NCBI RefSeq assembly: GCF_006345805.1
Contig: NC_043004.1
Coordinates: 100,874,001 to 100,938,000 of the forward strand
Direction: 5' to 3'
Origin: Octopus sinensis
Taxonomy: Eukaryota
Length of the DNA stretch: 64,000 nucleotides
This document shows, piece after piece, positions 1 through 64,000 of the stretch; within the stretch, counting starts at the first letter, position 1; every line of letters begins with the position of its first letter. Both the position numbers and the translations under genes were made by a program. Below the pieces are notes generated by a model. The model searched no databases. It saw only the letters and a list, made by a program, of their open reading frames with translations, and was not told where the DNA came from.

Positions 1-340
1 TCTATTGCATTTCAATCTGTTTTAGGGCTAGGGTTAGGGTTAGAGGTGGGGGAAGGGTATCTTATTTTCTTCACAAATGTAAATAAACCCAATCTGTTTC
101 TTAAACGAGGGACATATTCATACGGCACAGAATGTTTTTTTACCTCAATGGACGTCACTGATTGGTTGAAATTGCAGAAATTGAAGAAAAAAACAACAAA
201 TATCTTACAAACTATAGAATTTTCTCAATAAAGCCAAGAAGAAAAGAGATGATAAAACACATTCTACCAGTATACGAAGTTTAAAATTTTTAGTAACCTA
301 GAAATTATGTTAAAAACTGCCATTCAAAACGAAAAGATCC
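1..340 (-). mobile_element. Partial copy of the telomere-repeat-containing MITE at 12252-12665 (window-truncated, opposite orientation)
   Basis: Reverse complement aligns along 12252-12590. Ends in TIR AAAACTGCCATTCAAAACGAAAAGATCC at 340. Degenerate TTAGGG repeats at about 21-44. Confidence 0.85.
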
Positions 341-902
341 TGCCCACCTAACGCTACAAGATATCAATGTGGTGTTGCCCCTTGACAACACCTGAAGTTT
401 TAGGCAGACATACATGTAGGTCTGCAATAAAGTACATAGATGAACCCACGAGGCTTTTTATGTAGTTGTTCGGTATACTGAAAACTGACTGTTAAACAGA
501 TTACCATTTTAGAAAATGAACTCACGTTTAGTAAAGACATTTTACAATATGAGGTTGCATTCAAAAATGTAATCCTATATAGCACAGCTAAAACCAAAAT
601 CAGAAAAAGGGTGCCGTCATGGAGAGAATAGCATTTATCATGGAGTAAAATATGTATTTTTTTAACAACTTGATAAGTAGAAAAAATATGTAACCACTAA
701 TGACAGCATGTTGTCTTCGAAACTTTCACAAATGCGTTATACGGGGTTATATTTCTGTGGAATTTTGAATTTATATGTAAGCGACAATGTATGTTAAAAC
801 TCTAGTCTCCAACAGAAACCATAAGCAATTTTTTATTCATATATACATATATGTTCGCGTGTGTATGTATGCGTTTATCTATCTATCTGTCTCCTCCCCC
901 CC

Positions 903-938
<36 letters not shown>

Positions 939-939
<1 letters not shown>

Positions 940-1229
940 GTAGCGAAAATAGTACTCTCCTTCCTATGTAACGACAAAGTGGTAGGAAAGAGCCACTATA
1001 AAGTCAGGCAGACAGTCGTTGTAGGGGTCAGTAGTAGTAGAATCGTTGTACGAGTTCTCAGTTGGAGTCAGTGTCAGTTACGTGATATATACGAGTTCGA
1101 GTTACCATCAAGATAGACGTTACAAAGTCATTGTCTTGTGGAGCTATCAACGATAGTGCGATAGACGAGACAAAGATAATAAGAAGAGGAATACCATCAC
1201 AACTTAATAGTAGCGACAAGAATATTACA
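939..1229 (+). mobile_element. 5' LTR of a Ty3/Gypsy retrotransposon
   Basis: Starts TGTAG directly after a (TA)n run and ends TTACA. Followed by a PBS and gag. No matching 3' LTR seen in the window. Confidence 0.75.
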
Positions 1230-1230
1230 G

Positions 1231-1243
1231 TGCCGACGAGGAT
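1231..1243 (+). promoter_or_regulatory. Primer-binding site (tRNA-Ser(GCT)-like)
   Basis: TGCCGACGAGGAT is a 12/13 match to TGGCGACGAGGAT, the complement of the tRNA-Ser(GCT) 3' end. Lies 1 nt after the LTR end. Confidence 0.7.
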
Positions 1244-1462
1244 CCACATTATAAAAATGGCGGCGAGGATATAAATAATTCACGAGGACAACGTTGAAAC
1301 AAAAATATTTTTTTCACGAGAAAATAAACAATTCACGCGGATGATGTTGAAAAAGTTTTCATGTGGAGAAAGATTTTTGTTGTACATATTTTACAACCAA
1401 TCTGTAAAATTATGGATAACTTGCTAGAGGGTCTAGTTGAGTTGCAAAAATAACAAGAACAA

Positions 1463-2940
1463 ATGTTACAGCAACAAATGCTACAAATAATGAAGTTGAT
1501 AATAAAACCGGAAAATACATTTTCGCCAGATTATGAAGCAAATTCAATAATTAGATTTAAATATGATCCAGAAGAAGGAGCCACCTTTGAGGCATGTTAC
1601 CGAAGTTTTGAACAAATTTTCGAAGAAGAATGGCAAAATGAAAACGCATCTAATTCTGAGGGGACTGGCGACGATAGATCATGAGAAATACTGTAACTTT
1701 ATATTGCCTAAAAATGTTTTTTCAGTGATAAAATATCGTTATTCAACACACGTTGGAAGTGCTTAAGCATTGAGAAAAGCGATGAAGAAGATTTTTACCA
1801 CATATGCGGATAGAGTGAACAGAAAGTGCGCGAGATTTAAGATAGATAAACTAACTCCAGACTAGTTCAAGTGCCTGATTTTTGTTCAGGAACTTACTGT
1901 TAAAAAGGACTCAGAAGTCAGAACGTAAATTCTAGCAAAGCTGGAAATGAGCGAAGATATAACTCTTGAGAAACTGTCAGAAGAATGCGATATGATATTA
2001 AAAGTATGGCACGACACAGAAGAAATCCTACGCAGAGATTGTTTTCAGATAAAACTAATGTAGAAGATTGGGAAGACGGGTAAAATGTTTCACAAAAAAC
2101 ACGATACACAACAAGAGATAGACAATATACATGTATCCTTTCATAAAACAAAATGTTTTCGTTGTGGGAACACAGGACATATTAAATCGCACTGCAGAAC
2201 TAAGATGACGAAAAGTTGGACCAAACGAGAAAAATAAATATTTTGTCACAATCAAAAAAAGTTTGTACAACGAACAGAAAATTCACCAAAGTGAGAATCG
2301 AAACCACTAGTGTCAAAATACAATTAAACACGGAGTGTGACATCACTATCATAAATGAAGAAACATGGTGACAAATCGGTAAGCTGAAATTATTCAAATC
2401 AAATAAAGTAGCATATGGTGTTACAGGAAAGAAATTATATTTCACCGGCGAATGTATTTGCAATTGCAACTTTTCGATGTGAAACGAAAACGATAATCAT
2501 TTATGTATTGAAAACGCCACTAAACATATTGGGCACAGAATACACAGAGTTATTTAAAATGTGGGATATACCCCCCCCCCACCACCACCATTAGTATTTT
2601 TTGTGAAACGTAGTCGTTACAGTCAAAAGTTCGAATGAAGTTGAACAACTGAGACAAAAAAATTTTTAAATTGTTTCCAAATATTTTTTTGAAAGGATTA
2701 GGCTGTTGAACTAAAACAAAAGACAACACCTGTTTTTTTAGGCCCAAATGGAACGTTTGCGGCGTTAGACCATCTCAATAAAGATCTGGGAAGACTAGAA
2801 AGTCTAGATATAATTGAAAAGGTCGACCATTCAGACAGGGCAGCTCCGACGGTTTATGTAAAAAAAAAAATGAATAAACTAAGATGTGTGCGAACTTTTC
2901 AAACCGGACTAAATGACTGTTTAGTCGAAACACAATTATC
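1463..2940 (+). pseudogene. Decayed Gypsy gag-protease-partial RT (K02A2.6-like), 3'-truncated at a (TA)n tract
   Basis: Gag FKYDPEEGATFEACYRSFEQIF...HEKYCNFILPK. CCHC knuckle CFRCGNTGHIKSHC at 2154-2195. Protease remnant QLNTECDITIINEETW (DTG motif lost). RT start PVFFRPK...LGRLESLDIIEKVDHSDRAAPTVYVKKK...TGLNDCL. Many stops and frameshifts. Confidence 0.88.
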
Positions 2941-2966
2941 CACATATATATATATATATATATATT

Positions 2967-3023
<57 letters not shown>

Positions 3024-3270
3024 CATACATACATATATACATACATACATATATATACATACATACATATATATATATACATATACATATATATATACAC
3101 ATATAATATACATACATACATATATATATACAACATATATAAATGTATATTATATGTATATATATATATAATATATATATATACATATATATTTACATAC
3201 ATATATATATATACACATATATATATATATATATGTGTATATATATATATATATATTATATATATATATA
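2941..3270. repeat. Compound (TA)n/(TACA)n microsatellite, representative of dozens of similar tracts across the window
   Basis: Direct inspection. Similar tracts at e.g. 6940-7160, 7860-8220, 16900-18430, 18950-19370, 29090-29550, 35780-36080, 37090-37720, 44230-44500, 47520-47860, 53830-54300, 55320-56260. Confidence 0.97.
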
Positions 3271-3819
3271 TAACACCCAAGTGTGTGTGCGTGTGTATGC
3301 GTGCACGTGTATATAATGGTAGCACGCATGCTCACGCATACATGTGTATGCGCACGCGTCTCACTTTACACCGGTAGTTGTTTGTTAGTTATTCCCTTGA
3401 TTATGTTACAAAAACAATCGAAAGTACAAGTTTATTCTACAAATATACTATATCCTGTTTATAGTTTTAGAACGTTAGGCCCTTGATTGAGGTCAAAAAG
3501 AAGAAGAAGAAGAAAAAGAAGAAGAAGAAGAAAAAGAAACAATTGATGTACAAGGAATAACTAAAAGCGACTCCAGCTTCTAAATAGTGCTAGGGTTGTT
3601 ATCCCTGCTAGATGTAGCGCGTTGAAGTTAAAACGAATCCTGGTAAATTACATAATTGAAGAAGAATATCATGTTTCGAATTATGCCGCTAAAAAAATAT
3701 AACGTAAGGTCATAGCGGTTCGAATTAGGTTAATAGAGTCTATGCTTGGGCGTGTAATATAAAATGCTGTAGATACATTAATGTATGAATGTGTGTATGT
3801 GCGTATGCGTATGTGAATA

Positions 3820-3858
<39 letters not shown>

Positions 3859-3964
3859 GTATGCATACCTTTATGTGTGTATGTGTGTGCGCGTGCGTGT
3901 GTAGCAACCACTGCAATTATATACGTATTTATATATATGTAGAGTTATAGGAATGTATGTGTAT

Positions 3965-4013
<49 letters not shown>

Positions 4014-4187
4014 CATGTATATGCGTGCATTTGTGTTTGATTATGCGTTTTTTTAAAATTCGAATGGCGTAAGTGCATATTTGCGGTAATTTTATAATCT
4101 GCACAAATATTTTATAGTCGTATAGGGTCTGTTTCAATTTAGTATCAACATATGAACTTCAGTACTAATGTGTGAAAATATATATAT

Positions 4188-4229
<42 letters not shown>

Positions 4230-4237
4230 CACATATA

Positions 4238-4275
<38 letters not shown>

Positions 4276-4277
4276 TA

Positions 4278-4315
<38 letters not shown>

Positions 4316-4378
4316 CAGAGTATGCACATAAATGCGAAACAAGGTGGGAAAATAGTACTCAAATACCAGAAGCTGTTT

Positions 4379-4565
4379 TAAAAAGCAGCAAAAATGTCAC
4401 AAAAACTGTTACTCAGAGTTTCAGGTTCCTGTTCGTCGGACAGTTTTATTTAGAAGGGAGCAAGATAAAGTTATATGCCGAAATACAATTACTTTGATAG
4501 ATACACATTTGAAAATGGTTTTGTTTCATTGGTCCTTTCAACTAACGGTGTTTCCAATAACTGGT
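4379..4565 (-). mobile_element. Penelope-type terminal-repeat fragment with a hammerhead-like motif (4402-4447)
   Basis: Inverted copy of 5680-5868, roughly 85-90% similar by eye. Minus strand reads AAAACTGT-CCGACGA-ACAGGAACCT-GAAA-CTCTGAG-TA-ACAGTTTT. Confidence 0.6.
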
Positions 4566-4766
4566 TGCATGCAATAACAAATTGCGGTTCAAAATCATAT
4601 TATTATAAATCGAAGAAACCCTAAAATCAAAAATAGCTTATGAAGAATGAAAAAGGCCTGAATACGCAGGGTAAACAACTAGCTGTAAAAATAATAATGA
4701 ATTAAAAGATATATCCGTTTAAAACTTTTTCACGCTTGATTACAAATACATTTAGCAATATATACA

Positions 4767-5323
4767 TCATCATCATCATTGTTCGACCGTAGTCGAGACA
4801 ATGGAATTTACCATGCTACGCCAGACTTCACGGTCCATCATGGCATTACGGAGGTCATGTTGCTGGATGCCTGTATCCCTGGAGATTACATCAGGGTAGG
4901 AGAGTGTGCACCCTCTGGTATTGCGAGTAGATGGCTTCCAGAGGAGAAGAGTAGAAATTACCTCTTTTTTAAGCTCTACAACAATGTCCAGCAAACTGGA
5001 CTCTCCTACCTTTTACAAGAGATGACACGGGTGGTAGTTTCCCATATATTTGCATTTTGGTTGGATGGCGCTTCCACGAGAGATTTTGAGCTCTCATAAG
5101 GAGGCGAGTGTAGGTTCCATCCAACCGCCTCTCAAGCTTCTTTGATAACGTCCAGGTTTCTGAGCCATATTGTAGTATTGGTTCGACTGTGGCTTTGAAG
5201 ATTTCAAGTTTGAAGTCTCTACTTAGATTTGATAACCAGATCTTATGCATGTCATTATAGGCTGATCAGGCCATACCCTTTCTAGTTAGAAAATCTTTTC
5301 CACATGATGATATGTATGACCCA
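4767..5323 (-). mobile_element. 5'-truncated RTE-like LINE (RT C-terminus plus (TGA)n tail) with a 14-bp TSD
   Basis: Peptides KLEIFKATVEPILQYGSETWTLSKKLERRLDGTYTRLLMRAQNLSWK and LRNAMMDREVWRSMV. (CAT)n tail at 4767-4779. TAGCAATATATACA at 4753-4766 and 5324-5337. Confidence 0.9.
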
Positions 5324-5679
5324 TAGCAATATATACACATACCAAACAATGTATAATATACTTATATACACCGAACATACAGACGTAGGTACATGGCTAC
5401 ATACATATACAGACATATATAGGCAAAACATTAATATATACAAATGTGTATATATGTATATACACACGCACGCACACAAAATCTCTTGGTGTATGCTTAT
5501 ATAGTTGTAACAGGCGAAAGAAAGAAAAGGAAAAAATCAGAGGATAATAAGTGGAGGGGGGAGAAAGAAAAACAAGGAAAAGAAGAAAAAGAAATAAAAG
5601 AAAAAGAAACAGAAAATTAGAGAGAGAAAGGGAAAAAAAGAGGTAGAAGAAGAGAGAGTGAAATGATGGTGTTCCAATA

Positions 5680-5868
5680 AGTACCCGGTTATTAAAAAGA
5701 CCGTTAGTTGAAAGGACCAATGAAACAAAACCATTTTCAAATGTATATCTATCAAAGTAATTCCATTTCTGCATATAACTTTATCTTGCTCCATTCTAAA
5801 CAAAACTCCGACGAACGGGAACGTGAAACTCTGAGTAGCAGTTTTTGTGATATTTTTGCTGCTTTTTA
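5680..5868 (+). mobile_element. Penelope-type terminal-repeat fragment with a hammerhead-like motif (5802-5846)
   Basis: CCGACGA-ACG-GGAA-CGT-GAAA-CTCTGAG-TA core. Inverted partner of 4379-4565. Confidence 0.6.
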
Positions 5869-5882
5869 ATATGTAATATATA

Positions 5883-6317
5883 TACTCTTTACTCTTTTAC
5901 TCTTTTAATTGTTTCAGTCATTTGACTGCGGCCATGCTGGAGCACCGCTTTTAGTCGAGCAAATCGACCCCGGGACTTTATTCTTTGTAAGCCCAGTACT
6001 TATTCTATCGGTCTCTTTTGCCGAACCGCTAAGTGACGGGGACGTAAACACACCAGCATCGGTTGTCAAGCAATGCTAGAGGGACAAACACCGACACACA
6101 AACACACACACACACACACACTATATAATATATATATATATATATATTAATCATATATCGACAGGTCTTTTCAGTTTCCGTCTACCAATCCACTCACAAG
6201 GCATTGGTCGGCCCGGGCTATAGCAGAAGACCTTGCCCAGATGCCACGCAGTGGGCTTGAACCCGGAACCATGTGGCTGGTTAGCAAGCTACTTACCACA
6301 CAGCCACTCCTGCGCCT
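5883..6317 (-). mobile_element. tRNA-derived SINE, family A (full length)
   Basis: Head AGGCGCAGGAGTGGCTGTGTGG...GGTTCAAGCCC (A/B boxes), CORE-like CTGGGCAAG segment, internal (TA)/(TG) tract, (AAAGAGT)n tail. Many homologous copies in the window. Confidence 0.9.
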
Positions 6318-6346
6318 ATATATATATATATACATATATATAACAT

Positions 6347-6381
<35 letters not shown>

Positions 6382-6950
6382 GCTGCCCCCTCGTTATTGC
6401 ACGAAGCTTAATCAATGTTGTTATCGTACAATGCCTGAGCAAGAATATTTTTTTAAAGTGAGGAAAGGCTGTGGACTGAGTCAATCCCACTCACTAAGCA
6501 ACAGCAGCCATAATCCGAAAAGAAGAACAAGTCAACATCATCGGTAACCACTGAGCCGCAGGTTTTATATCGGAGTTATCCCAGTTACCTGAGTTACCTT
6601 CTCATAGAAGGATGCCCGAACAAAGCTTGCTGGGGTTGCCGGTTTAGTCGCCGACGATCCGACCATGCAACAGGTTGTACTGGGTTACCATATTCATATA
6701 CATACATATATGGGTATGTAAAGATAAATATGGGTGTATGTATCTATATATACGACGGGCTTCCACATAGTTCCAATTTACCAAATCTACTCGCAAAGAA
6801 TTGATCGAAGACGCACACACACACACATACACATACACACACACATACAAATATAGATACAGAGGATGTGTGAGGATAGAGACAGAAAGAACTACCACTA
6901 AATGACATTCAGTTGGGTTTGTATGAATGTGTGTGTATAATCATATACAT

Positions 6951-6996
<46 letters not shown>

Positions 6997-7339
6997 CATA
7001 TATCTTACACATATATATACATATATATATATATGTATGTATTATATATATAATATATATATATATTATCTATATGTATATATATATTGGTATGCATGTA
7101 TGTATGCATGATCATGTGTGAATGTGAGAATGTATGTATATATATACATATATTTCATACAATTATATGTGTATGCATGTATACATGTACGATCGCGTAT
7201 ATCGGGTTTTCGGACATAAGTAGGTTTCTATTGAATTAACAATGTCACTAGTGTGAGGAAAGAATACATAATAGGAAATATACTAAAGTGTTCCGAAATT
7301 ATACATTACTTAGAACCGTTCATATTATCCTAATCCATA

Positions 7340-7372
<33 letters not shown>

Positions 7373-7889
7373 TGTATGTATGTATGTATGTATGTATGTA
7401 TGTATGTGAGTATGTATGTATGTGCATGAATGAATGTACACGTGGTTTGGTTTGGAACTGTAATCACATGCGATAACAATGCATTCCTTATTACATGAAT
7501 ATTCATAAGAATTTGGCTCATTATTCCATCATTGGGGAATAGACTCATTTGTGAGAACTCCGAGGAAATATTGTTGGTGCTAATTGGTGCATCGGTTTAC
7601 TAATCCTAGGTTTCTGCTCTCCGTCATATTCCATTCTGGTACGACGTACCATTTCTGCGTATTATTTCTTTGTCTGCGAGTAATAAGAACACAGTAAAGA
7701 CTAGTTTTAAATTGTCCGGATATAGTCATCGGTTGTTGGGTTTAATTAACATCTTAATTGAATTACAATACGTTAAGCAGTCTTTTGATGCAGATATCAT
7801 TCGTTTTCAGTCCATATTTATAACTCAGTTGCTAGCTGAATTGGGTGGTTATGCATATAGATATGCATGAATGTGTGATATGTTATATA

Positions 7890-7933
<44 letters not shown>

Positions 7934-7968
7934 TATATATATATATATATATAATATATATATATATA

Positions 7969-8018
<50 letters not shown>

Positions 8019-8189
8019 ATACATATATATATATATATATATAGACATATGTATATATATATTGTATATTATAATATATATATATATGTATATATACATA
8101 TGCTATATATATATATATATATATGTACATATGTCTATATTATATGTATATATTAATATACATATGGCTATATAGATATATGTATGTTG

Positions 8190-8221
<32 letters not shown>

Positions 8222-8697
8222 TATATTATGTGAATAGAAAGATGAATAATCTGGTAGTAGATAATCAAAAGTTTAACCGATACCTTAGTAGCAAAAAATC
8301 ACAGCAGTAAACAGCACGGTTGGAGGTACAACCACCTGGCGTTGCAAACCGTGCGTTGGTGCGGATAATTGAAATTAAAACATTATTGGTGAATTGAAGA
8401 AATGGAGCTGAACGCAGATTGAACAGAAATCGTTTTTTCATTCTACACGTGTTTCGAAAGGCACAAATTACCAAAATCCGATTGATAATGGGACCATATT
8501 GTGTCTTTCTCTTCAGGAAGAAAAAGGAAATCCGTTGGAAAACCAAAAACAGAACATATATACATGTATGTTGATTGGTAAGAGTATGCGGATGTTTTTA
8601 TGCGTGTAAGTAGATTTGAATGTATGTATACCTATGTATAAATTCCCAACAGGCATATCTAAGTATTGTATGCTGCTATCAATATATGTATATATTA

Positions 8698-8732
<35 letters not shown>

Positions 8733-8996
8733 TGGGTATATATATATATGATATATATATATATATATAATATATTATAATATATATATTATATATATAT
8801 ATAATATATATATATATATATTATATCCATATGAGTATGTGAAATATAATGTATATACATGTGTGTGTGTCTAATTATCTACGTTTAACGCAAATTAGCA
8901 TATGTATGCATACATGCACATACACACACACATACATAAACATACATATATGCATACATGTATACATAAATGTCAAGTTACTGAAATTTACTTTGG

Positions 8997-9033
<37 letters not shown>

Positions 9034-10299
9034 GTGAGGAAGTGTACGCGTAGGCGTATTAATGTGTGCTTATGAGCAATATATATTTCAGTGAAACAAC
9101 AGTATCCTAAGCCTAGTACTTAACTCTAGATTTGGTAGCTTTAACAAAGATGACATATAAATCTACTCTGTAAAGTAACTGAATTTAAATTGTGGGGAAA
9201 GGACGCAGAGTCAAATTTACTTTCTTCGCTGAAACCTGTCCTGATCCGGAGCAAGGTGGTATCGAAACGGTCGGACGTAGATCTGGTTGGCCAGGGTTTA
9301 CGTAAGCTTTCATCGTCCTGTGAGCATCACACAACGTTTGCTGAAAGCAGCTTTTCTGGCTCACAGAAATCGCTCCTGTTTACATTCATCCAGTCCTATG
9401 AGGCTAGGAATAACACAGTATAATCCATTGAGGGTTTAAGGCCCGACAGCTACTCTCCTTGACGAAGTAGTTTGTTGAGTTTGGTTGCATGATCCTGCTT
9501 CATGAAACTTCTGAAGGGAACTACATCTGTCTATCTGCTAAGGAAACGTGATAAATATTTCTCCAAGATGTGCGACTCTTTCCGTAAACACACGTGATCT
9601 GAGAGACATTTTGACTGCTATTTCTGACAGGTTGTGTAATCACACGGGTTTCTTCTATAGTTTTCTCTTGATCAAATCGTTTGTAGTCATTGTGCATTCA
9701 CACTTACTGTACGATACAAAAAACACACATATACACACATTCTTACGCTTAAACACACATACATATACTCCCTACCCTGCATGCATACGAATTTTCTCGT
9801 ATTTGTGTGTGTGTGTGTGTGTGTGTATTGCCTATGCATGTAAAGGGATGCGCTTCTGTTGCACAAAATAAGGTGTAGAATGTGGTTGACACAGAAGTAG
9901 AGAACTAACATGAATGCTTTGATGTATCTGTTTCACGTGCTTCAATGTTCTAAACTCAGATCTCATCAACTTGTAATTCACCTCTCGTAAGAGTAACAAA
10001 GCATATAGCGAACAATGTATTAAACAGCATTGAACGGGGCATTCCTCCATCTCTTATTAACTAGCCTTGAATATAATCAACAACAATGAGAGCTGGTCAT
10101 GCTGATAGTGTGTTTCCTTATTCTGGTCAAGGAGTCAGCTGTTTGTATCTCATCACCAGCGGTGTGTTCCGTTATCCAGTTGCTCTCATCATTAATTTAT
10201 CAATCAGAACAACTTCAGAGTCAGTTAATGCCTGGAAGTAGAAGAACAGTCTTAATGTTTCATTAGATTGCGTTGCAGGGCTGAAAGACGCATATTTTG

Positions 10300-10745
10300 T
10301 CTTTCATCTTTTAATTGTTTCAGTCATGAGACGGAGGCCATGCTGGGGCATCGCTATAAAGAATTTTAGTCGAACGAATCATCAATCCCATTAATTATCT
10401 ATTTTCAAGCCTGATCTTTATTCTATCGGCCACTTTTCCCGAGCTGCTATGTTACGGGAACATAAACAAACCAACACCGCATGTCAAATGTTGGTGGAGG
10501 ACAAACACACACACACACAAATACACACACATACATTCATATCTATTTATCTATCTGTGTGTGTATGTATATGTGTATGTGCGTTTATATAGAATAAGCT
10601 TCTTTGAGTTTCGGTTTACCTAATCCACTCACAAGTCTTTAGTCGTTCAGAGGCTATAGTAGAAGACACTTGCCTAAGGTGCTACGCAGTGGGACTGGTT
10701 CCGTAATTGTGTGATTGCGAAGCAAACTGCTTATAACACATCCAC
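10300..10745 (-). mobile_element. SINE family A, diverged copy
   Basis: Collinear with 5883-6317. Confidence 0.8.
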
Positions 10746-10757
10746 CCCTATATATAG

Positions 10758-11010
10758 CCGACCAGGCTATCAGATGTTGCTACACACCGCTGATCACAAT
10801 GCGCTTCGCATTGCTTTAGCCTTCAAATGATGCCACCCCGCTGGCTAAGCGAGCAGGCCAACAAAAGAAAGAGTGAGAGAAAGTTGTGGTGAAAGAGTAC
10901 AGCAGGGATCGCCACCACCCCTTGCCGGAGCCTCGTGGAGCTTTAGGTGTTTTCGCTCAATAAACACTCACAAAGCGCGGTCTGGGAATCGAAACCGCGT
11001 ATATAGGCGT
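10758..11010 (-). mobile_element. SINE family B body with alternative tail Y
   Basis: Shares GTTTATTGAGCGAAAACACCTAAAGCTCCACGAGGCTCCG with 42943 and 58187. Its tail matches 24310-24460. Confidence 0.8.
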
Positions 11011-11256
11011 GGTTGTATGATAAGCATTTGCCATGCTCGGCTACTGAACTCTACAATTTTTTTTATTGTCTCTCTGTATATTTTCTCTTATTCTTTTCTG
11101 TTGAAGGCCGTAAACTCGAAACGTAAAATAATTTTTCATTTTCCCTAGCATCAGACTAATACACTTGCTTGTTTTCATACACTTGTCTTCATCTTTTGTT
11201 TTTCTATAAATTTAAACTACATGTATACACATACACACACAAACATGCATATGTAC

Positions 11257-11540
11257 GAGGGTATATGCCCAGTGGTTAAAGCGTTGGGTTCACAATCATG
11301 AGGCAGTGAGTTCGATTCATGTCGCTCCAATACACTCAGCTGTAGAAATGAGTTGCGATGTCACTGGTGCCAAATGTATTGGCCTTTGCCTTTCCCTTAG
11401 AGGACATTGGTGTCGAGTAGAGGGAAGGCTGGTATGCATGGGCGACTGCTGGTCTTCCATAAACAGCCTTGCTCAGACTTGTGCCTCGGAAGGGAACTTT
11501 CTGGGTGCAATCTTATGGTCATTCATAACCGAAGGGGATT
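11257..11540 (+). mobile_element. tRNA-derived CORE-type SINE (family C, tail Z)
   Basis: A box CCCAGTGGTTAAAG, B box GAGTTCGATTC. Body collinear with 42192-42529. Confidence 0.75.
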
Positions 11541-11555
11541 TTTACCCTTTACTTG

Positions 11556-11596
<41 letters not shown>

Positions 11597-11791
11597 CGCG
11601 CGTGTGCCATTCCTTCGATTTGACTCGACGAGACCAAAACAAAACCTCGGATGTTTCCGTGACAGCTGCTAAAATGGGAGGAGGAGAAGAAAGCTAATGG
11701 GTTGTTTGCGCGTGCTTGTTCTTGTCTGTGTGTCGAGTTGTCACGGGAACACCCGAGGTTGTTTTGGTCTCATCGAATCAAATCGAAGGAA

Positions 11792-11851
<60 letters not shown>

Positions 11852-12251
11852 TATATACATTCGATGGACTTCCACAAAGTTTCTGGGTACCAATTCACGC
11901 ACAAGGCTCGTGTGCTATTGCAGAGGACACTTGGCCAATGTACCATGCAATGGGACTGAACCTTAAAATAACGTGACTGCAAAGCGAGCTTCTTAGCCAC
12001 AAAACCATGACTGCACCTGTGCATGAACGTATTTTTCAATTGGTAGTTGATTAGCAGAATCGGTAGAGTGTCGAGAAAAATACCTGATGACATTTGTTCT
12101 AGCACTCTAAGTTCTGATTTCAAATTCAGCCGTAGCCAACTCTGTTTTTATTCTTTCGAAGGTGACAAAAGCATGTATCGGTCCAATACTAGAACCGATA
12201 TAAATTACACCAGATAAAAAATTCAAGATTTGTGTCTATATTAAAATTTTC

Positions 12252-12665
12252 GGATCTTTTCGGTTTGAACGGCAGTTTTAACATAATTTCTAGGTAATAA
12301 AAAATTTAAACTTCGTATACTGGTAGAATGTGTTTATAAAACATCTTTTTCTCTTGGCTTTATGAGAAAAAATTCTATAGTTTGTAGATATTTGTTGTTT
12401 TTTTCTTCAATTTTGCAATTTCAACCAATCACTGACGTCTATTGAGGGTAAAAATCATTCTGTGCCGTGATGAATATGTCCCTCGTTTAAGAAACAGATT
12501 GGGGTTATTACATTTAAGAAAAAAAGATACCCTTCCCCCCATCCCTAACCCTAACCCTAACCCTAAACAGATGGAATGCAATAGATCGATACTAGGTCAT
12601 AATTATGGATGACAATTTCATATGAAATCGCTAGAAAAAAACTGCCGTTCAAACCGAAAAGATCC
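12252..12665 (+). mobile_element. 414-bp MITE with 28-bp perfect TIRs, 8-bp TSD and internal (CCCTAA)4
   Basis: TIR GGATCTTTTCGGTTTGAACGGCAGTTTT at both ends. TSD AAATTTTC at 12244-12251 and 12666-12673. CCCTAA x4 at 12543-12566. Confidence 0.92.
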
Positions 12666-13074
12666 AAATTTTCTTTTAATAACTTAATCAACGGAGGAAG
12701 AGCAGAACCTCTGCCTTATTTCAGACCCTCTAGAACTAGCATATCGAAAACCTGGCCCGGAAGCTTAAAACAGAATGGACTCCATTAAAAGCATCCAGAA
12801 TGATATGGCAATGTTAAATCAGGCGGGAGATTTAGTCTACCGCCAAAGTATCGTGAGTGAGATTAGGTAAGCAAGAAGTGCGCAGAAGCTAATCGGTTCG
12901 CCTCTGTCTGTAATTAAATGAGTCCAGCTTTGTTATGTGCAATGCTGTGTAATGCTGAATGTCTGAGATTACACTGAGAATTTGTTAGAATTCCATGAAG
13001 GTAGCTCGATTGATTGGACAACTGTGCTAATTGTTCGTTGAAATTAATGAGATCCTTTCAATTCAGTGTGTGTG

Positions 13075-13132
<58 letters not shown>

Positions 13133-13294
13133 GTATTTCTTTATTCACCATAAGGTTGAGAAAAAGAGGGAACAATACGAGGACAGACAAAACAAACGTT
13201 GGAGTCAGGGTATCGAATGAGACGAAACGTATGAATAAACAAACAATTAAAATATATACAATTAAATGAGAATGAGTGATTAACAAAAAATGAA

Positions 13295-13611
13295 GAGAGA
13301 GCGTGGTTTAGTGGTTAGAGTGTTCAGTTCATGATCGTAAGGTCATGAGTTCGATTTTCGGCGGTGCGTTTTGTCTTTGAGCAAGACACTCTATTTCACG
13401 TTGCTCCAGTCCATCCCGCTGTCAAAAAATGAGTTGTAACTGTAATTCAATAAATGCGATGTACCTGTAATTGTACCTGAGCATTACGTTAAGGGTATGT
13501 GTGTTTGTGGAGTGCTCAGCCACTTGCATGCTAATTTGACGAGCAGGCCATTCTGTTGATCGGATCAAATAGAACGAACCCTCGTCGTCGTCGTAACCGA
13601 CGGAGTACCGA
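13295..13611 (+). mobile_element. CORE-type SINE (family C head, tail X)
   Basis: GTGGTTTAGTGGTTAG / GAGTTCGATT boxes, CORE-like TTGAGCAAGACACT. Tail GTGGAGTGCTCAGCCACTTGC...GTAACCGACGGAG shared with family B. Confidence 0.8.
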
Positions 13612-14241
13612 TATCTATGTCTGTGTGCATGTATGTGTGTGTGTGTGTACAAGTGTGTGTAATCATGTGTGCATATGTGTGCATATGTCAAAGTGAGACT
13701 ATATAGATATGTACGTGTATGTGTGCATCTAAATATTTTGAGAGTGCATGTTGTATGTGCGTGTTGGTTTGACTGTGTATCGGTGTGTGAATATTTTATA
13801 TGCGTATTTGCCTGGATATGTCTGCCGTGGGATAGAATGTATATTTGACAAAGTGTACTTTTCACTGCCCGAGAGAGGATTTGAACCCTGTGCTTCAGCT
13901 TAAGAGTTCTATAGTTAAGCAATTGATGCCTCCGCAACCATAAACGCTACATTTGGTCCGGTACAGTAGACTAACAAATCATTCATTATAACAGAGCATA
14001 CAGCATGTGCATCCTACCTCCAGCCTTAAAAAAAGCCCGACCCATTTGTTTAGGTACTGAGGCCATTAATTACGGACAAACCGTATGAGCCAGCGACACG
14101 ATGCGAACCAGTGATCCGTCAGCCGTTTATAAACATTCCATGCCTTTGCTATGAGACGTTAGAGGCGTAAGTGAATTGAAACATTAAGTGCGATCGTAAA
14201 CATATCCCGGACACAGATCAATGGTAAGTTATCTCCATATA

Positions 14242-14635
14242 TCTTTATATATAAAAGTAAGTTGTGTGTCTGTCTCCTACGATTTAGATTCCTAACTACT
14301 CCCACATTTTGCGGTACAGTGTAACCAAAACCGGGTATCTTATAGTCGTGATTCATATCGAGCCCTTCTGGGTATTAGCGCGCGTCTACGATGAGTCTAC
14401 GATTTAAAAAAAAAATTACCATCATTTTTTCCATTTTAATGCATTTTTTCGCTATTATATAAGGGAAGTAACTCTCTAAAATGTCTACGATGAGTCAACG
14501 ATTTAAAAATAAATTTACCATAATTTGTTTTCCATTTTTAATGCATTTTTTTGCTATTTTTGGCTATAATTCTCTAAAAATGCTTATATAGTTATTTCCC
14601 TTACAAACCCGAGCAACGCCGGGCGATACTGCTAG
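14242..14635 (+). mobile_element. Non-autonomous Helitron (394 bp) with an internal ~100-bp tandem duplication
   Basis: A|TC 5' end (TCTTTATATATAAAAG), subterminal hairpin CCCGAGCAACGCCGGG at 14608-14623, CTAG|T 3' end, no TSD. Confidence 0.85.
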
Positions 14636-14833
14636 TATTACATATTATTATTGCATCTAACTCTTTGATTGTCTACGTGTTGTAGGCCTATTCGATTAGA
14701 GCCGCTCGCAAGCCAAACGACAACACAAGCATACATAATTGGAGTGAAGCAAGAGACTCTTAGTATGAAGGTTCAACTCGCCACGAATCACGAAGCATTA
14801 TCTTAGAATATCAAAGACATGTAAGATAATATT

Positions 14834-15420
14834 CTTTTCTATTCTAGGTACAAGGCTCGAAATTTTTGGGGAGCGGGGACCAGTCGATTAGATCGACCCC
14901 GGTACGCAACAGGTAATTAATTTATCGACACCGAAAGGATGAAAGGCAAAGTGAACCTCGACGGAATTTGAACTCAGAACGTAACGGCAGATGAAATACC
15001 TATTTCTTTACTACCCACAAGGGGCTAAACACAGAGGGGACAAACAAAGACAGACAAACGGATTAAGTCGATTACATCGACCCCAGTGCATAACTGGTAC
15101 TAATTTAATCGACCCCGAAAGAATGAAAGGCAAAGTCGACCTCGGCGAATTTGAACTCAGAACGTAGCGGCCGACGAAATACTATTTCTTTACTATCACA
15201 AGGGGCTAAACACAGAGGGGACAAACAAGGACAGAAATAGTATTAAGTCGATTACATCGACCCCAGTGCGTAACTGGCACTTAACTTATCAACCCCGAAA
15301 GGATGAAAGGCAAAGTCGACCTCGGCGGAATTTGAACTCAGAACGTAACGGCAGACGAAATACGGCTACGCATTTCGCCCGGCGTGCTAACGTTTCTGCC
15401 AGCTCGCCGCCCCCAAGTTT
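14834..15420 (-). mobile_element. Nin-domain-type SINE trimer
   Basis: Three copies of CTTTGCCTTTCATCCTTTCGGGGTCGATAAA but only one head. Candidate TSD GATAATATT at 14825-14833 and 15421-15429. Confidence 0.85.
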
Positions 15421-15454
15421 GATAATATTGTCCTAGGTGATCTGTCCGTGAAGA

Positions 15455-15780
15455 CACGTGGATAATGGTTAGGATATTCGGCTCCCGATCGTGTGTTCGA
15501 TTCCCGGCGGTGCGTCGTTTCCTCGTGCAACACACTTTATATCACGCTGCTCCTACCGCTTCAACTGGCAAAAATGAGTTGTACCAGTATTTCAAAGGGC
15601 CAGCCCTGTCACATTCTGTGTCACGCTGCATCTCCCTGAGAACTGCATTAAGGGTACATTAAAGGTACATACGCTTGTCTATGGAGTGTTCAGCCACTTG
15701 CATGTTAGTTTCACGAGCAGGCCCTTCCGTTGATCGGATCCAGTGGGACTCTCGTTGTCGTGAGCAACGGCGTACCAATT
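15455..15780 (+). mobile_element. CORE-type SINE (family C head, tail X)
   Basis: GTTCGATTCCCGG B box. Tail collinear with 13480-13611 and 43140-43317. Confidence 0.75.
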
Positions 15781-16019
15781 TAGATATCCTGTTTTTAATA
15801 CAAAAAGTAGGGCTGTCACAGCTGGAAAGCAATTGAGCATAGGCCTGCTTCACGAAAAAATACCTTGGGCTAAATAACAACCACAAATATAATATATACT
15901 GTTTACTTTTGTATATTTTCGATCCACCGGATTACTGAGGCATGTAACCGTAATCTGAAACCCACTGCGTAAAGGCTATTGAATTTTCACACTGATAACT
16001 GGTACTAATTTATGGTTGC

Positions 16020-16432
16020 GGAGGAGCAGGAGTGGCTGTGTGGTAAGTAGCTTGCTAACCAGCCACATGGTCCCGGGTTCAGTCCCACTGCGTGGCATCT
16101 TGGGCAAGGGTCTTCTGCTATAGCCCCGGGCCGACCAATGCCTTGTGAGTGGATTTGGTAGACGGAAACTGAAAGAAGCCTGTCGTATATATGTATATAT
16201 ATACGTGTGTGTGTATGTGTTTGTGTGTCTGTGTTTGTCCCCCTAGCATTGCTTGACAACCGATGCTGGTGTGTTTACGTCCCCCGTCACTTAGCGGTTC
16301 GGCAAAATAGACCGATAGAATAAGTACTGGGCTTACAAAGAATAAGTCCCGGGGTCGATTTGTTCGACTAAAGGCGGTGCTCCAGCATGGCCGCAGGCAA
16401 ATGACTGAAACAAGTAAAAGAGTAAAGAGTAA
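16020..16432 (+). mobile_element. SINE family A (full length)
   Basis: Reverse complement of the 5883-6317 type, ends AAAAGAGTAAAGAGT. Confidence 0.9.
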
Positions 16433-16903
16433 TACTGTTTAAAGCCTTTGAAAAGTGGATATTACTTGGATCAGTCCATTTAAAAAGAACAACAAAGTAC
16501 TCTCCTGACAATCGAATCATTTAAGTTCCCTCTGTCTCTACTCATTCTCTAAATCACTTTGTCCCCCTCTCTCTTTTCTCTCTCTCCAGTTGCCCTCCCT
16601 TCCTCTTTCCCTATTATTGGTTCGTGGAACGCCCCAGACAAATGCTGAATTATACCAGTGGATTGAATGTGGATTCCACACAACGAAAGATAAAAGGTTG
16701 ATCCCGGTTGCATATCGTTGAGGAAAGAATAATATGTAAGTCAGTAGAGTACGGCATGCCCTATTGTTGCGATCAAGTCATCACGCTTATTTAATATTGA
16801 TTGATATTGACAATGGTATTTTATTGCTATTAACAATGATGTTAACAAACAGACATATGTACACATACAGGCATATATACACACGTGCACAGATATATAT
16901 ATC

Positions 16904-16949
<46 letters not shown>

Positions 16950-17007
16950 TGTGTGTGTATGTATCTACATATGTGTGAGTGTGTATATGGATACATGTGT
17001 GTGTACA

Positions 17008-17052
<45 letters not shown>

Positions 17053-17289
17053 ATATACGTATGTATGTATATATATATGTGTATGTGTGTATATATATAT
17101 TATACACACACACGAGCGGTAAGTTATATAAGAGACTGACAATTAGATACGGAGAAAGCGAAAATATGTAGATGTTGTATATACATACACATATATTTAC
17201 ATACACATGTGTGTATACATGTATGTATGTATGCAAGTTTACAAAGACAGAGAGAGAGAGAGGGAGAGAGAGAGATGCATACATAAGTG

Positions 17290-17364
<75 letters not shown>

Positions 17365-17474
17365 GTGCGTGTGTGTGTAAGAAGGTACGTATGCAGCTGT
17401 GTGTATACATGTATGGAAAGTTGGGTAGTTGGATGGATGGCTGTATGCATACATGAATAACTGCGCGTATTTGC

Positions 17475-17518
<44 letters not shown>

Positions 17519-17773
17519 CTCTGTGTGTGCGTACGTGTGTGTAGAGAGAGAGAGCTTTCCTGGTTGTTTCGCTAGTCCCATAGGAGTATACCACTGCCAG
17601 TGCATTAATGCGTTTTCTATAAGGTATTTAGATTACCAATGAAAACTTCACCATACTAGTAAATATCATGGGATTCTGTGACCCCGTTACCCCAACGTTC
17701 TAGACAAATAAATGGCCGCTCCAATTTCATGTCGACCGACATTGTACGTATTATATGAATGCATGTATCTATG

Positions 17774-17820
<47 letters not shown>

Positions 17821-17856
17821 ATATGTGAATATATATGTAAGCATATATATATATGC

Positions 17857-17888
<32 letters not shown>

Positions 17889-17895
17889 ATATATG

Positions 17896-17934
<39 letters not shown>

Positions 17935-18068
17935 ATATACATATATATATGTATATATTGTATATATATATATGTATATATATATATACGTATATATATG
18001 TATATATATATATAATGTATATTATATATGTATATATATTTGGTATATATATACGTATGTATATATAC

Positions 18069-18103
<35 letters not shown>

Positions 18104-18966
18104 GACGCATACACATGCTCAAACGCACACACACACACACACACATGTATAACTGTTACAGTTACATGAGATCGTGTATTAGGGCGCGAGTCTAACCATA
18201 ATCGCGTGTGTTTACAAATATACATACACACAAACACACTAAGACGCGCATAGACATATGTATATGCGTATGCCCATCCACTTCCGTGTCTGTGTGTGTA
18301 TGAGTGTATGTGTGTGTTCGTATTTGTATGTATATGTGTGTGTGTATGTATATACATAGATATATACATATACATATATATATATATATATTATATATAG
18401 ATATATATATATACATATATTTATATACCCGTATGTATACGTCCGAGTATGAATGGGTGGGTATGTGCGAGCACTTGAGTTTTAGAGAGAAAACAGCGAG
18501 AGAGAATTAAAGAGTATGTTTGTATGTGTGTAAGGATAGAGTGAAAAACCTCTGGTGGCCTATAATGTCATGGTTTATTCAATAAAAGATTATTGGACAA
18601 GGAGAAATATATATTCCCACAATACTTTTGTTCTTTATAATATTTTTCATCTTTCGCCTTTCATTTGTCTGACCATTTCCAATACTTTTGTATATATTAT
18701 CCTAAGCAATGCTGAAACTGTTTGTATGTGTGTGTGTCTGGTACGCGTGTGAGTGTTGCGAGTACTGTTTTGTGTTTTATATTTTGTGTTTTGTGTTTTG
18801 TGTTTTTGTCCTTCCATTTTGTTGTTGATGGGATTGTCTGGAAGTCTATTATTCAATTCGATGTGTGGTCATGATACCACTTGGTAAAGTTATATGTTAA
18901 TAATTACGAGAACACATTTACACGGTTATTTATTCATATGTAAATATGTATGCTTAGGTATATATG

Positions 18967-19002
<36 letters not shown>

Positions 19003-19966
19003 ATGTATATATGCTTGTATGTATGTAACGTTATTATATATATATATATGTGTGTAACATAATTATATAATAGAAATATGTGTATACAGCGTTTATATAT
19101 ATATATATATGTATATATATGTGTATATATATACATGTATATACACATATTTCCATATTATACACATATATATATGTGTAAACATACCATATACATATAA
19201 AATATATATATAGTATATATATATTATATACCTATATATACATATATATATATATTATACATATATATTCTAGATACAATATTATATATAACATATATAT
19301 ATATACATACATATATATATTTACATATACATATATATGCATATATATACATACATATATATCAATAAGATTCATATGAACTCCATAGATTACAGTCTAA
19401 CTCTTACAAACGAAGTATTATTCATTGAAAATGCTCGACTTTTCCTAATAAATAATTATAAATTATCATTATAAATAGGGCTACACCATAAATCTAATGC
19501 GAAGGAATAAAACGGAATATTTTAGTCTCAGCTTTACGAATAAGAGATGTTTGTATTTTCGTCTTACAGTTCTCTTCCTCAGCAATTATAATTGCTTCTC
19601 TAACATTTCCAGTCCACAGGCGGTGGAGGAAAAGCAATATTTGTAATAGCAAACGAATTTATACAGTCAGTCACGTGGGATAAATGCAAGTCCGACTGAG
19701 GCAGTCAGGTGAGTGAAAGGACCCGGTTTATGTGTAACTCTGTTGGATATAAACTTTCGATTCTTTCTATCAAAGTAGCCAATATCTCATAAAGTGGTGA
19801 ATATATTTACAATAAATAACATATTGGGTTATTTCGGTGAGTTATATAACTTTACTTACAAATCTTACTCACTATGTCCTATATACTTACAGATTGGTCA
19901 TAGGCACATCAGAAGGGCATTTGTAAGGTACGAGAAGCACCTTGCTTCAGTAGATTTTTTTTTCTC

Positions 19967-20082
19967 TACGGCCATATCACGTTGAAAGCACCGGTTCTCG
20001 TCTGATCACCGAAGTTAAGCAACGTCGAGCCTAGTCAGTACTTAGATGGGTGACCGCTTGGAAACCTAGGTGCCGTAAGCAT
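19967..20082 (+). pseudogene. 5S rRNA: 5S rRNA retrocopy (near full length, first ~3 nt missing or mutated)
   Basis: TACGGCCATATCACGTTGAAAGCACCGGTTCTCGTCTGATCACCGAAGTTAAGCAACGTCGAGCCTAGTCAGTACTTAGATGGGTGACCGCTTGGAAACCTAGGTGCCGTAAGC follows the metazoan 5S pattern. Helix I TACGGC/GCCGTA can pair. No oligo-T terminator follows. Confidence 0.92.
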
Positions 20083-20216
20083 AGCAGACCGATAGAATAA
20101 GTACTGGGCTTACAAAGAATAAGTCCCGGGGTCGATGTGCTCGACTAAACGGTGGTGCACCAGCATAGCCACGGTCAAATGACTGAAACAAGTAAAAGAG
20201 TAAAAGAGTAAAAGAG
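20083..20216 (+). mobile_element. 3' part of SINE family A fused directly to the 5S copy
   Basis: GACCGATAGAATAAGTACTGGGCTTACAAAGAATAAGTCCCGGGGTCGAT...AAAAGAGTAAAAGAG, near-identical to 16310-16430. Confidence 0.9.
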
Positions 20217-21179
20217 AACAAGTAAGAAAATCCATAAGAAATCACTCGACTTGCAAGAAATAACCGTCAATTATCCTTCACATCATTTCCTGCCCTCTCC
20301 GGAGAAGGAATGTAAATACTGGATAATGCATTTACTACACAGCCCTATGGTCATGGATGATCACGCCTTTTGATCATAGCTCTGGATTTAAACGACTACA
20401 TCAGCCACATCTCATGCATAATTGTATCACGTTGCATATGCACACTCACAAACATGTACACCTTTCAATGCGGGCGTTGGGCTTAGGTTGGGGGGGGTGT
20501 GCTTATTGTCACCTTTCCCTTTTGATGAGTTTTATTTATGAACTGAATTGACATGCGCAAACATTGTGGATATCGCATCGCAATTAGTAAGCCTAGGATC
20601 GGTCTACGTAGAATTAGTAGTCTGATATTTGCAGGCTACGGGGTTCTAATTGGCTCATAATGGACCTCCAGCATACACTGACCGAACAGGTTCGCTACCC
20701 AGTACTGCAAGGTAGGAGTCATGTTTTATAAATTCCTCGTGAGAATTATACAAGTTGGTGAATGATCTGTATGTATCGCAATTTATGCGTATATGCAAAA
20801 TCGTTAGTTGCATATGTCTGTGTATCATTCAGTGTGTGTGTTTGAGTATACCAAGTGTATGTTAATTTGTGTAGGTGTGTTTTTGAATACTTGCATGAGT
20901 GTGACAGCATTCATATGTCGTAGCTCTTTCAATGTATATGCTTTGCTTTGTTTTTCTTTGTATTTGTGTATGCCTGTGCTTGCTAACTAAAACGTACAAG
21001 TATCATATGTTCCTCTAATATTATCTGCTTTCGGCTATGCATGTATCTACAAACATACACACACACACATATATATATGTACTATATACTATATATACAT
21101 ACATACATACATATATACATATACATAAACACGTAAATACATATACATAACTATATATATATGTATATACATATCTATT

Positions 21180-21214
<35 letters not shown>

Positions 21215-21240
21215 TAATATATATAGATATACATACATAA

Positions 21241-21271
<31 letters not shown>

Positions 21272-21290
21272 GTACATATACATATATATA

Positions 21291-21329
<39 letters not shown>

Positions 21330-21379
21330 GCATACATATATATATGTGCATGCGTGTGTGAGTGTGTGAGAGAGAAAGA

Positions 21380-21418
<39 letters not shown>

Positions 21419-21697
21419 AGGATGCACGTGCCTGTACTGATACGAAAAGGAAATGCAAATTAGTATCAATAATAGCAGTAAATATGGCAACTTTAAGGAA
21501 GAAGAAAAGAGATTAAAAACAAAATGGCCGACATTTGTAACTTTCAGTGACATAAAATGTAACCTTGAAGTAGAAATAAAAAATAATGAATGTATTATTT
21601 TTTTTCATTACTACCGTCGGCAAGGCAGCAGTAGCAAGGAAAGCAGCAGCAGCAGTAGTAGCAACAGCCACAGTATTATTATTATTATTATTATTAT

Positions 21698-21736
<39 letters not shown>

Positions 21737-22132
21737 CTTTTATTCAAATCACGTATCGTATTTGATTTCGTTATGCATGTCTAAGCGAATATGTTCGAAT
21801 TTTAAGGGATGGCGTTAATACTATATCATTAGTGACACCAATATCAGCACTGATGCACAAGAACGAAATTCAGTGGCGTTCCAACCCTGACCATCCCATA
21901 CTGTGTTATGCAGGGCTGCCTTGACATGGTACCTGTAGTACTGTTTTGGTAGCAGCTTATGGTATGCGGATAAATTCAAGGTATGTACTGATATGATAGT
22001 AACTATATACGATGGTGATAATATCATAGCTGTTGAGATATTACGGTATTTGTTATAGCTACAGTTGTCTGTATCTCTGCGTATAACTTTAGCGATCTAT
22101 ACATATATATAATATCTATATATAATATATAT

Positions 22133-22163
<31 letters not shown>

Positions 22164-22299
22164 ATTAATATACATATATATATATATATATATATTATAT
22201 TACTAAATCTGAGCTTAGTGATATACGTACTAAATGTGAGCTTAGTAATTTGTAGGTTCGTTATACAACCATAATATACTGTAAAGTATATAAGATATT

Positions 22300-22500
22300 G
22301 ATCTATTGTTTTAGGAATGCGTTTAATATGTAAATTAGTATGTCCAATAACTTAACACCGTTGTATGCAGTGGCTATATAAGCAATGTGTTTGGAGGTGA
22401 GAATGGGTTAGATGGGTACTGATGAAAGGGTAAAAATCCCGAAATATGGCATAGACACACATTACCCATTTTTGTTTTCGATATTTTTGTTGGTTTTTAC
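22300..22500 (+). mobile_element. Penelope-type terminal-repeat fragment with a degenerate hammerhead-like core
   Basis: CTGATGA-AA-GGG-TAAAAAT-CCC-GAAA-TATGGCATA. ATGGGTA/TACCCAT could pair but is out of register with the cleavage site. Confidence 0.45.
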
Positions 22501-23109
22501 ATCTGACTCAGAATAAATCTGAGTTTGCTCTATCAGGTCTGACTTCGTGCTTCAACAACAACAATGAGAATAACAACTTCAATATCATTAACTCAGCAAA
22601 ACAACTTATAGCATCTACTCAATGTTCGAGTTTCAGGTAAAAAAAAAAAGAAAAAGAAAAGAGAGCGAACGAACTGTTCAGAAAAGAATTATTGATAATT
22701 TAGGTTTGACATCTTTTAGTGCTTAAAATGCAATTATATATTAGCAAAATCAATTAAAGCAGTTCAGTTTAGTCATTTCCGATTAAATGTTTACGAAGCA
22801 GACTCCAAATTTGATATTCTGTCAATTTTACAAGATGGTTGTCATTACTAATTCTTTTATTCTTTTATGCTTTCACTTGTTTCAGTCATTGAACTATACT
22901 ACGCTAGGGCAGTTTACCGAACCGTTAATATACGAGTACGTAAACAAACCAGCACCAGATGTGGAAATAAACACGAAGATACAAATACACATATAAAAAA
23001 ACGCACGTGCACCCACACATACACATAGTTACATACATATATATATCTTCATATATTTTGTATGTGTTTGCGCCCGTTTGTGTATGTGTGTGTGTGTACC
23101 ACTTTCGCT

Positions 23110-23310
23110 ATCTCTTTCTACTTCCGGTCATTTCAGCAACGTGATTACAGACGTACTGTTTGCGATATCTTTTCCTTCTTTGGACTTTTCCTTTTCCCTT
23201 TCCGGTGAAGAGCTATGAGCGAAACGTCAAACTCACTTATTTCAGCGAGTGTCAAGCTAATATATTTTTGCGCACTTCCGCTTGTTACCCATTAATTTTT
23301 ACTCGTTTAT
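23110..23310 (+). mobile_element. Degenerate Penelope-type terminal-repeat fragment (relative of 46240-46480)
   Basis: CCGGTGAAGAGCTATGAGCGAAACGTC resembles CTGACGAAGAGCTCCGCTCGAAACGTT, with similar pyrimidine-rich flanks. Confidence 0.5.
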
Positions 23311-23944
23311 TTGAATTGTTTGTTTATTAGAATTTACTATATGTATATATATATATATATATATATAATAATATGATAATAATAATAATAATAATAATAT
23401 TACGGAGTATTGCTCCAAACTTACAGGGAAAAATTTAATTTAGTATTAAAGTAAATTTTACAGTATTTTTTCTTCTTTTTTTAATTTTTAACATAAGAAA
23501 TGGGTTGTTGGAAATAATCCTAATGTTTTAACTTTCTAATTTAGATAATGGAGTTTTTTCTATAAGAAAAATTATTATTTTATTTCTTAAAAAATATTGT
23601 TTAACTCTATTTGCTTATTTATTTAACTATTATCATTTATTTAACTATTAACCTGAAGATTGACTATAATTTTAGTTCGAATTTATTTCAATTGAATTTA
23701 AACTTAATTGTAATTCGAATTTAATAATAGCCATGAAACGTACGTAGTGTTTTTACTTATTATATTTATCATTCTTTTTATACTTTTTGGGAAAAAAATT
23801 AAATTAAATTAAAATTAAAAATTAAAAATTAATAAATATATATATATATATATATATATTATATTAATTAATATATATATTATTTGATATTTATATATTG
23901 GTTTATGTCAATCAATGTTTGACTTGAATAATAGTGCATAATAG

Positions 23945-24235
23945 TGAGTCTGCGCTTCATCCCTCTCTCTCCATCTAGTAATGAATTTCAGACCCGTGCT
24001 GATATTCATAGCTTTGTGGGCCGTGTAAGGCTATATGCACTATTCCACAACACTCCACTTGCATCTAACGAAGAGGACTACTTCACCGACCTGGGCCGCC
24101 GACCATCCCACTGGACGCCAGCTCCGGGCCAGTTCCAAAGCAGTCGATCATTTTGAGGGCACCTGTCAACGTGTTGGGGACCGGTTTAACATACTCCACC
24201 CCTACTTCCACATATCTCACCGCTACTCCCACTTA
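23945..24235 (+). pseudogene. Penelope-like element ORF fragment (region N-terminal to the RT core)
   Basis: SLRFIPLSPSSNEFQTRADIHSFVGRVRLYALFH...FTDLGRRPSHWTPAPGQF then (frameshift) AVDHF matches the GLxFIP...FxRRLRL...SxWTPPxG pattern of Penelope ORFs. Confidence 0.75.
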
Positions 24236-24309
24236 CCCCACCCTTACCCTAACATCCTCACCTCAAACCCACACACACGCACACATACACACATCTAGGT
24301 CACCAACCC

Positions 24310-24460
24310 CTATCAACAACTTTCTCTAACTCTCTCTTTCGTTGGCCTACTCGCTTAGCCAGCGGGGTGGCGTCATTTGAAGGCTAAAACAATGCGAAGC
24401 GCATTATGTCTAGCGATGTGTAGCAACATCTGATAGCCTGGCCGGTCACGGTGATCACGT
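24310..24460 (+). mobile_element. SINE tail Y fragment
   Basis: Reverse complement of 10758-10900. Confidence 0.75.
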
Positions 24461-24466
24461 TGATAT

Positions 24467-24546
<80 letters not shown>

Positions 24547-24879
24547 TGATCTCCGTACCACGCGAATATAAATATATATATACATACACATACCGAGTGA
24601 GGGAGAGTGAAAGGTACGTACATACATATATACATATATAATATAGATTTGTTGCTTTTGAAAAATAATTAATTTTTTTTTACATATCACCGTTTTTCTT
24701 ATGCTTCTATTGTTGTTCTTGTTTCATATACTCATATTTTTCTTATTGTTGTTGGAATCATTTTACTTATATACATTTTCTATTAAGTTTTCTCCATTGT
24801 TTTTTATTTCTTTTTATTCTTTTTCAATAATTGTTTTGTTATGGATTATTTCTATTTTAGGCGTACGTTTTTGTTATTT

Positions 24880-25046
24880 CTGTTATAGTTGTTGCTGCTG
24901 CTGTTGCTGCTGATGCTGATGCAGTCCATTTTTCTTTTGATTTATATATTACTCTTTCTTTTGTGTTTATTCTATTTTTGTTACTATTATTGTTATCGCT
25001 GTTCTTGTTGTTGTTGCTATTATTATCATTATTATTATTATTATTA

Positions 25047-25080
<34 letters not shown>

Positions 25081-25265
25081 CATTATTATTATTATTATTA
25101 TTATCATTATTATCATTATTATTGTTATTATCATTATTATTACTATTATTATTATCATTATTATTACTATTATTATTATTATTATTATTATTATCATTAT
25201 TATTATTATCATTATTATCATTATTATTGTTATTATCATTATCATTATTATTGTTATTATTATCA

Positions 25266-25332
<67 letters not shown>

Positions 25333-26170
25333 GTTTGATGTTTTTATCTTTCTAATGTCTGCTTTCGTTTTACAATTTTTTTCCTTCATTTCTTCTAGTT
25401 AACGCCGTTATTACTATTAGTAACGTCGTTGTTGTTGTTATTGTTGTTGTTATTGTTATTATTATTATTATTATTATTATTGGTAATGATGATGATGATG
25501 ATGGTGACGAGGAGGAGGAGGAGGAGGAGGAGAATGAGGAAGACGAAGATGAGGAGGAAAATTATGAAGATATCTTTGATAATTTTTGGCAAATATTTTT
25601 AAGGAGCAGGAACGAATCTTATTTGAAAATTTTTTATCAAAAGCACCTTATTAGAAATGCTAGGGTGAAACGGTTGCATTGATAATGGTGGTGCTGGTGG
25701 TACTGGTGGTGGTGGTGACGGTGAGGGTGGTAGTGGTGGTGGTGGTGCTGGTGGTGCTGGTGCTGGTGGTTCTGGTGGTGCTGGTGGTGCTGGTGGTGCT
25801 GGTAGTGACGGTGGTAGTGGTGGTGGTAGCGGCGGTAGTGATGGTAGTGATTGTTGTTGTTGTTGTGGTGGTGGTGGTGGTGCTGCTGCTGCTGTTGCTG
25901 CTGGTGGCGGCGGTAGTGACGGTTGTGGTGGTGGTGGTGGTGGTGGTGGCGGTGGTAGCGGTGGAAACGGCGATGTCTTTAGTAAAAGATTATGGCTATA
26001 GTGATGCACGATGTAGTTGAGATTGTGCCGGCGGTAGCTGAAGGTGAACATGGCCACGAATGATGTTGATGGTAGTAGTGACAGTAGTGGTAGCATTAGT
26101 GTCGGTGGCAGTATAGTGCCGACGGTTGATGGGTTGAAGGGTTGTTGTTGTTGTTGCTTTTGTCGTTTAG
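24880..26170. repeat. Compound trinucleotide microsatellite field: (TAT)n, (TTG)n, (GAG)n, (GGT)n
   Basis: Direct inspection. It generates poly-Y/L/I/V/P ORFs. Confidence 0.95.
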
Positions 26171-26606
26171 CCAACAGTTAGCGCTCACTAAACAGATCCA
26201 ATGTGTTCCTTAGCAACCATCCTCTCATATCTAAGAGTACCTAGGACTAAAAATAGCCAAGTCACTTCCCTTATTTAAGACATGACGGTTTGATCTGCCG
26301 AAGATCCACTAGTCTGTCGCAACACGATGTTATCCAACGGCGCATCATCGCCTCTCCTGGTGCCGCCCACCTTCAAATCTGCATTCGCCTCGTATTTATT
26401 AAGAACGGTGCCAACAACCTCCACCTGCAAGATGTCCCACACTGTCACAGTGATACCGACCGGAAAGGCCCACACGGTCCATCCGCGTCGCGGTGTCAAA
26501 GGGATGCCTTTCTATGGTTCTATCTTCCGCAGTAGGGAGTCGAGAGTTTGCACAACAGCAACAACAGCAGTAGCAACAGTAATTGCTGCTGCTACTGCTA
26601 CTACTG

Positions 26607-26642
<36 letters not shown>

Positions 26643-26719
26643 TCACTACAACCACCTCCGGTAGTAGTGGTGGTGGTGGTGGTGGTAGTAGTGGCGGCAG
26701 CAGCAGCAGCAGCAGTAGC

Positions 26720-26760
<41 letters not shown>

Positions 26761-27397
26761 AGAAATGAATTCACGTGTAAGCACAAATATCATGCACATT
26801 TGATTAATTAGACCCCATTGCTTTCTGCCGCATATTTTATCGATTCCACCTCCCTGATCTTCACAACTGATTTCAGATAACAGCAAGATTCCTACCGCAT
26901 CTGATTGCAGCCGCTCAACATAATTCCATGGACCGAGAACCGGCGTACACTGAACGAATACGTATCCAAACAGTTTCGCCATTTTCTCAGTATTTCGGTC
27001 ACGTCCGGCTGAATGTATTAACATATCTGACCATCTCGTAGTCACTGCTAAGCCAAGGATATTTGTCAATTATCAATAATCCCTGCTTCAAGAGCCCCCT
27101 TCAAAAAGCCGCACACTGCACATCCTCTTCAACGTCCAGAGTGTCCCCAGGTCATTGTCCCTCATATTCTTCGTTAATCCTTTCTAAAATGCAAGGGTGG
27201 ATATTTTAGGGACCGCAATTGTTCATCAACAGAGGTCTGTAAGCGTCATTTATGGAAACACATGCCTGACAATGAGCAACCAAACCTATATATTCCAAGA
27301 CGTGATCCTTTATTCCGATCACGAAACAGATCCTGTCGGTGGTTACAGCAATCTAGATTTTTAAAATTAAACTGAAAAATTGCACTTCAAAAAATAC

Positions 27398-27735
27398 AGC
27401 CTAGGCCCGGCTGTGTCATAAGAAGTTTTTTTCCCAACCTTTGGTTCCGGGTTCAGTCGCAGTGTGTGGCACCCTGAGCAAGTATCATCTACTGTAGCTT
27501 CGAGTCGACCAAATCCTTCTCAGTGGATTTGGTGGAGAGAAACTGAAAGAAGCTCGTCCTATGTGTACGTGTGTTTACGTCCCCGTAATTTAGCAGTTCG
27601 GCAAATGAGACCGATCGAATAAGTACGTATCAAACTTAAAAGAGTAAGTACTACCAACCATGTTTTCAACTAAACCCTTCATGGTCGTTCCTCAGCATGG
27701 CAACAATCCAATGACTAAAACAAGCAAAAGAGTAG
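27398..27735 (+). mobile_element. SINE family A, diverged copy
   Basis: GGTTCCGGGTTCAGTC head and body collinear with 16020-16432. Confidence 0.75.
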
Positions 27736-28038
27736 AAACCACAATAAGACAGCATCATTTCCGGTTACTCAGTCCTGGTCATATCTAAATGCGTGCACAG
27801 ACAGGATTAAATCGGTTGAGTAATATCTCGACACAGCCAAGTTATATACAATATGAAACGAATACACAATATCACAAAGACCTTACTACATTATTTTGAG
27901 GCATGGTTTCTAACTGAAAAAGCCAATTAAACCAAATTCTTAGATATAATTCTCGAGGACTGGGACGAAAATCTGCCTTTGATATATGTCTCGGACCCAG
28001 CTGACCAAAAAATGTGTCCGAGAGGAGGCAAAGAAGCA

Positions 28039-28106
28039 TCATCATCATCATTGTTCGACCGTCGTCGAGACAATGGAATTTACCATGCTACGCCAGACTT
28101 CACGGT
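28039..28106 (-). mobile_element. 68-bp 3'-end-only insertion of the same RTE-like LINE, with a 9-bp TSD
   Basis: Near-identical to 4767-4834 including the (CAT)n tail. AAAGAAGCA at 28030-28038 and 28107-28115. Confidence 0.9.
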
Positions 28107-28926
28107 AAAGAAGCAGTCAGAGATCAAGGATCATTAAACTAGTCGGAGATTTCTAGAAATTGTCTATAGATTATTTACTTGGTGTCCATCAACGCCTAGA
28201 GTCACTGGAGAACTTCAAGGTCTCGTGGATTTTGCTTATCGCTAATACAAGAGAATTCTGAGAACGAGGTACTTCTCACATCATTACCTTGATGGTAGAG
28301 AACTGTTAGCACCTGGTAATATTCCAGAAGCCGGCGATTAATCTTAGTCTTCAGTTGGCTGTAACACCATGAAAGGGACGAGTTCTTGACAAGCCTAAAC
28401 CGCACTCACTTGCTTGTCAAGCATCTGTGTAGATACCACAACCTTAGGGCTTGTCTACACATCGTCCCACACGAATCATATCGAGATTTTTGTGCTAAAG
28501 TCGTTGGCATCGGATAGGGCATTCGTCTAGAGGTACGCACTCTTTCCCAAAAGAAAATGAGAAACAATTGACGTTCCGGTTTGGACAGCTTCAAACTTGG
28601 ACTAGACACGACAAACAGTCGATGATAAATGAGAGAATTGATATATGTGTTCACCATTTCTATCGGCGTTTTAGAGTTAACTTTTTTTTTTCTCATTATT
28701 TTTCTGAGTGAGATTCGTTAGCTCCTCTTAACTCCGTCCCAATTCTTATCTCTTTCGATGTTTTGGCTCGAACCAGATTCCAAGCCTCTTCAACTTGAAC
28801 CTGCGATTCCCTACAATGACTGGTATGCAATTGTCTCTCCATGCACTGAGCTGCCAGCCCACCGACAGTCCCTACTTGCATTCGTGAGTTACCTTCTCGT
28901 ATTTCTTCAGTGTGTGCTGACCACTA

Positions 28927-29003
<77 letters not shown>

Positions 29004-29117
29004 CAACAACGACCATAGTAATATTAACATTTTAGCAAGAATGGCATCATCAATTAAAGCAACATTATATGTTTTTGCATGTATACATACATACAAACAT
29101 ATATATAAATACATACA

Positions 29118-29153
<36 letters not shown>

Positions 29154-29377
29154 CATATCTATATATATATTCATATGTATGTACATAAATATATGCATAT
29201 ATATATGTGTGTGTGTATGTATATATATATATGTATGTATGTATATATATATATACATACACACATTTGTATAGATATATACATATACATATATACATAT
29301 GTATACGGGAGTGTGTATCTGTATATATGTATGTATATATGTATGTATATATGTATGTATGTATATATGTATGTATG

Positions 29378-29410
<33 letters not shown>

Positions 29411-29476
29411 TATATATATACATATACACATACACACACATAATATATATACACACACACACCGCACATCTATATA

Positions 29477-29552
<76 letters not shown>

Positions 29553-29929
29553 TGCTTAACATAACTCATTAATTTTGCTACTATACAAAGGAAAAACAAA
29601 TCTTGCTTAAGTCTTTTCTTCTTTGTTTTTTTCTTTTTCCATTTGAATAATATCCTCCGGAGTATTTTTAACTAATTGCCAAACTTCACGAAAAGAGAAT
29701 AAAATATTTATTGATCGAAAACGACACGAACGAGAAGAAGAAGATGAAGAAGAAGAAGAAAAAAATGTTGTAATAAAGATAAAGAAATGCTAAAATAGAA
29801 CTCAATAGTTTAGAAAAAAAAATAGATGAAATATAAAACAAATTCTTTGCTGATTTTTCTGTATAAACTTCTTGTGTTAAAAACAAAATTTCTTCAGAAA
29901 ATGTTTTGGGATACGTTGTTTAGTTTCAT

Positions 29930-29984
29930 TATCATAGTCATCACCACCACCACCATCTTCATTATCATCATCATCATCATCATC

Positions 29985-30018
<34 letters not shown>

Positions 30019-30044
30019 CCATCGTCATCATCGTCATCATCACG

Positions 30045-30096
<52 letters not shown>

Positions 30097-30247
30097 CACA
30101 TCACCATCGTCATCATCATCATCATCATCATCATCCTCACCATCACCATCGTCATCATCATCATCATCGTCATCATCGTCATCATCCTCACCATCATCAC
30201 CATCTTCATCATCATCATCATCATCATCATCACCACCATCACCACCA

Positions 30248-30301
<54 letters not shown>

Positions 30302-30303
30302 CG

Positions 30304-30357
<54 letters not shown>

Positions 30358-30540
30358 GCGTTATCAACAGTAGCAGTATATTCATAATCTTTGCCACCAC
30401 ACACCGGCGCAAATCATCATTATCTGACTTTCAGTTCCATCACCTTCATCATCAAAGTTGTCACCGCCGTCGTCGTCGTCGTCGTCGTCACCATCATCAC
30501 CATCACCATCGCTATCAGCAGCAGCAGCGGCCCCAGTAAC
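29930..30540. repeat. (CAT)n/(CAC)n/(CGT)n microsatellite
   Basis: Direct inspection. Confidence 0.95.
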
Positions 30541-30554
30541 AGCAGTACCAGCAG

Positions 30555-31052
30555 CTTAGTCCACTTTGAACTTTTAAACCCAAACCAAACGATGACAAAG
30601 GTGATCTACTGCAAGCAGCTTGAGCGGCTTAAATGAGCACTTGAAGAAAAAACAACCATCTTTGGTTTCAAGACGAAAGGTGTGCTTCCATGAAGATAAT
30701 GCCCGGCCACATACAGCGAGGATAACATTTCAAAGGCTGAAGCAGTTTGAATAGGAAACGCTGTCTCACCCACCGTATTCGCCGGACATTTACCCATCTG
30801 ATTATCATTTATTCTACAGTCTTCAAAATCATTCGAACGGAAAAAATATGAATTCTGTAGACAAGGTCAGAACAGTACTGGAGGAGTATTTTTCGTCATG
30901 GACAAGTGAATTTTGGAAGAAAGATCTTGCAAGTCTACCAAATAGCATTGCAGAAAATGAAGGAGAGTATATTTTCGATAAAAAAAAAAAAGAACTTAAT
31001 CTTAAATATAAAAGAAGTATGAAAAAAATACATTATTCATGGTTTGACCCAA
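30555..31052 (+). mobile_element. mariner transposase 3' half plus probable right end (decayed)
   Basis: LVHFELLNPNQT...YCKQLERL...CFHEDNARPHTA...HPPYSPDIYPSDYHLFYSLQNH. Ends ...GACCCAA|TA. Confidence 0.85.
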
Positions 31053-31058
31053 TATATA

Positions 31059-31857
31059 CAGGGTGCGATATGTAAGTTGCTGCCATTTTATACTTTTAAT
31101 TTCGCGCACGCGCATTGTTTGTTTTTGATTTCGTCGACTACACAGTATAGTAGGGTCAGTTGGGCACCGTCTGTGAAAAAAACAGCACGATGATGCAATT
31201 CACTCTGCTAAACATTTGAAAACGACATGCTGCACTGCTTGGTATTCGCGCCGGAAATTTCAATACGAACATTTCGAGAGTTTGGGTGTCAATCTGAGGA
31301 CAGTGCAATACGAGGACAATAAGAGAGAGTGATAAAACTCAGACAACTCGTCATCATCATGGTGTTTGGAATGATCACTTTATGGCTCCATTCATCTTCC
31401 CACACGGCCTCTCACTCAACACGTAGGTTTACATCAAGTGCCCGGAGGAGATAGTACTGCCCTGGGTCAAGAGGATGGCTGCACCATGTCACGCACGCAG
31501 GAGAACCCCTAACATCTGGCCACCTAACTCCCCAGGCTGCAACACACTTTAAAATGTGTGGGGCGCAGTTGAGCGAGAGAACAACAAAACTCCTTGTAAC
31601 ATCAAGCTGGACTGAAGGCAAGGATTATGGCAGCATTCATTAATTTAAACAAGGAGACCGTCCAGAAGAGTTGCTGGAGATTCCAAAGTCGTCTGGAGTC
31701 CGTGGTTGAAGCCAATGACGATTTTATTGAATAAATTTACTCTTTAGTATTTCAAGATATCTTTATGTAATTTTGATAAATATAGCTCTTAAAATGAGAT
31801 GTCAGTGTTATCTTCATTTTTGCGTAATTTAGACAATAGTTTATTCACCGCACCCTG
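31059..31857 (+). mobile_element. Internally deleted Tc1/mariner-superfamily element, maT/DD37D-like
   Basis: TA|CAGGGTGCG...CGCACCCTG|TA. Remnants VMVFGMIT, WPPNSP, VWGAVERE, KARIMAAFINLNKETVQKSCWRFQSRLESVVEANDDFIE. Subfamily assignment is inference. Confidence 0.8.
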
Positions 31858-32077
31858 TATATATATATATATACATAAATATATGTTTCTATATATATAT
31901 ATTGGCTACCGAATGATTGTCACATATTACATTTACAGATAAATTCCTCTATTTACATAATATCGAGGTCTCCTTCTTTCTTTTGTTGTCTTACCATTTT
32001 TATCAACATATATATATATATTTCGGTGCGAATTGCTTTGTTATAGGGTACCGAGTTTTACAATCCTGTAAATAATA

Positions 32078-32301
32078 ATAATGGTATTTATATAAGCTTA
32101 AAGCTTATAGCGATCTTTTTCTGACTAAGAAGAATAGTCTAATAATGGGGCATATAAACCCTCGACAGAAAAAAAGTAGGCTTTCCCATCCGCGTGGGAC
32201 GCGAACCCTTTCGAGAGCTTATATGCACCATTATTAAGCTATTTTCCTTAGTCATTGCATGGGGATCGCTATAAGGTTTTAGCTTACATAAATACTATTA
32301 T
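32078..32301. mobile_element. Small MITE-like element with ~38-bp imperfect inverted ends
   Basis: 32078-32115 pairs with 32264-32301 (4 mismatches). Interior has a B-box-like GGGTTCGCGTCCC on the minus strand. Confidence 0.55.
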
Positions 32302-32302
32302 A

Positions 32303-33485
32303 CAGGGTTTGGACAAAATAATGGAAACACCTAGTACCATAGTATCATAATTTTGAAATATCTATAAAACTGTCAAAAGCTTGTTTAATCTTATGCTTTT
32401 TTTATTTATTAATAGTGTTGCTTAATATGTTTTGCTAAAATCGCAGTTTCTTTTCAGATATCATCGGGAAAAAGTAATTAAAATTCATTAAAATGACAGA
32501 TCTATCGGTCTTTCAAAAAGGTCAAATTGTTGATGCTAGTATGGCAGGCGCTAGCGTAAGGAAACAGCCGAAATGTCTGGTGTATCAAGAAGTGCTGTCC
32601 TTTGAGAAAGAAGGAAAAAAACCTCCTCGTCGAAACAAAACTCCAGAAGAAAACCACAATTTTCAGATGGGGACCGTCGGACAATTTCACGAATTGTTAG
32701 AAAGGATCACAAAAGTACAGATCCCAAAAATTACTGCAGAGCTTAATGACCACCTGGGGAACCCAGTTTCTACAAAGACTGTTCGCCGGAAGCCGCACAA
32801 AACCGGATTTCACGGATGGGTTGCAATCAGAAAACCACAACTTTCAAAACCAAACGTTTGAATGCATTTAGAGTGGAGTAAAAACCTACAGAATTGGTCC
32901 CTAGATCAGTGGAAGAATGTTATTTTCTGGGACGAGTCATCCTTTACCTTATTTCCGACCACCGGCCAAGTATACGTGTGGAGACAGCCAAAAGAAGCAT
33001 TTGACCCAGACTGCCTTCTTTCAACTGCTAAACATGGAGGAGCATCTGTGATCTGGGGACCATATCTTGGAAATCCGCTGGCCCTTCACGGCAGAATTAA
33101 TGGTCAAGACTATTTAAGCATTTTATTTGATCAAATTTATCCTATGGTTTCCGGAGGAAAATGCAATCTGTCAGGATGATAATGTACCAATTCACACCAC
33201 TAAAGTTGTTAATGAATGGCACGAAGAACATTCTAGTGAAGTTGAACATCTTATCTGGCCACCACAGTCCCCAGATCTCAATATCATTGAACATTTATGG
33301 TACATTTTAGAAAAACAAGTAAGGAGTCGATATCCTCCACCATCATCACTACAAGAACTGGTGATTGTTTTAGCTGAAGAATGGACAAAAATTCCTTTCG
33401 AAATAATTCAAACTTCGTACGAGTCCATATTAAAATAAATTTGTTTGAAATTTTAAGGTGTTTCCATTATTTTGTCCATCCCCTG
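32303..33485 (+). mobile_element. Full-length decayed Tc1-like transposon with DD36E spacing (Incomer-like)
   Basis: TA TSD. 30-bp TIR CAGGG(TT/GA)TGGACAAAATAATGGAAACACCT. Transposase 32493-33438 in frameshifted pieces: VIFWDESSF, QDDNVPIH, WPPQSPDLNIIEHLW. 36 residues counted between D (33178) and E (33289). Confidence 0.9.
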
Positions 33486-33504
33486 TATACACACACAAAC
33501 AGAC

Positions 33505-33680
33505 ACACATACATACACACGACGGGCTTCTTTCAGTTTCGGTCTACCAGATCCACTCACAAGGTTTTGGTCAGACCGCGGCTATTGTAAAGACACTTGC
33601 CCAAGGTGCCCCCGTAATGAGACTGAACCCAGAATCGTGTGGTTGGGGAGCAAACCTCTTACCACGCAGCCACACTATGT
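33505..33680 (-). mobile_element. SINE family A 5' half
   Basis: Collinear with 6150-6317. Confidence 0.75.
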
Positions 33681-33829
33681 CTAAAAGTATAAATATAGAT
33701 ATCAATCTATATTGCCTTAAGATAATGAAATGTCTAAAAGGGACTTGAGCTGACAGCGGAAGTACACGTAGTTAGTTACCTGAAATTTTGATCCCTTCAC
33801 CTACTTAATCAACATTGGTTCCCAGTTTT

Positions 33830-34020
33830 GGCACAAGGCCAGCACGTTCTGGAGGTAAGTCGATTACGTCTACCCCAGTATTCAGCTGGTACTTAAGTTA
33901 TCGACCAAGAAAGGACGAAAGGCAAAGTCGACCTCGTTTAAACTCAGAACATGAAGTCGAATGAAATGCCGCTGAGCATTTAGCCCGGCTAGCTAACGAT
34001 TCTGCTAGCTCACCGCTTTA
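33830..34020 (-). mobile_element. Nin-type SINE, diverged
   Basis: AAAGGCAAAGTCGACCTC...AACTCAGAAC motif and head remnant. Confidence 0.75.
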
Positions 34021-34301
34021 TACCTTCTTAATCAATATCATGAAGATTTTCGATGTGTTTGTACTCCCTACAACACATAGAGACGTCATTCTTCCATACG
34101 CACTTTCTCCGCCAACACAACCAGCACTAAAACTGCCGCCAAAATCGAATCTGTTTCGTCTGCCAGCTGCAAAGTATATTTTAAGTATATTTTGGTATAT
34201 CGAACTATATACAAAATGCTAATACACCGTACAGTTAAAGTATGTGTATATATATATATATGTGTATGTATGTATGTGTGTATATATATATATAATATAT
34301 A

Positions 34302-34337
<36 letters not shown>

Positions 34338-34644
34338 TGTATGTATGTATGTATGTATGTATTTTATATATATATATAAAAATACAAAATGGGACAAAAA
34401 TGCAAAACATCCGGACAACTAAGTGATACAAAAAGGGACAAAAAAACATCCAGCATATATATATATATATATATATATGCGATGGTTTAAGCTTATAAAA
34501 TACTATTATAATTATTTACAGGTATATATATATATATATAGCAAGAGAGAGAGAGGTAGGGAGAAAGAGAAAGAGAGAAAGAGAAAAAAGAAAGAAAGAA
34601 AGAAAGAAAGAGAGAAAGATATTGAATAGATATATATGTGTGTG

Positions 34645-34697
<53 letters not shown>

Positions 34698-35214
34698 CTA
34701 TATTCTATATCTATCAATGTATGTATATATATATGTATGCTTATACAGAGTGCGAGAGACACACACAGAGAAAGAGAGAGATGGGGAGAGTTAGAGAGAG
34801 AGGGAGTGAGAGGGAGAGAGAGACAGATAGACAGACAGACAGATTCGTAAGTAATATTTCTATATATATATATGAATGTGTATAAATATATAGTTAAATA
34901 AATAAAGCATTATGTATTCAAGAGGGAAGAAAAGGAGAAAAGGGGGAAGGAGAAAAGCAGAAAGCCTACAAAGAGCGTGAGGGAGAATAAAATGAAGAGT
35001 AAGGAAAGAGAGAGATGCAGAGAAAGATTGATAGTGCGCAGAGGGAGAGAGAGAGGGAGTAAGGAGGCAAATAATGCGAATATGTACAGTGTCTTTATAT
35101 CCTACCAATGACAGTGATTGAAGGAGATATATATATATATATATATTATAATATAAAATATATGGAATTCTGTACATATATTAAGGTAGATAAACAGGTA
35201 TTTCAACAGATAAG

Positions 35215-35232
35215 TTAGTAGATAAGATAGAC

Positions 35233-35322
<90 letters not shown>

Positions 35323-35338
35323 GTAAATATATATATAT

Positions 35339-35420
<82 letters not shown>

Positions 35421-35425
35421 TTAGA
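35215..35425. repeat. (TAGA)n tetranucleotide microsatellite
   Basis: Direct inspection. Confidence 0.97.
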
Positions 35426-35833
35426 TAGTGATAGGAATAGAAAGAGAGAGACGTATTGATACAGTTATTGATTGATTGATTGGTGAAAACAGATAACTAC
35501 AGACAAATAAATAAACAGCTAGTTAAATACTCGCACGCATTCACCAAGAAACAAAAATAATAGAGAGGGAATTGAAAAAAAAAAAGATCGAAATAAAGAT
35601 AAGGAAAGAAAATACGTGTAATATGACGTATCATATTGCATTTTGGTTCCCTAAAAAAAAGACAAAAAACATCTTTTTTTTCTAGTCTTAAGAAGTCTTC
35701 ATCTTATTCACCACCACAATCACTGCTATGTGATATATGTAAACCATCTTTTTATACTGAAACCCACACGCTCACATTCACACTACATACATATACATAT
35801 ATACATATACATATATATATATATTATATATAT

Positions 35834-35927
<94 letters not shown>

Positions 35928-37096
35928 TATACATATATATATAATGTATATATATAATATATATATATTATATATATATTATATATATTATATATATAAG
36001 TATGTATGTATATATATATATATATATGCACACACGTAAAACGTACGCACAAATGTCTGTATATATACATATATATATATATGTATTAAGGCGCACACAT
36101 GCGTATACAAAGACACCGGTAAGATTCGCACACAAACACGCACCTTGAACACCAAAGGTGAGGTCGATAACTGAGACGAAGTGGTGGCGGGTGAAAGTCA
36201 GTCAGAAGTGTCTGTACATATATATATATATATATTATAGGTACGTACTTATATGCACACACAGACTCACACAAAGAGAAATGGGATATATAAAATTTAT
36301 GAGGTGGCGTTAGTTCTGGAGGTAGTTAGTGCAATAGGGGTGGCTGTATACACTCTCTCACTAATTCACGCACATACCTCTACGCCAATAAATCCTGTAC
36401 AGAAGACTACGTGGTCGAAGAAAGAGATGACGAAGTGGTGTTTTGCTGGGCAAACGAAAAGTTTTTTTTACCTTTACAAATACTTAGAAACATATACAAT
36501 CGCATACATTCAACATACACATGCATAATCGTACGTACACACGTGATTACACATATACACACACATATACACTCACTCATGCGCATTCATTTAAATATTC
36601 ACACTCACGTACAAAGCATACTTTGCTACTCTCTCTCTTATACACACACACACACACATACATACATACATACATACATACATACATACATACATACATA
36701 CATACATAGACACAAAGGTATTCACATCTGCTCAACCTTTCTATCTCTCACCCTCTCACCTTCTCAACCAAAGCAACCCAACCTGAAAGGTTTCAGTTAC
36801 CTAAGTTTCTTCATTGCAGTTAATGATGTGAGGAAAGATGGAGGATGAAAGGAGGAGTGGGGGAGATGAGAAGGAACAAGGTTGATGGGGGGGGGCGTGG
36901 GAACGTAAGAAGGGAAGAAGAGGGGATGAAAATAAACAAAAACCACCCTACATCCTTCTCCAGTCGTTCTTTGCCTTACTTTATGTGTTTTTCTTCTAAT
37001 GATGCAGAAAAGGATATATTTAAGTGTATTAATATTGAGACCCGGCAAAATAATGAAACGAATGAGGTGTATAGCTTGGATGTGTAGGTGTTATAT

Positions 37097-37140
<44 letters not shown>

Positions 37141-37305
37141 TATACATATATATATACATATATATATATATATACATATATATACATATATACATACATA
37201 CATACATACACAGATATACATATATATACACATACACATACATATATATATACATATATACATATGCACACACACACACATATATATATATATATACACG
37301 TATAT

Positions 37306-37336
<31 letters not shown>

Positions 37337-37478
37337 CATATATATACATATATATTATATACATATATATATATATATAATATATATATATACATATATA
37401 CATACATACATACATACACAGATATACATATATATATATACACATACACATACATATATATATACATATATACATATG

Positions 37479-37510
<32 letters not shown>

Positions 37511-37673
37511 CACGTATATACACACACACACACACATATATATATATACATATATATACTCACACATATGTACATCCTCACACGTCCATATAACTACATT
37601 CCAAAGCTATATACATTATATACATTATTAGCACACACATATATACGTATATATATGTATATATATGTGTGTG

Positions 37674-37707
<34 letters not shown>

Positions 37708-38385
37708 GCATATGATATTACATAAAATAAATATAATACTCACACATAAATAAGTACGCATCCACCCACCCACCCCACCACTACATCCAGCTAACGTATT
37801 CACACACCACATCTTCATAAAAATAAAAATAAAAAAACTCTCAAAGAAAATCTTGAAGATAATAAAAGAAGATTACCCGTTTCCTTTTCGTCTCTTTGTT
37901 TTTACGTGAAACAAATAATAACGAAAGCTAAAGGAAACACGTTTTTATTTATTCCTATTAACTTGTTGTCTGTTTTACGTCTTTTTATCATTGTTATATT
38001 CCATTTCTTTGTTGTTTTACTTAAACCATAATTGAAAAGTATATTAATGAATTTATCTCACTTTATTCTTCTTATTCTTAATGTATTATCATTTCTTTTG
38101 TCGCTATTATTATTGTTTGTTCTTGTCTCAGAAAGAAGTGGTGGGGCAGCGATCAGAGTGGAGTTGCAATAACAATAACAAAAATAACAACAAACATTGA
38201 TAATTCTGCTTTACTTTGATAGTTTTTAGTTTCATGCTTACACTCTGCGTTCGAATTCTGCTGGGATTGGGTTTGTTTATCATTCCTCCGGTTTCGATAT
38301 AATATATTCTAGTATAATATCAGGCTAATTGTGTGCGGTTCGTTTGAATAGTGAGCTTCCAAAACATCGAAGTCTTGCTTATACC

Positions 38386-38806
38386 TATTTCTTTACTACC
38401 CACAAGGGACTAAACACAGAGAGGACAAACAAGGACAGACAAACAGATTAAGTCGATTATATCGACCCCAGTGCGTAACTGGTACTTATTTAATCGACCC
38501 CGAAAGGATGAAAGGCAAAGCTGACATCGGCGGAATTTGAACTCAGAACGTAACGGCAGACGAAATACCTATTTCTTTACTACCCACAACGGGCTACACA
38601 CAGAGGGAACGAACAACGACAGACAAACGGATTAAGTCGATTATATTGACTCCAGTCCGTAACTGGTACTTATTTAATCGACCCTGAAAGGATGAAAGGC
38701 AAAGTCGACCTCGGCGGAATTTGAACTCAGAACGTAGCGGCAGACGAAATACCGCTAAGCATATCGTCCGGCGTGCTAACGCTTCTGCCAGCTCGCCGCC
38801 TTCAAA
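38386..38806 (-). mobile_element. Nin-type SINE dimer with a 13-bp TSD
   Basis: Two bodies, one head. TCTTGCTTATACC at 38373-38385 and 38807-38819. Confidence 0.9.
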
Positions 38807-39169
38807 TCTTGCTTATACCATCAAGAACATTCTCTAGAATCTACTACCACCATTATCAGATACTTAATATCCATACCTTTTACACCTTAACCAGTAAAAG
38901 ATACAGGTAGATTTCGTGTAGCCTTCTTTTATGTTCCTAATAATTTTGCATTCACTTTCTCTGTGATGGTGACAAACTTGGCACTGATTTCACAAAGATG
39001 AAGGGTTCTCACTTTCACCAAGACAATGTATACTTTTAGTGACTGGCTTAATATCCAAACGTTAACGTCTGATATCAGTGTTGTTTTAGTTTTCCCCTTC
39101 AGACTGCTGAAGGAATGTCAATCCCAACACATTTCACTATTTATCTCAAATTTCTTTTTGTTTTGTTTC

Positions 39170-39600
39170 TTTGTTTGGATGGGGACAATCAATCACATCG
39201 GCTACAGTACGCAACTGGTACTTAATTTATCGACCCCGAAATGATGAAAGGCAAAAGAAAAGGTCGACTTTGCCTTTCATTCTTTCGTACTATTTGAGAA
39301 CTGGGGTCGATGTAATCGATTTCCCCCCAACCAACCACCCACTCACTCCACAAAAATCCAGGCCTTGTGCCTGTGGAAGAAATGATTATTCATCTCAAAA
39401 TAAGGCGGCGAACTGGCAGGATTTTTAGCACGCTTGGTAAAATGCTTAGCAACATTTCGTCCGTCTTTACGTTCGGAGTTCAATTTCCGCTAAGATCGAC
39501 TTTGCCTTTTATCCTTCAAGGTTGATAAAATAAGCATCAATTGAGTACGGGGATCAATCTAATCGACTCACACCTTCGCCTGAAACTGCTGGCCTTGTAT
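39170..39600. mobile_element. Cluster of Nin-type SINE fragments in both orientations
   Basis: Minus fragment about 39170-39255, plus fragment about 39260-39370, plus copy with head about 39400-39600. Confidence 0.65.
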
Positions 39601-40196
39601 CTAAATCTGAAACCGCTGTTTGTCTCGGATGTTAGCCAATCAAATTGGCCATGCAATTACTTTGTAACTAATGCTTCTTTTTACCACAGAAAATCGACTG
39701 CTAAACTCTTCTTCATAGGCCCATTTTTCGTGAACCGTTTCTGACGAAACTGATTGCAATAACCGCCCATCACGCTTATCAGACCTCTTTGTGTGTCTCA
39801 GGTACAGCTGATTTACATTGCTGCTGGTATAATTCCTCGTACGGCCATCATATTTTCTGTTCTGTCGTCTATCTCTTTAACCTCAGTATTGTACTTTACT
39901 TCCACATATGTTCTCAGTGTTCATAGCAAGAAGCAAATTCTTGCGTAAACTGGGCATGTTTGTACATAGTCGTCCACTCACCTTGGGGCGTCGATGGCAT
40001 CGGCTTATTCCTCGTCTGAAAATTGATGTTTTGTGCTCCTGTCACCTTCATCAATGCCCCCGTGGCTAATAAAATAAATCATTATTATTATTATCATTAT
40101 CATTGTCATTATTATTATTATTATTATTATTGTTATCATCATCATCACCATCATTATTATTGTTCTTGTTGTTATGGCTGTTGTTGTTCTTCATGT

Positions 40197-40241
<45 letters not shown>

Positions 40242-40256
40242 CAGCAGCAGCAGCAT

Positions 40257-40304
<48 letters not shown>

Positions 40305-40764
40305 CAGAAGCAGAAGCAGCAGTAGTAGTAGTAGTAGTTGTAGCAGCAGCAGCAGCGGCAGCATTGAAAGGTGGTGAACTGGTTGAATCTTTACTGCACC
40401 GGACAAAATGCTTAGCGGCATTTCTTCCGACTCCTTACGTTCTGGGATCAAATTTCAGCGACGTCGACTTTGCTTTTCATCCTTTTATGGTGGATAAAAT
40501 AAGTACCTGTTGAACACTGGCGACAACAGAAGCAACTCTTACACGATCCCAAACACTGCAGTCTGATCATGCAGCAGGGAGCTGTACAAGAATAAGCCTT
40601 CCCATTAAATGTATCTGGGAGAATTTTATAAAATCCAACAGCATATTTTTGTCACAGGATATAATCCAGGAGAGAGTAAAGAGGAAAATTCAACATCTCT
40701 GTCTACGAAAACACGGAAGCAGATTAAATTTTCGCATTAAATTAAGTTTATCTAGTACTGCAAC

Positions 40765-41180
40765 AAGGAGTGACTGTGTGGTAAGTAGCTTGCTAACCAA
40801 CCACATGGTTCCGGGTTCAGTCCCACTGCGTGGCATCTTGGGCAAGTGTCTTCTACTATAGCCTCGGGCCGACCAATGCCTTGTGAGTGGATTTGGTAGA
40901 CAGAAACTGAAAGAAGCCTGTCGTATATATGTATATATATATATGTATGTGTGTGCGTGTGTTTGTGTGTCTGTGTTTGTTCCCCTAGCATTGCTTGACA
41001 ACCGATGCTGGTGTGTTTACGTCCCCGTAACTTAGCGGTTCGGCAAAAAGGGACGGATAGAATAAGTACTGGGCTTACAAAAAGAATAAGTTCCGGGGTC
41101 GAGTTGCTCGACTAAAGGCGGTGCTCCAGCATGGCCGCAGTCAAATGACTGAAACAAGTAAAAGAGTAAAAGAGAGTAAA
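40765..41180 (+). mobile_element. SINE family A (full length)
   Basis: Highly similar to 16020-16432. Confidence 0.9.
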
Positions 41181-42170
41181 GCCTTCTGGGACATATCGGG
41201 AGAAATTATCTCAACTGAAAAACAGCAAAAGCAATGGAACTTATTGCTGTACCTTTAAAACTGAAAATACAGCGAAAACACGGGATGAAGGTAAGTACAT
41301 TGTTTTCGTTCTTTGTTGGTTTTTGTTTATCTGTTGCATTGAAAACACTCTGCGTAATACGTGTATCTTGACTAGTAATGCTATTTTCAGTATGATGTAT
41401 ATATATATATAATCCCAAAATTTTGTTTATGTATTTACCTGCATTTTTTAATATTATTTTATCGTTCTGTAAATATATTATTATAAAGATTGCTTCTACT
41501 GCTATTTCCAGATCTTTATATTTGAATAATTTCTATATTTCTGTTAGCGATTCACTAATACTTTGATCAGGATGAAATCCTATTTCTACGTATCTTTTAT
41601 AGCAACATCTGTTCGATTTACCTTGATTTACCTGCGTTTATTCGCATGCATATCTCAAGGTAAAGTCATTTTCTCATTCTCTAAGAACCTGCGTTTGATT
41701 TATGCCACTTCTTTCCTGTCGGTTTTAACAATGCTGGAGTAATTTCCATAAAGGTCTCAATCCTGAAAGCCCACACAAGCTTTCTTTGCAGATTAAGATT
41801 ACGCAACCAATAACATTGTAATTAATTATTCCTTTTCAGCTTCATATTCATCGTTAATTATTGTACTATGCAATTGTCCTAAGTATAACCGGTTTTCATC
41901 TCTTCTGTATGTTTTGGCACTTGGTCACTATTGCAAAGGCTAGAGTCATAAATAGGCTTTACGCTTGAACTGGCACGCAGGAGAACCGGGTCTACGTACG
42001 CAGACGACAGGACCGTCAAAGCATCAGATAGTCATATACAGTTTCTTTAGAGATATCCCAACTTATATATCTATTTAGAAATATAGTAAGGAAAAATACC
42101 TCCATCACTGACTTATTTTTCTATCATTAATGATATATGCCTATGCACACACACACATATATGAGTATAT

Positions 42171-42676
42171 ATGAGACTGATAGTACTATCAGTAAAGGTG
42201 CATGGCTTGGTGGTTTGAGCGTTGAGCTTACGATCGTGAGGTTGTGAGTTCGATTCCCGGACCGGGCTGTGTGTTGTGTTCTTGAGCAAGACACATATTT
42301 TACGTCGCTCCAGTTAACTCAGCTGTAGAAATGAGTTGGGACATCACTGATGCCAAGCTGTATCAGCCATTGCCTTTCCTTTGGATAACATCGATGGCGA
42401 GGAGAGGGGAGGTTGGTATTCATGGGCGACTGTTGGTCTTCCATAAACAATCTTGCCCGGACTTGTACCTCGGAGGGTAACTTTCTAGGTGTAATCCCAT
42501 GGTCGTTCATGACCGAAGGGGGTCTCCAAAGTACTATCAAAATACCATCACTTAGTGGCAGCGAATACCAGCCGTACAGGCAAAATTAATAAAAGATATA
42601 TTTTATTAATTTTGCCTGTACAGCTGGTATTCACTGCCACTAGTGACGGTTTTATGACAAGTACTATCACTCTCAT
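42171..42676. mobile_element. Palindromic mini-element (~77-bp arms) interrupted by a SINE
   Basis: With the SINE removed, ATGAGACTGATAGTACTATC...GGCAAAATTAATAAAA pairs with TTTTATTAATTTTGCC...GTACTATCACTCTCAT around a few-nt loop. Confidence 0.8.
42192..42529 (+). mobile_element. CORE-type SINE (family C, tail Z) with a 10-bp TSD
   Basis: AGTACTATCA at 42182-42191 and 42530-42539. GAGTTCGATTCCC B box. CORE-like TTCTTGAGCAAGACAC. Confidence 0.9.
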
Positions 42677-42942
42677 ATTTACACATAAATAATTTCACGT
42701 ATTTCGTTTGTTTAAGTGGTGTTTGGCGACTTCAAACGAATTTGCAAGCATGATGGGGGGAAATTTTAGAAGTTGCTGGCTGGCAGGTTTGGATGACGCG
42801 AATCAGGCGCCGTTTGGCGCTAAATTCGAAATCATGATATCAAACTAACCAGCATTACTTTTGCTGACCTAACAGAGGTAAGACGATTTTATTGTTCAGT
42901 AGAATTTTTTCTTACCATGCTTGTATTAATTTTGTGACAGTA

Positions 42943-43317
42943 GAGGCGCAATGGCCCATTGGTTAGGGTACAGTCTCGCGGTCGTAGGATCGCGGTTTCG
43001 ATTTTCAGATCGGGTGTGGTAAGTGTTTATTGAGCGAAAATACCTAAAGCTCCACGAGGCTCCGACAGGGTGTGGTGGCGAACCCTGCTGTACTCTTTCA
43101 TCACAACTTTCTCTTCCTCTTTCTTCCTCTTTCTGTTGTACCTTTATTTCAAAGGACCATCCTTGTAACCTTCTGTGTCACGCTGAATCTCTCCGAGGAC
43201 TACTTTAAGAGTACACGTTTCTGTGGAGTGCTTAGCCACTTGTACGTTAATTTCACGAGCAGGCTGTTCCGTTGATCGGATCAACTGGAACCCTCGTCCT
43301 CGTACCAACGGAGCGCC
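42943..43317 (+). mobile_element. SINE family B (tail X)
   Basis: GAGGCGCAATGGCCCATTGGTTAGGG head and GGTTTCGATT B box. Collinear with 58187-58577. Confidence 0.85.
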
Positions 43318-43403
43318 ACGAATTTTGTAACTATTTCGTAGCACAGAAGTATTTTTGACTTCTAATTTTAACGATGCAGGTGCTCACGTAGTGCCCTTGT
43401 ATG

Positions 43404-43436
<33 letters not shown>

Positions 43437-43478
43437 TATATAACAACTGTCCGACTAGCGGGAACGTACAACACTGAG

Positions 43479-43566
43479 TAACTGCTTTGGATACATTTTT
43501 CAGCTTTAATAAACGTATATATATATATATACGTTTATTAAAGCTGCAAAATGTATCCAAAGCAGT

Positions 43567-43568
<2 letters not shown>
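43479..43568. repeat. 90-bp palindrome centred on (TA)n
   Basis: TAACTGCTTTGGATACATTTTTCAGCTTTAATAAACG-(TA)n-CGTTTATTAAAGCTGCAAAATGTATCCAAAGCAGTTA, one mismatch. Left arm continues from a relative of the 5680-5868 repeat. Confidence 0.9.
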
Positions 43569-43601
<33 letters not shown>

Positions 43602-43609
43602 TATATATA

Positions 43610-44123
43610 AGAGAGTTAACGATAAGTGGCTAACTCTAGTGCTAGAAATAGCTCCTTATTCTGGTATAGCCACCGAAGATTTTTTCCACAGCAGAAATAG
43701 CATTACCTCAACGTAAGGGAAGCGAAATACAACAAAAAGATAGATTAATACTGAACAATTGTTTCCTTATCAACATATATGTAATTATACTCACATATTT
43801 GTCTATAATTCATCAGCAGTATTTGTCCTCGATACAATTTATCAGACTCACACGGGCGATGAAATATTTCATCGCCCGTGTGAGTCTGATAAATTGTATC
43901 GAGGACAAATGCTGCCGATGACTTATAGACAAATATGTGAGTATAATTACATATTATGTTGATAAGGAAACAATTGTTCAATATTAATCTATCTTTTTGT
44001 TGTATTTCGCTTCCCTTACGTTGAAAGTAATGCTATTTCTGCTGTGGAAAAAATCTTCGGTGGCTATACCAGAATAAGGAGCTATTTCTAGCACTAGAGT
44101 TAGCCACTTATCGTTAACTCTCT
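43610..44123. mobile_element. 514-bp zero-spacer palindrome (foldback element), TA on both sides
   Basis: Centre CGGGCGATGAAAT|ATTTCATCGCCCG at 43865/43866. Arms of about 257 bp differ at about 7 positions. Ends TA|AGAGAG...CTCTCT|TA. Confidence 0.93.
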
Positions 44124-44232
44124 TATATTTATATATAAATTTGTACTGTCTCCCTGGTTTTTATGTGTTGGGCCACTTGGTGTTAAACTGACGGTATTAT
44201 TAAATTAATATCTAATTTTTCACCCTCATTTA

Positions 44233-44284
<52 letters not shown>

Positions 44285-44391
44285 GTATATATGTATATAT
44301 ATATATATATAATATATATATATATATTATATATATATATTATATATATATAATATATAATATATATATATATAATATATATATATATGTA

Positions 44392-44468
<77 letters not shown>

Positions 44469-44674
44469 TATATATATATATTATATATATATATAAATTT
44501 TATAAATGAGGACATGGTCGATATTTAAATACCGATCTATCAGGTGGCCAGCATGGGAATAAAAACCTTTCAAAGGTAATAATTATTTAAATTATATTTT
44601 AGGGTATCTAAGAGATACCTCCACGCTGGAAATAGCAGTCAAAACTTGACTCTAAAACCACATTAAATGTTCAT

Positions 44675-44730
<56 letters not shown>

Positions 44731-45309
44731 AGTCGGATGTTCGGTTACATGAAAGATATTCAATTGCATATAACGCTATCTTTGATTCTAGCTTTGGATT
44801 TCGGTTATTATTTTCCCATCTTGTTTTACATGCGAGAGTGTAATGTATGTGTGTGTGTGTGTTGTGTGTGTGTGGTGTGTGTGTGTGTGTGTGTGCGTTC
44901 ATAACAAGAATTCCCCTCACCAGAAACAACGGTTTAGTAGTTGTAGTAGTAGAGGAGGAGGAAGAATGATGTTCACTGGATAACGTTTCTCTCCCTCTTG
45001 CACCACTATGCACCAATTTGTTATGGCGTTGCTGCAAAATACATAGGTTGGAATCGTTTTACCATAAATTTATTGTTTTATTTTTGACGAGAGATTGTGT
45101 TGTTTTCTTCGTAATTTTATCCTAATTCGAAATTCAACTCACATTTTACTCAACACTTGAGAATCTGGAGTTACGCAAAATCCTTGCTGGATAGATTTAT
45201 TTTTTTTCTGATTCCTGATTTTATCGATCTGCAACTCGAGGGATAAAAGACCTTTACTTATGCCTAAGCTTGAACTCCCTGTGCAGCAACATTATGCAGT
45301 ATATTCAGT

Positions 45310-45515
45310 GAGCAATATAGTTCTATATTTAAGAGATGAGGAATTATGTACGTTATTTACATTGTTTACATTTGACGAATTTTTGTCCTCATCTTGTTAG
45401 TTGTTAACACGTTTCGGCTGATATGCCCTCCACCTTTCATCGGGCTGACTCCGAGTTCGATTCGAGGCAGTGATCTGAATAATAATAATAAGAAGAAGAA
45501 TTGATAATAATAATA

Positions 45516-45556
<41 letters not shown>

Positions 45557-45715
45557 TAATTAATAATAACATCGAAAAATACCTTAGGAATGAGAACTCA
45601 GGTTCGAAATTTTCTCAAGACACTTGATGAAGGCTGGAGGGTATATCAGTCGAACCGTTGTATTTAACAACAAACAAGATGAGGACAAATGTCTGTCAAA
45701 TGTAAATAATGTATT
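45310..45715. mobile_element. Outward-facing inverted pair of Penelope-type terminal-repeat fragments around an (AAT)n tract
   Basis: 45310-45450 (-) and 45555-45715 (+) share GATGAA..GGAGGG.ATATCAG.CGAA.CGT...AACAAGATGAGGACAAA. Hammerhead cores are mutated in both. Confidence 0.7.
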
Positions 45716-45997
45716 CAGTGAGCAAGATTTAGAAATCATTTGCTATACAGTAATCCCTCACCATATCTCGGTTCACCTATCGCGGTTCACCTATCGTGGT
45801 TCACCTATCGCGGTTTATTATTTAAGCTAACTTCGATTCCACCGTGATGTAGATTGCATTTATAATAAAATAAATATATAGAAATCATAAAAATAATTTT
45901 TAAAAAATATACAGTACACTATTGTTTCTACTTCGTGGATTTTCACCTACTACGGGGGATTTTGAAACGTAACGCCCGCGATAGTCGAGGGATTATT

Positions 45998-46617
45998 CCT
46001 TTGTTCTTTTACTTGTTTCAGTCATTTGACTGCGGCCATGCTGGAGCAGCGCCTTTAGTCGAACAAATCGACCCCAGGACTTATTCTTTGTAAGTCTAGT
46101 ACTTATTCTATCGGTTACTTTTGCTGAACCACTAAGTTACGGGGACGTAAACACAACAACATCGGTGTCAAGCGATGGTGGTGGTAGTGGGGGGGGGACA
46201 AACAGAATACACTGCATTCTCCTGTCTTTGAAAGAACTATTTCTTCACCCATTCCCTTCCGGTCATTTCAATGTGTGATCGCGTGTGTATCGTTGGCGAT
46301 TTTCTTTTTTCATCTTCCCTTCCTTGGACCTTTCCTTTTTCTATGTTTCTGACGAAGAGCTCCGCTCGAAACGTTAAATCCTCCTTCTTTCTTTCCTTTC
46401 CTTTCCGTCCAATAACACTATACCTGTTCCACGTCCTCGCGTTGTTGTGTTTTCTCTTTGTTCATGTTTGGATTAACTATATATATATATATATATAGTA
46501 ATATAGGGTGAAATTAATTAATTTGGAATAATCAGCCATAACTCTTTGACTGTTATTTCTAAATTCGGTGTGTGGTGAGGCAAATCGTTGCTAAACCCTT
46601 AATTACTTAGTATTACT

Positions 46618-46659
<42 letters not shown>

Positions 46660-46815
46660 GGCGGGCTTCTTTCAGTTTCTGTCTACTCACAGGGCTTCGG
46701 TCGGCCTGAGGCTTATAGTTGAAGACACTTGCCCAAGGTGACACGCAGTGGGACTGAACCCGAGACCGTGTGGTTGGGGAGCAAGCTTTTTACCACACAG
46801 CCGCTACTGCGCCTA
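45998..46815 (-). mobile_element. SINE family A split by Penelope-type fragments
   Basis: 3' half at about 45998-46205, 5' half at about 46655-46815. The insert sits at the position of the internal microsatellite. Confidence 0.7.
46240..46480 (+). mobile_element. Penelope-type terminal-repeat fragment with an intact minimal hammerhead core (46343-46380)
   Basis: GTTT-CTGACGA-A-GAGC-TCC-GCTC-GAAA-CGTT-AAAT. Homologous to 60776-60945. Confidence 0.75.
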
Positions 46816-47139
46816 AATACTGTATATTTTACCATCATCTTTTAGTCAAGATTATCTCCAGCATTCACCTTGTCCCTTTTATCCAATCAGATTTGATGTT
46901 TTATCTCTCACTTTCTTTCTCTGTGTTTGTTAATCCATAGATTGTACATTTATCCATCACTTTCTCTGTCCTTACTTATCTCTGTATCTTCTATTTCAGC
47001 TTATTTTCATCCTTTTTCCTTGCCGTCTTCTCATGTCGCTACCAGTTTCTCTTACTCCCACCTCTTTTTCTCATCTCTTTGTTTCTCTCCCTTGCCTCTA
47101 GTTTCTCTCACTCTAACTCTCCCTTCTTCTCTCTCTATA

Positions 47140-47199
<60 letters not shown>

Positions 47200-47529
47200 A
47201 ATCTATTTTATCTGTCTATCTTTATCTCTCTTTCCTTCTTTCACTTCAGCACCAATTCTGTCCTAAAATAGTTTCAATTTGCAGAGAAAAATAACTCCTT
47301 TGTGTTTTCTATACCTAAGGGAAATTCTACCATCGCTGCATCCCTTTCGATTACCTTTTCATATCCTATGTCCCCTTTAAGATGTATATGTGTGCTTATG
47401 TATGCATGTATGTATGTTATTCATATATATATATGCGGTTTGTGGCTGTGTGTTTTTATGTGTGTATGTATATGTGCACATATATAAGCATGATTTTATA
47501 TATGTACGCATATGTGTACTATGCATATA

Positions 47530-47565
<36 letters not shown>

Positions 47566-47699
47566 CATATATAATATATATATATATATACATACATATA
47601 TAATGTATATATATATATATATACATATACACACACACATACATATATAATGTATATATATATATATATACACACACACATATATATATATGTGTATGC

Positions 47700-47730
<31 letters not shown>

Positions 47731-47741
47731 ATATATGTATG

Positions 47742-47797
<56 letters not shown>

Positions 47798-47803
47798 ATA
47801 TAT

Positions 47804-47852
<49 letters not shown>

Positions 47853-48247
47853 GCATGCATGTATGTAGGCGGAGTTTGTTTATATATGTTTATATACGTA
47901 CGTAAGAGGATGTGAGCCTTTTGGATCAAGCTCCCGAAATAACGTTTAACAACTTCATAAAAGCCAATCTACCTATCATTTCTGTGTTCATTAATGTGCT
48001 TTTCCAAATATTGACAAACATCATTACCAACTAACTTAGAGTAATTTCTTTCTCCTCTCCTCCTCCATCCACTTCTTCCCCTTCTATTATTTACGTTTCC
48101 TTGCTTTCTTCCAGCGCACCCCCTAGCGCCTCCATCATTCCATTGTAGATGGTAGGAATGGCTTAGCCAAAAATAAACCCGTAAAGGAACGGCTCATTTG
48201 TAAAACAGTTAAATGATGGAGAGTAATTAGATCAAAGAGAATGGGCA

Positions 48248-48840
48248 GTACAGCGGTGTAGAAAGGAAGATCGCAGCAACACGGTTTCGCATCCCAGTAG
48301 AATTAACTATGTCTTTTGGTTTTTTTTCTTATATTTCATTTATATTCAATTTACTTTAGTCATTGTTCTGCGCCCATGCTGGGGCTCCGTCTAAAAAGGG
48401 TTTTAGTGGAATAGATTGACACCATTCTACTTTTTTTTCATATAGTATCGTACTTATTCTGTCGGTTTCTTTTTCTGAACCGTTTGATTTGGGGGATATA
48501 AACAAACCAACAGCAGCTATTAAGCGGCGGGTGAGACGAACACGGAGAGTACAGCGGTGTAGAAAGGAAGATCGCAACAACACGGCTTCGCATCCCAGTA
48601 GAATTAACTATAAGTCTTTTGTTTTTCTTTCTTTATTTCATTTATATTCTATTTGCTTCAGTCATTGGTCTGCGCCCATGCTGGGGCTCCGTCTAGAAAG
48701 GGTTTTAGTGGAACACATTGAAACCAATCCACTTTTTTTTCATATAGTGTCGTACTTATTCTGTCGGTTTCTTTTTCTGAACCGTTTGATTTTAGGGATA
48801 TAAACAAACCAACAGCAGCTATTAAGTGGCGGGTGAGACA
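48248..48840. repeat. Tandem duplication, 301-bp period, containing an old SINE A 3' half (minus)
   Basis: GTACAGCGGTGTAGAAAGGAAGATCGC at 48248 and 48549. Units about 90% similar by eye. Confidence 0.9.
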
Positions 48841-49020
48841 AGCACAGGCGCAAGCATGCACACACAGACACACGTATGTACATATCAATGAATATGAAGA
48901 TGTGTTTACAATTTTGCGCTAGGATTCTTACGATTGACATGTATGCGGGGTCATCTTCCATAAAGTTACGCGAACACTCACACATTATTTTATTCTATTT
49001 TATTATATGATATTATATAT

Positions 49021-49375
49021 AGGCGCAGGAGTGGCTGTGTGGTAAGTAGATTGCTTACCAACCACATGGTTCCAGGTTCAGTTCCACTGTGTGGCACCAT
49101 GGGCAAGTGTCTTCTACTATAGCCCCAGGACGACCAGAGCCTTGTGAGTGGATTTGGTTGACGGAAACTGAAAGAACACCCTGTTTGTGTGTCTGTGTGT
49201 CGCTTGACAACTGATGCTGCTATTTTACGCCACCGTAAGATAGCAGTTCGGCAAAAGAGATCGATAGAATAAGTAGTAGGCTTACAAAGAATAAATCCTA
49301 GGGTCGATTTGTTCGACTAGAGGCGGTGCTCCGGTATGGCCACAGTCAAATGACGGAAAAATAAAAATGAATGAT
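49021..49375 (+). mobile_element. SINE family A
   Basis: AGGCGCAGGAGTGGCTGTGTGG head and full body. Confidence 0.85.
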
Positions 49376-49419
49376 AATATAGTACCTATGTGAATGTATG
49401 TATGCATGCATGTATGAAC

Positions 49420-49650
49420 GTAGCGACGTACAAGTCGACCTCGTATATATGTTGATCTTAAAACCCCTACATCAAAATTCTGTGTTCGGCCTATGTCCAC
49501 CATTTAGGTCCATCATTTTGGTTCTATTGGGATTGTTGTTACTGATGATTTTCCTAAGAATATTCTATGTTGATATCTACAATACGCGTATAAGTCGACC
49601 CCTAGTTTTGGAGAGATTTTTCGAACCCAGAAAGTTGATTTGCACACAGC
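49420..49650. mobile_element. Possible pogo-like DNA transposon end remnant
   Basis: Repeated CGTA(C/T)AAGTCGACC motif (TACGCGTATAAGTCGACCC) resembles pogo-type subterminal repeats. No TIR pair established. Confidence 0.3.
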
Positions 49651-49673
49651 AGTTTACCGCATATTCATGTGTA

Positions 49674-49738
<65 letters not shown>

Positions 49739-50124
49739 ATACGCACATACATCTATATACATACATATACACACGCACACATATATATATACATATATAT
49801 GTATGTGTGTATGTACGTGTGTGTAAAACATACACACACGTATATGTATGTCTATACTCCACACATACATATACGTACATACCAATACCTCTAATTAACA
49901 TACACACGCGCGCGGAAAGAATCCATTTCTTGAAAACACTTTTATTTGTACACGCATATAAAATATATCTCCGTACGTCACCTAATATGTAGCTACAAAG
50001 ATTCTATATTATATTATAGTAGTATATTATCATAGTATTATTATAATAGGGATTCTATTTTCTCAATTTCTGTATCTAGCTGAGTATCTGTCTACCGGTT
50101 TCTACGACTTGGCAAGCTTAACTA

Positions 50125-50661
50125 TTAGGTTGTCCGGAAAGTTCGTGTCGATTTATAGTAGCTTACATTTCGACTTATTTTAGAGCATGGTTGAGTCCAT
50201 TTAGAGCACAGTTTAAGCTATCTTTTCGCGGAAGGTTTCTGTTCCTATAACCTGTGTTAATTCTGTAACCATTTAAAATGGAAGATAAGAAAGTTCATTT
50301 TCGCCACTTCATGCTTTGGGAACCAGACAAAAATTGGTACAGCTTGGCTGGGATGTGTTACCCTACCCTCCATATTCACCAGATATTGCTCCTTCGGATT
50401 TCCACTTATTCACGTCTCTGCAGAATAATCTTAATGGTAAAAATTTCAATTCCTTGGATGACGTAAAAAGATACCTTGATGAATTATTTGCCATGAAACC
50501 ACCTCAATTCTGGGAAGTGGGTATTTTCAAGTTAAAGGAAAGATGGAGACGCATTGTGCAACAAAATGGTTCATATTTGGTTGATTGAAAATGTAATGGC
50601 AACTATTTACTGACCTTTTTCTTACGTTTAAAAATCGGCACGAACTTTCCGCACAACCCAA
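50125..50661 (+). mobile_element. 537-bp internally deleted mariner with both TIRs
   Basis: TA TSD. 30-bp TIR TT(A/G)GGTTGT(C/G)CGGAAAGTTCGTG(T/C)CGATTT. N-terminus MEDKKVHFRHFMLWE joined to TRQKLVQLGWDVLPYPPYSPDIAPSDFHLF. Confidence 0.92.
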
Positions 50662-50719
50662 TACATATCTGCGTATTGATGCATACACCGCATACTCTAA
50701 CATGCGCACACACGTGTGC

Positions 50720-50764
<45 letters not shown>

Positions 50765-51096
50765 ATATGTATGTATGTATATGCGTGTGTGTGTGTATGT
50801 ATGTGAGTGTCAATCTGTGGGTATTTGTTCATGTAACTAGATACTTAGAAATAATCTATGTCTGTTGAACTTGTATTTCTTCTTTCCTTAGGCCCATAAG
50901 TGTGTGTATGTATGTGGTTGTGTAGGTGTGGTGTGTATGCACAAGTGTGTTCAGTTATTTATGAATCAATCTGTCCAACTTATATAACTTCCTTCCTTGA
51001 GCGCACACCTCCTGATGAAGTCGGAAGGGTGCTGTGGTGTTTTAGGCATTTTAAACAGTGCGGAGCTGGCAGCTCTTCGAGTCTGAACGCAGCAGA

Positions 51097-51152
<56 letters not shown>

Positions 51153-51724
51153 CATGCGTGCGTGCGTGCGTGTGCGTGCGTGCGTGTGCGTGCGTGCGTG
51201 TGCGTGCGTGTGCGTGCGTGCGTGCATGTGCGCACGCGTGTATGGAAGACAATGAGAGAGTCAGGGAAAGACTGATAACCAAAGAAAAAGAACAAGAACA
51301 ACAAGAAGAAGACGGGGACCCAGAAGAAGAAGAAGACGAATAATCACAAGAAAAAGAATTGCCCCGAGTACCGAACCTTACTGGTATTTTTATAAAATCC
51401 CAAAACGATCTACATCAATGTTTAACCTCGGCTACTTTGACCATTTGAACTTAAAGCTCACAACCATTCAACATTGCATCCTGTCCAAAGCTCTCCAAAT
51501 ATCTTTATAACTGGCACTCTGTATAGCTACCTTTGAATATATCCATAAATGTCCACATACACATATATGTGCATACATATATACATATACATGCAAAGCT
51601 GTACGTACTCATGCATACGTATTCAATTACTTATCCACTTATACACATATGTTAACGTATTATGTGGGTGTAGGTATGTCTGTGAATGTGTGTTTCTTTG
51701 CCTTGGTATATGATCTCTATATGA

Positions 51725-51925
51725 AGGTGGCGAGCTGGCAGAAACGTTAGCACGCCGGGCGAAATGCTTTGCGGTATTTCGTCTGCCGTTACATTCTGAG
51801 TTCAAATTCCGCTGAGGTCGACTTTGCCTTTCATCCTTTCGGGGTCGATAAATTAAGTACCAGTGAAACACTGGGGTCGATATAATCGATTTAATCCGTT
51901 TGCCTGTCCTTGTTTGTCCTCTGTC
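51725..51925 (+). mobile_element. Nin-type SINE monomer
   Basis: AAGGTGGCGAGCTGGCAGAAACGTTAGC head, Nin-like CTTTCATCCTTTCGGGGTCGATAAA. Confidence 0.85.
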
Positions 51926-52859
51926 CGTGTGTGTGTGATCTCTTTTAGAAATAATTTCTTAACGGTTGAGGCATTTCAACAATAATAACTTCAGACTCAA
52001 GGCCAGACATTTTCGGGGGTGGGGGGCAATGTATACTATTGATTTCAGTATAGGACTGGCACTTAATTTTAGTCGACCCCGGATAAATGAAACCAAAATT
52101 AATTTTGGTAAGATTTGAACTCAGAACGTAAAGAGCCGAAGCAAATACCGCAAAGCCTTTTATCTAATTCTCTACTAATTCAGCCCTCGCCTAGATGATT
52201 TTAAATTAGTTTAACTCGTTTCTTCATAATCCCTGGGCAAATAAAAAAATATCTTGATCTTTTAATCTTCAGAGGTAATTATAAAGTCCTGGACGAAGAA
52301 ATTATATTTGCTTGCCAACAATTTAGCTGAAGCTAATCCAAAGTTCTAGTGCTCAGTAAAGCCAGAATTTTTAGATGGAGAGTACCAGCCATTAGACCAG
52401 GCCAGGTATTTGTTTCGATATAATTGGCCGATACATTATTTGATCGAAATCAGAATGTTAACTGATTAAGTCAACTTTGCGAAGATTCAAACTCATATCA
52501 CAACGTGATGCTGCAAAACACCACATGACGAGAAAGAAAAATATGAAAGTAACAAATCTATCATTTAATTTTCCGGTGGCTTAAAAATTTTTTTTTTTCT
52601 TTCGTTGAAGAATACTTCTTATGATGGAAGATCAGTTAACTGGTTCTGTTTATTGTCCTGATACATGGAATACCCGAACATTTAATCTTCGTTTTCCGTT
52701 TTTAAAGCATACTCAATCACAGGAATATGCATGTCATTCACTAAGGTACACCCGCTACGAACTCCAACGCACGAGTATTTACACATACATAACCATATAT
52801 TTCTCACGAAGCACAAACTTATAACATTCACACAGTACCACTCCTGCATAGAAATATTC

Positions 52860-53270
52860 TTCATATCTCTTTTACTCTTTTTACATTTACTTGTTTCAGT
52901 GATTTGACTGCGACCATGCTGGAGCACCACCTTTAGTCGAGCAAATCTACCCCATGACTTATTCTTTGTAAGCCTAGTACTTATTCTATCGGTCTCTTTT
53001 GCCGAACCGCTAAGTTACGGGGACGTAAACACACCACCATCGGTTGTCAAGCGATGTTGGGTGGACAAACACAGACACACAAACATATACACACACATAC
53101 ATATATAAATATATACGACGGGCTTCTTTTCAGGTTCCGTCTACCAAATCCACTCACACGGCTTTGGTCGGCCCGAGGCTATAGTAGAAGATACTTGTCC
53201 AAGGTGCCACGCAGTATGAATGAACCCGGAACCATGTGGTTCGTAAGCAAGCTACTTACCACTCCTGTGC
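52860..53270 (-). mobile_element. SINE family A (full length)
   Basis: Collinear with 5883-6317. Confidence 0.88.
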
Positions 53271-53282
53271 CTATTATATATC

Positions 53283-53335
<53 letters not shown>

Positions 53336-54128
53336 CAGATATAGATATAGATATATACATATAAGCACACACAAACACATTCTAGAACATACTCTCGCAT
53401 GCACTAACTTACATACATTCACGCATACATATACGCACACATATGAACATATACATTTGTGTGTGTATGTGTGTGTGTGTAACTTATATAAAGTATATAG
53501 ATAATAGATAGATAGATAGATAGATAGACATACATGCACACACACACACACCACATACGTGTGTGTGTGTGAAATGAGCTCATACATACACAAATGAAAT
53601 ACAAAAGTACTGCTTACAACATGCATAAATACCTTTCAATCCCACGTATTTAAGCACACGCTCAGAGCCCTATACATATGGATCCCCACCAATAACTCAT
53701 ATAAACATAACCCCTGCACATGGAAGCCCCATCACTCACCCCATCCACCCATATATGCAGTAACGCTTGGAACTCCCCCAGTTAACTACACAAATATAAC
53801 TGCCTTAGCCCAATTCTTTCTCTGTATATATATGTAAGCATATACGTATATGTGTGTGTGTGTGTGTGGGATGTATATCTATCTATATATATAAATATGT
53901 ATGTATGTGTATCTATATATACATGTATATATATATGTGTGTGTGTGTGTATGAATATATGTATATACACATATGTGTATGTATTTATATATATATGTGT
54001 GTATATATATATTTATGTATATATATGTATACATATATATATAAATATATATATATATGTATATGTATACATATATAAATATATATGTATGTATGTATAT
54101 ATATATAAATATATATGTATGTATATGT

Positions 54129-54161
<33 letters not shown>

Positions 54162-55331
54162 GTATGTACATGTATATATATGCATGAATGTATATAGACA
54201 TACACACACTCACACATATGTACACATACGCATATATATATATGTGTGTGAGTGTGTGTACGTATGTGGATGTTTAAGTATGTATGTATGTATGTATGTA
54301 TATGTGCACGCGCCTATGTGTAAGTATTGCGTACAATAGGCAAGAAGATGCACTGCAAGCGAGCGACCACTTAATCTAATAAATTATAAAAGAGGTTTTT
54401 GGATGGCGACAGACATAAGACATGACAAATAAGGGTCGCTGTACTGGCGGGAAGCTGCGATGGTGAGTGACAGTGGGAGAGGTGGAGGGGCGGAGGGGAG
54501 GGTGAATGCACCATAACAGCAGAAGCCATAACGACAATCCACGTAAAAACTGAAGCTGGCGGGACATTCATTGAAGGAACGGTAGAAACGATAGAGATAG
54601 ATAGAAAACATCCGTATGCGAACGGTCAATTCAGCTGACCTTCTCTCGTTTCTATGCTGCAGGACCCCGCGGAACAATAACAACACCGCCTCCTTTCCAC
54701 TTCCACGTTCACCCTTGCACGCCACCAGCTCATCCTTCCGCCTTGGAGGCCATTCGTTCGTTCAACGCACCGTCATCCATTTTTCAATAGAGGAAATTTA
54801 TAATGGAATGGGGACTCTTGAAAAATGGGGACATATCAAAGAATTTTTTTTGTTTCTTTCTCCTTCTTCGCATTTATGTGAACAAGTCTTTGTTTCCTGC
54901 CAAATCTTCTTATTCTCCTACTGCTGCCAAATCTTTTTCTTCTTTTCCTCGTCTTTCTTTTTCGTCCTCCCAAAATTCTTTTCACCGTCATCATCATCAT
55001 CATCACCATCATCATCGTCATCATCATCTTCCACTATTACTACTATTACTTGTACTACCAGCAGCACTACCACAGACACCACCGCCACTGCAGCCCCATC
55101 CCCCACCATCGCCCACCACCACCACTAATGATGATAATAATAATAATAATAATAATAATGATGATAATGATAATAATATCTTTATTACTGTCACCAGACT
55201 CCTTTCATACATACAATAGAACGGACTACAAAAGGGTTGAAAGGATGTGTGGGGAATGTAAATACAGTTATATGAGAATGGAAGATGAACAGGGTCATTT
55301 TTACAATACATACATATATGCATATATTTGT

Positions 55332-55437
<106 letters not shown>

Positions 55438-55539
55438 AATATATATATATAATACATATGTATATATATATAATATACAAATATACATATGTATATGTAT
55501 GTATATATATATACATATGTATATATATATGTATGAATG

Positions 55540-55651
55540 CATATATATATTATATATTTATGTATGTATGCATATATACATATGTATATATATATATGTA
55601 TGTATGCATATATACATATGTATATATATATATGTATGTATGCATATATAC

Positions 55652-55683
<32 letters not shown>

Positions 55684-56110
55684 GCATATATACATATGTA
55701 TATATATACATATATATATATATATATGCATATATACATATGTATATATATATATGTGTATGCATATATACATATGTATATATATATGTGTATGCATATA
55801 TACATATGTATATATATATATGTGTATGTATGCATATATACATATGTATATATATGTATGTATGCATATATACATATGTATATATATATATATGTGTATG
55901 CATATATACATATGTATATATATATATATATATGTGTATGCATATATATACATATGTATATATATATATATATGTATGTATGCATATATACATATGTATA
56001 TATATATATATGTATATGCATATATACATATGTATATATATATATATATGTATGCATATATACATATGTATATACATATATATATGTATGTATGCATATA
56101 TACATATGGA
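55540..56110. repeat. Microsatellite-derived minisatellite, unit TATGCATATATACATATG(TA)n, about 15 copies
   Basis: Fixed core recurring every ~30-42 bp with variable (TA)n spacers. Confidence 0.9.
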
Positions 56111-56202
56111 TGTATATATATATATAAACATATTTATATGTCTATGTATCCATGTGTGTGTGTGTTTGAACTATACATACTTATGTGAGTATATGTATAT
56201 GC

Positions 56203-56239
<37 letters not shown>

Positions 56240-56635
56240 CATATGCATATATGTGTGTGTATGTATGTATGTAGTTTAAGGAATAAGTAAAACTAAAACT
56301 GATAAGGGAAACCTACCCTCACACGAATCCAGGCCCACCATCTAGCTTGAATCAGAACTCTTACCCCTACCTTCATCAGGGCCTCAGGTGCATTTCAGTA
56401 ATTCCCAAAACCTCCTCCAATTTGTCAACCGATTCGTTAAGGACCCCTCATGCCGCGGGTAAATTGCCCTTCAAATATTTTGAGCAGTCCATTAAGATGT
56501 CAGGTTACTGTGAAGTTAAGTGTCTCCGCGGGGAAAGCTGCATTAGTGTCCTAAACAACAACTGCTTGGATTCATTCTACTCTCTTCCATTTCTTTCCCT
56601 CCGTGACGGTTTTCTACTCCTGTCCAAACTCTGTT

Positions 56636-56986
56636 TACTCATTCTTGCTCTCAACATCATAAGCGGAAAGTGTAACCTCTCGAAAGAGCCTTCTTCACTC
56701 CTGCTCCAGAGCGTCGGCTGCGGGGTCACTCCGAGAAGCTCTATCTGCGACGATTTCATCTCAATCGAAGGAGAGGGGCTTTCTCCGTCCGGGTTGCGGA
56801 TCCGTGGAATAAGCTGCTGGACGAGATAGTGAAGATGCCGACGACCGCTCGGTTCAAAGTCTCTCTTGACCAGAAATGGCCTGAACTCTTTGCATGAACA
56901 CCCTCCCTGTACATAACTCCATGTCCCCCTACATAGCCTTGCTTTTTGCTTTTTGAGCCAAAAAATTAACTTAACTAAACTTAACT
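56636..56986 (+). mobile_element. CR1/L2-clade LINE 3' end
   Basis: FFTPAPERRLRGHSEKLYLRRFHLNRRRGAFSVRVADPWNKLLDEIV...FKVSLDQKWPELFA (stop 56895-56897), short 3' UTR, TTAACTAAAC-type tail. Confidence 0.88.
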
Positions 56987-57621
56987 CCCCACGTTCACAA
57001 AAATGGTACTACTAAGGGGAGAGTATTCGACGTCCTCAGCTCCTGAAGCTAAAGAAAAGGGAGTTTTTTCGACAATCCTCAGACCTGCAACCGTTTGTGC
57101 GATAAGTCGGTGCCATTAGAATAACAATCTCCGATACCTGTTACTGCTGATCCTGCAGCTAACAGTATTTCTTCTCTCTATCTTTATCTTTCTCTCTCTT
57201 TCTCTCCCCCCCTCTCTTTTTCCTCTATCTCTTTCTTTTCTCTTATCTCAGTCTCCTTTCCTCTCACTCGCTCATTCACTCTCTTTGGGACACAAACTTC
57301 TATGTTGCTCTTGCGGACTAACAAGTCGCAGCTGAATTTTCCGCTCTACACCGATATCTTTGCTTTTGATCCTGAACGCACAGTCTAGGCAACAACTCTG
57401 GAAAGACGAATGCTTTCCGATGATATTTAGAATTTTACATCCATTCCGAGCCTTACCGGCCACATATCTGCAACCAGCATGCGTCCGTATTGCGCTACAT
57501 AGGAAACTATGAGCAAGCGCTCAATATTCGTGACTCATTATCCTTGTATTTTGCTGATTCAGGTATTTTCTGCATAAACGAAAAAGGAAACGAAAAAGAA
57601 GAAAACATAGGGTGTGGGCAT

Positions 57622-58000
57622 CAGTCAAACATTTAAGGAAAGAAACAACCTTTCTGTATTTTTGAAAAAGACACAAGATATTAGAGGTGACAAGGACGTT
57701 AGCCTTGATTAAAGAATTATTGAAAAACGAGTGAATGGTTTTAGCAGAACAAGAACTTGAATTAAGGGTAAATTAAATCAAGAAAACAAGTTACTAAAAA
57801 TGTCATGGATTTGTAGAAAATATAACACTAACAGGCGGAAATTGTCCAGCAATGGTTGTGGTATTGCAAGATGCGTATTTCTGCCTTATTGAGCTTTGTC
57901 AGTATCAAGTATCAACTGGTAACCACATACTAAGAAAAACCCCGTCGTCATTGAACTGGGATATCCCTGATGCTGTAGTTAACTAGCCGGCAAAATAATA
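57622..58000 (+). repeat. Diverged direct repeat of 59680-60300
   Basis: Shared blocks such as GAAAATATAACACTAACAGGCG and GTGGTATTGCAAGATG. About 75% similar by eye. Confidence 0.8.
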
Positions 58001-58186
58001 TTCATTGTGTATGAGTCTACGAGCAGATGTGAGACAATTCATGAAAATTCAGCTGACGTTCACATATATTCTGCCACGGTTGATGGAAGCCAACGCAGAC
58101 AGAGCTTTATTTAGTTGCACTTTTGAGGGCACACGTCTCAAAGACAGAAGTATGTCGTGCTTCTCCGTGTTCGGTTTTGGTACAAT

Positions 58187-58577
58187 GGATGGAAGCATTC
58201 CGTCGGTTACAATGACGAGGGTTCCGGTTGATCCGAATCAACGGAACAGCCTGCTCGCGAAATTAACGTGTAAGTGGCTGAGCACTCCACATACACGTGC
58301 ACCCTCAACGTAGTTCTCGGGGATATTCAGTGTGACACAGAGAGTGACAAGGCCGGCCCCTTGAAATACAGGTACAACAGAAACAGGAAGTAAGAGTGAG
58401 AGAAAGTTGTGGTAAAAGAGTACAGCAGGGATCACCACCATCCGCTGCCGGAGCCTCGTGGAGCTTTTAGGTGTTTTCGCTCAATAAACACTCGCAACGC
58501 CCGATCTGGGAATCGAAACCGCGATCCTATGACCGCGAGTCCGCTGCCCTAACCACTGGGCCATTGCGCCTCCACAC
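58187..58577 (-). mobile_element. SINE family B (tail X) with an 11-bp TSD
   Basis: TTTGGTACAAT at 58176-58186 and 58578-58588. tRNA-like head. Confidence 0.9.
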
Positions 58578-59499
58578 TTTGGTACAATACATCGTGCAAG
58601 AAGATGCAATCTCTTGTTACATACCACTGCTACACCTCTTTCTCTGACTGGCTTTTATCAGTTTTCAAACCTGCCTATGACAAGTAATGTTGGTAAAACT
58701 GGCTCTTATTACTATTAAGACAATTTGCTATATTTTCATTTAGCAAAATGTAAGTGCTGTTGTCTTCTTCTTCTTCTTCTTCTTCTTCTTCTTCTTCTTC
58801 TTCTTCTTCTTCTTCTTCTTCTTCTTCTTCTCTTCTTCTTCTTCTTCTTCTTCCAATCAGGACTCACGCCATTTGCCACAAATAATAATCTCTAATTCGA
58901 GCCTACTCTAAGCTACCAAGAATGCGTGTGGCTACTTGAAGATCCACCCCACCACACGCGATAGACTGGCAGTTGCACGGGCGCGGAAGCTACGTTGTTA
59001 TTCTCATTCCGTAAACGGTGGCTTTTAACGGGTGGAGAGCTGAACCATCCTGGGGTACAGAGGATTCGCAATCGAGACTAGGGTCTGAAAGTTTTACCAC
59101 ACCATAGTGGGTTACACCACGGTTCCTCTGCTTCGTGGTAGAAGTCGGAACAAAGAGTGAGAGAAAGTTGTGGTGAAAGAGTACAGTGGGGTTTACCCCC
59201 CCCCACCACCACCACCACCTCCGGATGTTGTTACTATGTCTTGTACTCATATTCCACGCATGCAAACAAAACAAAAAGTATGTTAAAATGTCCTTTTACT
59301 CCAAACAAAAGAATAAAAACAAAAAACAAAGAACAAAAAAAAATGGCGAACTTATCATCTCCATGTAACAGTCTACAATACGTGACACAAAAATAAACAT
59401 CCATTTATCAGAAAAAATCAACAAATTGTAACTTTGAACGTTGCATGTAAACAGATCTTATCGGGCGAAAGAAATTAAAAAAATTATTCTTTCTACTGT

Positions 59500-59676
59500 A
59501 GGCACAAGGCCTGAAATTTTGGGAACGGGGTTAGCCGATTATATCGACCTCCAGTACCTACCTGATACTTAATTTATCGACCCCGAATGGCTGAAAGATA
59601 AAGTCGACCTCGGAGGAAATTTGAACTCAGAGCGTTAAGCCTGGCGTGCTAACGTTTCTGCCAGCTCACCGTCTTA
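59500..59676 (-). mobile_element. Nin-type SINE (tail type 2)
   Basis: TAGGCACAAGGCCTGAAATTTTGGG tail as at 14845-14875, plus Nin body. Confidence 0.8.
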
Positions 59677-59936
59677 AATGCAGCCAAACATTGAAGGAAA
59701 GAAACTAAGTTCTGCGTGTTTGTAAAAGACACAAGAGATTAATGGTGATACAGATTCTAGTTTTGATAAAGCAAAGTATTAATGAAAAAAGAGGGATTGA
59801 TATTAACAGCAGAGGAACATGAATTAAATCAAGAAAAAAAGTTACTGCAAATATGACATGGATTTTGAAGAAAATATAACACTAACAGGCGAAAATCGTC
59901 CAGCACTGGTCGTGGTATTGCAAGATGTGCATTTCT

Positions 59937-60169
59937 TATTTCTTTATTGCCCACAAGGGGCTAAACATAGAGGGGACAAACACGGACAGACAAGGGGATT
60001 AAGTCGATTACATCGACCCAGTACGTTACTGGTACTTAATTTATCGACCCCGAAAGGATGAAAGGCAAAGTCGACGTCGGCGGAATTTGAACTCAGAACA
60101 TAAAGACAGACGAAAAACTGCTAATCATTTCGCCCGGCGTGCTAACGTTTCTGTCAGTTCGCCGCCTTA
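59937..60169 (-). mobile_element. Nin-type SINE monomer with a 15-bp TSD
   Basis: AAGATGTGCATTTCT at 59922-59936 and 60170-60184. The empty site is visible in the paralogous segment near 57868-57882. Confidence 0.92.
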
Positions 60170-60775
60170 AAGATGTGCATTTCTGCCTTATTGATCTTCG
60201 TCAGTATCAAATACAAACTGGCAACCAAATGTTAATTAAAAATCTGACGTCACTAAGTGGAAAAAATTTCTGATGTTGCAATTAACAGGCCGGCAAAGTA
60301 AAATTTATTATGTAAAACAGAAGTAATATTAGATTAAAATAATTATCTCTACATCATACTCAATGCAGATACATGATGGAAAATGGAATTAACTGGATAA
60401 TTACCGTCTGCTATTTATATATTTTTATGTTACTTAACATTTTACATCTATAGGATATATCTTAATACAAGTACCATATTTAATTAGGCTATCTACGATG
60501 TATGTGCGTTAAGTATGATAAACAACTCCCCTGTTTAAATACTACTTGTGTTGCACATAACGAATTTTTATTCTACTGACCGGCTAACTGTAGCATCAAG
60601 AAAATACCGCAGTTAATAAGCTTTCCATGATGCATCCGCACACTGAGTGTAATACAGAGTTGTGTGTGTTGCGACGTACCGGCGTCCCGTCCATATGGGG
60701 AACCTACACGCCAATGAAACGAGGAAACCGGCCCTTATGAGCCAGGTATGGCTCCAGAAGGAACAAACAACAAAT

Positions 60776-60943
60776 GTGACCGCGTGTGTACCGTTGGCTA
60801 TTTTTTTTTCTCCGTCTTCCCTTCCTTGGATCTTTCCTCTTCTTATGTTTCTGACGAAGAGCTCCGCTCGAAACGTTAAATCCTCCTTCTTTCTTTCCTT
60901 TCCTGAGCGTCCAATAACACTATACTTGTTCCACGTCCTCGCG

Positions 60944-60989
<46 letters not shown>

Positions 60990-61383
60990 AATGGCGGTGT
61001 CCCAGCATGGCCACAGCTCGTGAGCTGAAACTAGATAAAATAAAAAATAAAATATATATATATATAAACATTGAAGCGTTAAATGGGTGACATATTTTAG
61101 AAATTAAGAAAATCACGAACGCAGGAGAATAGCATTGAAATCAGCGTTAGAAAATAGAGGTTAAATGTGGCCAGCAGCCGCTATTGAGAATCGAACTCTG
61201 TACTTCTCAAATTCCGGCTGAACGCTTTGTACAATTGAGCTAAACGACAGATACCGTCCGGCACATTTTATGTTTAGCGTTATGAAAGATGCTGTTGGTT
61301 GGCGCCGTTTAACTCAGCAGTACGGAGCACTCAGCCAGAATTCGAGAGGCACTGAGTTGTGGCCATGCTGGGACACCGCCATT

Positions 61384-61427
<44 letters not shown>

Positions 61428-61595
61428 CGCGAGGACGTGGAACAAGTATAGTGTTATTGGACGCTCAGGAAAGGAAAGAAAGAAGGAGGATTGAACGTTT
61501 CGAGCGGAGCTCTTCGTCAGAAACATAAGAAGAGGAAAGATCCAAGGAAGGGAAGACGGAGAAAAAAAAATAGCCAACGGTACACACGCGGTCAC
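60776..61595. repeat. Near-perfect inverted repeat: arms 60776-61019 and 61354-61595, ~335-bp spacer
   Basis: Arms match except for about 2 substitutions and microsatellite length. Each arm is a Penelope-type fragment with hammerhead core + (CA)n(TA)n + SINE 3' piece. Confidence 0.93.
61177..61248 (-). pseudogene. tRNA-like sequence (pseudogene or SINE head) in the inverted-repeat spacer
   Basis: GTCGTTTAGCTCAATTGTACAAAGCG...GAGTTCGATTCTCAATAGCGGC, 72 nt, with A and B boxes. Stems are imperfect, so isotype is not assignable. Confidence 0.6.
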
Positions 61596-62409
61596 TTTAC
61601 TTTTTCGCCTATAGAGGAGTACTTCTCTAAAGTTGTTTTCATAGATATTCTCCTGCATTCGAAATTTTTCTCAATTTCTAGAAATGTGTGTGTGTGCGTA
61701 TTCAGATTGTTTGAAGTGGTGTACAGATTTTATGCATTCAGAAAAATAAGGTAGTCAGGATTTTGATAAAAGCTATCTATTTAGCGCTTTCATCCCTTTG
61801 ACGGATTCATCATGAATGATATTTTCATAGAAAATTCATACCTTTTATATATGATTAGTTGAAAATAATAAAAAAATCTACAGTTGAATTTGTTTTCTTG
61901 GAAGAGGATGTTTTAGGAGCGGTTGAGATGTTTTTTTATTTTTGTCATTTTGAATTCTGTGCGTGTATATTTGTGTGTATGTATGTGTTCATACTTGTGT
62001 GTGTTTACATTTTTGGAGGCATGGTTAGAGAGAGGAAAAGAGAAAAAGAAGAAAAGGAAGAAAGAAAGCAAGAAAGAAAGATAGAAAAGTGTTTTCTGGG
62101 ATGATTGAAACTGATGATCGGTCAAAAAGGTCAATTTTTCTTCATCAATTGCAATAAATTTCTTTCCGTCATTGTATGACTGACAGTATTTTCGGTCAGT
62201 TGTCATGTTACCCAGCTGTAGAGAATAGAATCGGTCTAATTGTTTTGAAGGGTCTTTAAGTGCATGTGTGCGTGCACGCGTGTGTATGTGTGTGTGTGTG
62301 TGTGTGTGTGTTTAAGTGTATATGTGTTGGAGTGCGTGGTGTGTGTTGGTTGCTTAAGTGAATTTTTCCAGTTATTTTAGTAACATTAATAAAAACATTA
62401 TTAATAATA

Positions 62410-62603
62410 TAAAGTATACTAGCCATCACTTAGGTTTGCGTATCACTTGGGTTTGCGAGAGGGGTGACCTCCCTTTGCAAATATCATAAGGTCACAGAAA
62501 TTGTGTCTAAAGCCAGCTGGAGACGATGATCTCCTGGGGCTAAAAAGCTACAGTAACACCCACCCTTAGTGGTTAGCCATATTGAGATGGCTAGTATACT
62601 TTA
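62410..62603. mobile_element. 194-bp MITE-like element
   Basis: 18-bp perfect inverted ends TAAAGTATACTAGCCATC / GATGGCTAGTATACTTTA. No clear TSD. Confidence 0.6.
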
Positions 62604-62639
62604 CGTTGTCGAGCGCTTACTGTTTACATCTCGCTCAGA

Positions 62640-63900
62640 GATTTATTATTGCTTATTAATAATAATACCCAGTAATCTGGTTTGATTCATCTAGGAACTA
62701 ATGTTTAATAAGAATTTCTCAAGTTAGTGAATATTTGTAGATCGCTTGATTTTTCCTACAACATATGGTATTTATCGAAGGAGGGTTTCCACTTTCCAAT
62801 GAAACTTTGGTCTTGAAACTTTTGTCTACTTTCTTGGATATTTTAACTTCTAAAAAACCAACCACCAGGTTAGTATATGAGGTTTAAATGTCGTCCCTAT
62901 AGCTGTGACCTGCCTTTGTCGATATTTTACCATCAAAGTTAAAGGTGTTTTCTTCTTGTACAAGGCGTGTGGCTTCAGTAACGAAAAAAAGCCTTTTGAA
63001 ACGTTCGCTTATCTTCTGTTTTTCTACTCAGTGTTTGATTGCTTCCAGGCCCAAAGTGTGAAATATGTTAGAATAAAGATTACTAATATCAGAACTTGTA
63101 AGGATAATATCAGAACTTCTGGGATAATGGGCGGAATATATTTGAGAAATACATATCGTCTCGTACTCGCATATAGCTGGGTATTACTTGGTATAATAGT
63201 TTAACTAGCATATCTAAAAGATGACTACGTCGTTGTGTTGGAGATTGTGGCCAGCAACTATTGATCTCAATCTGAGATCAGTGGGCCTTTCTAATTTTAT
63301 GAACTGCTTCTTCTGTTCACTTATGGTTCTCTATATTTCTGACCTTTTATGAATCTTGAATAATCCGTAGAAATCGCTCTCTTTAATTTCAGAGTTACAT
63401 AAGTAATCTATCTTCTTTTTATATGTGAAGAAGTTTGGGTTTTGGTTAAAATATGTTCTGATTTTATTCATTTTTGTTTTTTCTAGATTTCTTGTTTCTT
63501 CCTTATAGTAATTTTTGTCTGTTAAACGTTCCAATATTTTGTCTTTACAATTGTCATGGTCCATAACCACGATCGCTTCCACCCTTGTACGATTATCTTG
63601 GGATGATTTAGTCGTCTTTTTTTTAGTACTAGTAAAGCCCCCTTTTTCTTCTTTATATTTACGGGAACTAAGAGGGGGTTCGGAAATTGTATCTTTATAT
63701 GTATCTAAATGCTTGTCATTCCCCTTGTAGGGGGCTGAAGTAGGATTTATTTCTGACAATTGACTCGTCATTTATATTCTTATTGCCGAGGAATTCCATG
63801 AAGCGTAAACAGCGACTAAAATATTCACTGTCTGCGACTTTTAGTTCTTTGAGGTTAGAATTAGGTATAGGGATAAATCTGAAACCTTTCAGTGAAAAAT
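62640..63900 (-). pseudogene. Decayed Penelope-like reverse transcriptase ORF
   Basis: LKGFRFIPIP...YFSRCLRFMEF; AIVVMDHDNCKDKILERLTDKNYY; FYGLFKIHK; LRLRSIVAG; SDISNLYSNI; NTFNFDGK-YRQ..TAIGT. Frameshifts and stops. Confidence 0.88.
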
Positions 63901-63914
63901 CTATTTCATTTTTG

Positions 63915-64000
63915 TTATTCTTTTATTCTTTCTTTTACTTATTTCAGTCATTTGACTGTGGCCATGCTGGAGCACCGCCTTTAGTAGAGCAAATCGACCC
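63915..64000 (-). mobile_element. SINE family A 3' end (window-truncated)
   Basis: TTTCAGTCATTTGACTGTGGCCATGCTGGAGCACCGCC. Confidence 0.85.

What the first reader, a model, noticed from the sequence alone, without database searches (positions are those of the whole stretch)
19967..20216. 5S rRNA fused to a SINE 3' tail: candidate SINE3-like family or template-switch chimera
Seen: a ~116-nt 5S copy with box A (AGTTAAGCAACG) and a near-consensus box C (AGATGGGTGAC) runs, with only a few linker bases, into the last ~130 nt of SINE family A including its (AAAGAGT)n tail. There is no Pol III terminator between them. Known: 5S-headed SINEs (SINE3) exist in fish and some other animals, and LINE RTs make chimeras by template switching (e.g. 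U6-L1). Inference: a one-off chimera or a member of a 5S-headed SINE family. I do not know of one described for octopods and cannot check. No TSD found.
Basis: partly seen in the sequence, partly recalled or inferred. Interest (0 to 1): 0.72.

Follow-up and report, generated by a model that had tools for sequence, protein, structure and literature searches.

The report
5S rRNA head on SINE tail
A decayed, full-length copy of 5S ribosomal RNA is joined head-to-tail to the last ~130 bases of the commonest octopus SINE, the signature of a reverse-transcriptase template switch; it is either one copy of a little-studied 5S-headed SINE lineage or a one-off chimera, a known kind of event that I could not resolve further because no octopus genome was searchable.

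Summary
Rfam finds one complete 5S rRNA match (window 19964-20081, + strand, 102.7 bits, model positions 1-120). It is the only one in 64 kb. After a 4-5 nt linker it runs into the last ~126 nt of a ~413-nt tRNA-headed SINE ("family A", at least 10 copies in the window), in the same orientation. There is no T4 terminator between the two parts.

It is not a working 5S gene. Three helix pairs are broken, there is no terminator, and it is a lone copy. No family A 5' sequence lies upstream, so a 5S insertion into an existing SINE is excluded. No target-site duplication (TSD) exceeds chance in any configuration.

The best reading is a single RNA-level fusion. A LINE reverse transcriptase copying SINE-A RNA switched to the 3' end of 5S rRNA. 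That is how SINE3-type families arise, for example HaSE3 in Helicoverpa.

Family versus one-off could not be tested. No searchable collection holds octopus DNA except 20.8 kb of O. sinensis, which has no copy. Published repeat tables already list "SINE/5S" classes in Octopus, but no paper found describes them. Base rates therefore favour a family member (about 0.5) over a one-off chimera (about 0.3) or chance adjacency (about 0.1).

At most this is a new member of a known kind. Interest is moderate to low.

The parts
19955..19963 (+). T9 run in the 5' flank, directly upstream of the 5S head. It is not part of the element. No TATA-like box lies near -30.
19964..20081 (+). 5S rRNA-derived head, full length (118 nt). 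The first two bases are CT where metazoan 5S has GC/GT, which means either a 2-nt 5' truncation or mutation. Three helix pairs are non-canonical.
   Evidence: RF00001, 102.7 bits, model 1-120; NC line marks pairs 1/119, 3/117 and about 79/100
20013..20027 (+). Box A of the type-1 Pol III internal promoter (5S positions 50-64): AGTTAAGCAACGTCG
   Evidence: Element positions are taken from PMC6204057.
20030..20035 (+). Intermediate element (5S positions 67-72): CCTAGT. It has one G>A change relative to the CCTGGT of Xenopus (recalled from memory).
20043..20060 (+). Box C (5S positions 80-97): TAGATGGGTGACCGCTTG. The core GATGGGTGACC is intact, with transition-type changes at positions 81 and 95.
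20082..20085 (+). Linker TAGC, matched neither by the 5S model nor by family A. It is either non-templated or a microhomology junction.
20086..20190 (+). 3' body of the family A SINE (positions about 290-395 of a 413-nt copy). It lacks the tRNA head, the CORE-like region and the (TG)n stretch.
20130..20146 (+). Hairpin GGUCGA-UGUGC-UCGACU. The stem is kept in the family A tails aligned (one of 42 stem cells is non-canonical) and in the chimera. It is a candidate recognition stem-loop for the partner LINE.
   Evidence: pairs in columns 48-53 / 59-64
20191..20216 (+). Terminal 8-nt repeat (GTAAGAGA-type unit, written GTAAAAGA) x 3.2, the LINE-type microsatellite tail.
20217..20231 (+). Degenerate extra unit AACAAGTAAGAAAA, which echoes AACAAGTAAAAGA at 20187. 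It may be the true 3' end.
   Evidence: by eye
20368..20371 (+). First T4 run downstream. A Pol III transcript starting in the 5S head would read through the tail and end about here, giving roughly 405 nt.

Best explanation
The 253-268 bp unit is one retroposed DNA copy of a composite RNA. It has a 5S rRNA head, which carries the internal type-1 Pol III promoter. It also has the LINE-recognised 3' module of the dominant octopus tRNA/CORE-type SINE (family A).

How the composite arose (inferred): the reverse transcriptase of the partner LINE began on the 8-nt-repeat tail of a SINE-A RNA. It copied about 130 nt, then switched template to the 3' end of a 5S rRNA and copied that to its 5' end.

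I think it most likely that this fusion became, or belongs to, a multi-copy 5S-headed SINE lineage (SINE3 type). In that lineage, transcripts start in the 5S head, read through the tail because there is no terminator, and are mobilised by the same LINE as family A.

This particular copy is old and decayed. It is probably transcriptionally weak and is not a 5S gene.

Shown: the anatomy, the orientation, the missing terminator, the decay, and the retained tail hairpins. Inferred: the template switch, the LINE partner, and membership of a multi-copy lineage.
For: - Anatomy: a full-length sense 5S is joined through 4-5 nt to family A positions 290-413. There is no T4 run before 20368.
- Rival order of events excluded: no family A 5' part lies upstream, so a 5S insertion into a resident SINE is ruled out.
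- Not a gene: three broken helix pairs, a lone copy, and no terminator.
- Tail module kept: the tail retains all predicted stem-loops of family A tails, and its two changes at paired positions give G-U pairs.
- Similar age of the two halves: the tail differs from the family consensus by 7.8%, against 2-12% for ordinary copies. The 5S half differs by roughly 10% from the mollusc-type 5S as I recall it.
- Distinct source lineage: the 8 tail differences are clustered. Three of them are shared with older divergent copies. So the tail comes from a lineage distinct from the young family A copies, as a separate family would.
- Precedent: HaSE3 has a 5S head plus the body and tail of the tRNA SINE HaSE1, with an RTE partner. 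Its authors explained it by template switching (PMC3272025).
- Base rate: O. vulgaris annotation lists 4 'SINE 5S' families covering 9,831,953 bp, about 0.35% of the genome. That predicts about 225 bp per 64 kb, roughly one such element (PMC13282606). O. bimaculoides and O. vulgaris tables list SINE/5S and SINE/5S-Core-RTE (PMC8967140). One-off 5S chimeras number only tens per mammalian genome: 10.5% of 253, often truncated and antisense (bioRxiv 10.1101/2025.02.02.635956).
Against: - Only one copy has been seen. The junction is unique in 64 kb, and 20.8 kb of O. sinensis has none. That is expected even for a family of 10^3-10^4 copies.
- No TSD flanks the unit.
- The published 'SINE/5S' rows give no sequences. 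At least one of those families (7 'insertions' covering 42 kb) looks like 5S rDNA arrays. The 9.8 Mb could also be inflated by family A tails assigned to a 5S-headed consensus.
- Box C and the intermediate element carry changes, and no upstream TATA-like element is present. This copy shows no sign of being active.
- The partner LINE was not identified. The RTE contigs fetched (L003, L004) have unrelated 3' ends.
Confidence: 0.5

Rival explanations
1. One-off template-switch chimera. A single retrotransposition event fused cellular 5S rRNA to a 5'-truncated SINE-A RNA, in the manner of U6/L1 or 5S/L1 chimeras. The product never propagated.
For: - The anatomy is the same as in the best explanation.
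- The junction is unique in everything that could be searched.
- The two halves show similar decay, consistent with one event followed by neutral drift.
- Chimeras of small RNAs with LINE or SINE 3' ends are well documented and do not self-propagate (Buzdin et al. 2003, as cited).
- Retroposed type-1 promoters are usually silent without upstream signals (Kapitonov and Jurka, as cited in PMC3272025).
Against: - Base rate: with tens of such events per genome, the chance of meeting one in a given 64-kb window is about 10^-3 or less. Octopus annotations meanwhile report SINE/5S classes at 10^3 copies or more.
- No TSD was found. Six of 8 human 5S/L1 chimeras examined have one.
- Human 5S chimeras are mostly truncated and antisense. 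This one is full-length and sense.
Confidence: 0.3
2. Chance adjacency of two independent insertions. A 5'-truncated family A copy landed within a few bases of the 3' end of an older 5S retro-pseudogene, in the same orientation. The T-rich end of a 5S copy might have attracted it as an endonuclease target.
For: - Family A is dense: at least 10 copies in 64 kb, and several are 5'-truncated, e.g. 46177-45999 and 64000-63919.
- No TSD brackets the whole unit.
- The tail comes from a somewhat different subfamily than its neighbours.
Against: - No TSD brackets the tail alone either.
- The 5S ends at its natural 3' end, and the SINE starts 4-5 nt later in the same orientation. With about one family A boundary per 5 kb, the chance per 5S pseudogene is about 10^-3 (my estimate).
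- The reverse order, a 5S insertion into a SINE, is excluded because no family A 5' part lies upstream.
Confidence: 0.1
3. A functional or variant 5S rRNA gene that happens to lie next to a SINE.
For: The Rfam score is high at 102.7 bits, and the box A and box C cores are recognisable.
Against: - It is a single copy and not in a tandem array.
- There is no T-run terminator for 287 nt after the 5S 3' end (20081; first T4 at 20368).
- Helix I and one helix IV/V pair are broken.
- It carries transition-type changes across the 3' half.
- No upstream TATA-like element is present.
Confidence: 0.02

Closest known systems
HaSE3 of Helicoverpa armigera (lepidopteran SINE3; PMC3272025)
   Same: It has a 5S rRNA-derived head fused to the 3' part of a co-resident tRNA-derived SINE (HaSE1). 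The tail is shared with, and presumably recognised by, the same LINE. Its authors proposed an origin by template switch from SINE RNA to 5S rRNA. It has a much lower copy number than the tRNA SINE, and some copies lack TSDs.
   Different: HaSE3 keeps both the body and the tail of HaSE1 and has an identified RTE partner with a (TGA)n end. Here only the last ~126 nt are kept, the tail ends in an 8-nt repeat, and the partner LINE is unknown. HaSE3 was shown to be multi-copy (15 or more clones, several species). Here only one copy has been seen.
SINE3 of zebrafish and other 5S-derived SINEs (Kapitonov and Jurka 2003; fruit bats, springhare, Tribolium, as cited)
   Same: The plan is a 5S head carrying box A, the intermediate element and box C, followed by non-5S sequence and a LINE-type tail. 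There is no terminator after the head.
   Different: Zebrafish SINE3 carries a Deu domain and a CR1-like tail. No mollusc or cephalopod member has been characterised in the papers I could search.
Small-RNA/LINE template-switch chimeras (U6/L1, 5S/L1; Buzdin et al. 2003; bioRxiv 10.1101/2025.02.02.635956)
   Same: A small Pol III RNA is joined 5' to a 5'-truncated retroelement 3' end in a single insertion. U6/L1 chimeras have a full-length, sense small RNA, as here.
   Different: Those are L1-driven, poly(A)-tailed, usually flanked by TSDs, and do not propagate. Human 5S/L1 chimeras are mostly truncated and antisense. Here the 3' partner is a SINE with a stringent-type tail, and no TSD is visible.
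AmnSINE1 / DeuSINE 5S-tRNA composite heads (Nishihara et al. 2006, cited)
   Same: The 5S sequence was acquired at the 5' end of a pre-existing tRNA SINE by template switch and took over the promoter function.
   Different: Those retain part of the tRNA head and the Deu core. This element retains neither the tRNA head nor the CORE-like region of family A.
Family A itself: the abundant octopus tRNA-headed SINE, probably the tRNA-Core class or an OR2 relative
   Same: The last ~126 nt, the hairpins and the 8-nt repeat tail match at 88-92% identity.
   Different: The chimera has no tRNA head, no CORE-like region and no (TG)n stretch. Assigning family A to CORE/OR2 rests on my recollection of the CORE consensus and on class abundances. 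It was not tested here.

Membership tests
SINE3 / 5S rRNA-derived SINE | The 5' head is at least 60% identical to 5S rRNA over at least 60 nt (SINEBase criterion, PMC3531059) | tested here: met
   RF00001, 102.7 bits, full model 1-120, window 19964-20081.
SINE3 / 5S rRNA-derived SINE | The internal type-1 Pol III promoter (box A, intermediate element, box C) is retained | tested here: inconclusive
   All three elements are present at the expected positions. The intermediate element carries one transition-type change and box C two, relative to the Xenopus and mollusc pattern, which I recalled from memory. Activity cannot be judged from sequence.
SINE3 / 5S rRNA-derived SINE | A non-5S body or tail follows the head with no Pol III terminator, and ends in a LINE-type tail | tested here: met
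   family A positions 290-413, (GTAAAAGA)3, and no T4 run before 20368.
SINE3 / 5S rRNA-derived SINE | [quoted passage not shown] | not testable with these tools
   There is one copy in 64 kb and none in 20.8 kb of O. sinensis. No searchable collection holds octopus DNA. The literature gives only class totals.
SINE3 / 5S rRNA-derived SINE | Target-site duplications flank the whole unit | tested here: not met
   the best match is 6 of 7, and 193 of 200 shuffles do as well. This is not disqualifying for old copies or for stringent-type LINEs (HaSE3.1 also lacks a TSD).
Template-switch chimeric retrocopy (U6/L1 type) | A full-length sense small RNA lies 5' of a 5'-truncated retroelement 3' end, directly joined | tested here: met
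   a 4-5 nt linker.
Template-switch chimeric retrocopy (U6/L1 type) | A single insertion bracketed by one TSD | tested here: not met
Template-switch chimeric retrocopy (U6/L1 type) | The junction is unique in the genome (no propagation) | not testable with these tools
   The junction is unique in the window. No octopus genome was available.
Functional 5S rRNA gene | Intact helices, a T-run terminator at the 3' end, and a tandem array | tested here: not met
   three non-canonical pairs; no T4 run for 287 nt after the 5S 3' end; lone copy.
Family A tRNA-headed SINE | A tRNA-derived head plus a central (CORE-like) region upstream of the shared tail | tested here: not met
   only positions 290-413 are present, and nothing of positions 1-289 lies upstream.

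The most novel reading that the evidence does not exclude
This is a copy of a genuine, multi-copy 5S-headed SINE family of octopods. It would be the first characterised SINE3-type element in Mollusca. It was born by template switch from the dominant CORE-type SINE onto 5S rRNA, and it competes for the same LINE through an identical recognition tail. That gives a natural side-by-side comparison of type-1 and type-2 Pol III promoters driving the same retrotransposition module, in a genome where SINEs make up about 11%.
Probability: 0.45. Interest if true: 0.45.

Novelty: new member of a known kind. Interest (0 to 1): 0.33.

Why it matters
If it is a family, it extends 5S-derived SINEs to cephalopods. 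It would also put a sequence and an architecture behind the unexplained 'SINE/5S' rows in octopus repeat tables, which may be mis-counting family A tails or 5S rDNA.

It would show that the octopus SINE expansion included head-swapping by template switch. The shared junction would be a useful marker for dating and for phylogeny.

If it is a one-off, it is simply another example, with a non-L1 LINE, of a well-known reverse-transcriptase side reaction.

Either way it has no bearing on 5S rRNA supply, and the mechanism is not new.

Tried and rejected
1. External copies by DNA pattern. The exact junction was scanned in metagenome contigs. The gapped pattern (box C, 20-50 nt, tail start) was scanned in metagenome contigs, genome contigs and viral contigs. 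All gave 0 hits. A family A 22-mer also gave 0 in genome contigs and viral contigs. These collections contain no octopus DNA, so the negatives say nothing.

2. External copies by spurious ORFs.
- The 66-aa minus-strand ORF across the junction found no candidate.
- Exact look-ups of window ORFs found nothing.
- A concatenated six-frame translation of the SINE A and B consensus, plus O. sinensis exon and endonuclease fragments, returned only two O. bimaculoides UniRef proteins with exonised SINEs. Neither is on record for DNA retrieval.

3. Harvesting octopus DNA through Tc1 and RTE homologues. Only P0047 gave octopus sequence: L001, 20.8 kb of O. sinensis CM016861.1. L002, L003, L004 and L005 are not octopus or are too short.

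4. Partner LINE. Nothing in the window or the loci outside SINE copies matches the tail. The RTE contig with a preserved 3' end (L003) ends in (ATG)n, which is unrelated. L004's 3' end is cut and equally unrelated.

5. TSDs in three configurations: whole unit, tail only, 5S only. None exceeds chance.

6. Weaker 5S relics at E<=1. None among the listed hits, which are dominated by microsatellite matches to miRNA models.

7. Fold of the whole unit. The z-score is -1.2, so it is not unusually structured.

8. Rejected readings: a functional 5S gene, and a 5S insertion into a resident SINE.

Full report
**What is there**

Reading 19700-20500 and scanning the whole window against Rfam shows one complete 5S rRNA match at 19964-20081 on the + strand.
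- It scores 102.7 bits against a gathering score of 38, over model positions 1-120.
- It is the only 5S in 64 kb, by the gathering threshold, among the listed hits of a permissive E<=1 scan, and by blastn.

Using the Xenopus numbering quoted in PMC6204057, the promoter elements are:
- Box A, positions 50-64: AGTTAAGCAACGTCG at 20013-20027.
- Intermediate element, positions 67-72: CCTAGT at 20030-20035.
- Box C, positions 80-97: TAGATGGGTGACCGCTTG at 20043-20060.

The copy is not a working gene.
- cmscan marks three non-canonical pairs, two at the end of helix I and one in helix IV/V.
- The first two bases are CT instead of the usual GC/GT.
- There is no T-run after the 3' end.

**The tail**

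blastn of a full-length neighbouring repeat (16020-16432, 413 nt) against the window finds at least 10 copies of a tRNA-headed SINE, 'family A'.
- Full copies lie at 16020-16432, 40766-41179, 6317-5889 and 53262-52872.
- There are several 5'-truncated or older copies.

Window 20086-20211 aligns to positions 290-413 of that element at 92% identity, and to four other copies at 87-92%.

Homology starts at AGACCGATAG. Between the last 5S base and that point lie 4-5 bases (A)TAGC that belong to neither part.

The terminal repeat is an 8-mer, (GTAAAAGA) x 3.2, not a 7-mer. A degenerate AACAAGTAAGAAAA follows it.

On the + strand the first run of four or more T after the 5S start is at 20368. A Pol III transcript that began in the head would therefore run through the whole tail.

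**Ordering of events**
- No family A 5' sequence lies upstream of the 5S. A 5S retrocopy did not split a resident SINE.
- A systematic search for direct repeats was made around the whole unit, around the tail only, and around the 5S only. It found nothing better than 6 of 7 matches, and 193 of 200 shuffles do as well. TSDs give no information either way.
- For chance adjacency, a 5'-truncated family A copy would have to land within about 5 bp of the natural 3' end of a 5S pseudogene, in the same orientation. At the observed family A density, I estimate this at roughly 10^-3 per 5S pseudogene.

**Age and lineage of the two halves**

Against a leave-one-out consensus, the chimera's tail differs at 8 of 103 positions (7.8%). 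Ordinary copies differ by 2-12%.

All eight differences fall in alignment columns 55-91, and the first 54 columns are identical to the consensus. Three of the eight states recur in older, divergent copies at 27590-27750 and 48630-48780:
- G in GATGTG.
- The extra C in CTAAAC.
- T in GGTGG.

So the tail was not copied from the young family A master that produced its neighbours. It comes from a different or older sub-lineage.

RNAalifold predicts four stem-loops in the tails, including the GGUCGA/UCGACU hairpin, whose stem is kept in the aligned tails apart from one non-canonical cell. The chimera keeps all four, and its two changes at paired positions give G-U pairs. This is compatible with a tail still under selection when it was copied, but it is not significant by itself.

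The 5S half differs by about 10% from the mollusc-type 5S as I recall it. Most of these changes are transitions in the 3' half. This is a recollection, not a test.

**Mechanism**

The architecture is a full-length sense small Pol III RNA, a few extra bases, then the 3' end of a retroelement. That is what reverse-transcriptase template switching produces. It is also the accepted origin of 5S-headed SINEs.

The closest described case is HaSE3 of Helicoverpa. It has a 5S head on the 3' part of the resident tRNA SINE HaSE1, shares an RTE-derived tail, and has a far lower copy number than HaSE1. Some copies have no TSD.

The 8-nt repeat and the conserved hairpin suggest a stringent-type partner LINE, as in the eel UnaL2/UnaSINE1 system (cited). 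I could not identify that LINE.

**Family or one-off?**

This is the crux, and it could not be tested directly.
- The junction is unique in the window.
- The exact junction gave nothing in the metagenome collection. The tolerant box-C-to-tail pattern gave nothing in the metagenome, prokaryote-genome or viral collections. A 22-mer of the hugely abundant family A also gave nothing in the prokaryote-genome and viral collections. Those collections simply lack octopus DNA.
- The protein-database route to octopus assemblies yielded only one 20.8-kb stretch of O. sinensis chromosome CM016861.1 (L001). L001 carries family A-like and family B SINEs but no 5S.

The literature adds indirect evidence.
- Bonar et al. 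2026 list four 'SINE 5S' consensus families covering 9,831,953 bp of O. vulgaris, about 0.35% of the genome.
- Marino et al. 2022 list SINE/5S in O. bimaculoides and O. vulgaris, and SINE/5S-Core-RTE in O. bimaculoides.
- A density of 0.35% predicts about 225 bp per 64-kb window, which is about one element of this size.

There are caveats.
- No sequences are shown in either paper.
- One of these families has 7 'insertions' averaging 6 kb, which looks like 5S rDNA.
- A 5S-headed consensus with a family A tail would attract family A fragments and inflate the total.

Genuine one-off 5S chimeras are rare: about 27 in a primate-scale survey, mostly truncated and antisense.

On base rates, a family member is therefore several-fold more likely than a one-off. 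My estimates are:
- Family member: 0.5.
- One-off chimera: 0.3.
- Chance adjacency: 0.1.
- Functional 5S gene: 0.02.
- Remainder: other explanations.

**Comparison and novelty**

The element works like a SINE3-type SINE. It meets the structural criteria: a 5S head, promoter boxes, a non-5S LINE-type tail, and no terminator between them.

The copy-number criterion of SINEBase, at least 100 copies, is untestable here. The TSD criterion is not met.

The phenomenon is known from fish, mammals, insects and fungi. For cephalopods I found only table rows, no description.

At most this is a new member of a known kind. The mechanism is not new, and this copy looks dead. Interest is moderate to low.

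Noticed in passing
window 14882-15411, 38381-38805, 51719-51924, 59937-60171 (fragments at 33856-34019, 39402-39568, 40368-40537); L001 17955-18306: A second abundant SINE, 'family B'. Its tRNA-like head is at the right-hand end (minus strand) and it has a 184-nt internal tandem duplication. It is 90-94% identical between the window and O. sinensis L001, so the window comes from Octopus or a close relative.
   Followed up: partly
window 43803-43928: A near-perfect palindrome. The arms are about 43 bp exact, extending to about 60 bp with mismatches, and the centre is AAATATTT. It matches plant miRNA models on both strands below threshold. It looks like a foldback or MITE-like hairpin.
   Followed up: no
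window 20137-20172 (alignment A2 columns 55-91): All 8 differences between the chimera's tail and the family A consensus are clustered here, and none lies in the first 54 columns. Three of the states are shared with older divergent copies at 27590-27750 and 48630-48780. The tail therefore derives from a different sub-lineage than the young neighbours.
   Followed up: partly
window 32478-33176 (+): A Tc1-like transposase remnant with a single in-frame stop at 32859-32861 (Pfam HTH_Tnp_Tc3_2). The best database relatives are only 57-74% identical. A related annotated gene, LOC118762572, sits in an intron of a peptidase S28 gene in O. sinensis (L001).
   Followed up: partly
window 30755-31072 (+), 50289-50585 (+), 4972-5265 (-), 63331-63771 (-), 2702-2965 (+): ORF fragments that look by eye like mariner transposase C-termini, a LINE RT C-terminal region, an RT N-terminal region and an LTR-retroelement fragment. 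Pfam found nothing at E<=0.01, so these labels are unconfirmed.
   Followed up: partly
window 5889-6317 (-), 49004-49359 (+), 52872-53262 (-): Three family A copies are preceded by (TA)n ending in ...ATATAG directly before the head GGCGCAGGAGTGG. This suggests either a TA-repeat target preference or that the head begins a few bases earlier than in the 16020 and 40766 copies.
   Followed up: no
window 24889-26800 and 29826-30540: Long triplet and low-complexity tracts that give open frames of 150-240 codons in several frames (poly-Pro/Ala, poly-His, poly-Ile, poly-Asp). They are most likely microsatellite arrays rather than exons.
   Followed up: no
window 20191-20231: The SINE tail repeat is an 8-mer (GTAAAAGA) in the chimera, while other copies mix 8- and 7-nt units. 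After the repeats, the motif AACAAGTAA that precedes them occurs again. This is suggestive of reverse-transcriptase slippage or re-priming on the tail.
   Followed up: no
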